In this document: piece after piece, positions 1-25,862 of the stretch
How positions within the stretch are numbered: the stretch's first letter is position 1
Layout: each line of letters starts with the position of its first letter
Source of the DNA: a virus
Taxonomy: Duplodnaviria; Heunggongvirae; Uroviricota; Caudoviricetes
Reading direction: 5' to 3' (one strand)
IMG/VR virus record: IMGVR_UViG_2908572912_000005
Coordinates: 1-25,862 of that record
DNA: 25,862 nucleotides
Position numbers and translations under genes: made by a program
The notes under the pieces: model-generated
Databases searched by the model: none
What the model was told of the DNA's origin: nothing
The model's input: the letters and a program-made list of their open reading frames with translations, nothing else

Positions 1-396
1 CACAACATCCGAGGACAGCATCGTCCGCTGGCCCACAAAAGTCCGGAAAGTCATGGAAGGTCGTTGTTGGGAGGAGGTACAAATTCTCTCATGCAAAAAA
101 TACGTAAAATCGATAATAGCTGGAAATAATTCAATACATGCACTCTCGAAAGTGCATCAGCCAGCCGCAGCACGTTCCTGCATACAACGTGTCTGCGGCA
201 TATCACAAAACGATTACTCCATAACAGGGACAGCAGGCCACTCAATATCCGGTGCAGTTGATGTATCAACACGGTTCAGCAACACCCGATACTTTTTCCA
301 TGCGGCCAGTAACGCTTTCTCTTCCTCCGTTGCGATTTCCAGCTCAACAACAGTCTGAACGTACCGGGAACAGCCTCCTTCAGAGCTTGAAGGATA

Positions 397-3009
397 TCAA
401 TGTTCGCTTCCTGTTAACTGCCGGACAAGTGCAACCAGTTCGCTTACCTGATTTTCCAGAGTGCTGATCCGGGTGTCTGCTGTTGCCAGATTTTCACGTA
501 GCGTTGTGTTTTCCTCTTCCAGCGCGGTAACGCGATCATCTGTTTCACGGGCGACCTGAACAAGTAAACCCGTCACGGCGGCGTAGTCAACATTAAGATA
601 GCGCGTTTCTTCGCGTAGCTCGTTGCCGTCAACGGTCGGGCCTTGCAACTCTTCACCGTAATGGATGAATGAACCAACGGCCTCCGGGATGGCCTCTTCA
701 ACTTCCTGGGCTATAACCCCGGCGCAATGTGCCCCATTCTCCTTGAGCGTGTACGTGTATCCATTAATTTTGCGGATTGCGTCAGTCGCGTTATCGATAA
801 TCTCGATATTTTCTTTCAGTCTGCGGTCTGATGACTGATTCAGTGTGGTGCAGTTAACACTTCCGTTTACAGTAAGGTTTTGCCCGTCTGTTGTTTTTTG
901 CGCATAAAACAGATACGCAGCAGACGTGCCAACCTCAAAAACGTTTTGTCGAGTACTGGAACCCCACACCCTGACAGAAAACGGTAGTTCTGCATTACCT
1001 GAGTTCTGTAAAACAAAACGATTACCAGTCCCTGATTGCTTTGTAAGGGTTAAATCAACGGTTGAGTTAACCTCATTCCTGTTGATAGTGAGCGCCTGCG
1101 CTGTAGCCCCGTTAACAGCACCTGTTTTGAGTTGAACCGCGCCGTCATTACCATTTAACAGTATCTCAGCTCCGCTAAAGAAATTTTTTAGCGACAGCAT
1201 CTTACTTACGCCGACTGATGAACCCAACGCCCACGCGAGAGAATTACCGGTGCTATCAAACCCACGTACAAAGCAATCCATTTTGCTATAGTCTGACGTG
1301 CTTCCAAGGACATCAATCCGCCCTCCGCCAGATTTTATCGGGTTAGATGTGGTTAATGACCTGACAGCAATATCGGTAGATGAATTGAGATCGTCTACTG
1401 TTAGTAATTTCTTCCATTCCTGCGTCGTTCCATTTTCAATTGTTCTTCCCCAAAAACCGGAATTGCGGCCTCCGAACTGCACAGCATAATTTTTACTAAA
1501 TTGAACATGAATGCCGCCAAGAACCATAGAGCCTGCCGGGCCGTTTGTACTGCCTGCAATTGGTCTAAATTTGTCGACGTTATCAGTATGCTGAGCGTTC
1601 CAGTCATGACCTGTTAATGTTGCGATTCCTGAGTTAGCTGTAATTAACCCAGACGCTTTAAGATTCTGCACATCAATTCTGTCGTTTGCGAAATTATATG
1701 CAATTGCGTTACTAACGCTTCCGGCATCATCATAATCACGTTTCTGAATAAACCAGTCGCCAGCATTAGCAATGAGAGTATAAGTAGGCGTGTTAGCCGG
1801 GCGATCTGTTTCATTAAATCTTATTGCTGGGTTAGCGCTCCTTATTTGTAAAGGTTTTTCAACCGTTGATTTCAGTATCGCACTATCTACAATTAAATTA
1901 CCTTCTGAGTTAAGGTTTAGATATTTTGAAGCACCAGTTGAACCATCGTATGTAAACCTTATTGTTAATTGACCTGGCTCATTTGATAAAGTTTCAACAT
2001 ACATATCAGCACCAAGACGCACAGTGCTGTCAGTTGCTAACAGTCTTGTATGGAGAATTCCACTAGATGTGTATGTATTGGTCGAATCACTATATCTATC
2101 AAGAAATAGACTGTTAAGTTGAGGGCTGTTGTTCCTACCTAAGCCAAGATTCGTTCTGGCACCATCAACAGTTGCCGCATTAGTGCCTCCTTGTCCAATA
2201 GGTAATGGAACCCATGACGATCCGTTATGGCAACCCCACGATCCAGATGTTGACACCTGAAGTCGTGGCGCTGATGGTGAGTAATTCGAATAAACGTAAG
2301 TAGTCGATTCGCCTTCTTCAATTCTTTCTGTTAATACTATTTTTTTCCATACACTCCAACCTTGTGTGCTGGTATATATCCTTCTATAAAGAATTGATGA
2401 ATTGTTATATACAAAATAGCTCTGGATACAACCATCACTACCATTAGCACCAGTTCTTTGCACTAACAATGCACCAGCAAGCTGTATCGGGTAATTTAGT
2501 TCTGGCTTTGCGTTGGCAGACATTGGTTGGTAATAAAAACCGGCTGTAGTACCTTTTATATCGTTTAAGTTCGTATTCGCATCAAGGCCAGTTTTTGCTT
2601 CAAACATGACTTCAAGTTTAGAGCGCGCTGTACTTGCATCATTCGCCCCTGTGCCACCTTGCGCAACTGCGAGCGGTTGCCATCTACCAGCTTTAGGGTT
2701 AAATGCGCCCCACTGACCGTCAGCATCAACCTGTAAGTAACAGCCGTCCGCCTGAACGTCAGTAGATAAAATGATGGTTCTTGTGTCGCTTGAACGCTGA
2801 AATCGGATAACCTCATCTTTTCTTGCGTGGCGTGTCCATTGCGGGCCTATTGTCGGATTCCAGCGATAAGTATAAAGCGAGCGCGTAGCCCATCCCTGAA
2901 ATACACCTGTATACGCTGGTGTTCCATCTACCTGACTAATAAACCCCGTAAGACTGCTTTCACCGGATGCAATCGATGGAAAGCCTTTTGCATTACTCAT
3001 AATGCGCAT
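397..3009 (-). CDS. Phage tail fibre protein, N-terminally truncated remnant, with C-terminal intramolecular chaperone (peptidase S74-like) domain
   Basis: 870-aa ORF. C-terminus carries the SDRRLKENIEII motif typical of auto-cleaving tail-fibre/endosialidase chaperone domains. The same frame stays open upstream to ~3330 and encodes Ala/Ser/Thr-rich repeats (SETNAK...) typical of side-tail-fibre N-regions, but has no start codon there; first ATG is at 3009. Confidence 0.8.
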   Translation of the reverse strand: MRIMSNAKGFPSIASGESSLTGFISQVDGTPAYTGVFQGWATRSLYTYRWNPTIGPQWTRHARKDEVIRFQRSSDTRTIILSTDVQADGCYLQVDADGQWGAFNPKAGRWQPLAVAQGGTGANDASTARSKLEVMFEAKTGLDANTNLNDIKGTTAGFYYQPMSANAKPELNYPIQLAGALLVQRTGANGSDGCIQSYFVYNNSSILYRRIYTSTQGWSVWKKIVLTERIEEGESTTYVYSNYSPSAPRLQVSTSGSWGCHNGSSWVPLPIGQGGTNAATVDGARTNLGLGRNNSPQLNSLFLDRYSDSTNTYTSSGILHTRLLATDSTVRLGADMYVETLSNEPGQLTIRFTYDGSTGASKYLNLNSEGNLIVDSAILKSTVEKPLQIRSANPAIRFNETDRPANTPTYTLIANAGDWFIQKRDYDDAGSVSNAIAYNFANDRIDVQNLKASGLITANSGIATLTGHDWNAQHTDNVDKFRPIAGSTNGPAGSMVLGGIHVQFSKNYAVQFGGRNSGFWGRTIENGTTQEWKKLLTVDDLNSSTDIAVRSLTTSNPIKSGGGRIDVLGSTSDYSKMDCFVRGFDSTGNSLAWALGSSVGVSKMLSLKNFFSGAEILLNGNDGAVQLKTGAVNGATAQALTINRNEVNSTVDLTLTKQSGTGNRFVLQNSGNAELPFSVRVWGSSTRQNVFEVGTSAAYLFYAQKTTDGQNLTVNGSVNCTTLNQSSDRRLKENIEIIDNATDAIRKINGYTYTLKENGAHCAGVIAQEVEEAIPEAVGSFIHYGEELQGPTVDGNELREETRYLNVDYAAVTGLLVQVARETDDRVTALEEENTTLRENLATADTRISTLENQVSELVALVRQLTGSEH

Positions 3010-3092
3010 AAATCCGATATACCCTGATGGGTTGCCGGAAATATCAGGACAATCACGCGGGGCTGAGCCAAGACCGATATTATCGCCAACAA

Positions 3093-3725
3093 TTAATTGC
3101 GCCTGGTTGCGATAATTAAGTGCGTCCGCCGCAGATTTCGCCGCGTTTGTTTCACTGGATTTAGCATTAGTTTCGCTGGCTTTAGCGTTGGTTTCGCTGC
3201 TCTTTGCTGCTGCCTCGCTAGTTTTCGCGTTGGTTTCTGATTTTTTGGCTGCTGTCGCGGAGTTTGCCGATGCAGTTTGTGAGTCTGCTGCCGCCTGTGC
3301 GCTGTTATTGATTCGTAATACGCCAGCATTTCAGAAAGGATCGCATCCAGTTTCCTTATCGGGAAATAGGCCTGGTCATAGTTGCGATCCACCCGAAACT
3401 GGAACTCGTGATAATCATCATCGAGCTGAATGAAGTATTTACACCCGACCAGTTTTGCCAGGTCGAAACAGGCATTACGGGCGTAAAAAATTGAGCGGCG
3501 ATCACCAAAATTATCGGCTTCGTCAAAACGACTGGCAATATCGGCTTTGGAAAATACCAGCACCTGTTCACCAAATTCAGCCATGTACTGATGCCGTGTC
3601 TTATCTTCATCATCAACAACGATAAAAATTTTCCCGGTATAGCCAGCACGACGCAACGTCCGGTAAGTCAGAACTTTGTCCGGTCGCCCGTGAGTCAGAA
3701 TAAAGGCGCAAAAATCATCACGCAT
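3093..3725 (-). CDS. Hypothetical protein (possible DxD-type fold) whose 3' end runs out of frame into the tail-fibre repeat region; probable deletion-junction fusion
   Basis: ATG at 3725, two nt after the upstream stop, preceded by a GGAGGAGGAGG Shine-Dalgarno-like run. Protein-like sequence to about residue 140 (...LDDDYHEF...AILSEMLAYYESI), then a basic R/Q/K-rich tail that is the stf repeat region read in another frame. Confidence 0.45.
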   Translation of the reverse strand: MRDDFCAFILTHGRPDKVLTYRTLRRAGYTGKIFIVVDDEDKTRHQYMAEFGEQVLVFSKADIASRFDEADNFGDRRSIFYARNACFDLAKLVGCKYFIQLDDDYHEFQFRVDRNYDQAYFPIRKLDAILSEMLAYYESITAHRRQQTHKLHRQTPRQQPKNQKPTRKLARQQQRAAKPTLKPAKLMLNPVKQTRRNLRRTHLIIATRRN

Positions 3726-4512
3726 ATTCCTCCTCCTCCTCCCCGCCATGCATGATCTCCACCATGCGCTGCGTCATTCGGACAAATCCATTTTCAATAG
3801 CCTGCTGATAATCAATGATCACCAGCGCCGACTCCTCGTAAAGGCACTGAATTTCAGCGGGGGCATGAGCGTAATAGTCCGCAATTCTGCTGAAATTAAA
3901 CACTGTGTGACGTTCTGCCGCACACAGGAGGAATTTCTCAATATCAGGATCAAGGGACGCCGAACGTATCCGGCTGATCAGCTCCTGAGTTTTCGTATCG
4001 TCGTACAGTTCACTGATATCCGGTTTACCGCCCGACGGCTCATAAACAGGCGTATCAATTTTCGTCGTATACGGCTCCTCCTCATTTCCTGTACCGGGCA
4101 AAACATCCGTCAACAGTTCATCAATTTCTGTCGGGATGAAGCCTGTCAGGGAGACATCAAAATCAGCATTGATTAGGTCCGACAGCTCCATCCGCAACAG
4201 ATCTTCATCCCAACCAGCATTCATCGGCAGGCGATTATCTGCCAGGCGGTACGCCTTTTTCTGCTCATCCGTCAGGCCAGACAGAACAATGACCGGAACA
4301 GAATCCATTTTGAGCATTTCAGCCGCCATAACACGACCGTGACCCGCAATAATTTCGCCCTTTTCGTCAATCAGCACCGGATTAGTCCAGCCGAATTGCT
4401 TAATACTTTCTACCAGTTGTGCCACCTGCTCAGTACTGTGCGTCCTGGCATTGTGCGCATACGGTGACAATTCTTGTAATGGGCGATAGACTATCTTTAA
4501 TTTCTCGCTCAT
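3718..4512 (-). CDS. ParB-like nuclease domain protein
   Basis: 264-aa ORF; N-terminal segment (...PYAHNARTHS...IIAGHGRVMAAEML...) resembles the ParB N-terminal domain; acidic EEEEE C-terminus. Occupies the position before the packaging module in many phages. Confidence 0.7.
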   Translation of the reverse strand: MSEKLKIVYRPLQELSPYAHNARTHSTEQVAQLVESIKQFGWTNPVLIDEKGEIIAGHGRVMAAEMLKMDSVPVIVLSGLTDEQKKAYRLADNRLPMNAGWDEDLLRMELSDLINADFDVSLTGFIPTEIDELLTDVLPGTGNEEEPYTTKIDTPVYEPSGGKPDISELYDDTKTQELISRIRSASLDPDIEKFLLCAAERHTVFNFSRIADYYAHAPAEIQCLYEESALVIIDYQQAIENGFVRMTQRMVEIMHGGEEEEEYA

Positions 4513-4649
4513 ACAGCCTTGCTTTATGAATAAAACGCACCCCAGCAGCCAGTGCTACTGGGGGCGGAGGTGTTGCTGGTAAAGTTAGGTATTGGATCAA
4601 TGAGTTAGTCAACATAATATTAAACTCACAATTATAAATCAGCCATATA

Positions 4650-6107
4650 TTAGGAGCGCCAAAAAAAACCTGAAAACAATATAATAACAGGATAAATTTC
4701 AAGGCGACCAAGAATCATAGCTATGCACATTAAATATTTTGCAATGTCATTAAGCACTCCGAATGACGATGCAGTAGCCCCAAAACCTAATCCCATATTA
4801 TTAATACATGCAGCCACTGTTGCAAATGATGTAAGAAAATCATATCCCATACCATTTAACACCAGTATAAAAAACACCGTGAAGAGAGTATAAAGAAAAA
4901 AGAAACTCCATACAGACCTCATTACACGATCTGTAACTATCTTCCCTCCTACATTTACACTTAACAACGCTCTGGGATGAGAAAGTTGATTTATCTCGTG
5001 TTTGCTTTGTTTGAAAAGTATAAGAAATCGAAGTGACTTAATTCCACCACAGGTTGAACCGATACATCCCCCAAAGAAACTTGACAACAGCAAAAACACT
5101 ATCGTGTGCGTGGGCCAGTTTGCATAATCCTGCGTAGCTAAACCATTATCAGTGAGCATGGAGCTGGCAAGAAAAAACGAATGAATAAAACTTCCATGCA
5201 AGTCATACATACCTATATGCCAGACCTGGAAAGAGGTAACAATGATCACCCCTAAGGCTATTAACAGAAAGAAACGAAGTTCAATATCTCTGATTAAAGG
5301 TTTTATCGTTTTTCTGCTAATAACAATATACCAAAGAGTGAAGTTGAAAGCCGATAGCAGGGAAAAAAAACCAGCCACCAGCTCAACCAAATAGTTATTA
5401 AAATATCCGATACTCTCGCTATGAGTTGAGAAACCACCAAGCGAAACTGTGGAAATCCCGTGACAAATAGCATCAAACAAAGACATTCCTGCAAGTCTAT
5501 AACAGACAATACAAGCAATACCTAATAAAGAATAAGTTATCCACAGTGTCCGTGACGTATCGGCCAGGCGGGGAGTGAGTTTGTCATCCTTAAATGGCCC
5601 CGGCATTTCTGACTGATAAAGCTTTGCACCACCAATACCCAATAATGGCAATACAGCAACCGCCAGAACAATAACTCCTAAACCACCTATAAAATTTAAC
5701 TGTGACCGATAGTACAAATATGCCCGAGGTAATGAACTAACATCATCAATTACAGTTGCTCCTGTTGTTGTTATTCCAGAAACCCCTTCAAACAGAGCAT
5801 CAATGAACGTTAAATTAAGTTCTGAGTCAATCCATAAAGGGAATGCACTAATAACAGAAAACAAAATCCAAAACATTACAATTATAATAAACCCATCACG
5901 GGTACGTAATTGAATGCCAGATTTCTTAGTTGTATACCACGCTCCGCCACCAATGCAAAAAAATATAACGAAAGTTATAAAGAAAACGAACAGGCTTTTT
6001 TCTTTATAAAACAATGCTACAACCATTGGTGGCAACATTGAAAGACTATAGAGCCAAACCAGGAACCCACACATATGAGTAACAACTCTTACATGAGATG
6101 TATTCAT
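4650..6107 (-). CDS. trkG: Trk-system potassium uptake protein TrkG (prophage cargo)
   Basis: Polytopic membrane protein starting MNTSHVRVVTHMCGFLVWLYSL..., matching my recollection of Rac TrkG (485 aa from the ATG at 6107; the ORF track start at 6125 is a TTG). AT-rich flanks. Confidence 0.9.
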   Translation of the reverse strand: MNTSHVRVVTHMCGFLVWLYSLSMLPPMVVALFYKEKSLFVFFITFVIFFCIGGGAWYTTKKSGIQLRTRDGFIIIVMFWILFSVISAFPLWIDSELNLTFIDALFEGVSGITTTGATVIDDVSSLPRAYLYYRSQLNFIGGLGVIVLAVAVLPLLGIGGAKLYQSEMPGPFKDDKLTPRLADTSRTLWITYSLLGIACIVCYRLAGMSLFDAICHGISTVSLGGFSTHSESIGYFNNYLVELVAGFFSLLSAFNFTLWYIVISRKTIKPLIRDIELRFFLLIALGVIIVTSFQVWHIGMYDLHGSFIHSFFLASSMLTDNGLATQDYANWPTHTIVFLLLSSFFGGCIGSTCGGIKSLRFLILFKQSKHEINQLSHPRALLSVNVGGKIVTDRVMRSVWSFFFLYTLFTVFFILVLNGMGYDFLTSFATVAACINNMGLGFGATASSFGVLNDIAKYLMCIAMILGRLEIYPVIILFSGFFWRS

Positions 6108-6244
6108 ATCTAAATATTCTTTCAATTATAACCACCTTGCTGCAATATTATGATTATACTGTATAAAATTTAACTCCTCTTAGATCTTACTTCACTGTTC
6201 CTTATGAAACAATCATCAAAATGAATCATATTGTAGTTAAGATT

Positions 6245-6709
6245 TTACTTTAAACACTGCTCGGTTATGTATTGCTGAGCACCTTCAAGTTGGGCCTGCA
6301 TCATTACCAGTCGTTCCCGGAGGGTGAAATAATCCCGTTCAGCGGTGTCTGCCAGTCGGGGGGAGGCTGCATTATCCACGCCGGAGGCGGTGGTGGCTTC
6401 ACGCACTGACTGACAGACTGCTTTGATGTGCAACCGACGACGACCAGCGGCAACATCATCACGCAGAGCATCATTTTCAGCTTTCGCATCAGCTAACTCC
6501 TTCGTGTATTTTGCATCGAGCGCAGCAACATCACGCTGACGCATCTGCATCTCAGTAATTGCCGCGTTCGCCAGCTTCAGTTCTCTGGCATTTTTGTCGC
6601 GCTGTTCTTTGTAGGCGATGGCGTTATCACGGTAATGATTAACACCCCATGACAGGCAGACGACGATGCAGATAACCAGAGCGGAGATAATCGCGGTTAC
6701 TCTGCTCAT
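6245..6709 (-). CDS. Rz: i-spanin Rz
   Basis: 154 aa with N-terminal TM segment and coiled-coil-like body; near-identical to lambda Rz as I recall it; start overlaps the endolysin stop. Confidence 0.9.
6304..6489 (-). CDS. Rz1: o-spanin Rz1 (outer-membrane lipoprotein), embedded out of frame inside Rz
   Basis: 61-aa [23 protein letters not shown]... with lipobox Cys and PPPPP tract, entirely within the Rz gene in another frame; lambda-type embedded architecture. Confidence 0.85.
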
Positions 6710-7182
6710 ACCTCAATCTCTCTGACCGTTCCGCCAGCTTCTTTGAATTTTGCAATCAGACTGTCAGCCTTATGCTCGAACTGACCATAACCAGCGCCCG
6801 GCAGTGAGGCCCATATATTGCTGCAACGGTCGATAGCCTGACGGATATCACCGCGATCAATCATCGGCAAAGCGCCACGCTCTTTAATCTGCTGCAGCGC
6901 TACAGCATCCTGACTTTCTGGAGAAAAATCTTTCAGGCCAAGTTGCTTGCGGTAGGCATCCCACCAGCGTGAAAGAAGCTGGTAACGTCCAGCGGCTGTT
7001 GATTTGAGTTTCGGATTTAGCGTGACAAGTTTGCGGGGGTGATCGGAGTAATCAGTGAACAGTTCGCCACCGACAATAACATCATAACCGTGATTTCTGG
7101 TTTTCTGCCGTCCGTTATCTGTTCCTTCTGACCATGCCACCATATCAAGGAAAGCTTTACGCTGGGAATTAAGTGTCTGCAT
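6706..7182 (-). CDS. R: Endolysin, lambda R-like lytic transglycosylase
   Basis: 158 aa; ...[33 protein letters not shown]... matches lambda R as I recall it; AAGGAG Shine-Dalgarno upstream. Confidence 0.9.
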
Positions 7183-7185
7183 TAA

Positions 7186-7527
7186 TTACTCCTTATGGGC
7201 ACCGAACTTGTTACCGATGACCCTCATTGCCGCACCACGAATAGCATCAACACCAATCAGCCCCACCCCACCACCAATGGCAACAGAAAGTGATTTAGGC
7301 CATCCGACATACTCAAGCGCGGATGCAAAGGTCAGCGTCAGAGCACCACAAAGCAGAATCTCAAGCGTTTTTCGTTTCCAGCCGCCGCCACCGCCAAAAT
7401 AGGCAATGCGCAAACCAGCCATAATAATTGACATAACCACTGCACCCAGCGGCGTATCTCCACGCCACCAACTTTGTAAGAGTTCCAGTAAGTCAGGCCA
7501 GGAATGAGGGGCATTGTGCATTTTCAT
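7186..7527 (-). CDS. S: Holin (class I, three predicted TM segments) with dual-start motif
   Basis: Position immediately upstream of the endolysin; three hydrophobic segments; N-terminus M-K-M-H with two in-frame ATGs (7527, 7521) behind a GGAGGTGA Shine-Dalgarno, reminiscent of the lambda S107/S105 dual start. The ORF track start at 7536 is a GTG. Confidence 0.75.
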   Translation of the reverse strand: MKMHNAPHSWPDLLELLQSWWRGDTPLGAVVMSIIMAGLRIAYFGGGGGWKRKTLEILLCGALTLTFASALEYVGWPKSLSVAIGGGVGLIGVDAIRGAAMRVIGNKFGAHKE

Positions 7528-7616
7528 AAGCCTCACCTCCGAGAGTTCGGATGGTGCTAAGTGTAAGATTCAGGCTCTCAGGCTTGCTAACAAGAAGTCG
7601 AGGATGTTTCCGGAGC

Positions 7617-7649
7617 CTAACAACGAAAAAGCCCCGGGACATGCCGGGG
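7617..7649 (-). terminator. Intrinsic terminator-like hairpin upstream of the holin
   Basis: 6-bp GC stem CCCCGG / CCGGGG with 6-nt loop (7632-7649), followed on the minus strand by CUUUUUCGUUGUU. Confidence 0.45.
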
Positions 7650-7744
7650 TCAGATGGAGTGCCAGATTAAGCTTCTGGCGGTATATACTCGTGTTTGATA
7701 TCGTTAAATCGCCAAAAGTAACAATTCAAACAAAGAGGATTTTT

Positions 7745-7906
7745 ATGTCTGAAAAAAACAAGCCACAAGATGAAAATAAACCTCAGCAACCCGTGGCACC
7801 AAAACCAACTCCAACACAAAGTACTACAGACTTTGCTACACGTCGTGTTTTTGTTGGAGATTCTGCCGACTCAGTCATTGAACATATAAAAAAACAGCCG
7901 AGATAA
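7745..7906 (+). CDS. Small hydrophilic hypothetical protein (53 aa), convergent with the neighbouring membrane-protein gene
   Basis: ATG at 7745 preceded by AGAGGA Shine-Dalgarno at 5-nt spacing; low-complexity Pro/Gln/Lys-rich N-terminus; 3' end overlaps the opposite-strand gene by ~30 nt. Confidence 0.35.
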   Translation: MSEKNKPQDENKPQQPVAPKPTPTQSTTDFATRRVFVGDSADSVIEHIKKQPR

Positions 7907-8444
7907 ACATCGCCGCTACCGGAGCAAGGATGGTATACATCCTTGCTTTATCGAGACTCGTGCGGATTTTCTCATTTTCCAACAGTAACTCTCTTGCTGT
8001 ATCACTCAAGTCAACAAGGCGATACCTTCGTATAAGCGGCAATAACTTATCAGGTCCTAAATATCCTGCATCAGCGAATATTTTAAAGCTCGAGGGCTCC
8101 ATATCCTTATATTTTTCATGATATAGATGATCAGGAGGGGCATTGATCAGGCCCCTAACCTTCACAGATAAACCAGTACATACCAAGTAAATGGCGCACC
8201 ATGTCCATAGTAATGTAAATGTGGTAATTCCGGCGGTGAGAAAATCGAAATTAGTTTTCTGTGTCAGCAATAAAAAAGATGAACCAATTCCAACAATCTG
8301 AATGTTCAGAAGTTTGTATCCATTCTCAACATTGGTTTTGTTAGAAAGATGAATCTCTCGTATCGTCTCTTCCCCTTGTTTTTCAAGATAATCGACGAGC
8401 TCATCATCTACTCCTAAAAAATAATCTTTAGGTAGTTCTCTCAT
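7875..8444 (-). CDS. Hypothetical membrane protein in the Q-to-holin moron position
   Basis: 189-aa ORF with strong GGAGGTGA Shine-Dalgarno; about three hydrophobic segments (two central, one C-terminal); AT-rich; flanked by terminator-like hairpins on both sides. Confidence 0.6.
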   Translation of the reverse strand: MRELPKDYFLGVDDELVDYLEKQGEETIREIHLSNKTNVENGYKLLNIQIVGIGSSFLLLTQKTNFDFLTAGITTFTLLWTWCAIYLVCTGLSVKVRGLINAPPDHLYHEKYKDMEPSSFKIFADAGYLGPDKLLPLIRRYRLVDLSDTARELLLENEKIRTSLDKARMYTILAPVAAMFISAVFLYVQ

Positions 8445-8550
8445 CTCACCTCCACATCCTGTACTGAAAACAATTTTACCAGAATGTCTCGATTCTAGGT
8501 ATTCCGCCAGGAATCGCGCTCCAGAAATGAAACATCAGGTTCGCCAGTAC

Positions 8551-8582
8551 CAGAAACAACAAAACCCGCTCAATGGCGGGTT
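8551..8582 (-). terminator. Intrinsic terminator downstream of the Q-like gene (tR'-like late-leader terminator)
   Basis: 7-bp stem AACCCGC / GCGGGTT with 6-nt loop (8563-8582), followed on the minus strand by UUGUUGUUUCUG; ~85-115 nt downstream of the Q-like stop. Confidence 0.55.
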
Positions 8583-8665
8583 CTGGTAAAGTTCATGCGC
8601 TTGGTTCGCCTCGCGATACAGCTTTGCGAAGCATACCGGAATTGAAGCAGTTTATGCGTAAAAAA

Positions 8666-9208
8666 TCAAGCTATTTTTTGAGCAAATGATTCTCGCATGG
8701 GAGTATATAGGGCATACTCAGCAACAGCCAACCAATTAGCAATTCGCTTTTCGCATGTGCTAAAACACCACTCAGGATGTGCATCATTTAGCAATTCAGC
8801 CATTTTGCGCTTAGTCATCCCCCGTCCTTCATACCGTTGCCGGAGGACACTAATCAATCCAGGATGCTCTGCCAGCACCTCACTTATGACTCTATCAATA
8901 CATAACGCCTCTGCATCAGTACAATGCGCCAGCCAGGTCTTTTGCTTGCCATTGATCATCTCTCGCAAAAACGCTTCCAGCTCAGGTTTCTCTATTCCCG
9001 CTTTTTTCATCCTGCGCAGGGCTTCATTGACGGCTGTTTTCGTCAATTTTTTGGATGCCAGCAACTGGTTAAACATATTTCCCGTCTTACCGCCGCCAAT
9101 ATACGACCAGCGCCCCCACATGCGCAGTTTTCCCTGAATCCAGACACTTTCCAGCGTGGTGAGACGAAGGTGTTCCCCGCTTTTGCCTGTATTTGTTGGG
9201 TAAATCAT
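8666..9208 (-). CDS. Putative late-gene antiterminator (Q-like)
   Basis: 180-aa ORF from the ATG at 9208 with GGAGAAAGGAAGG upstream; sits immediately upstream of a terminator and the lysis cassette; start overlaps the upstream stop in an ATGA junction. Assignment is mainly positional; the longer ORF track form begins further upstream. Confidence 0.55.
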   Translation of the reverse strand: MIYPTNTGKSGEHLRLTTLESVWIQGKLRMWGRWSYIGGGKTGNMFNQLLASKKLTKTAVNEALRRMKKAGIEKPELEAFLREMINGKQKTWLAHCTDAEALCIDRVISEVLAEHPGLISVLRQRYEGRGMTKRKMAELLNDAHPEWCFSTCEKRIANWLAVAEYALYTPMRESFAQKIA

Positions 9209-9495
9209 AAATAACCTTCCTTTCTCCAGATTTCTTGTGTGCGAAAAACACCTTCTGCATGCATCAGGCGTAATTCTTCTTTGGTGTAATCGCTGGTTTT
9301 TACCCGCCCGTCGATTAAATCGTGGCATGAGCTACAGGCAATCGCTGCCTGCATATCGTGTGGTTTTGTCGCTGTTCCGCACGTCCCCGCCAGCCTGTAA
9401 TGCGCCAGCACAGAGGTTTCGGGATTGTGATTGCAGTAGCCAGGGATTCTGATCTGGCACATCTGGCCTTTAGCCGCTTTACGTAAATTCACCAT
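9205..9495 (-). CDS. YbcO-like (DUF1364) putative nuclease with Cys-rich metal-binding motifs
   Basis: 96 aa; ...CQIRIPGYCNHNPETSVLAHYRLAGTCGTATKPHD...IACSSCHD... resembles E. coli prophage YbcO as I recall it. Confidence 0.7.
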   Translation of the reverse strand: MVNLRKAAKGQMCQIRIPGYCNHNPETSVLAHYRLAGTCGTATKPHDMQAAIACSSCHDLIDGRVKTSDYTKEELRLMHAEGVFRTQEIWRKEGYL

Positions 9496-10093
9496 TACGC
9501 AAACTCCAGTAGTTGTGCGGCCACATTTTCAACTTCCTCCTGAGAGGAGAATTTACGGAACAGAATCCAGTTCCACAGCACATTCAGAACAGATTTATAA
9601 ACCTGCTGAAACTCGGTTTCGTCCATATTCGCAAACGCGATGGATTTCGCCCTGCGCCCACGGCTACCGTCCGGATAAATATGCTCGGTGTAAAATCCGG
9701 CCTGAATGGTTACCCACTCGCGGAAAGCCTCAAACGACTTTAGCAATGCCGTATCCCGAGTTCTGCGTGTCGCAACTGTATTTAGATATTGCTCTGCGGC
9801 ATCACTCAGGGCTGGTGTGTGTTCCCGACCAACTGATTCGCACAAGTAATCCACGAAACCAGACAGCAGTTCTCGTTCGCGAGGTGTGATCGCCCCACCG
9901 ACCGGAGTCCAGTAATCGAATCCCAGTTGCAGGAGTTTGAAAAACGCTTGTGGAATGCGTAGTTACGCACACGCTTAAAGTCTGCGTGTATCCACTCACC
10001 TATTTTGATTTGATGCAGAAAATCGCAACTCTCCGGCGTCGCCGGGAGAAGTAAACCAGAAGAGGTTTGTTTGACCAGTTGTATATGCGCCAT
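9495..10093 (-). pseudogene. Nin-region phage gene split into two overlapping reading frames by a frameshift at an A5/T5 homopolymer
   Basis: The frame from the ATG at 10093 (MAHIQLVKQTSS...HKRF) stops at 9806; a second frame is open from ~9962 to 9495 (...FFKLLQLGFDYWTPVGG...LLEFA). Both read through the AAAAA run at 9939-9943; one nt of indel there would give a single ~200-aa protein. Confidence 0.5.
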
Positions 10094-10368
10094 TTCTCAA
10101 TCTCTCGATGGCGCAGTGCAGCAGATGCCAGTTGTTCAGGCTGACGTATAAAGTATAAATAAACTGGTTCCAGTGTAAAGCCCCCACATTGATGGAATAA
10201 AAATCAAACAATAGATTGCTGGGATAAAAATACAACGCTTATTATTAAAAGCGGTTAGACAAATTAAATTTTAATGTTATGCAAATCTGCCAGATTAGCA
10301 TAATATCTCATTTGAAAACCGCTGAAATAACAATCTTATCAGGATTAATCATATTAAGGTGAGTAAAT

Positions 10369-10455
10369 ATGGAAAACAACAAATCTGCACATTACGCTCC
10401 TTTTTTATCTATAATACTTTTTGTATTTTGTTGTGTATGGGCGGTATTTTTATAA
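10369..10455 (+). CDS. Candidate small hydrophobic peptide (28 aa)
   Basis: ATG at 10369 preceded by AAGGTGAG Shine-Dalgarno; product MENNKSAHYAPFLSIILFVFCCVWAVFL has one predicted TM segment; ends 15 nt before a strong terminator hairpin. Confidence 0.35.
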   Translation: MENNKSAHYAPFLSIILFVFCCVWAVFL

Positions 10456-10470
10456 AACACACCCACAAAT

Positions 10471-10500
10471 AAATCAAACCCGCTACAGCGGGTTTGATTT
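10471..10500. terminator. Bidirectional intrinsic terminator (13-bp perfect stem, 4-nt loop)
   Basis: AAATCAAACCCGC-TACA-GCGGGTTTGATTT; GC-rich stem core with U-rich distal arm on either strand; lies between the convergent S8 peptidase gene and the small peptide ORF. Confidence 0.6.
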
Positions 10501-10509
10501 ATATAGTTG

Positions 10510-12774
10510 TTATACGGAAACTGGCACACGAGCAGGCAATGGATAGTGAGCCCAGTTATTAGCATTTAAAGCTCTTACGCCATCAGCATAAACTTGTGTG
10601 TTTCCATCTAATGATTTTAAAGTTACTACAATAGTTACAGGTAAAGGCTCCATTAAGGCCGGTTCATTCGCTCTCAACGTTGTTTTAGCCTGAAGAGCCC
10701 AGTTACCCGAAGTAATTCCTTTATTAAATGCCTTGCGATGAATTTTTACTGGTGACCACTTTCCACCATGCTCAATTTGAGCTCTCTCATATCCAGATTG
10801 ACCGTTTTCTCCTTCCATAGGCACTTTTCCTTTTATAGTATTATTCTCAATTAAGCCAAAACTTAGCTCTACGTTCGCGCGAACATATTCACTGCCGGCA
10901 TTAGGGTTCAGTGGTGGTGCATATGCAGCAGTAATTACAATCTCACCTTTAAATTTTCCATTTTGAATAAGTGCCGATGGTATGGGATAGTTTTCCTTTC
11001 TCCACCTCATCCCAGGAACCAAGAATGTTTGGAAAATCAGAGTAAACCTATCATCACTATCATATAAGGTCTCAATAACTTCATTAGGAATTCCCGCTCC
11101 CAAATAGCGTCTTTCACTTGGCGAGTAATCAGGAGAAGATAATTGAGCGGAATGAATTAATAATGCTTTAATCAATGATGGTGAAACATTAAAGTCTGAA
11201 TTAGTGGCTATTCTCTGCCATGTATGCGCAGCTAAACTTGCCACAATTGGAGCAGCAAAACTAGTACCAAAATTAGAGCAAAGCCTATTATCTGGCCCTA
11301 CGACCTTTAAACTGCTTGCTCCTACATTCCAAGGTCTATGAACCCCACCGCCAGCATGGATTATATCTGGCTTTGGAGTAAATACAGGCCCAGGGCCACG
11401 ACGAGTATATGGTGTCGGTGTTCCAATTTCACTTAAAGCATCATTAGCTTCCATATGAGAAACTGAACCAACTGTTAGTGCTCGGACTGACTCTCCAGGA
11501 GAGGAAATTAAATCAGCACCTCCAAGCGGTTCAGGATTTGGCCATGTACGTATAGGTTCATCTACATAATTACCTGCAGCAACTACAAACAAAATACCAA
11601 ATTTATCGCTGAGCCGATCTAACTCCATCGCAAAATCACTAAACGTCTGCTCATTGCATGGTCCGCCTCCCAAAGACAAATTCCAGACTTTTATATCTGG
11701 TCTTTTATTTACAGCATCTGCTAGCCTCAGAATTAAATCTGATATATAAGATCCATTTTCATCTAAGGCACAAACATCATGGATTTTAGATTTTGTATCA
11801 GGAATCCATGGATGATTGTCATTTAAAAAATGAGCGCCTGATATCAATGAAGACACCATAGTCCCATGTTCATAACTCGTATCAGGAGGAATTACGTATG
11901 TTTCCCTACTCACTACCCAAGGAGTAATTGTTGCCGCGATGGGGCTTACCCCAGTGTCAAATACAGCAACAATGGGTAATTCTTCTGATGGTACGGGAAA
12001 GCTATTTGTTTCAATGCCAACAGAATCACTTACACTAACCGGGAATGCTGAATATTTTGGTTCTGGAATTAACGTTCTTATACCCGGGTAATCAATGAGA
12101 ATGTCTAATATATATCTATCATTTGGGGATAAATCCATTATCCTTAATAAGGGAAGACCACATTTTTGTCTAATCTCATCATATTTAACTCCGTGTTGTT
12201 CTAATATAGAAATAACGTTTTCATAGTTGTTGTAAGTTGCATCTTCACCTGTGTACTCAAATAGTCGTACAAGGATGTTTGATGATTCAAACAAACCATC
12301 AGTGCCTCCTGGAACCTTCCTATTCTCATCCCAAGGTTCAATGCGCTCAATCGCGCTTAGATTAGCCAAAATCGCTTTAATATTCCGATGTAAAATGACT
12401 GACTCTAATACGTCAAAACAGCCGGCATGAGCAGCAACCAACATTTCATCTATTTTGGCATGACCGGCATTTTGCAATCCAGCCTCTTGAGCAATTTTGT
12501 TCGGCCTATGCGTTTTGGCTATTCCCTGGTCTCTTAATTTGAAAACCAAAGTACCCAAGCTTCCAGGGTACTCTGAAAGTTTGGATTCTAAATAATGTTT
12601 ACTGGTTGTTAAATTTCTTACTAGCCCTTGTCTATATTCGGCTGTTACATCAACCAATACCTTTGCCCCACCGCCAGCGTTTACTATTGCACCCAAGTCA
12701 CTACTGGAAAAAGGGATTCTTAACATTGGGTTTGTAACTTTTGCGTTACTAAACTGTGTACCCCTTCTGCTCAT
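10510..12774 (-). CDS. Subtilisin-like serine peptidase (S8 family) with large N- and C-terminal extensions
   Basis: 754 aa; catalytic triad motifs in canonical D-H-S order: VAVFDTGV (Asp), YEHGTMVSS (His), GTSFAAPIVA (Ser), plus AAGN oxyanion-region motif. No obvious signal peptide. Start overlaps the upstream ATPase gene by 26 nt. Confidence 0.9.
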   Translation of the reverse strand: MSRRGTQFSNAKVTNPMLRIPFSSSDLGAIVNAGGGAKVLVDVTAEYRQGLVRNLTTSKHYLESKLSEYPGSLGTLVFKLRDQGIAKTHRPNKIAQEAGLQNAGHAKIDEMLVAAHAGCFDVLESVILHRNIKAILANLSAIERIEPWDENRKVPGGTDGLFESSNILVRLFEYTGEDATYNNYENVISILEQHGVKYDEIRQKCGLPLLRIMDLSPNDRYILDILIDYPGIRTLIPEPKYSAFPVSVSDSVGIETNSFPVPSEELPIVAVFDTGVSPIAATITPWVVSRETYVIPPDTSYEHGTMVSSLISGAHFLNDNHPWIPDTKSKIHDVCALDENGSYISDLILRLADAVNKRPDIKVWNLSLGGGPCNEQTFSDFAMELDRLSDKFGILFVVAAGNYVDEPIRTWPNPEPLGGADLISSPGESVRALTVGSVSHMEANDALSEIGTPTPYTRRGPGPVFTPKPDIIHAGGGVHRPWNVGASSLKVVGPDNRLCSNFGTSFAAPIVASLAAHTWQRIATNSDFNVSPSLIKALLIHSAQLSSPDYSPSERRYLGAGIPNEVIETLYDSDDRFTLIFQTFLVPGMRWRKENYPIPSALIQNGKFKGEIVITAAYAPPLNPNAGSEYVRANVELSFGLIENNTIKGKVPMEGENGQSGYERAQIEHGGKWSPVKIHRKAFNKGITSGNWALQAKTTLRANEPALMEPLPVTIVVTLKSLDGNTQVYADGVRALNANNWAHYPLPARVPVSV

Positions 12775-13903
12775 ATGCTCCTGACTCCTTCAGAATGTTT
12801 GAAATTACTCTTGATGTAAGTTTGTACAAATTAGCAAGAACTCTGATAGAAAATAATTTTTTATCTTTAGAACGTAACCAACGAATTTCATCTTCGTAAG
12901 TGCTTAAATTTACACCTTCCATAAGCGATTGAGCAAGATACAAACGCCTATACAATTTATGGTGATTTATCACACTTGCACCTTCAATAACTGCATCCCT
13001 ACGTGCATCCAAGCTCACCTGTTCAATTATTGCTCCGGATAATCCTTCCGATTTTCTTGATAAATCACTTAAATCTAGATCGCTACATATCATATTCTTT
13101 AAACGATTTTTCCAAATTAACTCTCTCTGATGTATGTCAGGCAGAGGCATTGGAATTCTGAAGCTAAATCGCCTCCAGATTGCAGGATCCAGAAGTTGCT
13201 CATGGTTAGTTGAGGCAATAATTACCGTATCCTCTGATGCCGCATCCATATTCTGCAATAGTGAAATGACAACTCGCTGAAGCTCACCTATATCTCTCTC
13301 ATTACCTCTTGCTCCAGCTAAAGCATCAAATTCGTCTAAAAAAAGCACTGATGGCCTCTGCATTACATAATCGAAAACCTGTCTAAGATTTTTGCTGGTT
13401 TGTCCCAATAAACTACTAATCAAAGTATCGCAACGCACTGTAAGAAGTGGAAAATCTAAGCGGGTAGCGATGTACTTAGATAACATAGTCTTACCTGTTC
13501 CTGGCTTTCCATACACGAGCATACGACTCGGCAATGCTGCATCAGCTTTAACAAACTCATCATAACGTTGAACATTAGTGATAAACTCTTCAACACGGGT
13601 ACTGATTGCTGCAGGCAGAAAAATCTCTGAACTGTCTAATTTAGGATAACTGACATCAACAGTGTTGAGTCGACTATCAATATCTACCGGTAATGAGCCC
13701 AGAGATATCCCACCTCCAGCCCTTTGAGCTCCTGCCAACGCCTGGGGAGCTCTAAGCAACCTTTCTCTTATCATTCTGGCTTGCTTGACCTCCCCTTTTT
13801 GTTCGAGCTTATCTGCCAGCAACCCAGCATAATTACTAGCCATCGAAGCATTTGCCTTTGTTGCACCTTCAATGATTTTTAACACTTCTGATAAATAATC
13901 CAT
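12749..13903 (-). CDS. AAA+ family ATPase
   Basis: 384 aa; Walker A GKPGTGKT, Walker B VLFLDEFDAL, sensor-1 region IIASTNHEQLLDPAIWRRF; ~130-aa N-terminal extension; GGGAG ribosome-binding site. Confidence 0.9.
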   Translation of the reverse strand: MDYLSEVLKIIEGATKANASMASNYAGLLADKLEQKGEVKQARMIRERLLRAPQALAGAQRAGGGISLGSLPVDIDSRLNTVDVSYPKLDSSEIFLPAAISTRVEEFITNVQRYDEFVKADAALPSRMLVYGKPGTGKTMLSKYIATRLDFPLLTVRCDTLISSLLGQTSKNLRQVFDYVMQRPSVLFLDEFDALAGARGNERDIGELQRVVISLLQNMDAASEDTVIIASTNHEQLLDPAIWRRFSFRIPMPLPDIHQRELIWKNRLKNMICSDLDLSDLSRKSEGLSGAIIEQVSLDARRDAVIEGASVINHHKLYRRLYLAQSLMEGVNLSTYEDEIRWLRSKDKKLFSIRVLANLYKLTSRVISNILKESGAYEQKGYTV

Positions 13904-14096
13904 TCAACACTCCCACAACAAAAAGCCACAGCAATCAAAAAATGAGCACGCAGAATCAAAATGCTCTCTAATCGTAACGCATTTTGAGATTTTTGATACG
14001 TTTTTTTGGGATTATGTAACGCCAAATGGTCATTTTGTGTCAGAAAAATAAATCTTAGTACCGAGAATATGTAGCTTCCATCCTTCATCGTTCTAT

Positions 14097-14528
14097 TCAT
14101 CCCTGATCTCCAAGCCTCTCTCGAAAACCATTCTGATAAAACGCCAGCACACGCTGCATAACTTCGCTCTTCCGGCACTCGCGACAGATTATGTTTAGGC
14201 GACTGTCGTAGCGACGTATTTCTCCGTCAGGTAATGACCAGATAAGGTCCGGATCAACCACAACCGGTTTCTTCAGCTTTGCCCTAGATAGTTTTTTGCG
14301 GGCATTTTGCCAGTCCTTACGAGCCTGTTCAGACGGGAATAACCCGTAACCAGAGTTGTATACATCGCCACTGGCAACCAGCTCTCTGGCGAGAACGCTC
14401 ATCAGATATCTTGTCGCACCTGTCTTGGCTTCCAGTTGCCGTAACGTCTCGCGCCCACTCCGGCGTACTAGTTCAACAACCTGCCCTTTAATTTTTTCCC
14501 GCTCTTCTTGTGTAAATACTTTTGCCAT
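14097..14528 (-). CDS. Hypothetical protein (143 aa), basic, possible DNA-binding fold
   Basis: ATG at 14528 with GGAGG Shine-Dalgarno at 5-nt spacing (the ORF track start at 14543 is a TTG); no motif I can assign confidently. Confidence 0.55.
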   Translation of the reverse strand: MAKVFTQEEREKIKGQVVELVRRSGRETLRQLEAKTGATRYLMSVLARELVASGDVYNSGYGLFPSEQARKDWQNARKKLSRAKLKKPVVVDPDLIWSLPDGEIRRYDSRLNIICRECRKSEVMQRVLAFYQNGFRERLGDQG

Positions 14529-14543
14529 AAGCGCCTCCGGCAA

Positions 14544-15305
14544 TCACTTTTCCGATACAACACGGCGGGAAGAATCAGTAATCTGTCGAACAATATCCCG
14601 GTGCTTGTTCAGCTCCCGCAGCGCGGCGCAGACTCGCTCCCACTTCTGGACATGATTTTTCGCCCGACGCAGTTCACGGTTTGCCATATGCAGCGATGGT
14701 AAAATCAGGTTATCCGCTTGCGTTTCAGTAAACGATGGCAACGACTGCACAATGTCCGCCACAGTTTCTGTTTTAATATCTTCCTGTGTTGCAGCTTCCT
14801 GTACTGGTAACGCAACACCGGCTAGCTGAGGAAAGGCTTTACCATCTGTTTCCGCTACCGATGCAGCTTTCGGCTCTGCTGGTAAATTACCGCCCGGCAT
14901 GCAGTAACGAAATTTACCGTTCTGATTAACGCGAATCAGACGAGCTTTGCTGATTGCCATTGCCAGCGTTGAAGCCACTTTGCGGGATGTGGTACCGAAC
15001 AACGTAGCCAGTTCATCCGCAGTTAGTGGACCACGTTGTTCAATCGTCGCAGTTAAATCGCTCTCTGAAATTTTCGCGACTGTTGCCGTGGTAGTTTCTT
15101 CCGGCAGTTCTGCCGGCGCTGGCTGTTCCTGCTGAACGTTGTTATCAGCCACACGCCAGGTGTACGCGCTTTTATCAACGAAACCAGCCTTTTTCAGTTC
15201 CCATAGTTCGTTCAGCACTTCTTCACGGCTGATATCAAGTCGCGCAGCAAGTTCTATGGATGTGGCTTTTCCCATTGCTTTCAGTGTGTCAAAAACAGTC
15301 TCCAT
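14544..15305 (-). CDS. Hypothetical phage protein, YdaW/DUF1627-like by position and N-terminal winged-helix-like segment
   Basis: ATG at 15305 ([43 protein letters not shown]...), GGAGA ribosome-binding site; directly downstream of the DnaC-like gene as in Rac-type prophages. Confidence 0.55.
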
Positions 15306-15327
15306 TAAATTTTTCTCCCGGTAAAAA

Positions 15328-16074
15328 TTACTTCGCAATTCCTGGCTGGACGACATTCGGACGCCAGCTCTCCCAGTTAAAATTCACCCATCGCCCGCCG
15401 TTCATGGTCATGCGATCCATAATCCTCTCGCCGAGCAATGTTTTCATGGCCTCATAATTCAGGTTTGTCAGCATCCCCACGCTGCGCATCGACGCTGTCC
15501 GGCGATCAACAATCTGGTGCAGCACCACCTGCTCGTTTTTTGTCTCGCGCTGAATGCCAATTTCATCAAGAACCAGCAGATCCACTTGGCACAGTTCCCG
15601 CAAAAATTTTTCGCCTGATTGCCCGTCGTCATAGCTGGCGTGTAGGGCACTCATGACATCAGCCACGGTAACCACAATCACTGTCTGGCCATCTTTCAGC
15701 AGGCGATTCCCGATAGCCGCCGCCAGATGGTTTTTTCCGGTACCAGGTTTTCCGCTGAACGCAAAATTTGTACACCCGGTCATCAGTTCATCAGCGATGG
15801 ATTTCGCCTGACTCAACGCGTATCGCTGCCCTTCGTTCTGCACCTGGTAATTCGAAAACGAGCATTTGCGGTGCAATGGCTGGATGCCAGAGCGATTCAG
15901 AATTTTTTCCACCCGCAACTGACGATTCTGACGGTTGATCTCCTCACAACGTTTCTGGCCTTCGGAAAGTTGCCACTCGCGCCACTCCGCTACCGTTTTG
16001 AATGGGGCGGTTACATGTGGCGGGGCCAGTCTGCGGATACGTTCAAGAATGCCGCCTGCCGCAATATTTTTCAT
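15328..16074 (-). CDS. ydaV: DnaC/IstB-like helicase-loader ATPase (YdaV-like)
   Basis: 248 aa; Walker [16 protein letters not shown], Walker B LLVLDEIG; replication-module position. Confidence 0.85.
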
Positions 16075-16080
16075 GGTCAG

Positions 16081-16869
16081 TTACCCCCTGAAGCCTGGCG
16101 GGATCGCACTATCCGGTAACGAGACGGTGTTAACCTGTCGGAGTAACGTCTCAGGTCGAACACCTTTTGGCGCGAACAAGCCCTGGTATTCATTGGCGAT
16201 GCTGTGTCGAATCACCTGCTCAGGTGAAAAACCCTGCTGGCGGAATTTTTCCAGCTCCCGTATCGCCCCGTTAGCGCCCTGCTCCGTTCGAATCGGTTTT
16301 CGCAATGCCTGCCTGAACTGAACCCACTCATGCCAGAGTGTTTCCGGCAACCAGTCAGGCAGCTCGATAGCCTCCGGTTCGAATTTTTTAGACGCTCGTT
16401 TTTGGCGAGGGGGATTTAGGGGGAGATAAGTATTTATATCTTCCTCTTTCTCTTCCTCTGGTAACGCTTTTTGATCCGTTTTTGTAACGCTGGCAGCGTT
16501 ACCTTTTCGTTTCAGTTCTCGTATTTTTGTTACTCTCTCGTTTGTAACCGCCCGTTTTTTAGAGCTTTTCCCGTTATGGCGCTCAAAGTTAGGAAGCGAC
16601 AACACACCATTAGTTTCGACCAGCCATCCAACCTGAATTAACGCATCAGCAAAACCAGCCATAAAAGTGATGCGATCTATTGCACTTTTTGTAACGCCGC
16701 GAGCGTTACACTCTGCGTTACCGTCTATCATTTGTTGATCCGCCCATGCCCAGAAGCGAATGACTTTCCCTAATGCGGCATCTGGATCAATATTCAGAAT
16801 CTCAGCAAGCCTGAATATTTCCGGCTTATCCGGCGTAATAACTTCGAGCTTTATCCAGTTTGAAGCCAT
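16081..16869 (-). CDS. ydaU: Phage replication protein (YdaU-like, with DnaT-like C-terminal region)
   Basis: 262 aa; immediately upstream of the DnaC-like gene; contains and is preceded by dyad-symmetric repeats (see the repeat feature at 16483..16933). Confidence 0.7.
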   Translation of the reverse strand: MASNWIKLEVITPDKPEIFRLAEILNIDPDAALGKVIRFWAWADQQMIDGNAECNARGVTKSAIDRITFMAGFADALIQVGWLVETNGVLSLPNFERHNGKSSKKRAVTNERVTKIRELKRKGNAASVTKTDQKALPEEEKEEDINTYLPLNPPRQKRASKKFEPEAIELPDWLPETLWHEWVQFRQALRKPIRTEQGANGAIRELEKFRQQGFSPEQVIRHSIANEYQGLFAPKGVRPETLLRQVNTVSLPDSAIPPGFRG

Positions 16870-16933
16870 TTGTTTTCACCTTGTAACGCTCGCAGCGTTA
16901 CATTTAACTGATACCGAACAAAACAGTTCGGTA
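16483..16933. repeat. Three copies of a dyad-symmetric element TGTAACGC-N5-GCGTTACA plus a second 8-bp-arm palindrome; candidate origin iterons or operator sites
   Basis: Copies at 16483-16502 (7-bp arms), 16690-16710 (8-bp arms, perfect) and 16882-16902 (8-9-bp arms), about 200 bp apart, two inside the ydaU-like coding sequence and one just upstream of its start; extra half-sites at 16461-16467 and 16715-16722; separate palindrome TACCGAAC-N6-GTTCGGTA at 16912-16933. Confidence 0.5.
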
Positions 16934-16946
16934 CGATTAATTTCAA

Positions 16947-17369
16947 TCAATGCACTACGACAGAATCGCTAGGAGAACCGCCGCCGCTGAAATGTGCTTT
17001 ACGGTAAACGGCCTGGACTGCATCATCATGCGCATCAATTGCCGTACTCAGTGCATCCTGTGCCGCCAGTAATGCACGGCGTTCCAGGGTATCGAAGATG
17101 CAGAGTCGGTGACGCAGCTCGCGAGGAAGAATTGCCAGAACCGCAGGGATCAGTTTCTGAATTTTTTCCCTTTGCGCATTCGTTTCACCTTTCAACCAAC
17201 GATGATAGATATTCTGCTGATTGTTCCAGTCCTTGCCTGGTACCAGGGGCAATTCGCCGCCCCCCTGGCGCAGATATTCTTCAGTAATTGCGTTAGCGAC
17301 CCACGCCTGCCCTTTTTCGGCTGCCAGGGCTAACAACACTGATTCGATGTGCTCATGCTTGATTTTCAT
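16947..17369 (-). CDS. ydaT: YdaT-like protein
   Basis: 140 aa starting MKIKHEHIESVLLALAAEKGQAWVANAITEEYLRQGGG..., matching my recollection of Rac YdaT; start overlaps the upstream stop in an ATGA junction. Confidence 0.75.
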   Translation of the reverse strand: MKIKHEHIESVLLALAAEKGQAWVANAITEEYLRQGGGELPLVPGKDWNNQQNIYHRWLKGETNAQREKIQKLIPAVLAILPRELRHRLCIFDTLERRALLAAQDALSTAIDAHDDAVQAVYRKAHFSGGGSPSDSVVVH

Positions 17370-17620
17370 GAATCAACTCCCATCAGCTTTTTCGTAGTAG
17401 TTTTATTTCTGCCAATAGTTAAAATTGCATCGGCAGAAAATAATCCGTTTGATGCATGAGCGATTTTTTCAGCGTAATTTGTTTCGCCGGTATATTCTGT
17501 GCGAGGCAATTTTCCGTTATCCATCCATTTGTAGATTGCTCTTTGGCTGACACCACAAACGTCGGCCACAACAGAAACGCGAACAGTTTTGATTACATCT
17601 TCAAGTGTTTTCTGGTTCAT
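17366..17620 (-). CDS. Cro/YdaS-like helix-turn-helix regulator
   Basis: 84 aa from the ATG at 17620 with GAGGA Shine-Dalgarno; HTH-like segment VADVCGVSQRAIYKWM; divergent from the CI-like repressor gene. Confidence 0.7.
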   Translation of the reverse strand: MNQKTLEDVIKTVRVSVVADVCGVSQRAIYKWMDNGKLPRTEYTGETNYAEKIAHASNGLFSADAILTIGRNKTTTKKLMGVDS

Positions 17621-17640
17621 ATCATCCTCACAATGTGAAC

Positions 17641-17699
17641 TTTGAGTACATGCTATAACAGAACTGACAGTACATTCAAGAGCGAATATCATTGAACTT
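17641..17699. promoter_or_regulatory. Immunity-switch intergenic region (OR-like) with two AGTACAT motifs and candidate divergent promoters
   Basis: AGTACAT at 17645-17651 and 17669-17675. Leftward candidate promoter: -35 TTGAAT (17675-17670), -10 TATAGC (17652-17647). Rightward candidate: -35 CTGACA (17665-17670), 17-nt spacer, -10 TATCAT (17688-17693), which would place the transcript start at or near the repressor ATG at 17700 (leaderless). Confidence 0.4.
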
Positions 17700-18119
17700 A
17701 TGGTTCATGAAGATAAAGCGCGTAAAGAGTTCGCCAGTAGGCTTGCGCTAGCCTGTGAAAACGCTGGTTATGAACAACATGGAAGGCAGGCAGAAATTGC
17801 CCGTCGAATGAAATTAACACCAAAAGCGGTTAGCAAATGGTTTAATGGTGAAACAATTCCTCGCCGAGAGAAATTAAGGGAATTAGCAACACTCATTGGA
17901 ACAACACCAACCTATCTTTTGGGAGAGGATACAGAAGAAAGTGGACAGATACGTTTCTATCAGGAGTTAAATCCAAGACAAAAAATCATCATTGACCTTC
18001 TGGACGAGCTCCCTGACAGTGAGACAGATGAACTTTTAAAAACTCTTGAGGAGAAAAAACAGAAGTACAATGCAATTTACGAAGAGTTAGCACGAAAGAA
18101 AAAACAAAAAGCCTCTTAA
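17700..18119 (+). CDS. CI-type (XRE-family HTH) prophage repressor, RacR-like by position
   Basis: 139 aa; HTH segment RQAEIARRMKLTPKAVSKWFNGE; divergent from the cro-like gene; no Shine-Dalgarno before the ATG. Confidence 0.7.
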   Translation: MVHEDKARKEFASRLALACENAGYEQHGRQAEIARRMKLTPKAVSKWFNGETIPRREKLRELATLIGTTPTYLLGEDTEESGQIRFYQELNPRQKIIIDLLDELPDSETDELLKTLEEKKQKYNAIYEELARKKKQKAS

Positions 18120-18191
18120 ATCAGCATAAATCCGGTAGCGTCCCCCTCCGGGTTTGTGCTTCACTTTATCCCGTCTCATTTTTTTATACAT

Positions 18192-18241
18192 AAAATGTAC
18201 TTAAAGTACTTTACAATGATGAACACAAAGTACATTATATA
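18192..18241 (+). promoter_or_regulatory. OL/pL-like operator-promoter region: palindromes sharing the (A)GTACA(T) core, overlapping a candidate promoter
   Basis: ATGTACTT (18195-18202), perfect 10-bp palindrome AAAGTACTTT (18203-18212) and AAAGTACATT (18227-18236); candidate -35 TTACAA (18211-18216) and -10 near 18234-18241, oriented toward the plus-strand early-left genes. Confidence 0.4.
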
Positions 18242-18406
18242 CCTACCAACCCACCCCGCCCCACAGAACGCAGGGCAATACTTCGAGTTACCAGGCAGTG
18301 GTAAGGGGTTAAGTAGCCAGCCCGAGGCGTATGAACATGACGGCGGGATTCAAATTTTGCAGTGCAGCAGTTAGTTCCGCCACCCGGCGTTAAGGGGAGA
18401 GATAAG

Positions 18407-18541
18407 ATGGTGCATTACGAAGTAGTTCAGTATTTGATGGATTGTTGCGGTATCACTTACAACCAGGCTGTGCAGGCTTTACGCAGCAACGACTGGGATC
18501 TCTGGCAGGCAGAAGTCGCTATACGTAGCAACAAGATGTGA
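18407..18541 (+). CDS. ydaG: Small protein YdaG-like (44 aa)
   Basis: ATG at 18407 with AAGGGGAGAG upstream; length and position (between repressor and ydaF/sieB) match Rac ydaG. Confidence 0.5.
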   Translation: MVHYEVVQYLMDCCGITYNQAVQALRSNDWDLWQAEVAIRSNKM

Positions 18542-18551
18542 GATTCGCAAA

Positions 18552-18707
18552 ATGCAAAAAATCGACCTCGGCAACAACGAATCCCTGGTGTGCGGCGTGT
18601 TCCCCAACCAGGATGGAACGTTCACTGCCATGACGTATACCAAAAGCAAAACATTTAAAACCGAAACTGGTGCGCGCCGATGGTTGGAGAAGCACACAGT
18701 AAGCTAA
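18552..18707 (+). CDS. ydaF: Small protein YdaF-like (51 aa)
   Basis: ATG at 18552; length and position adjacent to sieB match Rac ydaF; 3' end overlaps the sieB 3' end convergently. Confidence 0.5.
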   Translation: MQKIDLGNNESLVCGVFPNQDGTFTAMTYTKSKTFKTETGARRWLEKHTVS

Positions 18708-19192
18708 CGATTAAAACGTCTACTCCTGCTGTTCCAGAATAACTTCATAAAATGGGAGTATTTTTCGGTGACGAGATAATAAGAACAGTTTGCGCTATCA
18801 CTCTGATGTTGAATGATGCCCTTCCGTTCTAATTTTTTCATAACCGGGTTACGGCAAGGAGAAGTGATAATAAGATTTCCTGTTTTAAGGAAATCTTTAA
18901 ATACAGCGATTTCTTTCTCAGATAAACGAAGCAATACTCGTTGCTCTGGTAGTAATGAATAATGCTTTTGAATATGTGCTCGCAATCTTGAGAAGGAAAT
19001 GGCGACCACGAAAGAAAAGGCAAAAACGATAATCTGAAAGAGCCAAGGTATTTCAGTATAAGCATTGAATGCGACAGTAAACTCTTTCGGTATCAGCCAG
19101 AGAGTGAGACCAAAAATGATAATCGTATACATAAGTCTTTCGAGTGGCTCGTTAGCAAAAAGTTTCAACAATGGAGTAAATACATCCAACAT
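18704..19192 (-). CDS. sieB: Superinfection exclusion protein SieB
   Basis: 162 aa from the ATG at 19192 (MLDVFTPLLKLFANEPLERLMYTIIIFGL...), membrane segments; matches SieB as I recall it. The longer ORF track form starts upstream at 19315. Confidence 0.85.
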   Translation of the reverse strand: MLDVFTPLLKLFANEPLERLMYTIIIFGLTLWLIPKEFTVAFNAYTEIPWLFQIIVFAFSFVVAISFSRLRAHIQKHYSLLPEQRVLLRLSEKEIAVFKDFLKTGNLIITSPCRNPVMKKLERKGIIQHQSDSANCSYYLVTEKYSHFMKLFWNSRSRRFNR

Positions 19193-19410
19193 ATCAATAA
19201 CTCTCAACTGTAAGGGTATTGAAATGTTAACACAAGCTCTCGCTGTAGGGGTATAGCCGAGACCACCGAAGCCCGGAGGTGGTGAAATAAAACCGGGCAC
19301 AACACGAAGGCGCATTTCCGATATCCATAAAGAGTCGGTCTTGTCTGTTAAATTTAAATGGTGGGAGTGCGCCTCCGGTTGTAAATAACGACATTGCTGT
19401 GTGTAGTCCT

Positions 19411-19461
19411 GGCGGCATCAGTTTTTTCTTGAAGTTCGGCTGATGTCCGCCCTTTTTTAAG
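19411..19461 (+). terminator. Terminator-like imperfect hairpin with T-tract in the sieB-kilR intergenic region
   Basis: GGCGGCATCAG ... CTGATGTCCGCC (one bulge) followed by CTTTTTTAAG on the plus strand. Confidence 0.35.
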
Positions 19462-19632
19462 TGAATTTTGTGATGCGGTGAATGCGGCTAAGCGCACGTG
19501 GCACAGTTAAAAGTCATGTTAGTCCTTATTGGTTTGGGTGGGAAAGCCGACTGTAATTGTTAACTGGTTGCAGTCACCTGGAGGCACCAGGCACCGCATC
19601 AACAAAGTTCATTTGTAAAAATGGAGATAATT

Positions 19633-19854
19633 ATGATTGCACATCACTTCGGAACTGATGAAATACCACGTCAGTGTGTGACTCCTGGCGATTATGTTCT
19701 TCATGAAGGCCGGACATATATTGCCTCGGCAAACAATATTAAAAAGCGAAAACTATATATTCGTAACCTGACCACAAAAACATGCATTACTGACCGCATG
19801 ATTAAAGTCTTCCTCGGTCGTGATGGTTTACCTGTAAAGGCGGAGTCATGGTGA
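19633..19854 (+). CDS. kilR: Cell-division inhibitor KilR
   Basis: 73 aa [32 protein letters not shown]...; GGAGA Shine-Dalgarno. Confidence 0.85.
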
Positions 19855-20024
19855 TGACTAAGAAAATAAAATGTGCTTACCACCTTTGCAAAAAAGACGT
19901 TGAAGAAAGCAAAGCTATTGAAAGAATGCTTCACTTCATGCACGGGATTTTATCAAAAGACGAACCGAGAAAATATTGCAGTGAAGCTTGTGCCGAAAAA
20001 GACCAGATGGCACATGAACTTTAA
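19854..20024 (+). CDS. ydaE: YdaE-like small Cys-rich protein (56 aa)
   Basis: ATG at 19854 overlapping the kilR stop; product [19 protein letters not shown]...CSEACAEKDQMAHEL. Shorter than the 60-aa cutoff of the ORF track, so found by direct translation. Confidence 0.7.
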   Translation: MTKKIKCAYHLCKKDVEESKAIERMLHFMHGILSKDEPRKYCSEACAEKDQMAHEL

Positions 20025-20098
20025 TTAATTGACTATTCGAAACTGAATTTATGCCAGAAATGGCAGGTATTCGCTCAACCTTAATTAAGGAGAAAAAC

Positions 20099-20374
20099 AT
20101 GATTACCAATTATGAAGCCACTGTTGTAACTACCGATGACATTGTTCACGAGGTGAATCTGGAAGGAAAGCGCATTGGCTACGTAATTAAAACAGAAAAT
20201 AAAGAAACCCCATTCACTGTGGTTGATATCGATGGTCCATCAGGCAACGTAAAAACACTTGATGAAGGTGTCAAAAAAATGTGCCTGGTGCATATCGGAA
20301 AGAATCTGCCCGCAGAAAAAAAAGCCGAATTTCTGGCAACTCTAATTGCAATGAAATTAAAAGGTGAAATCTGA
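20099..20374 (+). CDS. racC: RacC protein
   Basis: 91 aa MITNYEATVVTTDDIVHEVNLEGKRIGYVIK...; AAGGAG Shine-Dalgarno. Confidence 0.8.
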   Translation: MITNYEATVVTTDDIVHEVNLEGKRIGYVIKTENKETPFTVVDIDGPSGNVKTLDEGVKKMCLVHIGKNLPAEKKAEFLATLIAMKLKGEI

Positions 20375-20475
20375 AAGAAATAGCCTGCGTATGGCGCAGG
20401 CTATGAACAGTGTGTATCCGGCAAGATCATTCACTGAACAAAACGAATTTTAATCTGAGTTGAGGTTAAAAAACA

Positions 20476-23076
20476 ATGAGCACAAAACCACTCTTCCTGT
20501 TACGGAAAGCGAAAAAATCATCCGGTGAACCTGACGTCGTCCTGTGGGCAAGCAACGATTTTGAATCGACCTGTGCCACTCTGGACTACCTGATCGTTAA
20601 GTCAGGTAAAAAACTGAGCAGCTATTTTAAAGCTGTTGCCACGAATTTTCCTGTCGTTAATGACCTGCCCGCTGAAGGTGAGATCGATTTTACCTGGAGT
20701 GAACGCTATCAACTCAGCAAAGACTCCATGACATGGGAACTAAAACCGGGAGCAGCACCAGACAACGCTCACTATCAAGGCAATACCAACGTCAACGGCG
20801 AAGACATGACTGAGATTGAGGAGAATATGCTACTCCCAATTTCTGGCCAGGAACTGCCCATTCGTTGGCTTGCTCAACACGGCAGCGAAAAACCGGTAAC
20901 GCACGTTTCACGCGACGGACTCCAGGCATTACACATTGCTCGGGCTGAAGAACTACCGGCTGTTACTGCCCTGGCTGTTTCCCACAAAACCAGCCTGCTC
21001 GACCCGCTGGAAATTCGCGAACTCCACAAACTGGTTCGTGACACTGACAAAGTTTTCCCTAATCCTGGTAATTCAAACCTGGGACTGATAACTGCTTTTT
21101 TCGAAGCATACCTGAACGCTGACTACACCGATCGAGGACTGCTGACAAAAGAGTGGATGAAGGGTAATCGTGTTTCACACATCACTCGCACGGCTTCCGG
21201 TGCTAATGCTGGCGGCGGAAACCTCACCGATCGCGGCGAAGGTTTCGTACACGATCTGACGTCACTGGCGCGCGACGTAGCCACTGGCGTACTGGCCCGT
21301 TCAATGGATCTGGACATCTATAACCTTCATCCGGCACACGCTAAACGCATTGAGGAAATTATCGCTGAAAATAAACCGCCCTTTTCTGTTTTCCGCGACA
21401 AATTCATCACCATGCCTGGCGGGCTGGATTATTCCCGCGCCATCGTGGTTGCGTCCGTAAAAGAAGCACCAATTGGGATCGAGGTCATCCCCGCGCACGT
21501 CACTGAATATCTGAACAAAGTACTGACTGAAACCGATCATGCCAACCCTGATCCGGAAATCGTGGATATTGCCTGCGGTCGCTCCTCTGCCCCGATGCCG
21601 CAGCGAGTAACAGAAGAAGGAAAACAGGATGATGAAGAAAAACCGCAACCATCTGGAACAACGGCAGTTGAACAGGGAGAGGCTGAAACAATGGAACCGG
21701 ACGCAACTGAACATCATCAGGACACGCAGCCGCTGGATGCTCAGTCACAGGTAAATTCTGTTGATGCGAAATATCAGGAACTGCGGGCAGAACTCCATGA
21801 AGCCCGGAAAAACATTCCATCAAAAAATCCTGTCGATGCCGATAAATTGCTTGCTGCATCACGTGGTGAATTTGTTGACGGAATTAGCGACCCGAACGAT
21901 CCGAAATGGGTAAAGGGGATCCAGACTCGCGATTGTGTGTACCAGAACCAGCCAGAAACGGAAAAAACCAGCCCAGATATGAATCAACCTGAGCCAGTAG
22001 TGCAACAGGAACCGGAAATAGCCTGCAATGCCTGCGGCCAGACTGGCGGGGATAACTGCCCTGACTGTGGTGCGGTGATGGGCGACGCAACATACCAGGA
22101 AACATTCGATGAAGAGAGTCAGGTTGAAGCTAAGGAAAATGATCCGGAGGAAATGGAAGGCGCTGAACATCCGCACAATGAGAATGCTGGCAGCGATCCG
22201 CATCGCGATTGCAGTGATGAAACTGGCGAAGTCGCAGATCCCGTAATCGTAGAAGACATAGAGCCAGGTATTTATTACGGAATTTCGAATGAGAATTACC
22301 ACGCGGGTCCCGGTATCAGTAAGTCTCAGCTCGATGACATTGCTGATACTCCGGCACTATATTTGTGGCGTAAAAATGCCCCCGTGGACACCACAAAGAC
22401 AAAAACGCTCGATTTAGGAACTGCTTTTCACTGCCGGGTACTTGAACCGGAAGAATTCAGTAACCGCTTTATCGTAGCACCTGAATTTAACCGCCGTACA
22501 AACGCCGGAAAAGAAGAAGAGAAAGCGTTTCTGATGGAATGCGCAAGCACAGGAAAAACGGTTATCACTGCGGAAGAAGGCCGGAAAATTGAACTCATGT
22601 ATCAAAGCGTTATGGCTTTGCCGCTGGGGCAATGGCTTGTTGAAAGCGCCGGACACGCTGAATCATCAATTTACTGGGAAGATCCTGAAACAGGAATTTT
22701 GTGTCGGTGCCGTCCGGACAAAATTATCCCTGAATTTCACTGGATCATGGACGTGAAAACTACGGCGGATATTCAACGATTCAAAACCGCTTATTACGAC
22801 TACCGCTATCACGTTCAGGATGCATTCTACAGTGACGGTTATGAAGCACAGTTTGGAGTGCAGCCAACTTTCGTTTTTCTGGTTGCCAGCACAACTATTG
22901 AATGCGGACGTTATCCGGTTGAAATTTTCATGATGGGCGAAGAAGCAAAACTGGCAGGTCAACAGGAATATCACCGCAATCTGCGAACCCTGTCTGACTG
23001 CCTGAATACCGATGAATGGCCAGCTATTAAGACATTATCACTGCCCCGCTGGGCTAAGGAATATGCAAATGACTAA
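20476..23076 (+). CDS. recE: Exodeoxyribonuclease VIII (RecE)
   Basis: 866 aa, matches Rac RecE as I recall it ([29 protein letters not shown]...), including the acidic/Pro-rich central linker and C-terminal nuclease domain. Confidence 0.95.
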
Positions 23077-23878
23077 GCAACCACCAATCGCAAAAGCCGA
23101 TCTGCAAAAAACTCAGGGAAACCGTGCACCAGCAGCAGTTAAAAATAGCGACGTGATTAGTTTTATTAACCAGCCATCAATGAAAGAGCAACTGGCAGCA
23201 GCTCTTCCACGCCATATGACGGCTGAACGTATGATCCGTATCGCCACCACAGAAATTCGTAAAGTTCCGGCGTTAGGAAACTGTGACACTATGAGTTTTG
23301 TCAGTGCGATCGTACAGTGTTCACAGCTCGGACTTGAGCCAGGTAGCGCCCTCGGTCATGCATATTTACTGCCTTTTGGTAATAAAAACGAAAAGAGCGG
23401 TAAAAAGAACGTTCAGCTAATCATTGGCTATCGCGGCATGATTGATCTGGCTCGCCGTTCTGGTCAAATCGCCAGCCTGTCAGCCCGTGTTGTCCGTGAA
23501 GGTGACGAGTTTAGCTTCGAATTTGGCCTTGATGAAAAGTTAATACACCGCCCGGGAGAAAACGAAGATGCCCCGGTTACCCACGTCTATGCTGTCGCAA
23601 GACTGAAAGACGGAGGTACTCAGTTTGAAGTTATGACGCGCAAACAGATTGAGCTGGTGCGCAGCCTGAGTAAAGCTGGTAATAACGGGCCGTGGGTAAC
23701 TCACTGGGAAGAAATGGCAAAGAAAACGGCTATTCGTCGCCTGTTCAAATATCTGCCCGTATCAATTGAGATCCAGCGTGCAGTATCAATGGATGAAAAG
23801 GAACCACTGACAATCGATCCTGCAGATTCCTCTGTATTAACCGGGGAATACAGTGTAATCGATAATTCAGAGGAATAA
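23069..23878 (+). CDS. recT: Single-strand annealing protein RecT
   Basis: 269 aa from the ATG at 23069 ([28 protein letters not shown]...); overlaps the recE stop. Confidence 0.95.
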
Positions 23879-23886
23879 TTCAGCCT

Positions 23887-23905
23887 GGCGGTGTAATGCA
23901 CCGCC
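23887..23905 (+). terminator. Hairpin with downstream T-run between recT and ralR (possible attenuator or terminator)
   Basis: 7-bp perfect stem GGCGGTG / CACCGCC with 5-nt loop, followed within 10 nt by TTTTTT. Confidence 0.35.
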
Positions 23906-23934
23906 AACTTGAAATATTTTTTATGAGAAAAATT

Positions 23935-24129
23935 ATGAGATATGACAATGTTAAACCATGTCCATTTTGTGGTTGTCCATCAGTAACGGTGAAAGCCATT
24001 TCAGGATATTACCGAGCGAAGTGTAACGGATGCGAATCCCGAACCGGTTATGGTGGAAGTGAAAAAGAAGCACTCGAAAGATGGAATAAACGAACCACTG
24101 GAAATAATAATGGAGGTGTTCATGTATAA
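23935..24129 (+). CDS. ralR: Restriction alleviation protein / endodeoxyribonuclease toxin RalR (Lar)
   Basis: 64 aa MRYDNVKPCPFCGCPSVTVKAISGYYRAKCNGCESRTGYGG... Confidence 0.85.
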   Translation: MRYDNVKPCPFCGCPSVTVKAISGYYRAKCNGCESRTGYGGSEKEALERWNKRTTGNNNGGVHV

Positions 24130-24331
24130 AATTACCGCCACTATTGAAAAGGAAGGTGGCACTCCTACTAACTGGACAAGATATTCAAAATCTAAACTAA
24201 CGAAATCAGAATGCGAAAAAATGCTCTCAGGTAAAAAAGAAGCAGGCGTTTCCAGAGAGCAGAAAGTAAAACTGATAAATTTTAATTGCGAGAAACTTCA
24301 GTCCTCGAGAATTGCATTGTATTCAAATTAA
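24122..24331 (+). CDS. ydaC: YdaC-like protein (69 aa)
   Basis: ATG at 24122 (MYKITATIEKEGGTPTNWTRYSK...); overlaps the ralR 3' end. Confidence 0.7.
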   Translation: MYKITATIEKEGGTPTNWTRYSKSKLTKSECEKMLSGKKEAGVSREQKVKLINFNCEKLQSSRIALYSN

Positions 24332-24409
24332 AACTTCATAGCTGATTATTAATAATCAACATCGGGCGTCAATTTCAGTCTAACATTGGCGCCTGCCAGA
24401 GGTGATGCG

Positions 24410-24625
24410 ATGGCACAAGTAATCTTTAATGAAGAGTGGATGGTTGAATACGGCCTGATGCTTCGCACTGGTCTGGGGGCCAGACAAATTGAAGCATACC
24501 GCCAGAACTGTTGGGTGGAGGGCTTCCACTTCAAACGAGTATCTCCTTTAGGTAAGCCAGACAGCAAACGAGGGATTATCTGGTACAACTATCCAAAGAT
24601 AAATCAGTTTATCAAAGACTCATGA
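24410..24625 (+). CDS. xisR: Excisionase (YdaQ/XisR-like)
   Basis: 71 aa [43 protein letters not shown]...; AGAGGTGA Shine-Dalgarno; stop is one nt before the integrase start. Confidence 0.8.
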
Positions 24626-24626
24626 T

Positions 24627-25862
24627 ATGTCTAAATTACCAACAGGTGTCGAGATTAGAGGTAGATACATTCGCATCTGGTTCATGTTTCGAGGAAAACG
24701 ATGTCGGGAAACATTAAAAGGCTGGGAGATTACAAACAGTAATATTAAAAAGGCCGGAAATTTAAGAGCGCTGATAGTTCATGAAATAAACTCCGGTGAA
24801 TTTGAGTATTTAAGACGTTTTCCCCAGTCCAGCACTGGGGCAAAAATGGTGACAACGAGAGTCATAAAAACGTTCGGAGAGCTTTGTGATATCTGGACAA
24901 AAATTAAAGAGACAGAGTTAACAACAAACACAATGAAGAAAACGAAATCACAATTAAAAACACTCAGAATAATAATTTGTGAAAGTACCCCGATATCACA
25001 TATTCGTTATAGCGATATCTTAAACTACCGGAATGAACTGCTGCATGGAGAAACGCTTTACCTGGATAATCCAAGATCCAACAAAAAAGGAAGAACCGTG
25101 CGCACAGTTGATAACTATATCGCCCTGCTCTGTTCGCTGTTGCGTTTTGCGTATCAGTCGGGATTTATATCAACCAAACCATTTGAAGGAGTAAAAAAAT
25201 TACAGCGAAACAGAATAAAGCCTGATCCGTTATCTAAAACAGAATTCAATGCATTAATGGAAAGTGAAAAAGGACAGAGCCAGAACTTGTGGAAATTTGC
25301 CGTTTACTCAGGACTTCGTCACGGGGAACTGGCAGCTCTGGCGTGGGAGGATGTGGATCTCGAAAAGGGAATAGTGAATGTCAGAAGAAACCTGACGATA
25401 CTTGATATGTTCGGTCCCCCAAAAACAAATGCCGGGATCCGAACAGTAACACTACTGCAGCCTGCTCTTGAAGCACTGAAGGAGCAATACAAACTGACCG
25501 GGCATCATCGCAAAAGCGAAATCACCTTTTATCATCGGGAGTACGGCAGAACCGAAAAGCAAAAACTGCATTTTGTTTTCATGCCCAGGGTGTGTAACGG
25601 AAAACAAAAACCTTATTACTCGGTAAGCAGTTTGGGGGCAAGGTGGAATGCAGCAGTAAAACGTGCTGGTATTCGCCGCCGTAATCCGTACCATACGCGG
25701 CATACTTTTGCCTGCTGGCTGTTGACGGCAGGAGCGAACCCGGCATTTATAGCCAGCCAAATGGGGCATGAAACTGCGCAGATGGTGTATGAAATTTACG
25801 GTATGTGGATTGATGACATGAACGACGAACAGATAGCCATGTTGAATGCGCGGTTATCGTAG
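24627..25862 (+). CDS. intR: Tyrosine-type site-specific integrase (IntR)
   Basis: 411 aa; C-terminal catalytic region with R...HTRHTFACWLL...Y (YGMW) motifs. The stop codon is the last three bases of the window, so attL/attR and the host junction are not visible. Confidence 0.9.
   Translation: MSKLPTGVEIRGRYIRIWFMFRGKRCRETLKGWEITNSNIKKAGNLRALIVHEINSGEFEYLRRFPQSSTGAKMVTTRVIKTFGELCDIWTKIKETELTTNTMKKTKSQLKTLRIIICESTPISHIRYSDILNYRNELLHGETLYLDNPRSNKKGRTVRTVDNYIALLCSLLRFAYQSGFISTKPFEGVKKLQRNRIKPDPLSKTEFNALMESEKGQSQNLWKFAVYSGLRHGELAALAWEDVDLEKGIVNVRRNLTILDMFGPPKTNAGIRTVTLLQPALEALKEQYKLTGHHRKSEITFYHREYGRTEKQKLHFVFMPRVCNGKQKPYYSVSSLGARWNAAVKRAGIRRRNPYHTRHTFACWLLTAGANPAFIASQMGHETAQMVYEIYGMWIDDMNDEQIAMLNARLS

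Follow-up and report, generated by a model that had tools for sequence, protein, structure and literature searches.

The stretch of DNA analysed here (25,862 nt, hereafter the window) carries a Rac-type lambdoid prophage of E. coli that one 22-kb deletion most probably left permanently defective. The fibre-side end of this deletion falls on a TA dinucleotide of the side tail fibre gene stf that is also the breakpoint in no fewer than four further, independent rearrangements of other E. coli. We put the probability of the whole account, a 22-kb microhomology deletion scar together with a recurrent DNA end or stall on the fibre side, at about 0.9. In the proposed course of events, illegitimate recombination at a 3-nt ATA microhomology would have joined codon 140 of a glycosyltransferase gene of the TAGT family, the next gene after ynaK, to codon 283 of stf. 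The rest of the TAGT gene, a 69-aa orf, both terminase subunits and the portal, head, tail tube and tape measure genes would have been removed, as would L/K/I/J and lom, together with the part of stf that serves attachment to the virion. The DNA itself shows both parental sequences, the exact join, which genes are missing and how the reading frames relate; the event behind all this was probably an intrachromosomal deletion.

Layout of the Prophage

Over 16.9 kb (9000..25862), the window is 99.4% identical to APEC E14033, in which the corresponding regions are annotated as intR, recE, recT, iteA and iteS, and because of this identity we assign the window to a Rac-type lambdoid prophage of E. 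coli, now about 26 kb long after reduction. The Rac markers found are intR, the recE/recT pair, and trkG with ynaK between the lysis and late genes; the features are listed in Table 1. The initial annotation had pointed out that only trkG, a ParB-like gene (ynaK) and one more ORF lie between the lysis genes and the fibre gene, and the ORF list agrees with this. Terminase, portal, capsid and tail genes are absent both from 3093–6245 and from the rest of the window.

Table 1. Features of the window, in order of position.
Feature	Position	Strand	Basis
Tail fibre assembly gene remnant, 3' of the fibre	209..340 (approximate)	−	AR_0077 annotation via H56 alignment
stf remnant, corresponding to a 1160-aa fibre from codon 283 on; without phage_tail_N, keeps the S74 chaperone	397..3308	−	Identity, Pfam
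Longest start-bearing ORF inside the fibre remnant, 870 aa, ATG 3009	397..3009	−	ORF list; PGAP in KD602
Out-of-frame tail: 70 R/Q/K-rich codons from the fibre repeats, plus stop	3093..3305	−	Translation
Deletion junction, 3-nt microhomology ATA (minus strand) common to both parents	3306..3308	−	Three-way alignment
5' 140 codons of the TAGT-family glycosyltransferase gene, ATG 3725 with strong SD	3306..3725	−	Identity and Pfam
ynaK, ParB/Srx N-terminal domain protein, intact	3718..4512	−	Pfam ParB_N, relatives' annotation
trkG, potassium transporter, Rac cargo gene	4650..6125	−	ORF list, relative's annotation
Lysis cassette: holin-like protein, lysozyme, Rz with embedded Rz1	6245..7536	−	ORFs and relative's annotation
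Early and immunity half of the prophage	9000..25862	.	Identity to APEC E14033; Pfam S8 peptidase and AAA ATPase
iteS/iteA defence pair	10510–13903		Annotated names in APEC E14033
recE/recT	20476–23878		Annotated names in APEC E14033
intR	24627–25862		Annotated names in APEC E14033

Position and Nature of the Junction

Across the left flank of the junction (4600 to 3299), the window shares 99.7% identity with intact Rac-like prophages; across the right flank (3308 to 2400, 909 nt), it shares 99.9% with the stf gene of L002, an intact fibre at the DLP12 site. In a megablast comparison of the segment 4600 to 2700 with 5,426 complete E. coli genomes, 2,909 genomes matched and none covered 80% of the query; the best matches (99.7%) all ended at window position 3299. 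The segment 3400 to 2400 matched intact genes annotated as "prophage tail fiber N-terminal domain-containing" at 99–99.9%, with the matches starting from 3316–3307. The pattern is not due to chance: thousands of E. coli genomes share either flank at 99.7–99.9% up to the junction, and the match does not go past it.

Three-way alignment of the window with both parents fixed the join to the nucleotide. Identity to the left parent (L001, strain AR_0077) persists through ...GAATCAATA, with 3306 as the last window position, and identity to the right parent, L002, starts at ATAACAGCGC, window position 3308. The join is the trinucleotide ATA, with zero inserted or filler bases. The initial annotation had placed the junction at 3300–3335 and proposed alignment to intact Rac-like prophages and full-length stf genes; this alignment bears out the estimate and narrows it to 3306–3308. 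With unrelated parents, few shared nucleotides and no filler, the junction is of the kind produced by microhomology-mediated illegitimate recombination.

The exact junction was absent from the 5,426 complete E. coli genomes, from the 57 IMG/VR loci bearing the right flank and from 50 metagenome loci, among which the left flank was canonical wherever it was readable (49/49) and no new junction types were seen. The exact 218-aa fusion product is likewise not on record in the protein collection, and the junction therefore rests on one assembly. This absence from every other public sequence searched would fit a chimeric assembly of the Rac region with the multicopy fibre gene of another prophage, as would the fact that stf occurs up to six times per genome, a classic cause of misassembly. 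We consider such an artefact very improbable, because the overlap of the flanks at the join is just 3 nt, far under any assembler k-mer. In addition, window positions 1–396, 3' of the fibre, continue like the Rac-site prophage of AR_0077 adjoining sitD, and analogous junctions at the same fibre nucleotide are present in finished long-read genomes.

Reading Frames at the Junction

The minus-strand ORF that crosses the junction has its stop at 3093–3095, and its longest reading, from ATG 3749, gives 218 aa. In relatives, ATG 3725 is annotated as the start; it has GGAGGAGGAGG directly 5' and gives a product of 210 aa. Residues 1–140 of this product are identical (140/140) to the intact 310-aa protein WP_001204033 of AR_0077, and the last 70 residues (TAHRRQQTHKLHRQTPRQQPKNQKPTRK...) correspond to the Ala/Ser repeats of the fibre read one base out of register, just as the initial annotation had described the ORF: about 140 normal codons from 3725, followed by an R/Q/K-rich translation of shifted fibre repeats. 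The ORF is a truncated member of the TAGT (TET-associated glycosyltransferase) family. The Pfam profile PF20691 matches it with E = 1e-21 at profile positions 4–124 of 205 only, and matches the intact 310-aa relative with E = 5.5e-35 at positions 4–205. The TAGT family is characterised by linkage to a TET/JBP dioxygenase and by glycosylation of modified DNA bases; in the window, the neighbour of the TAGT gene is the ParB/Srx-domain gene ynaK.

An opposite reading, that the 3093..3725 ORF is a conserved intact gene and that the fibre gene naturally starts at 3009, does not hold: the window ORF is neither conserved nor intact, since the upstream gene encodes 310 aa in its intact form and the exact product of this ORF is absent from the protein collection. 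With the two frames out of register, the product would be a fragment of the glycosyltransferase that ends in 70 nonsense residues, and the fibre remnant has no start of its own before ATG 3009; entering the fibre frame from the upstream ORF would need a −1 shift.

The fibre frame is open in the 5' direction to about 3330, reads ...NNSAQAAADSQTASANSATAAKKSETNAKTSEAAAKSSETNAK..., and contains no ATG, GTG or TTG from about 3330 to 3009; checking of the translation thus upheld the earlier description of an open frame with SETNAK-type repeats and no start codon there. The remnant consists of Ala/Ser-rich SETNA repeats followed by a distal part with a C-terminal S74 intramolecular chaperone. Fibres of this type begin about 282 codons 5' of the remnant, with the phage_tail_N domain; in the intact L002 fibre (1160 aa), Pfam places phage_tail_N at residues 1–134 and Peptidase_S74 near the C-terminus. 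In the window fibre, the only Pfam match is Peptidase_S74 (residues 727–778 of the 870-aa ORF), and neither this ORF nor its open 5' extension to 3330 contains phage_tail_N (PF08400). The fibre is therefore truncated at its N-terminus, as had been proposed: the last three-quarters are kept, and the tail-attachment domain is gone, since only codon 283 onward is present.

The ribosome-binding site of ATG 3009 is weak, with a Shine–Dalgarno-like GGA four nucleotides 5', and a consensus scan gave no promoter signal above chance near this codon (2 sites per 2 kb, compared with 3.3 in shuffled sequences). PGAP annotates the identical 870-aa ORF in strain KD602. A truncated fibre product from ATG 3009 would be possible but is unsupported, and the remnant is probably at best weakly expressed. 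A fibre without the N-terminal domain could not attach to a tail.

Lost Genes and Ancestor of the Prophage

AR_0077 (NZ_CP026755) carries the region from the lysis genes to stf in one intact block. Its order is trkG, ynaK, the TAGT gene, the 69-aa orf, terS, terL, portal, minor head protein, scaffold-like protein, P22-type capsid, tail genes, ydaY, tape measure, L, K, I, J, lom, stf, tfa remnant and sitDCBA. The two breakpoints are 22,049 bp apart in this block, and since the window matches AR_0077 to 3306 and an intact stf from 3308, these 22,049 bp, with all the morphogenetic genes, are missing from the window. The comparison agrees with the earlier proposal that a deletion scar made the prophage defective, all head and tail genes of the intact block having been lost.

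The stf allele of the window has its nearest match in the DLP12-site fibre (L002, 99.9%); its identity to the Rac fibre of AR_0077 is only 91%. For this reason, we infer from the relatives that the ancestral prophage was a mosaic without a representative in the collections searched. The same difference in identity between the DLP12-site fibre and the Rac-site fibre of the closest left-flank relative could also reflect import of the distal fibre module as linear DNA, by homology-facilitated illegitimate recombination and not by internal deletion, and the fibre modules 3' of the junction are indeed mosaic among loci. We regard import as improbable: stf mosaicism via ordinary homologous exchange explains the allele difference without import at the junction, and in the one available ancestor/descendant pair, from ST410 and described below (YD786 and WCHEC020031), the change is a clean internal deletion, the flanks of the two strains being nearly identical.

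Recurrence of the Fibre-Side Breakpoint

Loci were sampled with a 30-mer taken just right of the junction, and complete genomes were added; it should be noted that pattern scans detect only junctions at or upstream of the pattern start. Most of the 30-mer loci have the canonical left flank ...GAATGCGGATAA, and all the non-canonical left flanks diverge from it at the same TA. Counting the window, with its out-of-frame TAGT gene junction at ATA, as event 1, four further events were distinguished (a slash marks the join). In event 2, nu1/nohD is joined to the fibre at CTGATA/ACAGCG, out of frame (strains KD602, WP4-S18-ESBL-08 and EC6563; loci L061 and L348). In event 3, the fusion is gpJ'::fibre and is in frame (locus L046 and the ST410 reference strain YD786). 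Event 4 is an in-frame rep'::fibre fusion found in many ST410 genomes, including WCHEC020031. In event 5, the TAA stop of a 339-aa moron ORF is joined to the fibre (locus L048 and seven complete genomes); this is an inversion-type joint, because intact phages carry the 339-aa ORF in antisense orientation to the late genes.

Event 4 goes back to the YD786 type, from which it differs by a clean deletion of 7.4 kb with a GGGTAA hexamer at either end; the flanks are 99.995–100% identical. The right hexamer straddles the gpJ'::fibre junction of event 3, and the TA site of stf was thus re-used after its left flank had already been replaced. The replication gene involved has a recurrent breakpoint of its own, CAGGGT(AA), which is found in ymfN of the K-12 prophage e14, in YD786 and in WCHEC020031; the intact form is present in L333.

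A sixth case, an ST410 prophage at the lambda attachment site, has the junction nohD' CTGATAA/AGCGCAGG. It uses the same left site in nohD as event 2, joined here to TAA(C)AGCGCA, a partial repeat that lies 2.16 kb further along the fibre; the case may descend from a nohD'/fibre junction or have arisen directly from an intact prophage. ACN002 is not an inversion of a nohD'/fibre ancestor, as nohD is full length there, and DLP12 of K-12 does not carry the nohD'/fibre junction, having a different deletion (A' to tfa).

Other deletion ends in the 5' region of stf lie at −518 (L049), −72 (L040) and +19 nt (L062), and about five of eight junctions share one dinucleotide within about 0.9 kb. By our own rough estimate, the chance of four further junctions falling in the same 6 nt is about 1e-7. 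The fibre-side breakpoint is not random. Reciprocal junctions, with the canonical left flank kept and a new right partner, were found in 0 of 103 loci.

A protein search for in-frame fusions, made with the 149 residues beyond the junction, was uninformative, with no more than 14 matches, all to short partial proteins, and nearly all matches in an 18-mer scan of genome contigs were chance matches in unrelated phyla.

Features of the Site and Possible Cause of the Recurrence

The shared dinucleotide is the TA at stf codon 282/283, in the context ...ACGAATGC GGATA/ACAGCGCACAGG... Homology to lambda-type stf stops after ...ACGAATGC, 3 nt before the TA, which places the TA 4–5 nt beyond the boundary. 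In 40 of the 58 matching records of the phage collection, including lambda, homology ends at query positions 290–296, with the TA at 299–300; the sequence of lambda is ...GACGAATGC/CAGGTCATC and that of this fibre type ...GACGAATGC/GGATAACAGCGC, the slash here marking the boundary. The shared TA thus sits inside the variable module, beside the main mosaic boundary of lambdoid stf genes. The junctions of all the events share 2–6 nt, and the microhomologies ATA, GATA, TA, TAA and GGGTAA (the J' form) all lie within the first six nucleotides past the boundary.

DNA secondary structure was rejected as a cause, with z-scores from −0.6 to +0.7 for both strands of the intact and junction forms; the sole stem with the TA in its loop is the 4-bp TGCG/CGCA. 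The repeats in stf were only the known SETNA-type direct repeats and 13-nt inverted repeats at chance level. A pseudo-site motif, TA-N-C-N-G-N-G-C, which by eye seemed common to the partners and the fibre, showed no significant excess over an empirical null and was rejected. With all TA sites of the same loci, hundreds in number, as the null, the similarity of the partners to the fibre site gave p = 0.02–0.48 per event and a combined p = 0.067.

The sites of Hin, Gin, Cin and Pin are 26-bp imperfect palindromes with AAACC/GGTTT half-site cores and a central 2-bp crossover. By inspection against this consensus, the 12 bp on each side of the TA (GACGAATGCGGA and ACAGCGCACAGG) appear to contain no AAACC/GGTTT cores. 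None of lambda cosN, the dif/XerC arm, the DnaA box, EcoKI, EcoP15I, the integron core site and loxP is known to fit the crossover position.

Most likely, the break originates in a DNA end or stall that recurs at the mosaic boundary of stf; the end would then be joined to an arbitrary partner through 2–6 nt of microhomology; this is suggested by a breakpoint that lies 4–5 nt past the boundary and was re-used by at least four other independent rearrangements. One fixed end combined with arbitrary partners argues for such an end or stall and against recognition of pseudo-sites by a recombinase. Ectopic recombination intermediates between paralogous segments of co-resident prophages could stall or break at homology/heterology boundaries, and old deletion junctions could act as further boundaries of this kind and be re-used, as may have happened in ST410, where two older junctions were joined. 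The stronger claim, that the TA at codon 282/283 is a nucleotide-precise, reusable hotspot of illegitimate recombination, with breaks made at homology/heterology boundaries and joined by microhomology, we put forward only tentatively and hold to be somewhat doubtful as it stands.

The fixed fibre-side end could also be made by a site-specific enzyme, with the window deletion among its products. Five independent junctions at one TA, including an inversion-type joint and re-use after replacement of the left flank, would suit such an enzyme; TA is palindromic, so that deletion and inversion would both be allowed. The crossover forms the centre of a weak dyad, TGCG-N8-CGCA, which is kept in the gpJ'::fibre junction that was later re-used, and the gene of a Pin-like recombinase adjoins the fibre in ACN002. 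However, the site shows by inspection no evident likeness to the 26-bp Hin/Gin/Cin/Pin consensus, and the partner sites, unlike typical pseudo-sites, have no extended similarity to it. Moreover, no neighbouring enzyme gene is common to the loci (sitD, a GIY-YIG gene, a methyltransferase or a recombinase lies 3' of the fibre, depending on the locus), and the variable microhomology length (2 to 6 nt) is what end joining more typically gives. We therefore consider an enzymatic origin unlikely, taking the candidates together: a recombinase with cognate and pseudo-sites, a transposase acting at a cryptic end starting with ACAGCGCACAGG, and a sequence-specific nuclease.

Discussion

The window locus is a further instance of prophage decay by deletion, as in Rac, DLP12 and e14 of K-12, and not a new kind of element. 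In Rac of K-12, the order is intR-recET-...-trkG-ynaK-ydaY'-tmpR'-lomR'-stfR-tfaR-pinR. The window belongs to the same prophage family and chromosomal neighbourhood (sit, uspF and ompN lie beyond the fibre in the relative AR_0077), and it too is defective through loss of morphogenetic genes with the side tail fibre gene kept. In Rac of K-12, remnants of ydaY, the tape-measure gene and lom survive, as does a full stfR, whereas the window has lost everything from the glycosyltransferase gene to stf codon 282. Its fibre, unlike that of K-12 Rac, is of the S74-chaperone type without a functional tfa, and the iteAS defence pair is present.

Short-homology illegitimate recombination with recurrent hotspots is known from the formation of lambda-bio transducing phages. 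The junctions described here resemble it in that unrelated sequences are joined at 2–6 nt of identity; they differ in that one partner site is invariant to the nucleotide and the remaining partners seem arbitrary, and in that the fixed site coincides with a mosaic boundary. Deletions with one fixed endpoint are also made by lambda Int, acting on att and secondary sites, and by Cin, acting on quasi-cix sites. One invariant and one variable endpoint, and deletions together with an inversion, are seen here as well, but without a recognisable recombinase site (by inspection in the case of the Hin family) and without pseudo-site similarity.

Mosaic joints in tail fibre genes (lambda stf, P2 H, Mu S, P1 S) separate distal parts that are exchanged horizontally, and the literature on mosaic fibres puts this exchange down to homologous recombination or invertases. 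The window breakpoint is similarly placed, 4–5 nt past lambda-type stf homology, with the N-terminal third conserved and the distal part variable. In the events described here, in contrast, the same joint region makes non-homologous joins to terminase, J, replication and cargo genes. Exchange of stf between lambda and defective Rac and Qin prophages has been ascribed to relaxed homologous recombination (PMC3945230). That paper was the nearest match in our full-text literature search, in which nothing corresponded to a nucleotide-precise breakpoint recurring at a mosaic boundary; as evidence of novelty this is weak.

A free fibre-derived protein of a cryptic prophage can be functional: StfE2 of e14, a chimeric fibre protein produced by PinQ, blocks adsorption of T2 (PMC12529663). 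The window fibre would likewise be a fibre-derived protein of a defective prophage with no virion to attach to; it differs in that StfE2 arises from a programmed inversion and has a demonstrated function, whereas expression and function of the window fibre would be hypothetical.

Taken by itself, the locus documents how one Rac-type prophage turned defective: packaging and virion genes and a DNA-glycosyltransferase-like gene were lost, and the cargo gene trkG, iteAS and recET were kept. The fibre remnant can serve incoming phages as recombination stock. The recurrent breakpoint matters more than the single scar, which is ordinary. If a defined sequence at the module boundary of stf does give rise to non-homologous joins again and again, it would offer a testable site for distinguishing a random from a homology-boundary-directed origin of mosaic joints and prophage decay, and the boundary model would link homologous and illegitimate recombination in both. 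For annotation, chimeric proteins at the stf breakpoint named "gpJ", "terminase small subunit" or "tail fiber domain" are deletion fusion artefacts.

Recurrent breakpoints in the fibre gene and in a replication-like gene

At least five independent rearrangements break the side tail fibre gene (stf) at one and the same nucleotide, the TA at window positions 3306–3307 (loci L003, L046, L048, L061, L063, and L348). The partners joined there are unrelated: the TAGT-family glycosyltransferase gene, nu1/nohD, gpJ, a replication gene, and a moron ORF, the last in the orientation of an inversion. Lambdoid stf genes have their main mosaic boundary close by, and the TA lies 4–5 nt beyond it.

The crossover between TGCGGATA and ACAGCGCA lies exactly at the midpoint of a weak interrupted dyad, TGCG-N8-CGCA; this dyad is kept in the gpJ'::fibre junction, which was re-used later, and lost in the window. 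The dyad could be due to chance, with an expectation of about 1 in 256 per position.

The nohD gene of WCHEC020031, an ST410 strain, is cut at CTGATA, as in strain KD602, and its partner point is 2.16 kb farther down the fibre gene than in KD602, at TAA(C)AGCGCA, a partial repeat of the hotspot sequence. Two more prophage deletions with endpoints in the stf 5' region were found in IMG/VR contigs: an in-frame fusion of a lambda-type terL N-terminus at ...MVEEVARNAS (L049), and a join, 72 nt upstream of the hotspot, to DNA from downstream of the lysis genes (L040).

Besides the fibre TA, breaks recur at a second sequence, CAGGGT(AA), which belongs to a wHTH replication-like gene (oweE type). A break there, at codon 78, is common to three configurations: K-12 e14 has the gene joined to terminase, YD786 has it joined to unrelated sequence, and in ST410 (L003) its partner is the fibre. 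The ST410 deletion brought together two already existing junctions.

Gene content around the junction

The genes that follow the fibre and the tfa remnant vary between loci, with a Pin-like serine recombinase in ACN002, a LEM-3-like GIY-YIG nuclease in ST410, a SAM methyltransferase in DLP12-site prophages, and sitDCBA at the Rac site; the stretch beyond the fibre is therefore a cargo hotspot in its own right.

In intact Rac-like phages, ynaK and the TAGT-family gene adjoin just upstream of the terminase genes, and this placement suggests a DNA-modification or packaging-associated module. The AR_0077 copy of ynaK is a pseudogene, and an IS3-family element lies inside the gene in at least 12 genomes (H7–H18).

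The 189-aa ORF, which has hydrophobic stretches and no Pfam match, may be a moron. The early region of the prophage carries an overlapping pair annotated in near-identical genomes as iteS/iteA, an anti-phage system.

Coordinates of features in the window and the compared loci
Feature	Coordinates	Strand	Remarks
Dyad	L002:6005-6020		Intact stf locus; ancestral counterpart of window ~3299-3314
nohD'-fibre locus	L347:4534-5747		WCHEC020031, prophage at bioA/ybhB lambda attachment site
Broken wHTH gene	L351:171-404		K-12 e14 ymfN
Broken wHTH gene	L280:20143-20391		YD786
Broken wHTH gene	L003:5768-6001		
Unbroken wHTH gene	L333:11329-12270		
Pin-like recombinase	L350:23067-23657		
Further post-fibre genes	L003:9164-9937; L063:4136-4909		
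ynaK and TAGT-family gene	Window 3093-4512; L001:6089-7808		ynaK: ParB/Srx domain
189-aa ORF	Window 7875-8444	minus	Between Q-like gene and holin
iteS/iteA pair	Window 10510-13903	minus	S8 subtilase (754 aa), AAA ATPase (384 aa)

Follow-up and report, generated by a model that had tools for sequence, protein, structure and literature searches.

Comparative analysis points to a mobile two-gene moron with convergent membrane-protein and small-protein genes in a Rac-like Escherichia coli prophage

Results

The interval between the Q-like late regulator gene and the holin gene in the window (the whole 25,862-nucleotide stretch of DNA analysed, IMG/VR record IMGVR_UViG_2908572912_000005) holds two convergent genes (Table 1). 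The long gene, whose ATG is preceded by GGAGGTGAG, encodes a 189-aa membrane protein and lies on the late strand. The small gene, with AAGAGGA in front of its ATG, encodes a hydrophilic 53-aa protein and overlaps the 3' end of the long gene by 32 nt (7875-7906). An earlier note, made from the letters of this DNA, had described a 189-aa protein with about three transmembrane (TM) segments and a strong Shine-Dalgarno, an opposite-strand 53-aa ORF overlapping it by about 30 nt, and two flanking hairpins; every one of these features was found at, or a few bases from, the position given there.

The neighbouring genes also agree with that description, with a Q-like gene on the left of the cargo and a lambda-S-type holin on its right (Pfam, PHROG, RefSeq). 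The Q-like protein matches Pfam DUF1133 (4.4e-109) and Phage_antitermQ (4.5e-6) as well as PHROG 753 ('anti-termination protein Q-like'); RefSeq calls a 180-aa form and the longest ORF extends to 9328. The holin matches Pfam Phage_holin_3_1 (2e-27) and most likely starts at ATG 7527, which provides a lambda-like Met-Lys-Met dual start, rather than at GTG 7536. Beyond it lie a GH24 lysozyme gene and Rz/Rz1, and the prophage is defective, as trkG directly follows the lysis genes. SieB proper is encoded elsewhere in the window, at 18704-19315. The Q-to-holin interval of lambdoid phages is the site of Shiga toxin and other conversion genes.

Table 1. Genes and sequence elements of the cassette and its borders (positions in the window)
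Feature	Position	Strand	Basis and details
Q-like late regulator gene (context, outside cargo)	8666..9208	-	Pfam, PHROG, RefSeq
Candidate late promoter, pR'-like	8702..8731	-	TTGGCT-18-TATACT, inside 3' end of Q-like gene; consensus scan
Intrinsic terminator, left border of cargo	8550..8585	- (late)	CAGAACCCGCCATTGAGCGGGTTTTG + TTGTTT; stem 8585-8560, T tail to ~8550
Inserted cassette	7542..8549	.	Breakpoints of megablast matches to cassette-less relatives (E. coli genomes)
-10-like hexamer TAAAAT (putative)	8473..8478	-	Context CTGGTAAAAT; 28 nt 5' of long-gene ATG; no good -35
Long gene, 189-aa inner-membrane protein	7875-8444	-	ORF; PHROG 11870
Small gene, 53-aa hydrophilic, largely disordered protein	7745-7906	+	Near-universal presence, dN/dS, PHROG 14506
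Most conserved non-coding element of cassette	7694..7722	+	TTTGATATCGTTAAATCGCCAAAAGTAAC; 80-99% column identity, 45 distinct sequences
Conserved hairpin GCCAGA-N7-TCTGGC	7661..7679	.	Between putative small-gene promoter element and downstream terminator; by eye
Intrinsic terminator, cargo's own	7619..7649	- (late)	CCCCGGCATGTCCCGGGG + CTTTTTCGTTGTT; stem 7649-7632, T tail to ~7622
Lambda-S-type holin gene, Met-Lys-Met dual start (context, first gene past cargo)	7186..7527	-	Pfam, RefSeq start

Megablast comparison with E. coli genomes revealed that a block of about 1 kb is missing from otherwise homologous Rac-like prophages. The homology of these cassette-less prophages passes through the Q-side terminator and ends right after it, at ~8550, and on the other side it runs to ~7541, just 5' of the holin Shine-Dalgarno, placing the insert between that terminator and the lambda-type holin of a Rac-like, defective prophage. 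Both hairpins that the earlier note had placed near 8551-8582 and 7617-7649 resemble intrinsic terminators on the minus (late) strand. Its picture of a terminator-bracketed cargo holds for the two structures themselves, which are real, but the upstream one is probably not cargo. It also occurs in cassette-less prophages with the same Q and hence most probably represents the tR'-type terminator of the phage itself. The downstream terminator belongs to the insert, since the holin-side homology ends at ~7541.

The base composition of the block is unlike that of its neighbours, with 41.5% G+C compared with 47-52% in the flanks (long gene 38.9%, small gene 40.1%; Q 47.3%, lysis genes 49.5-52.3%). 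Together with its presence in some and absence from other syntenic phage genomes, which defines a moron in the Juhala/Hendrix sense, and with its own terminator on the late strand (7649-7619), this leads us to conclude from sequence comparison that a two-gene moron of ~1 kb, autonomous and horizontally mobile, occupies 7542-8549 in a Rac-like E. coli prophage. The earlier proposal of a moron at the Q-holin cargo site is borne out by its absence from relatives, its low G+C, its conserved signals and its varied contexts. Rfam and tRNA scans of the cassette interval returned no match.

At least 80% of the region is held by 222 of 5426 complete E. coli genomes (~4%). Many E. coli genomes keep the cassette at 100% identity in a defective Rac-like prophage, and the exact 189-aa protein occurs on at least 1000 contigs. 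The family is essentially restricted to prophages and phages, among them vB_EcoS-673R7 (ON470616), with loci in Enterobacterales and Pasteurellaceae. The convergent small ORF accompanies the long gene in essentially all of ~97 loci, including Pasteurellaceae relatives that are 30-40% identical. The two protein families share the same taxonomic range, have no other partners and form no fusions, and the pairwise identities of the two proteins correlate (r = 0.78, Mantel p <= 0.001).

The pair is found at three phage sites: between Q and the holin, between tail chaperone and tape measure, and, in Pasteurella multocida prophages, in the early-left operon. Most copies lie directly 5' of a holin and 3' of a Q-controlled terminator. 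Four Q families unrelated to one another make up 23 of the 32 non-redundant upstream neighbours, and the lysis genes that follow the cassette are likewise of unrelated kinds, with four types of endolysin and at least six families of holin. In all three contexts the long gene has the direction of the lytic operon and the small gene runs against it, so that an opposite-strand gene is nested beside a co-oriented one, as in a noncontiguous operon. The genes overlap at their 3' ends by 20-35 nt in enterobacterial loci and abut without overlap in three Pasteurella multocida loci. These distributions indicate that the pair is moving among phage sites as one unit.

The 189-aa protein belongs to PHROG 11870 (6e-108), the function of which is not known. 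It contains three hydrophobic or amphipathic helices at about residues 45-62, 69-92 and 168-188, and its AF2 model (pLDDT 81.6) has helices at 14-62, 68-92 and 134-188, in agreement with the three TM segments expected earlier, TM1 being just marginally hydrophobic on the Kyte-Doolittle scale. TM1 (IVGIGSSFLLLTQ) is polar and Gly/Ser-rich and is the best-conserved segment of the protein. The topology prediction that the earlier note had proposed gave three helices with the N-terminus inside: the acidic helix at the N-terminus is predicted to lie in the cytoplasm, followed by a TM1/TM2 hairpin, a further ~75 aa on the cytoplasmic side and TM3 at the C-terminus. Nearly all the non-membrane mass would be cytoplasmic by the positive-inside rule, and the protein lacks a signal peptide, a lipobox and any surface-exposed domain. 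Long-gene copies that are truncated, in clusters of 104-130 aa, are fairly common in databases.

HMM and fold searches did not connect either protein to a known family, nor had the earlier note been able to assign them to one, and the PHROGs of both are of unknown function. Pfam, NCBIfam and PADLOC (PADLOC-DB v2) scans of the two proteins gave no match, whereas PADLOC scored the nearby IetS at 1e-301. A profile search of PDB sequences found nothing under E = 0.07, and Foldseek against BFVD and PDB gave no match at E <= 0.001, just generic long-helix bundles (BAR domains). Similarity to an antiholin, which the earlier note had named as contrary evidence, was sought among the holin and antiholin profiles of Pfam and the PHROG lysis category, and PHROG 11870 was the sole PHROG match. 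Pfam searches with 47 distant relatives at E <= 1 returned scattered families such as 8xMP, PycTM, SLATT_3 and YLATT; the best value, 0.005, was insignificant and these matches were not used. A related-locus search for P0144 found nothing, and in the literature on Q-holin morons and defence hotspots we found no paper on either cassette family.

The 53-aa protein, a member of PHROG 14506, carries the motif DF..RR.FVGDSA(D/E)...KK, and its AF2 model (pTM 0.17) has just a short C-terminal helix. Its small size, low complexity, predicted disorder and inconsistent public annotation (53, 71 or 100 aa, with a family range of 41-56 aa) would suit a chance ORF, or antisense RNA alone, across from where the membrane gene ends. 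We consider this explanation very improbable, as the frame stays open and the ATG and Shine-Dalgarno are conserved in ~97 loci, the motif is kept where partner identity falls to 30-50%, dN/dS is 0.27 compared with 1.2-1.35 in shifted frames, and all antisense frames contain stops. By these sequence measures, the small ORF is a real gene under purifying selection. The annotated 71-aa and 100-aa starts were rejected, the sole conserved ATG with a Shine-Dalgarno giving ~50 aa, and upstream conservation that could be read as protein ('VFDIVKSPK') was assigned to a DNA-level element instead. In locus L027 the long gene is intact and the small ORF is frameshifted, and locus L015 has an ambiguous base (N) at the small-ORF start; sequencing errors in an A7 run may account for these defects.

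Of 80 distinct cassettes, 69 have a late-strand terminator upstream and 70 have one downstream, at matching relative positions; opposite-strand terminators occur in 16 and 36 of the same 80, respectively, so that the late-strand pattern exceeds what chance would give. The upstream terminator lies 68-115 nt 5' of the long gene in the 69 cassettes, and the downstream one follows the stop codon by 240-270 nt in the majority of the 70. Reading by eye, we found that at several loci the stem of the downstream terminator has G-U pairs that are valid on the late strand only. No plus-strand terminator was found inside the long gene. The stem of the hairpin between the putative small-gene promoter and the downstream terminator varies in sequence among loci (for example GCCGC/GCGGC). 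Upstream of the cargo, transcription from the candidate pR'-like promoter would yield a ~140-nt leader that stops at the next terminator; the position of this candidate is analogous to that of lambda pR'/6S RNA.

The TAAAAT hexamer may represent the long gene's own promoter. Among 52 distinct upstream regions, 45 contain it 27-35 nt 5' of the ATG (39 of them exact), compared with 8.5 expected from shuffles. It comes without a -35 and went unflagged by the two-hexamer scan. A role as a Q-dependent late promoter was rejected, as the hexamer is conserved behind four Q families and in non-Q contexts. It is missing in three clades, in which the upstream terminator stands just 33-36 nt (L002/L061 and L003-5) or 59 nt (L076) 5' of the ATG, and here the long gene may be purely Q-dependent.

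On the plus strand, conservation of the element at 7694..7722 exceeds that of the coding regions among the 45 distinct sequences compared. We infer that it comprises an extended -10 promoter (TGaTATcgT, 7696-7704) and the conserved leader of the small gene. This element, too, was left unflagged by the two-hexamer scan and has no convincing -35; in Pasteurella the equivalent position holds a near-consensus TTGTCA-17-TATAAT.

Discussion

Late-operon morons have repeatedly been found to be exclusion or defence functions. By analogy, we tentatively favour for this cassette a role in phage exclusion that the prophage confers and that is tied to its life cycle, while having real doubts about it. In the prophage state, the small gene would be expressed from its putative conserved promoter and the membrane gene would be weakly expressed from a -10-only promoter of its own, with the cargo's terminator halting the cassette's own-promoter transcript before the holin. 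During lytic growth, Q-modified polymerase would pass both terminators, and the read-through would strongly raise the membrane protein and occlude the small gene through polymerase collision and antisense RNA, the convergent layout making the predicted transcript of each gene antisense to that of the other. The ratio of the two products would then flip with the phage life cycle. The membrane protein would serve in phage exclusion at the inner membrane, by analogy with HK97 gp15 and P22 SieA, whose genes lie at comparable sites. The small protein would act as a cognate modulator that adjusts or neutralises the activity of the membrane protein in the phage's own lytic cycle. We infer, in short, a lysogeny/lysis toggle, the activity of the two promoters and an exclusion function. 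As the prophage in the window is defective, the coupling to the life cycle may no longer operate there.

Several observations count against this reading. PADLOC, hhalign and Pfam SieB comparisons detected no homology between the cassette proteins and exclusion or defence proteins, and the fold searches returned just generic helix bundles. The two promoter-like elements lack a convincing -35 and escaped the two-hexamer scan, and three clades are without TAAAAT. Either partner could be the effector, and a disordered 50-aa protein would be an unusual regulator for a membrane protein. The small ORF is frameshifted beside an intact long gene in L027 and has an ambiguous base at its start in L015.

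A reading that we judge unlikely, but which merits serious attention, casts the pair differently: the membrane protein would be a growth-inhibiting lytic effector in a toxin-antitoxin-like form of host takeover, the small protein and antisense transcription would neutralise its leaky expression, and lytic transcription would lift this safety catch. Effector action of this kind could consist, for example, in membrane depolarisation or in a block of transport or division. The convergent overlapping layout, with a small gene silenced by lytic read-through, agrees with this proposal, as do a TM1 whose composition and conservation fit a pore or helix-packing function, the frequency of truncated long-gene copies, and the seemingly Q-only dependence of the long gene in the L002/L061 and L003-5 clades. 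However, most cassettes combine an own promoter-like element with a holin-protecting terminator, which implies deliberate expression without Q, and from the early-left position in Pasteurella a strongly toxic product would come early and harm the phage. L027, moreover, retains an intact long gene beside a frameshifted small ORF. Neither classical type of toxin-antitoxin system matches: the hydrophobic partner has 189 aa, in contrast to less than about 60 aa in type I, and its antisense partner is protein-coding and under purifying selection; type II is at odds with convergent genes that form no operon and with a disordered small protein that has no DNA-binding fold and no Pfam match.

The cassette might instead be lysogenic-conversion cargo that benefits the host in ways unrelated to phages, such as envelope stress or colonisation, with the small protein as a co-factor. 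Its anatomy and sites are those of a classical moron, and it is kept at 100% identity in many E. coli genomes within a defective Rac-like prophage, but this explanation appears quite improbable to us: the antisense pairing and the strict rule of orientation with respect to lytic operons hint at a link with the phage cycle, the family is found essentially in prophages and phages alone, and the protein lacks secretion signals and surface domains, nearly all of its non-membrane mass being predicted to lie in the cytoplasm. Slightly less probable again is an accessory role in lysis timing, the membrane protein acting as an antiholin or holin modulator and as the first late gene product. The location of most copies, immediately downstream of a Q-controlled terminator and upstream of the holin, invites this idea, as do the three helices of the membrane protein and the weak hydrophobicity of its TM1. 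Yet the protein resembles no holin or antiholin in Pfam or PHROG, partners at least six unrelated holin families, and in this prophage neighbours a holin that has its own dual-start antiholin. In other phages the same pair sits in the tail operon or the early-left operon, well away from lysis genes, which argues against a lysis-specific role.

In a broader reading, the pair would be a widespread and previously unrecognised two-component system of temperate phages in Enterobacterales and Pasteurellaceae, in which a dedicated inner-membrane protein and a disordered protein of ~50 aa counteract one another and lytic transcription, through the antisense layout, flips their ratio. We put this forward as a conjecture that is more doubtful than exclusion itself. 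Were it true, the system would provide phage exclusion that includes self-immunity, or else a 'safety catch' at the membrane that induction releases, and both protein families would be new to the defence, toxin-antitoxin and lysis catalogues. The cassette is common, conserved as a unit across two bacterial orders and absent from every curated family library searched, and its regulatory logic is readable. These properties recommend it, at a compact 1 kb that is ready to clone, as a candidate for a new membrane function encoded by prophages. Even if it were inert, the analysis documents a family of 41-56-aa ORFs as a genuine gene with inconsistently placed public starts.

Two groups of described systems bear on this interpretation: inner-membrane exclusion proteins encoded by late-operon morons (PMC3594210; PMC10883804) and antisense-embedded defence/antidote pairs toggled by lytic transcription (PMC11364771; PMC11087260). 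Like the long gene, HK97 gene 15 is co-oriented with a late operon and has its own terminator and an inner-membrane product; it is an independent transcription unit, as the cassette may be, and it resides between tail chaperone and tape measure, a site at which the cassette is found too (PMC3594210). HK97 gp15, however, has 62 aa, is the product of a single gene with no convergent partner and shows no sequence relation to the 189-aa protein; its exclusion activity is demonstrated, whereas that of the cassette is conjectured. P22 SieA, the 'ant moron' product, is a predicted three-TM inner-membrane protein of 162-164 aa, encoded by a moron within the late region with its own promoter in the lysogen (PMC10883804), the corresponding promoter of the cassette being putative. 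In contrast to the long gene, sieA is opposed to the late genes and has no small partner; hhalign assigned the 189-aa protein and SieA a probability of 0.3-0.6%, and the C-terminal motif FxRYPxEAxxFNK is absent from the former.

Lambda RexAB and SieB are likewise small inner-membrane proteins that are prophage-encoded and tied to a second phage product, but their genes lie in the immunity/early-left region and do not form convergent pairs. The 189-aa protein gave an hhalign probability of 0.2% with RexB and no match at E < 0.1 with Pfam SieB (PF14163). Other lambdoid cargo between Q and the holin (stx, tRNAs, ORF6N/Bro genes) shares the insertion site past the Q-controlled terminator and differs in content, tRNA-Thr/Gly (strain OHT76-1) and ORF6N proteins being the alternatives at this site in relatives of the present prophage. 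Unlike such cargo, the cassette comes with a downstream terminator of its own and with an antisense gene.

The layout resembles that of phi80 Tai/Ati and 80alpha Tha/Ith, in which adjacent cognate genes occupy opposite strands and one of them lies antisense in a phage operon (PMC11364771; PMC11087260). In both pairs, when the operon is transcribed in one state of the life cycle, the partner is expressed and the antisense gene falls silent (PMC11364771; PMC11087260). Tai, a soluble protein of 26 kDa, and Tha, a HEPN RNase, are unrelated to the cassette proteins, and neither pair includes a membrane protein or a disordered 50-aa partner as the cassette does. By analogy, the arrangement described here may follow the same 'noncontiguous operon' design, of which it would be a third example, Gram-negative and membrane-based, that couples cargo to the phage life cycle.

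Prophage setting of the cassette

The window is a Rac-like lambdoid prophage of E. coli, whose minus strand carries, in order, replication genes, the IetA/IetS defence pair, DUF1367, YbcO, a Q-like DUF1133 late regulator (Q), the cassette, a lambda-S-type holin, a GH24 lysozyme, Rz/Rz1 and trkG. The prophage is defective, like K-12 Rac: trkG directly follows the lysis cassette and head and tail genes are absent there. Whereas K-12 Rac has lost its lysis genes, this prophage has kept them. The holin has a dual start of the lambda S107/S105 type, which means that an antiholin is already encoded within the lysis cassette itself; a mechanical ORF list puts the holin start at GTG 7536. A 1126-bp interval with both cassette ORFs, each a 'hypothetical protein' in RefSeq, recurs at 100% identity in many E. 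coli chromosomes.

The DUF1367 gene adjoins IetA/IetS and, as its match covers profile positions 81-198 only, looks 5'-truncated by insertion of the defence pair. In strain LD27-1, DUF1367 is full length and the place of the defence pair is taken by genes for SIR2, an NTP pyrophosphatase and an adenosine deaminase; the slot looks like a second cargo hotspot of this prophage. A bona fide SieB homologue lies in the early-left region.

Features of the prophage around the cassette (window coordinates)
Feature	Position	Strand	Remarks
SieB homologue	18704-19315	-	Pfam SieB 3e-31
IetA (AAA ATPase)	12749-13903	-	complete defence pair with IetS
IetS (S8 peptidase)	10510-12774	-	NCBIfam IteS E = 0; PADLOC IetS 1e-301
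DUF1367 gene	9495-9854	-
Q-like DUF1133 gene	8666-9208	-
Promoter-like site	8731-8702	-	leader of ~140 nt would result
Upstream terminator	8585-8550	-	most likely phage tR'-type
Recurring motifs	8450-8560	-	TTTCTGG(A/T) just past T tract; AATACC ~30 nt before hexamer; GACATTC(A/T)GG directly before hexamer
Long gene (189 aa)	7875-8444	-	strong Shine-Dalgarno
Small gene (53 aa)	7745-7906	+	ATG at 7745; 32-nt overlap with long-gene 3' end
Conserved non-coding element	7694-7722		putative extended -10 promoter and leader
Downstream terminator	7649-7619	-	within the cargo
Holin	7186-7527	-	ATG-AAA-ATG (Met-Lys-Met), preceded by GGAGGTGAGG
Lysis cassette	4650-7527		holin, GH24 lysozyme, Rz; apparently intact
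Rz1	6304-6489		embedded in Rz

The cassette is a mobile unit

The earlier note placed cargo between Q and the holin, and comparison with relatives bears this out: the block is a mobile unit, with defined borders, low G+C (39-41% versus 47-52% in the flanks) and varied sites. Rac-like prophages that share this Q but lack the cassette are homologous from Q through the upstream terminator, and the match ends immediately past it, so this terminator is most likely the phage's own; on the holin side homology ends at ~7541, which assigns the downstream terminator to the cargo. Of 32 non-redundant upstream neighbours, 23 are antiterminators, from four different Pfam families; the downstream genes include endolysins of four types and holins of six families or more. 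Some relatives carry tRNA genes in the Q–holin interval, alongside the cassette or replacing it (downstream of the cassette in comparison loci L042 and L046; also L109, 2611-2764); strain OHT76-1 has tRNA-Thr and tRNA-Gly in place of the cassette. Stx phages likewise carry tRNA genes in this interval. In some strains, the stretch from the cassette terminator region to the holin is interrupted by IS elements of the IS150/IS3 family (locus L001, 10601-11970, strain LD27-1; also H26 and H33), and one strain retains the small gene but has its 189-aa gene cut.

Two further settings were found. Tail-operon copies of the pair, between the tail chaperone and tape measure genes, sit where HK97 carries the original gene-15 moron (PMC3594210). 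In Pasteurella multocida prophages the pair belongs to the early-left operon, with Bro/KilA-N genes on one side and the repressor on the other. Whichever of the three settings it occupies, the pair has its long gene co-directional with the lytic operon and its small gene in the opposing orientation. Other small cargo genes flank the tail-operon cassette (L062, 4895-5509; L083, 4933-5319; L073, 5288-5617), among them genes for predicted lipoproteins (N-terminal ...LLAGC) and for proteins of KilA-N/Bro/Rha type, which suggests that the zone before the tape measure gene accumulates morons.

Two paired protein families

Both ORFs described in the earlier note are present, and its estimate of about three transmembrane segments agrees with the AF2 model of the 189-aa protein, which has three long helices (14-62, 68-92, 134-188; pLDDT 81.6) with hydrophobic stretches at residues ~45-62, 69-92 and 168-188. 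From its charge distribution and the geometry of the hairpin, an N-in topology is predicted, which would leave nearly all soluble mass in the cytoplasm. The best-conserved parts are TM1 (IVGIGSSFLLLTQ), which is only weakly hydrophobic and has many Gly, Ser, Asn and Gln residues, and the acidic N-terminal helix; such conservation suggests that helices pack specifically or line a pore, and that the protein offers an interaction surface in the cytoplasm.

The small ORF is a genuine gene. Essentially every locus retrieved has, opposite the 3' end of its long gene, a small convergent ORF (41-56 aa) with the pattern MS..NKP..KPQP, a Pro/Gln/Lys-rich linker and DF..R..VG(D/N)SA(D/E)..KK; it is kept where the long protein is just 50% identical and in Pasteurellaceae relatives at 30-40%. 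Outside the overlap its dN/dS is 0.27, against 1.2 and 1.35 for the two shifted frames; among its antisense frames, the sole low ratio belongs to the wobble-coincident frame, which is closed by stops. Pairwise identities of the long and small proteins are correlated (r = 0.78, Mantel p <= 0.001, 54 distinct pairs). Modelled alone, the hydrophilic small protein is predicted to be disordered except for a short C-terminal helix.

Public records give the small ORF three different starts, for products of 53, 71 and 100 aa. Comparison of loci shows a conserved ATG with a Shine-Dalgarno for the 53-aa form only, leaving the longer forms unsupported; the 71-aa start falls inside the conserved promoter-like element at 7694-7722. 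In one IMG/VR E. coli locus (L027) the small ORF is frameshifted at an A7 run (ATGTCTGAAAAAAAC) and the 189-aa gene is intact and 100% identical, and another (L015) has an ambiguous base (N) at the same place near the small-ORF start; these defects reflect either natural loss of the small gene or homopolymer sequencing error.

As the first reading had found, neither protein could be assigned. Pfam, NCBIfam, PADLOC and PDB sequence profiles gave no match, fold searches returned generic helix bundles only, and profile comparisons with P22 SieA and lambda RexB were negative. Their PHROGs families, 11870 and 14506, are of unknown function, and literature searches found no paper on either family. 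An exhaustive profile search for the long protein, run on 1.84 billion representatives, recovered just 102 relatives, which are all alike in size and architecture. A profile search of 5.8 billion proteins with the small protein matched only such small proteins, in the same taxa as the long one, and no fusions.

Transcription signals

Both hairpins noted earlier are terminator-like on the late (minus) strand. Of 80 distinct cassettes, 69 have a late-strand terminator 68-115 nt ahead of the long gene and 70 have one after the unit, mostly 240-270 nt beyond the stop; read by eye, the downstream stems of several loci contain G-U pairs functional on the late strand only. A TAAAAT hexamer stands 27-35 nt before the long-gene ATG in 45 of 52 distinct upstream regions (8.5 expected from shuffles) and is missing from three clades. 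In two of these the terminator lies just 33-36 nt before the ATG, so that expression there may be purely Q-dependent. Motifs recurring between the upstream terminator and TAAAAT, here and in the matching regions of L038, L057 and L082, could form a regulator-binding site.

The best-conserved stretch of the entire cassette is non-coding (TTTGATATCGTTAAATCGCCAAAAGTAAC), and Pasteurella has TTGTCA-17-TATAAT at the equivalent place. We read the conserved stretch as a putative extended -10 promoter and leader for the small gene. This reading and that of TAAAAT derive from conservation alone; a simple two-hexamer scan flagged neither element.

Proposed role and comparison with known systems

In the prophage state, the small gene would be on and the long gene weakly expressed from its own putative promoter, with the cassette terminator shielding the holin from the long-gene transcript. 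During lytic growth, Q-modified polymerase would boost the long gene and silence the small one; in Pasteurella, early-left transcription would act in Q's place.

Inner-membrane morons at such sites, HK97 gp15 (PMC3594210) and P22 SieA (PMC10883804), are exclusion proteins, and by this analogy the most likely role, which we favour tentatively, would be to exclude phages at the inner membrane, with the cognate partner tuning the effect. A safety catch or toxin–antitoxin-like module for host takeover is a less probable reading of the pair, and phage-unrelated lysogenic conversion is unlikely. An accessory function in lysis timing, suggested by the neighbouring holin, is also improbable, weakened by the non-lysis contexts of the pair and by the holin's own antiholin. 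That the small ORF is spurious is contradicted by the data and scarcely credible.

The cassette is a sound, moderately interesting candidate. Its anatomy fits the 'noncontiguous operon' design shown experimentally for the prophage pairs Tai/Ati of phi80 (PMC11364771) and Tha/Ith of 80alpha (PMC11087260), in which one gene of the pair is embedded antisense, its cognate partner is co-oriented, and expression of the two is reciprocal between lysogeny and lysis. Elements of this kind, morons that occupy a known cargo site and are wired to the life cycle by an antisense gene, are already known; both protein families and their obligatory pairing are uncharacterised.

Follow-up and report, generated by a model that had tools for sequence, protein, structure and literature searches.

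A probable 28-codon gene for a predicted membrane peptide in a mobile module of Rac-type prophages of Escherichia coli

The stretch of DNA considered here (25,862 nt, hereafter the window) comprises an entire E. coli prophage of the Rac type, a lambdoid one, in which the early, nin and lysis genes are encoded on the minus strand. An identical locus occurs in strain M18, where annotation by PGAP gives the minus-strand order ydaV, DUF1627, DUF977, iteA, iteS, an unannotated gap of 416 nt, DUF1367, DUF1364, DUF1133 (Q-like), the lysis genes and trkG. In Rac-like lambdoid prophages the gap falls where the replication/cargo region gives way to the nin region, and it is bounded on one side by the gene for DUF1367 and on the other by the S8 peptidase gene that PGAP names iteS. 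Within it is a plus-strand ORF of 28 codons that converges on iteS. A sequence-only reading of the locus had described this ORF, its Shine-Dalgarno (SD) sequence, the spacing between the two and the convergence with an S8 peptidase gene, and all of these agree with the present coordinates (Table 1).

Table 1. Features in and around the unannotated gap, in coordinates of the window
Feature	Position	Strand	Details
DUF1367 gene	9495-10093	-	Left border of the gap; frameshifted in the window
Mobile module	about 10143-10457		~315 bp between two joints; outward promoter-like site, repeats, control block, leader, ORF
Outward sigma-70-like site	10179-10152	-	TTTACA-16-TATACT; aimed at the DUF1367, DUF1364 and Q-like genes
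Direct repeats	10188-10209, 10215-10236		Two, 22 nt each, operator-like; between divergent promoter-like sites
Candidate promoter of the peptide mRNA	10216-10245	+	-35 TTGCTG, 18 nt, -10 TATTAT; from a position-weight scan; start near 10252
Control block	10236-10283		CGCTTATTATTAAAAGCGGTTAGACAAATTAAATTTTAATGTTATGCA; ~48 nt, AT-rich, near-invariant; 5-bp hairpin CGCTT/AAGCG and 5' arm of the leader hairpin
Terminator-like hairpin	10253-10236	-	5 bp only
Leader hairpin	10274-10306	+	ATGTTATG (10274-10281) with CATAATAT (10299-10306); inner ATC/GAT (10285-10287 with 10293-10295); from RNAalifold
Promoter-like site	10375-10348	-	TTTCCA-16-TATGAT; weak
SD sequence	10356-10363	+	AAGGTGAG; AGGTGA core, 6-nt spacer to the ATG
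Probable 28-codon gene	10369-10455	+	ATG to TAA; product MENNKSAHYAPFLSIILFVFCCVWAVFL
Perfect 16-bp hairpin	10469-10502		Arms 10469-10484 and 10487-10502, 100% complementary; U-rich flanks on both strands
iteS	10510-12774	-	754-aa S8 peptidase; stop codon at 10510-10512
RalA antitoxin RNA	24128-24306		Rac; from the Rfam search of the whole window

Residues 1-9 of the predicted peptide are polar (GRAVY -1.8) and include K5 and H8, and residues 10-28 are hydrophobic up to the C-terminus (GRAVY 2.6), with a conserved proline, one or two cysteines and a tryptophan. These values bear out the earlier description of a short polar N-terminus followed by one hydrophobic helix. At 28 aa and with a predicted helix, the product is within the range of small toxin ORFs that encode a transmembrane helix (<60 aa). 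The peptide is likely to be inserted in the inner membrane by its single C-terminal helix, which would leave ~9 polar residues on the cytoplasmic side; a single pass with the N-terminus inside is expected from the positive-inside rule. Across lineages, residues M1, N3, N4, H8, P11, L13, S14, I16, F18, C21, W24, F27 and L28 are invariant.

Searches with three variants of the peptide returned nothing better than E = 0.08 from Pfam and NCBIfam (those matches being unrelated), no match from PADLOC and no meaningful match from the PDB sequence search. The PHROGs search produced nothing beyond a hydrophobic similarity, at the level of chance, to the signal region of a spanin (E = 0.009-0.24), and profile searches found no similarity to Hok, Ibs, Ldr, ShoB, TisB or DinQ. 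The peptide represents a small-protein family that is new but of a familiar type, namely the small membrane peptides of prophages, and is possibly a toxin.

The AGGTGA core of the SD sequence is a perfect 6-mer complement to the 3' end of 16S rRNA. Among 194 copies of the locus, the variants found were TAAGGTGAG (91 copies), TAAAGTGAG (55), TAAGGTGGT (39) and TAAAGCGAG (5); the SD is strong in most copies and, in the many with TAAAGTGAG or TAAAGCGAG, weaker than in the window. Other frames at the locus were rejected as genes. For instance, an overlapping ORF that begins with GTG (10359-10472) is not conserved, its frame ending after six codons in a lineage designated F467, and the minus-strand ORFs that overlap the locus are likewise not conserved. 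A minus-strand mini-ORF of 12 codons preceded by AAGGAG (10392-10354) is considered incidental, since its length and sequence vary among lineages.

Evidence that the 28-codon frame encodes a protein comes from samples of related loci gathered in different ways. In the first, copies were picked by a pattern within the ORF from IMG/VR and from BLAST-derived loci, giving 134 copies with 17 ORF haplotypes, every one of them 28 codons long. When 67 unique blocks were placed on a neighbour-joining tree, 40 changes were inferred within the ORF, consisting of 15 synonymous changes, 25 non-synonymous changes (mostly conservative hydrophobic exchanges among V, I, L, A and F) and no disruptive change. 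Random relocation of the 40 changes predicted 3.85 disruptive events (nonsense, start-loss or stop-loss; P = 0.014). The ORF is also free of indels, which are numerous in the surrounding non-coding sequence. Within E. coli alone, the synonymous excess is weak, and the surplus of changes at third codon positions is not significant (9/12/19; P(syn >= 15) = 0.10).

The second sample was picked only by the non-coding block upstream and is thereby unbiased with respect to the ORF. An intact 28-codon frame was present in all 66 of the evaluable metagenomic loci obtained in this way. A scan of viral contigs with the same block recovered ten loci not picked up by the in-ORF pattern, again all intact; in two of these, TTT is replaced synonymously by TTC within the CCTTTTTTA stretch, which is otherwise fixed. 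The ORF follows every copy of the control block found in metagenomes and viral contigs. In total, the frame is intact in 194 of 194 loci, or in ~204 copies once the ten later viral loci are added.

The third sample is a distant lineage represented by loci L201 and L203, with the peptide MGNNKSAHYAPFLSIILFVCCF[VI]WALFL. The ORF of L201 differs from that of the window at 14 nucleotides, of which ten are synonymous third-position differences and four are non-synonymous (pS 0.59, pN 0.06; Fisher p = 7e-6), and pN/pS is 0.10-0.29 in all comparisons among the three main lineages. In L201 and L203 the stretch of leader that runs from the control block to the SD is unalignable to that of the window, whereas the ORF can be aligned, so the conservation is specific to the peptide. 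Furthermore, recombination joints between lineages fall 1-2 nt past the stop codon of the ORF, as would be expected of phage mosaic joints, which lie at gene borders. As judged from these comparisons, the 28-codon frame is under purifying selection at the protein level, and the ORF is very probably a translated gene. Conservation of the frame in related prophages had been proposed as a check in the sequence-only reading, and it was passed decisively, with ~200 block-anchored copies intact and substitutions between lineages mostly synonymous.

An alternative is that the ORF is not translated, and that the conserved DNA is a promoter, terminator or antisense-RNA sequence of the phage backbone in which the frame arose incidentally from AT-rich DNA. 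In keeping with this, the ORF changes at a rate of 0.46 per column, similar to that of the control block, the third-position excess within E. coli falls short of significance, and the peptide is present in no gene caller or database. Such an account is very unlikely given that selection acts on the amino acid sequence. Besides the synonymous bias in the distant lineage next to an unalignable leader, it has to contend with at least 200 copies without a single frame disruption, with recombination joints placed at the stop codon, and with persistence of the ORF in the absence of phage flanks at L203 and at a further locus, L101.

The gene is common in E. coli. The 417-nt intergenic stretch has matches in 1,366 of 5,426 complete genomes. 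A shorter query of 223 nt, running from the control block to the end of the ORF, is matched at a coverage of at least 80% by 1,171 of the 5,426 genomes (21.6%), usually as one copy per genome. Four induced E. coli phages carry the module as well. Among the matches listed, the ORF bears no annotated feature; the sole feature reported is iteS, through a 1-base overlap with the longer query. This is in line with the earlier suggestion that annotation had missed a small gene. An exact look-up of eight variants in a collection of ~15 billion proteins did not find the peptide, an absence explained by the length of the ORF (87 nt), which is under the usual gene-calling minimum of 90 nt. Peptide and DNA strings gave no match in the searchable literature, and the paper on hokW-sokW holds nothing on the ORF.

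The module was not found in DLP12, Rac or the examined part of Qin of strain K-12, in which all of Rac between ydaW and rzpR is gone, the locus of the ORF with it. In the prophages of O157:H7, the match is limited to the first 49 nt of the query, adjoining DUF1367. A strict peptide-pattern scan of genome contigs, blind to the MGNNK variant, yielded only E. ruysiae and Shigella flexneri. It is probable that the gene has been overlooked because it is 87 nt long and missing from K-12. E. coli is the best-annotated bacterium, yet a gene present in ~22% of its complete genomes, and in inducible phages, has no annotation.

The ORF is part of a module that is mobile as a unit: phage backbones that are in other respects identical may have it or lack it. 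For example, a DUF1367 protein of identical sequence (WP_000940319.1) is found both with and without the module. At the one O157:H7 locus examined, a prophage with this identical DUF1367 protein shows homology to the window that stops at 10142; it lacks everything from 10143 onward and joins directly to a remnant of a hok terminator. The right joint is given by the F467 lineage, whose homology with the window stops 1-2 nt past the stop codon. The composition is foreign to the surroundings, with a GC content of 0.29-0.31 at 10200-10500 versus about 0.47-0.53 in the flanking phage genes.

Parts of the module can also occur separately. L101 keeps the segment only from the second direct repeat rightward. 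L203, from another enterobacterium, lies at a chromosomal site outside any prophage, beside genes resembling eda-purT-ptrB-exoX-yebY (its ptrB shares 86% identity with the E. coli gene), and nothing but the control block, SD and ORF is conserved there. Block and ORF therefore constitute one unit that is separable from the phage flanks. A MITE with terminal inverted repeats was considered as well (10145-10163 and 10498-10516, 74% complementary); this complementarity is probably due to chance, because the right arm lies in sequence specific to iteS.

The neighbours of the module were surveyed in 184-187 copies. To its right, the most common neighbour is hok, in convergent orientation (59%), followed by a co-directional DUF1971 gene (22%), a convergent iteS (11%) and others (8%). 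The DUF1971 gene, where present, is ~450 nt downstream of the ORF. To the left, 65% of copies adjoin DUF1367 and 33% adjoin genes for a 92-aa protein and DUF968. The right-hand slot holds variable cargo, which may be IteAS, Hok, a Sll1717-type ATPase, AbiH, or an ATP-dependent nuclease with a methyltransferase.

Upstream of the ORF, conservation is concentrated in the control block, which shows 0.43 changes per column versus 1.18 in the leader and ~2.1 in the flanks, and is more conserved than synonymous sites. Even the most distant copy, that of L203, differs at four positions, two of which form a compensatory pair (CACTT/AAGTG). Inspection of the block by eye found no CII-type, LexA, sigma-54, sigma-28, sigma-E or sigma-32 motif. 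An ArcA-like GTTA spacing was noticed, as was a boxA-like CGCTTTTAATAA.

Further to the left, both direct repeats change jointly in the F467 lineage, and the second alone is retained in L101. The outward-facing site has fixed hexamers and a variable spacer across lineages, and it is inside the segment missing from the O157:H7 prophage. The sequence-only reading had viewed the ~275 bp upstream of the ORF as an AT-rich region without other coding assignment that could hold a promoter or an antisense RNA. Conserved regulatory sequence is indeed present there; the region is not featureless, part of it being the outward promoter-like site for DUF1367 and the nin genes.

A hairpin in the leader was predicted by RNAalifold, and counting of pairs found its 8-bp helix paired in 17 of 17 diverse sequences. 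The changes within it (G-U to G-C, U-A to U-G and G-C to G-U) are compatible with pairing on the plus strand only, and two inner pairs are altered on both sides. This test leans in favour of the hairpin, because the structure was derived from the same 17 sequences; the hairpin is also predicted in single-sequence folds of three lineages. A hairpin formed on the plus strand places the start of the plus transcript upstream of 10274, which argues against the TAnnAT element at 10301-10306 as a -10 hexamer. The candidate promoter in Table 1, the best one left, is upstream of the hairpin and, if used, would produce a leader of ~117 nt; the F467 and L203 lineages do not conserve its -35 hexamer. A consensus scan found no strong plus-strand promoter upstream of the ORF at 9 or more of 12 consensus matches.

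The leader may also bear on access to the SD. A long-range pairing of CGCTT (10236-10240) with the SD core AGGTG is available in 98.8% of cells, and the same CGCTT can instead pair locally with AAGCG; which of the two would form, if either, hinges on the start site. The SD and AUG are just partly paired in folds, and their predicted partners differ among lineages.

A search for an antisense partner was made on the minus strand. The promoter-like site that overlaps the start of the ORF is not conserved in every lineage, and another minus-strand -10 (TATGCT or TATGAT), which ends ~71 nt ahead of the ATG, is missing from L203 and has scores of 7.7-9.2 in four lineages. A minus-strand small RNA across the control block has insufficient backing from promoters and folding; the 70-nt versions of the candidates fold no better than shuffled sequences (z from -1.9 to +0.7), and no trans-complementary repeat was found at the locus. 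Searches of Rfam (9400-11200 at a permissive E-value and the whole window at the gathering score) gave only sub-threshold, terminator-driven matches for the locus, for instance to Phe_leader (28 bits versus a threshold of 55).

Downstream of the ORF is the perfect hairpin, whose 13-bp core begins 15 nt past the stop codon. The hairpin lies 7 nt from the stop codon of iteS and is flanked on either side by U-rich sequence, so it could serve the ORF and iteS alike. It is homologous to the terminator of the hok mRNA at related loci; many relatives have it in degenerate form, and the F467 lineage lacks it. Loci of the hok type have a hairpin that lacks a T-run in the plus direction. By its sequence, then, the hairpin is a predicted bidirectional terminator held in common with iteS and not a conserved part of the peptide gene. 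The sequence-only reading was correct as to a perfect 13-bp stem 15 nt past the stop; its designation of the hairpin as a dedicated terminator is rejected, in view of a structure that is shared with iteS, homologous to that of hok, and degenerate or absent in many copies.

These downstream features bear on a further account, in which the ORF is a regulatory uORF or leader peptide and the act of translation controls a downstream plus-strand gene or disturbs convergent transcription of hok or iteS. The weak resemblance to Phe_leader-type attenuators and the co-directional DUF1971 gene in 22% of loci fit such a role, and transcripts that pass a hok-type hairpin without a plus-strand T-run could proceed antisense into hok. 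Nonetheless, purifying selection acts on the amino acid sequence as such (pN/pS 0.1-0.3), in which replacements are hydrophobic and conservative, a co-directional gene downstream is lacking at most loci, and the Rfam scores are far under threshold. Since selection acts on the peptide and not simply on the act of translating it, this account is again improbable in the extreme.

The reading preferred here is that the ORF is a real gene whose product is a membrane-perturbing peptide, similar to type I toxins and held at a low level through RNA, and as a whole explanation it is given a rough probability of 0.4. The promoter of the mRNA would lie within the invariant block or immediately upstream of it, with transcription running against that of the early and late phage genes, and the leader would be roughly 95-117 nt long. 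Transcription in this direction would make expression independent of the lytic cascade and would probably place it in the lysogen. Synthesis of the peptide would be restrained by the conserved leader and the control block, and possibly by an antisense RNA as well.

The toxin-like reading is favoured because of an architecture resembling that of ShoB, a long conserved leader, a block more constrained than synonymous sites, and a prophage site next to hok. ShoB is a peptide of 26 aa that ends in ...LILLFL. Like the type I toxins of E. coli (ShoB/OhsC and Hok/Sok), the product is a tiny hydrophobic peptide, polar at its N-terminus, whose predicted helix runs to the C-terminal end. The locus is likewise compact, autonomous and AT-rich, with a long conserved leader that contains RNA structure and a non-coding region conserved to a greater degree than the coding region, and like those loci it occupies a prophage or accessory location and is routinely unannotated. 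Unlike them, it has no sequence similarity to a toxin family, no antisense or divergent complementary small RNA was found, and there is one copy per prophage. The likeness to type I toxins pointed out in the sequence-only reading stands as a resemblance in layout; the minus-strand promoter-like sites are weak, the candidate minus-strand RNAs lack a fold signal, and no toxin family matches. That the peptide is toxic or perturbs the membrane under control at the RNA level is, by analogy, a tentative proposal.

Two other points are in keeping with a toxin-like layout. One is the AT-rich, foreign composition of the module. The other is that the same prophage carries RalR/RalA, a type I system that offers a precedent for an RNA-controlled toxin on Rac. 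RalR/RalA is unrelated to the present locus in sequence and in position, and RalR is a soluble DNase of 64 aa, not a membrane peptide.

The invariant residues H8, P11, S14, C21 and W24 are as compatible with binding to a particular protein as with toxicity. The main rival, somewhat less probable than the toxin-like reading, is that the product is a non-toxic accessory peptide of lysogenic conversion that, expressed from the prophage, would bind and modulate a specific inner-membrane protein of the host or of an incoming phage, as in superinfection exclusion or the tuning of a transporter or sensor. Small proteins that modulate specific membrane proteins include MgrB, AcrZ and gp15 of HK97. An accessory role would suit the orientation of the gene opposite to the lytic genes and its co-direction with the accessory DUF1971 gene in 22% of loci, as well as its moron-like presence and absence, its foreign composition, its position at the edge of a variable slot for anti-phage cargo, the sequence-specific residues fixed across lineages, and an SD that is strong in most copies. 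It fits less well with the conservation of the block and leader hairpin, which suggests tighter control than a benign peptide needs, and the searches found neither a partner nor homology to a known exclusion or regulatory small protein.

Known accessory genes and small proteins match the locus in part. Phage morons, of which HK97 gp15 and lambda bor and lom are examples, are accessory genes that lambdoid phages transcribe independently. Like morons, the module is inserted between conserved backbone genes, is present or absent among close relatives, has a GC content under that of its flanks, runs against lytic transcription and, in the window, has a terminator downstream. It is unlike them in that the ORF is far smaller, its own promoter is only a candidate, its terminator is that of the convergent gene and is frequently lacking, and a promoter-like site faces outward into the nin genes. 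With MgrB, AcrZ, MgtS, PmrR and CydX, the peptide has in common a single helix, a length under 50 aa and conserved, sequence-specific residues. Those proteins are encoded by core-genome genes with short leaders and usually have a polar C-terminal tail, whereas the present ORF is prophage-borne, ends in a membrane helix and has a long conserved leader.

For researchers of small proteins and toxin-antitoxin systems, the gene is a clean, conserved and experimentally tractable candidate. Its interest derives from its prevalence, its strongly conserved control block and its site beside a hot spot at which anti-phage systems (IteAS, Hok, AbiH and others) are exchanged. Should the peptide be a toxin or an exclusion factor, a widespread prophage function would be added.

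A broader and rather improbable proposal is that the module acts as a two-way control element of the prophage. The block would hold overlapping signals on both strands, with the promoter and 5' end of the peptide mRNA on the plus strand and an antisense RNA or terminator on the minus strand. Together with the paired repeats, it would coordinate the plus-strand peptide with the outward promoter that feeds the nin and Q antiterminator genes, and so found a new type I family that also gates the late genes or guards the slot for defence cargo. If the control block does act on both strands, it would bear on the silencing of late genes in Rac-like prophages.

The outward promoter-like site to the left of the 28-codon membrane peptide gene is part of the mobile module rather than of the phage backbone. 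Across lineages its hexamers are kept while the spacer between them varies. If the site acts as a constitutive promoter feeding the Q-like antiterminator, this would be unexpected in a lysogen. The neighbouring 22-nt direct repeats change in parallel in the divergent lineage and look like paired operator sites for some regulator. Coordinates of these and other features are collected in the table.

Features in and around the module and elsewhere in the window
Feature	Position	Strand	Remark
Promoter-like site, TTTACA-16-TATACT	10152-10179	-	directed into DUF1367/DUF1364/Q-like genes
Two 22-nt direct repeats, 27 nt apart	10188-10236		parallel change in divergent lineage
AAGGAG, 4 nt, then ATG of 12-codon mini-ORF MCRFVVFHIYSP	10354-10402	-	antisense to the peptide gene
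IteS, S8 peptidase	10510-12774	-	PGAP annotation
IteA, ATPase	12749-13903	-	PGAP annotation
RalA sRNA	24128-24306	-	Rfam, 225 bits

The module is also found parted from its usual neighbours. In two genomes, IS1 and ISVsa5 insertions (L008 1751-2447 and L014 1282-2490) directly adjoin the repeats and control block on their left side and separate the module from DUF1367, with the peptide gene still intact. In the distant lineage, the control block and a copy of the peptide gene (L203 8700-8963, minus strand; also L201) occupy a chromosomal island outside any prophage, with yebY-like and copCD-like genes beside it; the host is an enterobacterium with a ptrB that shares 86% identity with E. coli ptrB. 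In O157:H7 strain 86-24, a hok-terminator remnant and a 21-codon hydrophobic ORF, MLFGICCTILALVYLVRCSFC, replace the module (L205 2560-2620 and 2733-2798, minus strand); the ORF carries no annotation and is possibly a degenerate hok. A further copy of the module, with hok and tRNA genes, lies in a lambdoid prophage of a 4.83-Mb assembly labeled DH5alpha (L002, NZ_CM135829.1), and the module was not found in any K-12 MG1655 prophage region examined. Possible reasons are a mislabeled strain or later acquisition of a prophage.

Two other signals overlap the peptide gene itself. The region's best plus-strand consensus promoter match (TGCACA-18-TATAAT, 10386-10415, 10/12) falls inside it but is probably incidental, since the -10 hexamer reads TGTAAT in most other lineages. 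The antisense mini-ORF is probably a side effect of the codons for Ala-Pro-Phe-Leu; its counterpart in the divergent F467 lineage has nine codons and a different sequence.

On the right, the slot occupied in related prophages by hok or other defense genes holds IteA and IteS (10510-13903), a two-gene anti-phage system by PGAP annotation. On the left, DUF1367 (9495-10093, minus strand) consists of two overlapping ORFs (9495-9854 and 9806-10093). The total span is 599 nt, versus 600 nt where the gene is intact, as in M18 and other strains. The split is an apparent 1-nt frameshift, and DUF1367 here is a pseudogene unless the sequencing is at fault.

Far to the right lies the sRNA antitoxin to the RalR DNase toxin, RalA, and the element is therefore a Rac prophage. 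A plus-strand ORF (24050-24331) overlaps this sRNA.

Follow-up and report, generated by a model that had tools for sequence, protein, structure and literature searches.

The first account of IetAS presented it as a toxin-antitoxin system that stabilises plasmids, in which a protease is the toxin and an ATPase the antitoxin (PMC13069673, citing Yamamoto 2009 and Gao 2020), the pair having been found as the stability and incompatibility determinant of the plasmid pTiC58 (PMC13069673). According to that text, which again cites Yamamoto 2009 and Gao 2020, defence by IetAS requires protease activity, and an ietA mutant was uncloneable. In the homologs studied, IetS is toxic without IetA, and cloning a catalytically mutated ietA beside ietS proved impossible (PMC13069673; PMC5006074). 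Experiments have shown homologs to be anti-phage (PMC13069673, citing Gao 2020; Stokar-Avihail preprint), and the S026/S025 homologs of SGI1 are a functional toxin-antitoxin pair favouring island maintenance (PMC5006074). For the Bacillus cereus ietAS, abortive infection is suspected, and the SPbeta protein YosG is toxic when expressed, only with B. cereus ietAS present (bioRxiv 10.1101/2022.08.27.505566). Moreover, an ietAS from Escherichia coli ECOR52 has been cloned and tested, with ietAS being noted as prophage-borne, and when cloned alone it was among the systems with 'limited anti-phage activity' (bioRxiv 10.1101/2022.08.21.504612). A further relative, ietHAS (Liu-DS4; NAR 2026, PMC13069673), has the IetA and IetS core in common, likewise needs protease activity and uses IetA as antitoxin, but requires an extra SNF2-family helicase gene. 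Recent papers, up to 2026, call the mechanism of IetAS unknown (PMC13069673; PMC11267873).

Here, we analysed a window of 25,862 nucleotides from a tailed-phage record (IMGVR_UViG_2908572912_000005), which carries two adjacent, co-oriented genes arranged as in IetAS (Table 1), with the AAA+ ATPase immediately upstream of the S8 peptidase, and with the Walker A/B motifs and the Asp/His/Ser triad both intact. The ATPase matched the PADLOC model PDLC02196 at full length (8.9e-143; residues 1-374 of a 374-position model) and the NCBIfam model NF042959 ('IteA') with 526.6 bits over positions 1-367 of 367, exceeding the equivalog cut-off of 510 bits by a small margin. For the peptidase, the corresponding matches were to PDLC02197 (1.2e-301; residues 12-753) and to NF042956 ('IteS', IteS_antiphage), the latter with 1045.9 bits against an equivalog cut-off of 900. 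The window also matches E. coli AR_0369 with 100% identity, and there the two genes already carry the RefSeq names iteA and iteS; the NCBI names (IteA/IteS) differ from those of the literature (IetA/IetS). Judged by sequence, it is virtually certain that the pair is a canonical IetAS, an assignment that an earlier, sequence-only reading of this DNA had offered tentatively and that the profile-HMM searches and the RefSeq labels bear out. That reading had also put the pair forward as a candidate for an undescribed or poorly characterised immunity module. The former does not stand, as this is an already named system, experimentally validated in homologs and caught automatically by standard pipelines, and the latter applies to mechanism only. 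The result is mainly a sanity check, in which a reading of the letters recognised what PADLOC and PGAP/NCBIfam already label, and is no discovery.

Table 1. Coordinates of the ietAS cassette and its parts within the window.
Feature	Position	Strand	Description
ietA	12749..13903	-	ORF, 384 aa, ATG start; classic-clade AAA+ ATPase, putative antitoxin/regulator component
ietS	10510..12774	-	ORF, 754 aa, ATG start; predicted cytoplasmic S8 (subtilisin-family) serine peptidase, putative toxin/effector component
ietA/ietS overlap	12749..12774	-	26 nt; ietS Shine-Dalgarno just upstream, within ietA 3' end
IetA N-terminal helical region, aa 1-62	13718..13903	-	three predicted helices; candidate partner or substrate-binding domain
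IetA AAA+ core and lid, aa 98-310	12974..13612	-	Pfam AAA and AAA_lid_3; motif positions are invariant columns
IetA C-terminal helical extension, aa 314-372	12788..12964	-	beyond the AAA lid
IetS N-terminal domain, aa 1 to ~160	12295..12774	-	family-specific alpha/beta domain without assignable fold family
IetS I9-like prodomain, ~aa 165-242	12049..12282	-	beta-alpha-beta-beta-alpha-beta; putative assignment
IetS S8 catalytic domain, aa 268-545	11140..11973	-	D273, H303, N402 (oxyanion hole), S505
IetS C-terminal beta-sandwich (jelly-roll) domain, aa 576-750	10525..11049	-	type also seen at the C-terminal end of the KP-43 and Tk-SP subtilases
IetAS cargo cassette	10457..14134	-	~3.7 kb: terminator, ietS, ietA, upstream leader; between prophage DUF977 gene and nin-type DUF1367 gene
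Conserved leader	13904..14007	-	~100 nt upstream of ietA, GGGAG Shine-Dalgarno; presumed site of the cassette's own promoter
Palindromic hairpin	10469..10502	.	starts 7 nt past ietS stop codon; probable intrinsic terminator closing the cassette

Compared with the IetAS of Gao et al. (2020), the window pair shows the same order, sizes, full-length profiles and intact catalytic residues, and we noticed no structural difference. For the founding toxin-antitoxin of Agrobacterium pTiC58 (Yamamoto et al., 2009), the pair of pRiO132 was used as a Ri-plasmid proxy, and this has the same two-gene architecture and belongs to the same family by PADLOC. Its ATPase is 39% identical to the window IetA (residues 4-307) and its IetS 28% identical to the window IetS over the S8 and C-terminal domains (residues 260-736), though the ~260-aa N-terminal region of the window IetS is unalignable to the Agrobacterium plasmid-type IetS. 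The pTiC58 and SGI1 S026/S025 relatives reside on a plasmid or genomic island and were characterised as stability modules rather than as phage defence, whereas the window pair is on a prophage. No solved structure for IetAS came up in a sequence search of the PDB. Among other candidates considered, a compartmentalised AAA+ protease (ClpXP, Lon, FtsH, HslUV) was rejected, as the sole peptidase domain is an S8 subtilase, with no S14, S16, M41 or T1 domain; matches of IetA to the NCBIfam FtsH and PAN models fell far under their cut-offs (e.g., 101 versus 600 bits). A CBASS Trip13/HORMA module was likewise discarded, given that the TRIP13 model of PADLOC is a weak match (2.4e-16, against 8.9e-143 for the IetA model). 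The RefSeq annotation of the window includes no HORMA or CD-NTase gene, and while Trip13/Pch2-type AAA+ regulators of CBASS have HORMA/CD-NTase partners, the partner here is a protease. As for ietHAS, its SNF2-family helicase gene is absent from the cassette, whose neighbours are DUF977 (upstream) and DUF1367 (downstream).

The overlap between the two genes, which the sequence-only reading had put at 26 nt, is confirmed by the list of open reading frames and by what supports the long IetS start. Here, a Shine-Dalgarno sequence (AAGGAG/AGGAG) lies just upstream of the ietS ATG at 12774, the residues Asn15 and Pro16 upstream of the alternative start Met17 are invariant in 34 homologs (50-84% identity), and the overlap is also 26 nt in a Klebsiella homolog with 75% identity (44 nt in the P. 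aeruginosa homologs). With its internal Shine-Dalgarno, such an overlap implies co-transcription and, probably, translational coupling of ietA and ietS. The ietAS block is AT-rich, as had been claimed, its GC content being 0.39 versus 0.47-0.50 in the flanks, and its GC3 is 0.27-0.32 versus 0.45-0.60. Among homologs of 50-85% identity, none of the catalytic residues of either protein varies.

In IetA, Pfam AAA covers residues 128-253 (2.6e-30) and AAA_lid_3 residues 275-315. The Walker A (GKPGTGKT, 132-139, with Lys138), Walker B (Asp190/Glu191) and sensor-1 (Asn233) motifs are complete, as the sequence-only reading had it, and, together with the arginine fingers Arg244 and Arg245, are all invariant. 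On the other hand, the N-terminal extension given there as ~130 aa comes to ~100 aa, with the fold starting near residue 98. Within this extension, helices at residues 4-17, 19-35 and 39-62 were modelled by AF2 with low to moderate confidence (pLDDT 50-81), and the region has no Pfam match even at E<=10, but is highly conserved, its invariant columns including Tyr25, Leu28-Ala30, Lys32, Leu33 and Arg46. Beyond the lid, four helices (314-329, 336-346, 353-359 and 364-372; AF2 pLDDT ~90) also lack a Pfam match. FtsH and proteasomal ATPases were among the top matches of IetA, whose fold is that of substrate-threading unfoldases partnering proteases. This likeness could suggest that IetA is a positive activator, whose ring, on a phage cue, would unfold or extract the I9-like prodomain of IetS or feed it substrates, much as in a two-component AAA+ protease; the tight translational coupling, suggestive of a stoichiometric complex, and the resemblance of IetS to an unprocessed pro-subtilase would both fit. 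Even so, we regard this reading as very unlikely. The pore-loop-1 position of IetA is Leu-Leu-Gly (165-167), and, being non-aromatic, makes processive threading uncertain. Moreover, to our knowledge, S8 peptidases do not form chambers, and no way for them to dock with AAA+ rings has been described. The genetics of homologs also points the other way, as IetS is toxic there by itself, and mutated ietA was uncloneable beside it (PMC13069673; PMC5006074).

IetS begins with a domain modelled by AF2 at a pLDDT of mostly 85-97, for which there is no Pfam match, and which displays an invariant basic loop (R81...A86-K87-x-H89-R90-P91). The ensuing I9-like prodomain is joined to the active-site domain by a lower-confidence linker (residues 243-267). 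Pfam Peptidase_S8 covers residues 268-544 (5e-26), and Asp273, His303, Asn402 and Ser505 are invariant in 34 of 34 homologs, so that the intact triad noted in the sequence-only reading holds; its C-terminal extension of ~250 aa is instead ~210 aa. As modelled, the order of N-domain, I9-like prodomain, S8 core and C-terminal beta-sandwich looks like that of an unprocessed pro-subtilase, and this predicted layout offers concrete targets for mutants. The pro-form subtilases Tk-SP (Thermococcus kodakarensis; PDB ID: 3afg) and KP-43 (PDB ID: 1wmd), which also end in a beta-jelly-roll, are 17-20% identical to IetS. In contrast to IetS, these are secreted and autoprocessing, whereas IetS lacks a signal peptide, is paired with an AAA+ ATPase, and has the additional ~160-aa family-specific N-domain. 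In agreement with what the earlier reading had said of the peptidase, a hydropathy check of IetA and IetS found neither a signal peptide nor a transmembrane segment, the highest 19-residue Kyte-Doolittle scores being 1.07 and 1.48, respectively, and the first 40 residues of IetS lacking a hydrophobic h-region. IetS is accordingly predicted to be in the cytoplasm. A secreted or exported subtilase (mycosin, SubA, autotransporters) was rejected on the lack of a signal peptide or membrane anchor and on a mycosin score of 27 bits versus a cut-off of 279.

The explanation that best fits the locus overall, and one that we hold with considerable confidence, is an IetAS cargo in which IetS is a toxic protease and IetA its ATPase antidote, acting through abortive infection. 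Here, IetS would be a cytoplasmic subtilisin-family protease and toxic effector, which the ATP-dependent activity of IetA, a classic-clade AAA+ protein-remodelling ATPase, would hold harmless in uninfected cells. A phage protein might then engage or inhibit IetA, or act directly on the IetA-IetS complex, whereupon freed IetS would cut cellular and/or phage proteins, growth of the infected cell would stop, and the phage would fail to propagate. As a side effect, the pair could serve as an addiction module for its carrier element. The roles of toxin and antidote, the protease requirement, the abortive-infection phenotype and the sufficiency of a single phage protein as trigger are taken from homologs (PMC13069673; PMC5006074; bioRxiv 10.1101/2022.08.27.505566). 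Since plasmid-type IetS (by the proxy) is just 28% identical and has no alignable N-domain, the toxin-antitoxin behaviour is extrapolated across subfamilies, and by analogy we lean only somewhat towards the toxin-antidote and abortive-infection logic holding for the window allele. We infer that IetA works on IetS via the family-specific N-terminal domains. That the I9-like prodomain makes IetS zymogen-like is a tentative and rather doubtful suggestion. Quite unlikely is a more elaborate version, in which IetS is a pro-subtilase zymogen whose I9-like prodomain and N-domain are gripped by the IetA ring, until phage proteins divert IetA, whereupon IetS would lose the prodomain and become active; if true, this would be an activation logic so far undescribed for any bacterial immune effector.

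Of 5,426 complete E. coli genomes, 78 carry the cassette (at least 99.5% identity), always in the same prophage slot beside DUF977, while the backbone module, counted as present at 80% coverage or more, occurs in 956 of the 5,426. In the Rac-type prophages of other strains, this same slot is occupied by other genes. As the sequence-only reading had proposed, ietAS is optional, accessory cargo. It is variably present in otherwise syntenic Rac-type prophages, and its carrier here is a defective Rac-type E. coli prophage. A core phage function (such as a protease for morphogenesis or maturation along with its chaperone, or an accessory role in replication) might be suspected from the position of the pair inside a prophage, adjoining replication genes, and from the generic names 'S8 family peptidase' and 'cell division protein FtsH' in the phage record ON470595. 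Variable presence of the cassette effectively refutes this, and we consider it, like a secreted virulence subtilase, extremely improbable. Moreover, the base composition is foreign, signal peptides and transmembrane segments are lacking, homologs are also carried by plasmids and, in P. aeruginosa, in a chromosomal context that is not a prophage, and the anti-phage IetA/IetS models fit best by far. With respect to what the earlier reading had said might speak against it, the peptidase falls into no morphogenesis or secreted-protease family and the pair is not in all Rac-like prophages. A phage prohead protease was also rejected, as the pair is situated between the replication and nin genes and is absent from most Rac-type prophages, which have unrelated cargo instead.

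The prophage of the window is devoid of head and tail genes and has a frameshifted DUF1367, but its cassette is intact. Retention of an intact cassette in a defective prophage is what might be expected if the selected role were mainly addiction (post-segregational killing), stabilising the Rac remnant, with phage defence incidental or absent for the window allele. The stability and incompatibility role in pTiC58 and the island maintenance by the SGI1 homologs point the same way (PMC13069673; PMC5006074), as does the limited protection by ECOR52 ietAS alone (bioRxiv 10.1101/2022.08.21.504612). We nonetheless find this fairly unlikely as the main account. Addiction and defence are not exclusive roles, and the anti-phage activity of the homologs noted above is experimental (PMC13069673, citing Gao 2020; Stokar-Avihail preprint). 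Furthermore, a Rac-like phage that has terminase genes and appears complete also carries the cassette, and this and the variable cargo hotspot both fit defence cargo. For work on IetAS, the allele of this E. coli Rac prophage is a convenient representative that is genetically tractable. Secondarily, Rac-type prophages appear to have a variable defence-cargo hotspot at the DUF977/DUF1367 junction, and the cassette marks a slot in which more defence genes, possibly unannotated, could be sought. Another occupant of this slot is a three-gene set (GHKL-like ATPase, DUF4325 (STAS-like) and an unknown gene) with no match in PADLOC; alternative occupants may be unrecognised defence systems.

At one end of the cassette, homology to Rac-type prophages that lack IetAS ends at 10456 (L004) or 10093 (L003), and at the other it picks up again at 14117-14135. 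A Klebsiella lambdoid prophage has the 75%-identical pair in an equivalent slot, and nucleotide homology (~70%) to its cassette starts at 14007. A consensus scan of the leader found no sigma-70 match, and we assume that ietAS is expressed from the repressed prophage. At the ietS end, the sequence-only reading had described a bidirectional terminator with a 13-bp stem. The hairpin is indeed strong, with an MFE of -27.6 kcal/mol (z -5.4) on folding of the 76-nt stretch around it in the ietS direction, but it is a perfect 16-nt palindrome (10469-10484/10487-10502) with a 15-bp stem and a 4-nt loop. Termination in both directions seems plausible, with the consensus scan scoring a T-tail on the + strand only; the tail reads UUUGAUUUAUUUGUG when taken in the ietS direction. 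The Klebsiella cassette, too, closes with a terminator of this kind, AAACCCGC-loop-GCGGGTTTTTTT.

The minus-strand gene pair of the window is almost certainly an IetAS system. In the PADLOC search, the ATPase matched IetA (E 8.9e-143) and the peptidase matched IetS (E 1.2e-301), both end to end, with the runner-up non-Iet families weaker by over 100 orders of magnitude. Both proteins also scored above the curated equivalog cut-offs of NCBIfam, at 526.6 bits against 510 for 'Anti-phage ATPase IteA' and 1045.9 bits against 900 for 'S8 family anti-phage peptidase IteS'. Moreover, all 25,862 nt of the window are 100% identical to E. coli AR_0369 (NZ_CP027140) at 4547652-4573513, where the RefSeq labels for the two genes are iteA and iteS. 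These matches and labels agree with the IetAS class to which the sequence-only reading had tentatively assigned the pair, and show that assignment to be correct. Public databases already carry these labels, and the finding is already known: the pair is an ordinary IetAS of a Rac prophage, of the kind that gets annotated automatically. What we add are the cassette edges, evidence that the cargo of the slot varies, and a predicted pro-subtilase-like layout of IetS. As to names, NCBIfam and RefSeq use IteA and IteS, while PADLOC and the literature use IetA and IetS, and so look-ups by name from the RefSeq annotation miss the literature; in fact, a full-text literature search for IteA together with IteS returned no papers.

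Both ORFs and their overlap lie exactly where the sequence-only reading had placed them, and the Walker A/B, sensor-1, and Asp/His/Ser motifs that it called are there, with residues that are all invariant in the family (see table). In one phage record, ietS is started at the alternative codon M17. Here, we noticed that N15 and P16, which precede it, are invariant among 34 homologs of 50-84% identity, that an AAGGAG/AGGAG Shine-Dalgarno sequence stands immediately 5' of the ietS ATG at 12774, and that a gene overlap is kept in homologs, being an identical 26 nt in Klebsiella (75% identity) and 44 nt in P. aeruginosa (56% identity). Taken together, this argues that the upstream start, and with it the overlap, is real; a single transcript from which IetA and IetS would be made together is implied. 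The P. aeruginosa locus (L010), which is outside any obvious prophage, has a further small ORF at the ietA start, to which the E. coli cassette has no counterpart.

Coordinates of the features of the IetAS pair, its products, and its surroundings (window positions unless a protein or another locus is named)
Feature	Position	Remark
ietA ORF	12749..13903 (-)	384 aa
ietS ORF	10510..12774 (-)	754 aa
Overlap of the two ORFs	12749-12774	26 nt
Hairpin 3' of ietS	10469-10484/10487-10502	begins 7 nt past the stop codon
Cassette edges	~10457 and ~14117-14135	from comparison with pair-less Rac-type prophages
AT-rich segment	10094-10456	common to window and ST70; outside the IetAS cassette
DUF1367 gene, split	9495-10093	ORFs 9495-9854 and 9806-10093 (-)
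RalA sRNA, full length	24128-24306 (-)	Rfam RF02694, 225 bits
IetA N-terminus	4-62	three helices; conserved, low model confidence
IetA classic-clade AAA+ core and lid	98-310	structure prediction
IetA additional C-terminal helical bundle	314-372	structure prediction
IetA Walker A	132-139	GKPGTGKT; family-invariant
IetA pore-loop-1	L165-L166-G167 (window 13403-13411)	SSLLGQTS; invariant or nearly so family-wide
IetA Walker B	D190/E191	family-invariant
IetA sensor-1	N233	family-invariant
IetA arginine fingers	R244/R245	family-invariant
IetS N-terminal alpha/beta domain	about 1-160	modelled well
IetS basic loop of N-domain	R81, A86-K87, H89-R90-P91 (window 12502-12534)	invariant; model confidence below surroundings
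IetS beta-alpha-beta-beta-alpha-beta unit	167-237	structure prediction
IetS S8 core	268-545	structure prediction
IetS Asp/His/Ser	D273, H303, S505	family-invariant
IetS oxyanion hole	N402	family-invariant
IetS all-beta C-terminal domain	576-750	structure prediction
EcPNK006 slot	L003:2715-4672	three co-oriented genes, then hokD
P. aeruginosa ORF	L010:3559-3906	115 aa, no Pfam match; overlaps ietA start

Pfam recognises only AAA (128-253, along with a weak lid match) in IetA and Peptidase_S8 (268-544) in IetS. A ClpXP/FtsH-like chambered protease was rejected, the sole peptidase domain being S8, as was a CBASS Trip13 module, the window having no annotated HORMA or CD-NTase gene. Structure prediction gave models with a pLDDT of 79.5 and pTM of 0.67 for IetA and 81.3 and 0.86 for IetS, and from the latter we infer an I9-like prodomain, canonically placed, and a KP-43/Tk-SP-like jelly-roll, regions in which Pfam found no matches. 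A sequence search of the PDB with IetS retrieved only generic subtilases (E ~1e-5) and no IetS structure. The pore-loop-1 of IetA lacks the aromatic residue usual in substrate-threading classic AAA+ ATPases, and the R81-P91 loop of IetS could be a contact with IetA or a processing site.

The window covers the AR_0369 Rac-type remnant from just past sitD to the intR end, this being a defective prophage between sitD and ttcA that lacks head and tail genes. From the intR end onward, the order is intR, xisR, ralR, recET, and kilR; sieB, repressor genes, ydaT, and replication genes; DUF1627, DUF977, iteA, and iteS; DUF1367 (frameshifted), DUF1364, and DUF1133 (Q-like); and then lysis genes, trkG, a ParB-like gene, and tail-fibre remnants. 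The right edge of the cassette lies within the final codons of DUF977. Among 5,426 complete E. coli genomes, the 3.7-kb cassette is found in 78 (1.4%), always as one chromosomal copy adjoining DUF977 and with at least 99.5% identity, whereas the DUF977-DUF1627 backbone (at least 80% coverage) is found in 956. The Rac-like phage record vB_EcoS-683R6 (ON470595; 55.7 kb, with terminase genes) has the cassette in the same place, and in Klebsiella a lambdoid prophage has a pair of 75% identity, flanked by replication genes and DUF968/lysis genes. Thus, the pair is variably present across Rac-like prophages, a point that had been singled out for checking, and is not conserved in all of them; given these counts and the other cargo of the slot, it is mobile accessory cargo rather than part of the core functions of the phage. 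Hydropathy revealed no signal peptide or membrane segment in IetA or IetS, as had been read for the peptidase. That the pair serves a core phage or secreted function is accordingly scarcely credible, the former being effectively excluded by variable presence and the latter by the missing signal peptide, and it was on these same grounds that a morphogenesis protease and a secreted subtilase were rejected as candidates.

The AT-rich block noted earlier is borne out by a GC content of 0.39 for the IetAS block against 0.47-0.50 in the flanks, and its GC3 is 0.27-0.32 against 0.45-0.60. The terminator hairpin of the sequence-only reading is likewise present, though its stem had been understated, for we found a perfect 16-nt palindrome; the 76-nt stretch around it has, in the ietS direction, an MFE of -27.6 kcal/mol (z -5.4). 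The E. coli and Klebsiella cassettes are homologous at the nucleotide level from ~100 nt 5' of ietA, and both are terminated by a AAACCCGC-loop-GCGGGTTT hairpin, so a short leader and a terminator travel with the two genes. No sigma-70 consensus was found by promoter scan, or assignable by eye, in the 195-nt ietA leader, and an Rfam scan of the whole window gave no match in or near the cassette.

On plasmids, tblastn found few close relatives, the full-length ones being in Acidovorax (52%) and Dongshaea (33%), while Agrobacterium/Rhizobium Ri/Ti-type S8 genes aligned at ~27% identity over residues 260-736 only. The pRiO132 pair resembles the window pair in having an ATPase followed by an S8 peptidase and in matching the PADLOC IetA/IetS models. 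Its ATPase is 39% identical to the window IetA, and its peptidase, 28% identical across the catalytic and C-terminal domains, has ~260 N-terminal residues that are unalignable with IetS. Judged by these identities, the window pair is in a separate 'IteA/IteS equivalog' clade, widespread in Proteobacteria, that is a subfamily apart from the plasmid founders.

By the account given in PMC13069673, the plasmid pTiC58 gave IetAS its name, with the serine protease as toxin and the AAA ATPase as antitoxin (Yamamoto 2009), and anti-phage activity was reported by Gao et al. 2020. Protease activity is called critical, 'in line with previous studies' (PMC13069673), and the SGI1 homologs S026/S025 are a working TA pair (PMC5006074). 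In B. cereus, ietAS resembles an abortive infection system, and expression of SPbeta yosG is toxic solely in ietAS carriers (bioRxiv 10.1101/2022.08.27.505566). The system is frequently carried by prophages, and ietAS cloned from E. coli ECOR52 showed limited activity on its own and acted synergistically with Zorya II against T3 (bioRxiv 10.1101/2022.08.21.504612); the 60 carrier genomes listed, out of 78, do not include ECOR52. The mechanism is still described as unknown (PMC13069673; PMC11267873), and a literature search for ietAS cryo-EM returned no mechanistic or structural paper.

By analogy with homologs, IetS would be a cytoplasmic protease whose free form is toxic, and IetA an ATP-driven protein remodeller restraining it; a phage protein would upset this balance, whereupon IetS would cleave cellular and/or phage proteins and infection would be aborted. 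Control of IetS may run via the I9-like prodomain and family-specific N-domains. We regard such toxin/antidote and abortive-infection logic as rather probable for the window allele. The pair would then also be an addiction module for its carrier; that it is mainly a prophage-stabilising TA, a role compatible with defence, seems somewhat unlikely. Homolog genetics point against IetA being an activator that strips the IetS prodomain, which is quite improbable. In three of the 78 carriers (28Eco12, NR3736, and B19695), the peptidase carries no label beyond 'S8 family peptidase' plus 'hypothetical protein', which suggests that ietS is disrupted beside an intact iteA; such an order of decay, with ietS lost before iteA, is what one would expect were IetS the toxic partner. 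The DUF1367 gene beside the cassette, a frameshifted pseudogene in RefSeq, fits a decaying prophage. RalA, the antitoxin of RalR (type I TA), forms with it a second toxin-antitoxin/defence-type module of this prophage, where sieB, kilR, and recET are found too.

The DUF977-DUF1367 junction, at 10094-14134 in the window, behaves as a variable cargo hotspot of Rac-type prophages. In EcPNK006 (L003), the proteins encoded there are an ATP-binding one of 376 aa with a weak GHKL HATPase_c_2 match, a DUF4325/STAS-like one of 104 aa, and one of 172 aa for which Pfam gave no match; none of the three matches PADLOC models, and the set may be an unrecognised defence cassette. The slot is occupied by QueH and DUF1971 in ST70, and by ordinary small nin-region genes in 2009C_3996.

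Follow-up and report, generated by a model that had tools for sequence, protein, structure and literature searches.

The locus examined here raises the question of whether an ATPase gene and the protease gene that follows it are expressed and act together with the genes lying upstream, including a possible small protein of 73 aa, or whether they form a unit of their own. The window, i.e. the whole stretch of 25,862 nt that was analysed, is a Rac-type prophage of Escherichia coli and contains int, RalA, recT, recE, sieB, repressor, ydaT, ydaU-like and ydaV-like. All the features described below are on the minus strand. The ydaV-like gene is separated by 22 nt from a gene (14544-15305) that codes for a protein of 253 aa of family DUF1627 (Pfam PF07789, E 3e-97; phrog_630), with an N-terminal winged-helix-like region and with a PGAP annotation at the same place. 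After 15 nt there is a second gene (14097-14528, 143 aa, pI 9.9) for a YdaW-type DUF977 protein (Pfam PF06163, E 2e-28; phrog_142, E 6e-46), a family that bears the PHROG label "Ren-like exclusion protein". A spacer of 193 nt then leads to the ATPase gene. The G+C content is 49-53% in the upstream prophage genes, 36% in the spacer and 40% in the ATPase-protease pair.

The first gene of the pair, ietA (iteA; 12749-13903), is preceded by a Shine-Dalgarno sequence, GGGAG, read directly from the sequence at 13910-13914, and codes for an AAA+ ATPase of 384 aa, the antitoxin-type partner. Its product matches PADLOC profile PDLC02196 (E 8.9e-143) over profile positions 1-374 of 374 and Pfam AAA (E 2.6e-30), and residues 78-310 gave p97/Cdc48 D2 matches in a PDB profile search. 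The next gene on this strand, ietS (iteS; 10510-12774), overlaps ietA by 26 nt and codes for an S8 subtilase of 754 aa, the toxin/effector (Pfam Peptidase_S8; PADLOC PDLC02197, E 1.2e-301). Identical loci carry the PGAP gene names iteA and iteS, and by these profile matches the pair is the already known two-gene IetAS (NCBI "IteA/IteS") defence/toxin-antitoxin system. A 15-bp hairpin with a T-rich tail (10469-10502) begins 8 nt past the ietS stop codon and is likely an intrinsic terminator that closes the cassette; a hairpin of the form AAACCCGC...GCGGGTTT(T) is also found 3′ of ietS in loci L002, L068, L071 and L019.

Of 5426 E. coli genomes, 4230 matched the DUF1627-DUF977 part of the query, and the match continued into IetAS in only 77 of these 4230. 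The two genes always follow ydaU/ydaV, whatever cargo lies downstream, and in other prophages the slot after them is occupied by QueH, HokD, Doc or small ORFs. Reciprocally, IetAS is preceded elsewhere by PerC-like, lambda-P-like, ParB-HTH or antiterminator-Q genes, by tRNA-Thr or by non-phage DNA. As judged from this distribution, DUF1627 and DUF977 are part of the Rac-like prophage backbone and lie outside the defence system, and IetAS is independent of them.

The boundary between both parts is a mosaic junction (14097-14130), in which the last ca. 10 codons of the DUF977 gene (ending here in NGFRERLGDQG and the stop) differ in every prophage context. In an alignment with three prophages lacking IetAS, backbone homology ends at ...AFYQ, and the megablast matches of genomes without IetAS end at query positions 515-535, corresponding to 14114-14134 of the window. 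The ATGA shared by the DUF977 stop codon (TGA, 14099-14097) and the start of the 73-codon frame (ATG, 14100-14098) is, from the position of these alignment ends, a by-product of that junction.

A preliminary description of this DNA had suggested that the upstream genes may belong to the same operon as the ATPase and that the 143-aa protein could regulate the pair or act as its sensor. The genes are indeed co-directional and we detected no terminator between DUF977 and ietA, so that transcripts from the early promoter of the prophage may read through into the pair; the idea of a common operon holds only in this weak sense. Their being dedicated regulators or sensors of IetAS, in a single functional operon, would agree with the shared strand, with the helix-turn-helix-like regions of both proteins, with DUF977 being the upstream neighbour in 77 out of 77 E. 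coli genomes carrying this ietA allele, and with the presence of a DUF977-family gene upstream of the Citrobacter locus as well. Nevertheless, identity among the 77 IetAS copies is 99% or higher and extends over the junction, pointing to a single insertion followed by spread, and around 98% of the 4230 genomes with the gene pair do not have IetAS. Moreover, both the boxes described below and IetAS are kept without DUF977 and DUF1627 in loci L019, L020, L068, L070, L071, L073, L074 and L075, and in the window the junction is marked by the 193-nt gap and by a fall in G+C from 50% to 36-40%. We thus regard a dedicated regulatory role of these genes as highly improbable, and the proposal for the 143-aa protein found no support.

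The gap between DUF977 and ietA is spanned by the 73-codon frame (13879-14100), whose product begins MNRTMKDGSY and whose stop codon (TAA, 13881-13879) falls 25 nt inside ietA, which has its ATG at 13903. The gene positions, the short gaps, the ATGA junction and the extent of this frame were all confirmed as first described. The description had also put forward the 73-aa product as a third component of the system, translationally coupled on both sides, and several features would fit a real small protein coupled to DUF977 and ietA. Besides its two overlaps, the frame has a GGAG 7 nt 5′ of its ATG, and a single forward frame remained open over the whole 193-nt AT-rich spacer in only 1.8% of mononucleotide shuffles. 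It is also predicted by gene callers: it matches positions 1-73 of phrog_9743, a profile of 73 positions, the one phage record matched labels it a "kinase fragment", and its protein cluster occurs on at least 1000 contigs. Additionally, a 46-aa ORF of locus L002 uses this frame too, its stop overlapping the start of ietA as TAATG.

However, the frame is not maintained in nature. A search of 5.8 billion proteins returned seven clusters, all of them near-identical E. coli copies or truncated or deleted variants, with no homologues beyond these, and phrog_9743 likewise contains such sequences only; among the variants there are frameshifted products of 43 aa (in 41 or more contigs) and of 65 aa (in 7), as well as in-frame deletions. 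In loci L060 to L067, 1-nt indels break the frame and leave DUF977 (143 aa), IetA (384 aa) and IetS (754 aa) at full length, the outcome that the preliminary description had named as telling against the small protein; the three frame-breaking alleles (A7 to A6, A7 to A8 and CCC to CC) are different and independent. In diverged loci it is either broken or absent. Homology with the Citrobacter locus, whose IetA is 91% identical, begins ca. 130 nt before ietA, and the start and first ca. 25 codons of the ORF are missing; the start is absent in L002 as well. The DNA that holds its start and first third is specific to the junction and has no counterpart in other IetAS loci. In-frame stops occur inside the conserved block described below in L019 and just past it in L068, and the 60-aa ORF of L070 reads this block in another frame. 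Scanning genome contigs for relatives gave a single match, a Citrobacter MAG, and there was no match to the spacer in the plasmid collection.

Nor did the sequence of the frame show clear signs of coding. Since the 77 copies of the spacer from complete E. coli genomes are all at least 99% identical, dN/dS could not be used within this species, and pN/pS was calculated from diverged loci of other collections. Between the window and L002 the frame has a pN of 0.230 and a pS of 0.192 (pN/pS ca. 1.2), with only 33 gap-free codons and hence a small sample, against a pN/pS of 0.094 for ietA in the same pair; no selection at the protein level was seen. G+C at the three codon positions is flat (0.36/0.32/0.34), with no codon periodicity, and the codon log-odds score (0.045) is below that of 92% of windows from real genes. 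The frame had no match in Pfam or PADLOC and no PGAP annotation. That it stays open across the spacer exceeds chance expectation only mildly, and there are 17 other ATG-initiated ORFs of at least 73 aa in the window outside the frame of any supported gene. Finally, IetAS constructs with two genes are active according to the literature. A third, translationally coupled defence component is accordingly so improbable that we give it hardly any weight; because it shows neither conservation nor selection at the protein level, the 73-codon frame is open by accident and is not a conserved gene. With a usable GGAG and its mildly unusual openness, it may be translated incidentally.

The alternative offered in the preliminary description, in which 13904-14096 serves the ATPase operon as an AT-rich promoter region, fared better, being backed by a conserved block that resembles a promoter. 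This block consists of an A-tract, GTATCA, 17 nt and TACGAT, set among GCGTWAC-type boxes that recur every 21 nt, and is kept down to 63% IetA identity, including in unrelated genomic contexts. Box 1 (GCGTTAC, 14016-14022) is at -119 from the ATG of ietA, and homology with the Citrobacter IetAS cassette starts here. It is followed by CCC and a run of seven A (14001-14010), an A-tract resembling an UP element, in which the 1-nt changes in length that disrupt the 73-codon frame are found; an A-tract upstream of the -35-like box is kept in most loci. Box 2 (ACGTATC, 13994-14001), at -98, is a copy of GCGTWAC with two mismatches and contains the -35-like GTATCA (13999-13994). Box 3 (GCGTTAC, 13971-13980), at -77, contains the -10-like TACGAT (13976-13971), 17 nt after GTATCA. 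The copies of GTAACGC 42 nt apart make up repeat family D4. Further repeats (families I2 and D3) are situated around and downstream of the -10-like box (13933-13987): a perfect 9-bp inverted repeat, TCAAAATGC/GCATTTTGA, at 13987-13979 and 13964-13956, and two copies of TTTTGATT 21 nt apart (13961-13954 and 13940-13933); in loci of 86-91% identity these repeats are retained only in part.

The sequences CGTATCAA, at box 2, and CGTTACGAT, at box 3, are invariant in five loci with 77-100% IetA identity, in which the synonymous sites of ietA differ by 0.52-0.80. Box 3 conforms to GCG(T/A/C)TAC(G/A)AT in 10 of the 11 displayed loci (63-100% IetA identity, unrelated contexts), and in L020 it reads CCGTTACGAT; the geometry of -35-like box, 17 nt and -10-like box is common to ten loci, down to 63% IetA identity. 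Exact GCGTWAC boxes occur 13 times in the 11 loci, against 0.27 expected. Three such boxes, allowing one mismatch, are in phase and exactly 21 nt apart in L002 and L070, and the window and L071 have two plus a weaker third one in phase (ACGTATC in the window, TCGCATC in L071). Since the loci share ancestry, part of this conservation is inherited and not independently maintained.

What the block does was less evident from its hexamers, which agree with the sigma-70 consensus at three of six (GTATCA) and four of six (TACGAT) positions. A sigma-70 consensus scan of 13700-14700 called no promoter at its threshold, nor did it at the homologous place in L070 and L075, whereas the homologous block of L072 (GTAACA-17-TACAAT) was called as a sigma-70-like promoter. 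In L073 and L030 a CGT(T/C)ACGA box is located directly before the Shine-Dalgarno sequence and not at the -10 position, which suggests that the boxes are more than promoter hexamers. Comparison of the block with consensus sequences for FliA, sigma-E, sigma-54, IHF, CpxR and LexA yielded no convincing fit. We also considered a riboswitch or structured leader, which was rejected as the predicted RNA fold of the spacer was no better than that of shuffled sequences (z = +0.53), and a search against Rfam found no family, the best match being a snoRNA at the level of chance (E 0.15). Likewise, an antitermination site of the qut/nut type was considered, as two relatives follow Q genes, and was discarded on account of the block's retention in non-phage contexts.

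The block could be regulatory without being a constitutive sigma-70 promoter, i.e. an activator-dependent or alternative-sigma promoter, or an array for a host or phage factor, in which case a signal would switch ietAS on and there would be no autorepression by IetA. The poor -35-like element and the failures of the consensus scan are consistent with this, as are the boxes found outside promoter positions; the invariant non-consensus bases in both boxes suggest sequence-specific recognition beyond RNA polymerase, and for sgiAT of SGI1 expression from its own promoter was too low according to the literature, its authors proposing positive activation. Against it, the 17-nt spacing, the upstream A-tract and the -10 sequence TAC(G/A)AT fit sigma-70, and one natural version of the block, that of L072, passes the scan. 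Besides, IetAS cassettes of Escherichia, Citrobacter, Kosakonia/Phytobacter, Aeromonas and metagenomic hosts have retained the block, in unrelated contexts too, which favours recognition by a factor borne by the cassette, such as IetA, or by the universal RNA polymerase. We consider this reading unlikely. The block is most likely a weak promoter of the cassette itself together with an operator array. Promoter activity, operator function and the nature of the binding protein are what we infer; the identity of the genes, the neutral evolution and lack of conservation of the 73-codon frame, the conservation and phasing of the boxes and the independence of IetAS from DUF977 and DUF1627 are what the analysis showed.

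IetA itself possibly binds the block. In an AlphaFold model, the C-terminus of IetA has three short helices (residues 336-346, 353-359 and 364-371; pLDDT ca. 90). No helix-turn-helix match was found in this region with Pfam, the best hit of a PDB profile search was not significant (E ≥ 0.03), and Foldseek returned nothing at E ≤ 0.001, with a list rich in helix-turn-helix proteins at E 2-6. It is conceivable, if somewhat doubtful, that IetA is a DNA-binding autoregulator whose conserved C-terminal three-helix module recognizes the 21-nt-phased GCGTWAC boxes overlapping the ietAS promoter. If so, cassette transcription would be tied to the antitoxin or sensing state of IetA, which might act as an oligomer, with a box at every second helical turn; this operator architecture would be unusual for a toxin-antitoxin or defence system, and the length polymorphism of the A-run between boxes 1 and 2 would be a natural tuning knob.

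Taken together, we are rather confident that the locus joins two separate units, a Rac-type replication block and a self-contained IetAS cassette with its own control region, and that the 73-codon frame is accidental. The replication (early-right) block of a Rac-type lambdoid prophage ends with DUF1627 and DUF977, and the variable cargo slot right after DUF977 is filled here by the IetA/IetS abortive-infection/toxin-antitoxin cassette, comprising an upstream control region, ietA, ietS and the terminator hairpin. The 193-nt spacer would be this control region, with an A-tract, a weak sigma-70-type promoter and boxes phased every 21 nt. Having its own promoter would allow the cassette to be expressed in a lysogen while the prophage early promoter is repressed. 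The simplest reading of the phased boxes is that they are operators for a repressor; judging by type II toxin-antitoxin operons, this is probably IetA, whose putative helix-turn-helix-like module at the C-terminus would contact them. The 73-codon frame begins in DNA specific to the junction and extends across the AT-rich control region.

The finding is thus largely an ordinary one, a control region next to ordinary backbone genes. Its first use is as a clean-up: it keeps out of models of IetAS a spurious third component that is predicted by some gene callers and labelled as a kinase fragment in one phage record, and it indicates that adjacency of DUF977 and DUF1627 to the cassette is by itself no ground for scoring them as defence-associated. 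The positive result is a defined and conserved control region for IetAS, roughly at 14030-13930 of the window, comprising the A-tract, the -35 and -10 boxes and the GCGTWAC repeats phased every 21 nt. It sets the true upstream limit of the mobile cassette and offers a concrete target for work on how this ATPase-protease system, still poorly understood, comes to be expressed and is kept silent in lysogens.

In its gene content the cassette is an IetAS system, which we take to be originally the IetA-IetS toxin-antitoxin pair of pTiC58; the original paper is reportedly that of Yamamoto in 2009, and Gao and co-workers are said to have described it in 2020 as the anti-phage system IetAS / IteAS. 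As in IetAS, a gene for an AAA+ ATPase is followed by an overlapping gene for an S8 subtilase, with full-length PADLOC matches to both, and nothing essential differs, this copy being situated in the cargo slot of a Rac-type prophage, after DUF977. In the literature IetAS is treated as a two-gene Abi/toxin-antitoxin system that is functional when cloned on its own, and constructs of the two genes from ECOR52 and from B. cereus are active; SgiAT from SGI1 is a relative, and toxin-antitoxin behaviour is described for both. The organization of the cassette, two genes behind a promoter region of their own, is like that of sgiAT as drawn and of IetAS as cloned for defence assays. Phased GCGTWAC boxes upstream of ietA are not mentioned in the IetAS literature that we found, the original 2009 and 2020 descriptions aside.

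A third component does exist in ietHAS (Liu-DS4), a three-gene variant of IetAS with an upstream SNF2 helicase that is essential (NAR 2026, PMC13069673). The likeness to the third component proposed here is that in ietHAS a gene upstream of ietA is essential; in contrast, the upstream genes in the window, DUF977 and DUF1627, are prophage backbone genes without a helicase domain, and the 73-codon frame is not conserved.

In autoregulated type II toxin-antitoxin operons, the antitoxin binds repeated operators that overlap its own promoter. The cassette resembles these operons in that the antitoxin-type gene is first and the toxin gene follows, and in that the boxes overlap the -35 and -10 elements; in more distant relatives of IetA, operator-like repeats occur at the same place, with GTGAAAAAATCTTCAC repeats phased every 20 nt in L051 and AAGCGTT/AACGCTT in L052. 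It differs in that the antitoxin is an AAA+ ATPase of 384 aa and not a small DNA-binding protein, its DNA-binding domain being a prediction of low significance. Lambdoid phages carry "morons", or cargo slots, between the replication genes and the nin/Q region, and the cassette is a typical example of these: a self-contained unit of promoter, genes and terminator, with a lower G+C content than its surroundings, in a slot whose cargo differs among prophages.

The window is occupied by a Rac-type lambdoid prophage, hosted by E. coli, whose gene order is integrase, RalA sRNA, RecT, RecE, SieB and repressor, then YdaT, YdaU-like, YdaV-like, DUF1627, DUF977 and the ATPase and protease and, after this cassette, DUF1367 (split), YbcO, a Q-like DUF1133 protein, Rz, TrkG and the tail fibre. 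The ATPase gene (13903–12749) overlaps the protease gene (12774–10510) by 26 nt, and their products match IetA (PADLOC, E 9e-143) and IetS (PADLOC, E 1e-301), named 'anti-phage ATPase IteA' and 'S8 family anti-phage peptidase IteS' by PGAP; by every sequence criterion tested, the pair is the known IetAS/IteAS system. On the minus strand, like ietA and ietS, a 22-nt gap separates a ydaV/DnaC-like gene ending at 15328 from the DUF1627 gene (15305–14544, 253 aa), which lies 15 nt before the DUF977 gene (14528–14097, coding for a basic protein of 143 aa, pI 9.9), and 193 nt separate the latter from ietA. Direct re-reading of the sequence confirmed the coordinates and sequence facts of the preliminary description.

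A DUF1187 ORF on the opposite strand (24050–24331) overlaps the RalA sRNA (24128–24306, minus strand; Rfam RF02694, 225 bits), which is the antitoxin in the type I RalR/RalA system of the Rac prophage. Downstream of the cassette, the DUF1367 gene (9495–10093, minus strand) is intact with 199 aa in related loci and split here into two ORFs (9806–10093, profile positions 1–51, and 9495–9854, positions 81–198), and is thus probably a frameshift pseudogene. Late-region cargo (3093–6125, minus strand) comprises a TrkH-family K+ transporter resembling Rac trkG, a protein with a ParB_N domain and, adjoining the tail-fibre gene, a homologue of the TET-associated glycosyltransferase (TAGT). The ydaV-like gene (248 aa) and recE (866 aa) are intact ORFs, unlike in the closest complete genome, NZ_CP053284 (locus L001), where both are annotated as pseudogenes, the ydaV-like replication gene (L001 7729–8475) with an internal stop.

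An ATG at 14100, sharing an ATGA with the TGA of DUF977, opens a 73-codon frame that stops at 13881–13879, 25 nt inside ietA, and that had been proposed as a translationally coupled third component of the system. Its incidental translation is possible, because a GGAG is present 7 nt upstream of the ATG. The frame departs only mildly from chance: in 1.8 % of shuffles one frame remained open over the full 193-nt spacer (13904–14096), and the window has 17 other ATG-ORFs of 73 aa or more that are not genic. The frame belongs to no family in Pfam or PADLOC and is not annotated by PGAP; it matches end to end the 73-position profile PHROG 9743, and a single phage record contains it, labelled 'kinase (fragment)'. 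Relatives among 5.8 billion proteins were E. coli copies only, with variant forms of 43 aa (at least 41 contigs) and 65 aa (7 contigs) and two forms with in-frame deletions. The truncated forms arise by three different 1-nt indels in a CCC-A7 run (A6, CC and A8), and every locus with an indel keeps intact DUF977 (143 aa), IetA (384 aa) and IetS (754 aa), so that the frame is broken while the flanking genes are not. Homology of the Citrobacter locus (IetA 91 %) to the window starts only ca. 130 nt before ietA, and that locus therefore lacks the frame's start and its first third; over the 33 gap-free codons shared, pN was 0.230 and pS 0.192, against a pN/pS ratio of 0.094 for ietA in the same pair. 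Stops interrupt the frame in two other compared loci, within a conserved block of the spacer after SYQ (L019) or just past it after RLS (L068), and a called 60-aa ORF in L070 (2313–2495; IetA 81 %) fills the spacer, ending 5 nt before ietA, and reads that block in another frame. Coding potential was also low, with flat GC1–3 values (0.36/0.32/0.34, without codon-position structure; no real gene has a GC1 below 0.49) and codon log-odds below 92 % of real-gene windows. The 73-aa frame is thus not a real gene and bears no sign of a selected protein, and a third component is further disfavoured by the defence activity of IetAS with both genes cloned alone. Open frames recur in the T-rich leader upstream of ietA, without protein conservation.

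It had also been suggested that the upstream genes share an operon with ietAS, the 143-aa protein being its regulator or sensor. The DUF977/DUF1627 part of a junction-spanning query matched in 4230 of the 5426 complete E. coli genomes, and only 77 matches extend into ietA. The spacer is at least 99 % identical among these 77 genomes, to which the E. coli copies of the window's ietA allele are confined; ietAS is a single insertion in them, spread together with the prophage. In prophages devoid of IetAS the DUF1627–DUF977 pair likewise follows ydaU/ydaV, and the slot after DUF977 holds other cargo, for example QueH, HokD, Doc toxin or small ORFs. Backbone homology ends within the last ca. 10 DUF977 codons, at ...AFYQ (about 14128), and beyond that point each context compared has its own C-terminal tail; therefore, the ATGA overlap is a by-product of a mosaic junction. 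Both the spacer (36 % G+C) and ietAS (40 %) are lower in G+C than the prophage genes (49–53 %). The upstream neighbours of IetAS relatives are quite different, among them a PerC-like regulator, a lambda-P-like gene, a ParB-HTH gene, antiterminator Q, a PrlF/YhaV pair with a transposase, a tRNA-Thr island and non-phage chromosome. DUF1627 and DUF977 are, then, prophage backbone genes outside the IetAS system, and a regulatory role of the 143-aa protein is not supported. What stands of the operon is its co-directional arrangement: a scan detected no terminator between DUF977 and ietA, so read-through into ietAS from the early promoter at induction is possible, amounting to co-transcription and not to shared function.

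A non-coding block upstream of ietA was better conserved than ietA synonymous sites in the alignment of regions upstream of diverged cassettes: CGTATCAA and CGTTACGAT were invariant in five loci with 77–100 % IetA identity and ietA pS of 0.52–0.80. We anchored eleven loci (63–100 % identity) on the second of these two boxes, from phage and non-phage contexts in Escherichia, Citrobacter, Kosakonia/Phytobacter, Aeromonas and metagenomes. Ten share a layout, situated 31–73 nt before the ietA start, of an A-tract, a −35-like G(T/C)(A/T)(A/T)CA, a 17-nt spacer and a −10-like TAC(G/A)AT preceded by GCG(T/A/C); the exception is L073, with the anchoring box just 5′ of the ribosome-binding site. In the window these are an A7 run (14007–14001), GTATCA (13999–13994) and TACGAT (13976–13971), followed by the ietA Shine-Dalgarno GGGAG (13914–13910), all on the minus strand. 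The spacer matched no Rfam family, and the stability of its RNA was not unusual.

The boxes of the window, GCGTTAC (−119 from the ietA ATG), ACGTATC (−98) and GCGTTAC (−77), form a direct repeat phased in exact 21-nt steps. Three in-phase boxes with at most one mismatch to GCGTWAC occur in both L002, the Citrobacter IetAS locus, and L070, two plus a weaker third (TCGCATC) in L071, and two in L072; exact GCGTWAC was found 13 times in the eleven 200-nt upstream regions, versus 0.27 expected from shuffles. In the window spacer the −10 box is also flanked by a perfect 9-bp inverted repeat, and TTTTGATT occurs twice, 21 nt apart. The C3/A7 homopolymer (14001–14010, minus strand CCCAAAAAAA) varies naturally in length in the compared loci L060–L067 (A6, A8, CC), which leaves boxes 1 and 2 spaced by 20 or 22 nt instead of 21 and, if the boxes are operators, could tune regulation. 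Distant IetA relatives (37–44 % identity) carry other operator-like repeats directly upstream of ietA: 20-nt-phased GTGAAAAAATCTTCAC palindromes preceding TATACT (L051 2579–2656, also L054) and an AAGCGTT-N15-AACGCTT inverted repeat (L052 2893–2921).

From these sequence features, 14030–13904 is best read as the cassette's own putative promoter and operator region, in agreement with the earlier alternative of a promoter region in 13904–14096. With such a promoter, ietAS could be expressed in the lysogen without relying on the early promoter, which is repressed there. The window hexamers are weak (3/6 for −35, 4/6 for −10) and a consensus scan did not call them; in the homologous block it called a promoter in L072 only, and not in L070 or L075. 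An activator-dependent promoter is a live alternative, favoured by the related SGI1 sgiAT operon, whose own promoter was too weak to give a phenotype. Binding of a sequence-specific protein is suggested by three features: bases that are invariant without matching the consensus, additional boxes in phase and, in L073 and L030, boxes that adjoin the ribosome-binding site. The block accompanies the cassette through different hosts and contexts, which makes IetA the simplest candidate; IetA would bind the boxes in its own control region and autoregulate the cassette, as in autoregulated toxin-antitoxin operons, although we consider this rather doubtful. The IetA C-terminus (residues ca. 336–371, window 12749–12860) is a confident three-helix module in AlphaFold (336–346, 353–359 and 364–371; pLDDT ca. 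90), whose predicted helices resemble a helix-turn-helix, with FS(I/L)R.LA.LY..S.R conserved across 44 homologues. Neither profile search nor Foldseek gave a significant match for this module (the Foldseek list was rich in HTH DNA-binding domains, but with E 2–6), and for this reason DNA binding by IetA is put forward tentatively.

At the other end, a strong, perfect 15-bp hairpin with a T-rich tail (10502–10469) starts 8 nt past the ietS stop, and its stem core AAACCCGC/GCGGGTTT recurs 3′ of ietS in L002, L068, L071 and L019 with different flanks. Given the conserved upstream block and this hairpin, the cassette appears to be a promoter-genes-terminator unit from about 14030 to about 10455.

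Overall, the locus is ordinary, with one modest lead. We found no description of a phased-box control region in the accessible IetAS literature; by analogy, it would be the kind of element expected of a toxin-antitoxin-like operon. In that literature, IetAS consists of two genes and acts by abortive infection, and was originally reported as a toxin-antitoxin pair in which the protease is the toxin and the ATPase the antitoxin. The sole three-gene variant described there, ietHAS, adds an SNF2 helicase (PMC13069673), which the window locus lacks. The arrangement in the window is that of a typical lambdoid 'moron' sitting in a cargo slot.

Follow-up and report, generated by a model that had tools for sequence, protein, structure and literature searches.

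The window (the whole stretch of DNA that was analysed, 25,862 bp) is a Rac-like prophage and was 100 % identical to E. coli ECONIH4 over the 2.4 kb tested. Its minus strand carries a cro-like gene (17366–17692), ydaT next to it (16947–17369), a replication initiator gene (16081–16869) and, immediately downstream of the latter, ydaV (15328–16074); a repressor gene (17700–18119) is transcribed divergently on the plus strand, with recE further on. The ydaV product is a DnaC/IstB-like AAA+ protein (PF01695, E=6e-20) and is presumed to be a helicase loader. The window allele was present with at least 80 % query coverage in 675 of 5,426 complete E. coli genomes, and in isolated phages, for example ON470614 (vB_EcoS-666R9), the initiator region was 99.8 % identical and annotated as ‘replication protein O’. 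In many E. coli genomes the match to the query breaks off close to the ydaT start, at about query position 2076, and the repressor-like gene encodes 139 aa, compared with 158 aa (477 nt) for racR of K-12; the immunity region thus appears to be a different allele from that of K-12 Rac.

The initiator gene encodes 262 aa, arranged as an N-terminal domain (residues 1 to ∼120), an acidic linker and a C-terminal domain (residues 139–262) of the K-12 YdaU type. BLASTP gave 81 % identity between this C-terminal domain and residues 162–285 of K-12 YdaU and found no similarity in the N-terminal part, and hhalign of the initiator family against the N-domain of K-12 YdaU detected no homology. The K-12 N-domain matches DUF1376 (PF07120, 2.7e-26), whereas the N-terminal 120–138 residues of the window protein matched no Pfam family at E≤0.01. 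The protein is therefore a member of the YdaU family by its C-domain and not by a DUF1376 N-domain, and the name ‘ydaU-like’, which had been given to the gene in a first-pass annotation made from the letters of the window, holds for one half of the protein and fails for the other. The PHROG 2509 profile, whose annotation name is ‘replication initiation protein’, matched over the full length (residues 1–262, E=4.7e-88). Searches with the N-domain recovered 6,390 representatives of 50 %-identity clusters at E≤0.001; at E≤1e-10 the number was 3,943.

An AF2 model of the initiator (mean pLDDT 75) was mostly confident for the N-domain (approximately residues 11–100) and the C-domain and of low confidence for linker residues 125–149. 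The N-domain was modelled with helices at residues 16–25, 29–48, 61–68 and 73–80 and a beta-hairpin at 84–91; the fold may be winged-helix-like. No relative of solved structure was found by sequence, and Foldseek of the model against the PDB returned nothing significant. Against BFVD, matches were obtained (E=1e-4 to 1e-9) to models named DUF1376, replisome organizer, primosomal protein and replication protein; their TM-scores were low because the two domains are differently placed, and the matches to DUF1376 phage models were only remote. With modest confidence, the model places the protein structurally among the two-domain initiators of phages.

Three dyads of the form GTAACGC-N5-GCGTTAC lie in and just before the initiator gene. 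Site C (16883–16901, GTAACGC-tcgca-GCGTTAC) is situated 32 nt upstream of the initiator ATG, directly 5′ of the Shine–Dalgarno sequence at a distance of 5 nt. Site A (16691–16709, GTAACGC-cgcga-GCGTTAC) lies at +160 of the gene and encodes C-N-A-R-G-V-T, and site B (16484–16502, GTAACGC-tggca-GCGTTAC) lies at +367, in the linker of low model confidence between the two domains; both are in frame and encode xNAxxVTK. The start-to-start distances are 207 and 192 bp. When up to two mismatches were allowed, the dyad pattern had exactly three matches in 25,862 bp, compared with 0.04 expected from 100 shuffles. All three regularly spaced palindromes that had been reported in the first-pass annotation were thus recovered at their positions; the arms, then put at 7–9 bp, measured 7–8 bp (7 bp at site B, and 8 bp at sites A and C if the flanking T/A is counted).

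The GTAACGC half-site occurred 16 times in the window (2.3 expected), and nine of these copies fall within 16461–16901. The isolated half-sites noticed earlier were also found: a direct GTAACGC copy in gene sense at 16715–16721 (minus strand, +148), 12 bp upstream of site A, and a GCGTTAC copy in gene sense at 16461–16467 (plus strand, +402), whose start lies 23 bp downstream of that of the site B arm and which abuts a polypurine tract. Two more half-sites (13974–13980 and 14016–14022, 42 bp apart) lie ∼2.9 kb downstream of the initiator start in an A+T-rich stretch with no convincing gene; their position was not kept in the relatives compared, and they are probably due to chance.

Related loci were taken from genomes and viral contigs, and those more than 90 % identical to another were removed, which left 73–79 non-redundant loci; the collection was made by using conserved-core peptide patterns and may be biased towards conservative members. 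The loci span Enterobacterales, Pseudomonas, Burkholderiales, Planctomycetota, Verrucomicrobiota (including Akkermansia) and Ignavibacteriae. Counted from the ATG in 79 loci, half-sites were concentrated in four bins (35 at −100 to −1, 136 at +100 to +199, 135 at +300 to +399 and 23 at +400 to +499) over a background of about one per 100-bp bin elsewhere. Site A was found at +148, +151 or +160 in 60 of 73 non-redundant loci and site B at +337 to +424 in 58 of 73. An equivalent of site C, with the arms kept and the spacer variable, was present at −32 to −44 in 12 of 73 loci, all of them enterobacterial, and 13–15 of the 73 had no recognisable sites. The distance between sites A and B ranged from 189 to 264 bp, with no clean signal of helical phasing across the 73 loci. 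Some of the loci without recognisable sites have other repeats at this place: the divergent locus L071 (an Anaerolineales MAG) lacks GTAACGC sites but shows four TGTCCG direct repeats with an 11-bp period at +369 to +408, the position of site B.

Each arm position of the dyads holds approximately 2 bits of information, and the 5-nt spacer is variable. Additional copies of the half-site accompany the dyads: a direct copy at −12 of site A in 18 of the 60 loci with this site, up to two direct GTAACGC copies before the site B dyad, in steps of 12 bp (present in 24 of 58 loci), and at least one extra GCGTTAC copy 11, 12 or 23 bp past site B (49 of 58). The reading frame of site A is constant and encodes G-N-A-x-x-V-T, in which N, A, V and T are nearly invariant residues, whereas site B was found in all three reading frames (38, 13 and 4 loci), so its conservation does not stem from protein coding. 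At third codon positions within the arms of site A the entropy averaged 0.69 bits, compared with 1.67 bits for the other 102 codons, and none of 100,000 permutations reached the observed value; like the other conservation statistics, this test takes no account of kinship among the loci. Loss of the palindromes among related prophages in spite of synonymous freedom had been named at the outset as an observation that would tell against a function; the arms are in fact conserved at synonymous positions.

The second conserved element lies directly beside site B. In gene sense, the half-site at 16461–16467 is followed by a polypurine tract (AGAGGAAGAGAAAGAGGAAG, 16440–16459, minus strand), an A+T-rich stretch (ATATAAATACTTATCT, 16424–16439) and two C5 tracts (CCCCCTAAATCCCCC, 16409–16423, minus strand); the first two are candidate parts of a DNA unwinding element. 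The GC content has a local minimum, 0.367, at 16430–16489. In the 58 loci with site B, the longest purine run within the following 110 nt had a median of 19.5 nt (range 10–33), whereas control windows had a median of 6 nt and never exceeded 15 nt. In many relatives the purine tract is succeeded by an ATATAAA-like sequence, after which C5 tracts often come, and C-tracts similar to those of the window are present in many enterobacterial relatives. Most of the linker is variable, and the conserved peptide in it, ‘KALPEEE’ or ‘ALPEKRREEK’, is what this DNA element encodes. The T-rich stretches that had been put forward as unwinding elements (16380–16400 and 16555–16575) code for Lys and Arg, and the conserved element is that at 16424–16459.

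Comparison between lineages linked the sites to the N-domain. K-12 Rac is a prophage of the same type, with the order cro-like gene, ydaT, initiator gene and ydaV and with ydaV and ydaT approximately 95 % identical at the DNA level, yet it carries the DUF1376 N-domain and has no GTAACGC site in 5 kb. Conversely, the phages BUCT554, ST11-OXA245phi3.2 and TL-2011b share only the N-domain with the window (∼68 % nucleotide identity), have a DnaT-type C-domain (PF17948) and retain two perfect dyads, 209 bp apart and with different spacers. The K-12 exchange loses the sites and the DnaT-type phages keep them; it is thus with the N-domain module that the sites move. The gene that follows the initiator also varies, and in relatives is lambda P-like (PF06992; loci L002, L053 and L067) or DnaB-like (L014 and L035).

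In K-12 Rac, the N-terminal half of ydaU contains four direct repeats of the TTGAACATC type, compared with 0.27 expected (TGTTTGAACATCTGC type, positions 2705–2996 of locus L001), which are candidate iterons of the K-12 allele. A comparison with oriJ of K-12, which had been recommended as a check on the dyads, would accordingly be uninformative: K-12 Rac has no GTAACGC sites, repeats of its own and a different N-domain. Since the N-domain and the repeats both differ, published oriJ data are not transferable to the window allele; the name ‘ydaU’ covers what appear to be two unrelated origin-binding modules, and prophages of the window type should not be interpreted in the light of oriJ of K-12.

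In five lineages, an altered half-site was found at all copies of the locus together. The form GTCACGC/GCGTGAC characterises a Pseudomonas/Burkholderiales clade and occurs also in L036 and L051, that is, in at least two lineages; in L036 it arose independently, as its nearest relatives are of the GTAACGC type. Locus L042, from a Planctomycetales MAG, is the cleanest switch of specificity of a whole putative origin: all nine half-sites between +148 and +400 read GTTGCGC/GCGCAAC, and both dyads have the spacer tccga. The half-site is GTTACGC/GCGTAAC in L034 and CTAACGC/GCGTTAG in L054. Concerted switches of this kind point to a co-evolving, sequence-specific trans factor that is encoded in the same module, and they argue against a host factor as well as against a purely structural hairpin.

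Taken together, the dyads, their satellite half-sites and the polypurine/A+T tract probably constitute a replication origin of the lambda type embedded in the initiator gene. It is textbook knowledge that an initiator gene can contain the origin. In lambda, four iterons (18-bp dyads of the ATCCCTC-AAAAC-GAGGGA type) occupy +348 to +432 of gene O, next comes a purine-rich A+T tract, and then P. The window resembles this arrangement in several respects: the putative origin is intragenic and falls in the linker that joins the two domains of the initiator; the dyads are 18–19 bp long (about 7-N5-7), and site B at +367 (+337 to +424 in the family) coincides in position with the iterons; a purine-rich A+T tract on the sense strand follows the sites, and the gene for the presumed helicase loader is next; and the sites and the N-domain are exchanged as one module. 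Lambda O itself shows no detectable homology to the window family, with no PF04492 match and an hhalign probability of 0.1 % for the family profile. The layout differs, too, in that lambda has four contiguous dyads where site B comprises one dyad and one to four half-sites, in that a second dyad lies ∼200 bp upstream within the coding sequence of a folded domain (and in this lineage a third before the gene), and in that the half-site of the GTAACGC family is nearly constant across phyla. What is unusual here is that one dyad of this split layout falls in folded-domain coding sequence, that the half-site hardly varies across phyla and that it switches so cleanly in concert.

Other initiators offer partial parallels. 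The replisome organizer, DnaD-like and DUF1376 initiators, such as gene 38 of SPP1 and that of lactococcal TP901-1, have origin repeats inside their own gene; they are two-domain proteins whose N-domain is thought to bind the intragenic repeats, which are direct repeats and not dyads with a 7-bp half-site. The window protein shares with them the two domains and the BFVD matches but lies outside those sequence families. Iteron plasmids (RepA/RepE/pi) likewise use one half-site in direct and inverted repeats, have one inverted repeat just upstream of the initiator gene and have a winged-helix-like fold, which may also be that of the window N-domain. A literature search for oriJ, ydaU, this initiator family or the GTAACGC motif found no relevant paper.

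On this comparative basis, the following scheme is proposed. The putatively winged-helix-like N-domain would bind a single GTAACGC half-site, and the 19-bp dyads (7-N5-7) of sites A and B, in this lineage also that of site C, would each hold an initiator dimer; flanking half-sites, one or two helical turns away, would take up further protomers. The assembly would distort the DNA beside site B, so that the polypurine/A+T tract at 16424–16459 opens, and the C-domain would recruit the DnaC-like YdaV with host DnaB or, in relatives, a phage DnaB or a loader of the lambda P type. For site C, an accessory role in the origin and autoregulation as an operator are both conceivable; it adjoins the ribosome-binding site, and autoregulation could operate in addition or instead. 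We infer binding, unwinding and origin activity alike from sequence. The locus has the features by which this class of origin is recognised, namely dyads at the junction of the N- and C-domains, an A+T-rich, strand-asymmetric tract, a loader or helicase gene next to it and sites that co-vary with the N-domain. The initiator itself is most likely the dimeric protein that binds the dyads; linkage alone cannot prove this, because the sites are unavoidably in cis to the sequence encoding the N-domain. The lambda-type origin suggested in the first-pass annotation is thus the reading best supported by the comparative evidence, albeit with its unwinding elements relocated. The alternative given there, a dimeric regulator on three operators, is not a separate one if the binder is the initiator, and only the upstream copy is a plausible operator.

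It is nevertheless conceivable, though unlikely, that all the dyads are autoregulatory operators for the initiator or another dimeric regulator, possibly with looping between upstream and internal sites, and have no role in initiation. Site C stands immediately 5′ of the Shine–Dalgarno sequence, the spacing of ∼200 bp would fit looping, and in iteron plasmids inverted half-iterons serve as rep operators. The distribution of the sites speaks against this explanation, however, as site C is confined to 12 of the 73 lineages while sites A and B are near-universal, and the sites stay where the neighbouring regulators vary between loci. Operators would also leave the polypurine/A+T tract by site B and the direct half-site arrays unexplained. 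A promoter at site C was considered and rejected, since a consensus scan found no promoter-like site near it on the gene strand.

Clearly less probable still is that the palindromes act as hairpins in RNA or single-stranded DNA, that is, as elements of mRNA stability or translation or as signals for primosome assembly, rather than as binding sites in duplex DNA. Every dyad can fold with a stem of 8–9 bp, the variant lineages have altered both arms so that pairing is preserved, and a DnaT-like domain is present in many relatives. A hairpin would, however, be expected to drift with compensation, which is not seen: the arm sequence is near-invariant across phyla at ∼2 bits per position, and where it changes, one new sequence is adopted by all sites of the locus. 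Moreover, the isolated direct half-sites at steps of 11, 12 and 23 bp cannot pair, and a search of 15000–18500 against Rfam 15 gave one chance-level match (E=0.86) and no family.

That the repeats merely reflect chance or the coding of the peptide N-A-x-x-V-T-K, and do nothing as DNA, has a negligible probability: sites A and B of the window are indeed in frame with the same peptide, and four of its residues are nearly invariant at site A, but this explanation was rejected, as it is contradicted by the three reading frames of site B, the non-coding position of site C, the frozen synonymous positions, the chance expectation of 0.04 and the finding that Asn-to-His at site A comes with a synonymous GTT-to-GTG change and the same change at site B.

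A different kind of element is the second palindrome, TACCGAAC-N6-GTTCGGTA (16912–16933, minus strand), which lies between the ydaT stop and the initiator start. It is present and perfect, as first described, but does not belong to the set of origin or operator sites with which it had been grouped, as pairing survives among its variants only in sense RNA. It was found only in ydaT-linked relatives, with three alleles among 37 loci; all substitutions are transitions, which maintain the stem by G.U pairs in the sense RNA (minus strand of the window) and would give C.A mismatches on the other strand. A 9-bp stem is predicted, with no U-tract after it. The palindrome probably forms a hairpin in the mRNA beyond the ydaT stop codon and is unrelated to the GTAACGC sites. 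An oop-like antisense RNA ending at 16912–16933 was also considered and rejected: the terminator-like matches on the plus strand have no real T-run, and the allelic variants stay paired only in the sense RNA.

The concerted switches raise one further idea, which concerns site A. The change from GTAACGC to GTCACGC converts Asn55 into His, while the other arm undergoes the synonymous GTT-to-GTG change and site B changes in the same way. Only one column of the alignment, Asn55-to-His, tells GTCACGC and GTAACGC loci apart, and it does so in at least two independent lineages; no other residue in the alignment tracks the half-site variant. Asn usually contacts A, and His G. Site A could thus be self-referential, the encoded G-N-A-x-x-V-T loop helping to form the surface by which the GTAACGC half-site is read, so that one mutation would alter both the target and the reading residue, and the other copies would follow. 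We regard this as quite improbable; the Asn55 column is forced by the genetic code and hence lends the idea little weight. If true, it would couple the specificity of the initiator to its own coding sequence and could account for a site that hardly changes across phyla while still switching in concert.

If the lambda-type origin is confirmed, the common Rac-like replication module of these prophages will have an origin defined at the sequence level. Paired GTAACGC dyads followed by a polypurine tract would then serve as an annotation signature for a family of ∼6,400 clusters that has no Pfam coverage, and the natural half-site variants would be a ready test system for joint changes of initiator and origin specificity.

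Two further observations concern the evolution of the module. The conserved N-domain gives way to the interchangeable C-domain (YdaU-C, DnaT types and others) just where the conserved half-site and polypurine DNA lie, at 16400–16470 in the window and likewise in relatives, and this DNA could be a recombination joint for domain shuffling. Stieleria magnilauensis (NZ_CP036432) carries two copies of the initiator gene with identical site sequences (L019 and L020, at 7.98 and 8.02 Mb), approximately 44 kb apart, a pair that could represent a duplicated or tandem prophage.

Follow-up and report, generated by a model that had tools for sequence, protein, structure and literature searches.

The stretch of DNA analysed here (the window; 25,862 bp) is a Rac-type prophage of E. 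coli. The Rac prophage of E. coli K-12 aligns to positions 16949–17375 (92.8%) and 18244–19360 (99.8%) of the window, and there is no similarity between these two segments, where an 868-bp cassette containing a repressor gene and the regulatory regions on both sides of it is found. This cassette was present in 1046 of 5426 complete E. coli genomes (~19%). To the left of the cro-like gene lie the gene for a YdaT-family (CII-equivalent) protein and then the replication genes, and to the right of the repressor gene lie a 44-aa ydaG-like gene, ydaF (DUF1391), sieB (on the other strand), and then kilR, ydaE, racC, and recE. The features of the region, with the sites of the HK022 record X16093.1 to which they map, are as follows.

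17359..17376: YdaT-box, TTGATTTTCATGAATCAA, lying over the cro stop and the ydaT start
17366..17620, minus strand: gene for a Cro-like regulator of 84 aa, with the Shine–Dalgarno sequence GAGGA; phrog_35
17376..18243: immunity cassette (cro-like gene, OR, repressor gene, terminator-like hairpin, and OL/PL), an 868-bp mosaic block in place of the racR–ydaS cassette of K-12 Rac
17636–17650: putative operator OR1, dyad TGAACTTTGAGTACA, adjoining the cro-like gene and lying over the predicted PR start; HK022 oR site 3057–3071; contains the first heptamer
17652..17679, minus strand: predicted promoter PR of the cro-like operon; −35 TTGAAT (17679..17674) and −10 TATAGC (17657..17652), the latter preceded by TGT; pR −35/−10 positions of X16093.1
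17660–17674: putative operator OR2, dyad AGAACTGACAGTACA, between the −10 and −35 hexamers of PR; HK022 oR site 3033–3047; contains the second heptamer
17664..17692, plus strand: candidate promoter PRM of the repressor gene, from the promoter scan; −35 CTGACA, 17-nt spacer, −10 TATCAT (17687–17692); 10/12 match
17693–17707: putative operator OR3, dyad TGAACTTATGGTTCA, across the repressor start codon; HK022 oR site 3000–3014
17700..18119, plus strand: repressor gene, 139 aa; HK022/933W-type XRE HTH domain (aa 1–75), disordered linker, and helical C-terminal module (aa ~88–139); Pfam HTH_3 only
18123..18160, plus strand: hairpin after the repressor stop codon; relaxed fold with dG −19.4 kcal/mol (z = −4.6), followed by UUCACUUUAU
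18196–18210: putative operator OL2, dyad TGTACTTAAAGTACT, abutting the −35 hexamer of PL; HK022 oL site 2225–2239
18210..18238, plus strand: predicted promoter PL of the operon running from ydaG–ydaF to kilR–racC–recE, from the promoter scan; −35 TTTACA (18210–18215), 17-nt spacer, −10 CATTAT (18233–18238); pL −35/−10 of X16093.1
18220–18234: putative operator OL1, dyad TGAACACAAAGTACA, between the −35 and −10 hexamers of PL and overlapping the −10; HK022 oL site 2201–2215

The Cro-like protein and HK022 Cro share 59% identity, and the HTH of the former is similar to the repressor's. The YdaT-box is an exact match to TTGATT-N6-AATCAA and is the predicted site of the CII-equivalent protein, for a PRE-type control of establishment; this box has been footprinted in K-12 Rac and in CP-933P (PMC11879457, PMC9986795). 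A strict terminator scan made no call, the hairpin at 18123–18160 included; this hairpin may end PRM transcripts before PL. An Rfam search of positions 17300–19400 gave no match, and the PL leader (18245–18410), which is conserved, folded with z = −0.6, so that a structured RNA or put-like element is unsupported there.

An earlier note on this DNA had drawn attention to the heptamer AGTACAT, or its complement, in the intergenic regions flanking the repressor gene, and its positions were confirmed at 17645–17651 (+), 17669–17675 (+), 18195–18201 (−), and 18229–18235 (+). The whole window contains seven copies compared with 2.5 expected, a number reached in one of 100 shuffles, and four of the seven lie within 601 bp (P ~5e-7, as a Poisson estimate from the window-wide rate). 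The clustering is real and not a product of chance. However, the heptamer is not itself the operator unit: the unit is a 15-bp dyad with rotational symmetry and the consensus TG(A/T)ACT-N3-AGT(A/T)CA, and the heptamer is the outer part of one half-site, comprising half-site positions 6′ to 1′ and one flanking base. The half-site core G-(A/T)-A-C occupies positions 2–5 in all 10 half-sites, with the G, A, and C at positions 2, 4, and 5 invariant, whereas GTAC, which had been named as the shared core, is found in half of the 10, the remainder reading GAAC/GTTC. Similarly, of the two palindromic arrangements described downstream of the repressor gene, the one at 18195–18212 contains a true dyad (18196–18210), but that at 18227–18236 is only the right half-site of the dyad at 18220–18234. 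A repeat finder placed the heptamers upstream of the repressor gene inside longer families (TGAACTTTGAGTACATG, AGAACTGACAGTACATT, and TGAACTTATGGTTCATG) and returned two heptamer-bearing families downstream of it (ATGTACTTAAAGTACTTTA and ATGAACACAAAGTACATTA). The left half-sites (TGAAC/AGAAC), from which GTAC is absent, had been overlooked, as had the whole of OR3, because both its halves read GAAC/GTTC.

The dyad core, G[AT]AC-N5-GT[AT]C, occurs exactly five times in the 25,862 bp, and all five occurrences lie in the two intergenic regions; 0.94 would be expected, giving P(≥5) = 0.0035 in a calculation that leaves the clustering out. From start to start, successive dyads are 24 and 33 bp apart before the repressor gene and 24 bp apart after it. 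A third OL site was considered and rejected, as core and PWM scans gave no further dyad scoring above background near 18120–18260.

This arrangement has close counterparts in the immunity regions of two lambdoid phages, HK022 and 933W. Annotated features of the HK022 record X16093.1 include three oR sites (15 bp each), two oL sites, and the hexamers of both pR and pL; with simple linear coordinate mappings to the window, one for OR and one for OL, all of them fall on dyads or hexamers of the window with no indel. The HK022 record labels its operator sites "potential"; footprints of the HK022 operators were reportedly published by Carlson and Little in 1993. The 933W-type record GQ499361 annotates OR1–3 and OL1–2 in an arrangement matching that of the window. 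With PWMs based on the annotated HK022 sites alone, on the 933W-type sites alone, or on the two sets combined, the five dyads were the top five of the 25.9-kb window; in the 933W-only matrix one OL site was 2 bp out of register, which weakened the matrix but left the ranking unchanged. On random Markov-1 sequences, the HK022 PWM found a mean of 0.77 sites of at least 12 bits, with a maximum of four in 300 trials.

The likeness to HK022 (X16093.1/AF069308.1) includes the 15-bp dyad, the OR spacing of 24 + 33 bp, the OL spacing of 24 bp, the positions of the pR and pL hexamers, and the placement of OR3 across the cI ATG. The 15 bp of OR3 are identical in the two, and OR3 had the highest score with the blind HK022 PWM. 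In contrast, HK022 CI is a protein of 235 aa with an S24 autopeptidase domain, whereas the repressor in the window has 139 aa and an unrelated helical C-terminal module; HK022 also has an extra high-scoring dyad downstream of cro (1164–1178 of the HK022 locus analysed), absent from the window, and its flanking genes are nun and cII rather than ydaG–ydaF and ydaT. For 933W, the operator has been described as a 15-bp dyad symmetric about the central base pair, in which positions 2–5 (G, A/T, A, C) are critical, residues S41, K42, and K46 of the CI recognition helix have been implicated in operator recognition, and there is no OL3 (PMC3317979). The window shares with 933W the 15-bp dyad with G-(A/T)-A-C at positions 2–5, the set of three OR and two OL sites, the overlap of OR3 with the cI ATG, and the recognition-helix residues K42 and K46, but 933W differs in preferring C at position 1 (CGAAC/CGTAC), in having S41 where the window has P41, in its OL spacing (22 bp versus 24 bp), and in its CI, which has an S24 domain and is RecA-inducible. 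The region in the window has the sequence features by which an HK022/933W-type operator set is recognised, namely the dyad symmetry, three OR sites with interleaved pR hexamers, a homologous HTH domain with K42/K46, and two sites past the repressor gene, lying on either side of the PL −35 and overlapping the PL −10. The OR/OL layout that had been proposed for a CI-type repressor is thus upheld as to function, by the positional homology to HK022, the footprinted 933W sites, and the conservation described below, but OR contains three sites and not two.

Current annotation of the cassette goes no further than "helix-turn-helix domain-containing protein". The repressor shows 46% identity to HK022 CI over aa 4–102 (BLASTP, E = 9e-32), with ~58% identity over aa 4–75 when counted from the alignment, and 51% identity to the 933W-type CI over aa 1–73 (BLASTP, E = 2e-25). 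Its recognition helix, TPKAVSKW, contains K42 and K46 as in 933W CI, both invariant in the HK022/933W alignment, with P41 in place of S41. An identical repressor occurs in a "phage" record that originated in a survey of clinical-isolate genomes. The alignment to the HK022 and 933W CI proteins stops at aa ~75–100, and no PF00717 (S24) match was found in the repressor. It does not have the C-terminal Peptidase_S24 domain, Ser/Lys dyad, and cleavable linker of self-cleaving repressors of the LexA/lambda-CI type, and the lack of the S24 domain excludes RecA-stimulated self-cleavage as an induction route. No LexA box was found in the window, and PHROG scans of its other large ORFs recognised no antirepressor.

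In HK022 CI, the S24 domain mediates dimerisation and cooperativity. In the alignment-based AF2 monomer model of the window repressor (pLDDT 80.5), a five-helix HTH domain is followed by a disordered linker (75–90) and two helices (92–103 and 106–138), and dimerisation via these C-terminal helices is plausible; the single-sequence AF2 model (pLDDT 53) was not usable. A likeness to SinR/SinI or to SPC32H Rep was set aside, because an rmsd of 7–9 Å is not evidence and the PDB matches were driven by the HTH domain. The C-terminal residues ~88–139 (...PRQKIIIDLLDELPDSETDELLKTLEEKKQKYNAIYEEL...) are conserved in the Salmonella short forms, and the same module was found at the C-terminus of 37 clusters of 120–185-aa proteins with differing N-terminal HTH domains. 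This recurrence on varied HTH proteins indicates that the C-terminal part is a portable module and not the remnant of a frameshift.

The sites had been said to overlap candidate divergent promoters and an early promoter past the repressor gene, and this agrees with the positions of the HK022 pR and pL annotations and with the predicted PRM. PR has a weak match to the consensus (8/12), which explains why it is missing from the promoter scan list; an alternative −10 is TAGCAT (17655..17650). The TTG of its −35 is conserved, and three of the six positions of its −10 vary among variants. The PL hexamers are conserved. For PRM, the −35 candidate CTGACA is the spacer of OR2, and CTGAxA is kept in all relatives; the −10 pattern TAxxxT, placed 8 nt before the ATG, is also kept in every relative (TATAGT in HK022, TATAAT in Salmonella, and TAGTAT in the 933W type), and neither hexamer is polymorphic within species. 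The predicted PRM start (17699/17700) coincides with the A of the repressor ATG or precedes it by 1 nt. There is no Shine–Dalgarno sequence for the repressor gene in 17680–17699, because the 16 nt preceding the ATG are the OR3 half-site. The earlier prediction of a leaderless repressor mRNA holds by homology, given the missing Shine–Dalgarno sequence, the conserved placement of the −10, and a start that is itself predicted, and we consider it well founded.

The central base of OR3 is the A of the repressor ATG (17700), and a leaderless start at OR3 would mean dual coding, in which codons 1–3 (M-V-H/Q) also form the right half of the operator; in the protein alignment, all three repressors (window, HK022, and 933W) have M1 and V2 in common. 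The window resembles lambda cI and its PRM in that the repressor gene has no Shine–Dalgarno sequence, the −10 is placed for a start at the A of the ATG, and the repressor gene is transcribed towards OL/PL. In lambda, the OR sites are centred near −19, −42, and −66, all upstream of the start, whereas those in the window are centred at about +1, −33, and −57, with OR3 on the start point itself.

The conservation of the sites was assessed in short-form relatives, represented by an 89%-identical E. coli-like protein (metagenome contigs), Shigella, and Salmonella (62–65% identical), and in S24-bearing long forms from Raoultella and metagenomes. The single-protein scan of genome contigs yielded one Shigella locus only, and the diverged loci came from a search for contigs encoding relatives. 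In all these relatives and in HK022, dyads occur at −64, −40, and −7 from the conserved ATG. The downstream pair, 24 bp apart, occurs in all short-form loci and in HK022 but was not found in the available sequence of the other long-form loci; in Salmonella, it is ~900 bp away, past an inserted HigB/HigA-like pair. In an ungapped stack of the relatives, 26 of 30 core columns were invariant compared with 16 of 58 columns elsewhere (p = 1e-7). Among variants of the same allele in E. coli, Shigella, and metagenomes, none of the 36 core positions varied, compared with 50 of 164 other intergenic positions (p = 1e-5), and differences within the sites were confined to the spacers.

The cassette of K-12 Rac offers a natural comparison, because the prophage backbone is the same and the cassette likewise lies between ydaT and ydaG–ydaF, with a 3+2 array of 15-bp dyads, a small repressor without S24, and a YdaT-box at the ydaT start. 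The K-12 dyads, TTAGGC-N3-GCCTAA, lie at equivalent places, but this sequence does not occur in the window, and the window motif is likewise absent from the K-12 locus. K-12 RacR and the window repressor share only a 33-aa HTH stretch. The operator motif is thus exchanged together with the DNA-binding domain, as expected of operators, and the window has neither the RacR homologue nor the TTAGGC-N3-GCCTAA operators of the K-12 RacR immunity type. The two also differ in that the K-12 dyads lie at −94, −68, and −43, so that racR has a leader and a Shine–Dalgarno sequence and no operator on its ATG. The essentiality of RacR and the toxicity of YdaS/YdaT have been reported for the K-12 allele (PMC5700373, PMC5700377). 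The statement that loss of the repressor is lethal therefore cannot simply be transferred to the window, because it was shown for a non-homologous allele with another operator motif. Overall, the earlier note was right about function, but its anatomy was incomplete and its physiological claim was borrowed from a different allele.

Judged from sequence comparison, the heptamers are very probably parts of five 15-bp operators of an HK022/933W-type lambdoid immunity switch within a Rac-like prophage. We give little credence to the alternative that the dyads are relics in a decaying cryptic prophage, with a 139-aa protein that looks truncated and has ceased to bind them or to act through them. Defects are common in Rac-type elements, and the whole S24 half of HK022 CI is absent from this repressor, but the C-terminal part is conserved between the E. 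coli and Salmonella short forms and recurs on many HTH proteins, unlike frameshift debris. Decay is also difficult to reconcile with the absence of substitutions at the 36 core positions while 30% of the other intergenic positions vary, or with the wide occurrence of the cassette, which is carried by 19% of complete E. coli genomes and also turns up in database entries submitted as complete phage genomes.

The sites could also be real operators used mainly by the Cro-like protein or by another regulator, such as YdaT, with the 139-aa protein acting elsewhere, which we regard as very improbable. Even where the neighbouring genes differ between loci, the dyad motif accompanies the CI-type N-terminal domain, and 933W CI, which is 51% identical in the N-terminal domain, footprints the same kind of site, although the recognition helix of the Cro-like protein is indeed similar to that of the repressor. 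YdaT, for its part, also binds within the racR–ydaS intergenic region of K-12 Rac (PMC11879457), but its motif differs from the dyad and sits elsewhere in the window. The probability is negligible that the heptamers cluster merely because promoter DNA is AT-rich, or because GTAC is targeted by a restriction or methylation enzyme, with no protein operator involved. Both regions are AT-rich, and known restriction enzymes do cut at GTAC, a 4-bp palindrome; however, half of the half-sites read GAAC/GTTC and not GTAC, the intervals of 24 and 33 bp do not change from genus to genus, and composition-preserving shuffles fail to reproduce the pattern. The conservation data also contradict this alternative.

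For the HK022/933W-type switch, we infer from these comparisons the binding by the 139-aa repressor, the use of the promoters, the leaderless start, and the dimerisation through the C-terminal helices. Repressor dimers would read each half-site via the HTH recognition helix. Occupation of OR1 and OR2 would block PR and keep the cro-like gene, ydaT, and the replication genes off, whereas occupation of OL2 and OL1 would block PL and keep ydaG–ydaF and, further on, kilR, racC, and recE off. When OR3, centred on the PRM +1, is occupied, the repressor would be under negative autoregulation, as reported for 933W, in which PRM is repressed when OR3 is occupied (PMC5977221, PMC4848623). The Cro-like protein would be expected to compete for the same sites, given its 59% identity to HK022 Cro and its similar recognition helix. 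With its centre near −33 of PRM and the PRM −35 inside it, OR2 would be in a geometrically impossible position for the lambda-style contact activation from −42. Any stimulation of PRM is more likely to occur by relief of competition from PR than by such contact: the two promoters overlap, their starts lying within ~55 bp of each other, and closing PR would probably free PRM as well.

An operator set of the HK022/933W type is already known, and its occurrence here is textbook lambdoid mosaicism; the less ordinary trait is the S24-less repressor with a portable C-terminal module. Our literature search found no paper tying Rac-type prophages to HK022-type immunity or describing this 139-aa repressor. 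The analysis provides an operator map, with five predicted 15-bp sites and three predicted promoters, for a cassette carried by ~19% of complete E. coli genomes. Rac-type prophages appear to have at least two immunity alleles, differing in operator specificity, and the results obtained with K-12 RacR, such as its essentiality and its cross-talk with other regulators, should therefore not be carried over to strains with this allele. Cross-immunity with HK022-type phages is also predicted, as is a route of induction that does not depend on SOS. More speculatively, a fifth of E. coli genomes may carry a repressor of HK022 specificity that is immune to RecA-stimulated cleavage, which would make the host constitutively immune to HK022-type superinfection; these Rac-like prophages could in turn be cross-regulated by the CI or Cro protein of such phages. 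On the same tentative footing, the portable LPDSE...LEEKK C-terminal module might mark a widespread class of small prophage repressors that are controlled by an antirepressor or signal instead of SOS cleavage.

The left mosaic boundary of the window's immunity cassette was located at a YdaT-box, which overlapped both the cro stop codon and the ydaT ATG.

Window 17359–17376: YdaT-box TTGATTTTCATGAATCAA, an exact match to TTGATT-N6-AATCAA

The corresponding box of K-12 Rac has been footprinted; it mediates the activation of a reverse, PRE-like promoter inside ydaS, which drives racR (PMC11879457). Whereas the gene upstream of the box is ydaS in K-12 Rac, it is an unrelated HK022-like cro in the window, and any reverse promoter must therefore differ from that of K-12 Rac. 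HK022 carries an additional, high-scoring dyad, GGTACTAAAAGTACA, immediately 3' of cro (HK022 locus L003, 1164–1178), which has no counterpart in the window, where the YdaT-box occupies that position. This dyad may be the far-right operator of the older HK022 literature.

K-12 MG1655 Rac (locus L013) contained three TTAGGC-N3-GCCTAA dyads upstream of racR (1370–1435; at -94, -68, and -43) and two downstream (2037–2076; at +97 and +122). The 3+2 architecture is common to K-12 Rac and the window, although the motif differs; furthermore, racR has a Shine–Dalgarno leader, whereas the window repressor instead has an operator on its ATG. In the Salmonella relatives, the short repressor gene and the two OL sites are separated by an inserted gene pair, which takes the slot held by rexAB in lambda and by stk in 933W.

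L005 2053–2720; L006/L007 2088–2755: HigB-toxin/HTH-antitoxin-like pair, Salmonella relatives

This insertion displaces OL to approximately 900 bp from the repressor stop codon, with the 24-bp site spacing retained. For the Salmonella 151-aa repressor (L006/L007 1501–1956) and the Raoultella 240-aa repressor (L010 1501–2223), the called start precedes the conserved ATG within OR3, and these gene calls consequently cross OR1/OR2. The conserved N-terminus, MVHEDK/MVHEE, begins at L006:1546 and L010:1513, and both starts are probably mis-annotated.

Beyond the cassette, three further regions were considered.

Window 18244–18406: leader of approximately 160 nt, from PL to the ydaG-like gene
Window 18704–19315, minus strand: sieB, longest ORF 203 aa
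Window 10510–13903, minus strand: anti-phage defence pair IetA (384 aa, E 9e-143) and IetS (754 aa, E 1e-301)

The leader was 99.8% identical to that of K-12 Rac and had matches of 86–94% identity in thousands of E. coli genomes, with no feature annotated there. An Rfam search over the leader gave no match, and its predicted fold was not better than those of shuffled sequences (z = -0.6). In RefSeq, the sieB product is 162 aa (489 bp) in ECONIH4 and K-12 alike, compared with the 203-aa longest ORF in the window, in which the Pfam SieB match begins at residue 62. The IetA/IetS pair is prophage cargo, flanked by ren-like and Q-like genes.

The repressor itself ends in a module without a Pfam family.

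Window 17964–18116: repressor C-terminal module, aa ~88–139, LSPRQxILLELFxELPDSE...LLKTLEEKKxxYDxLxEEL (proteins P0044–P0075)

At least 37 protein clusters carry this module fused to unrelated HTH N-terminal domains, and the alignment of K-12 RacR to it was weak. It looks like a portable, uncharacterised module for oligomerisation or regulation.
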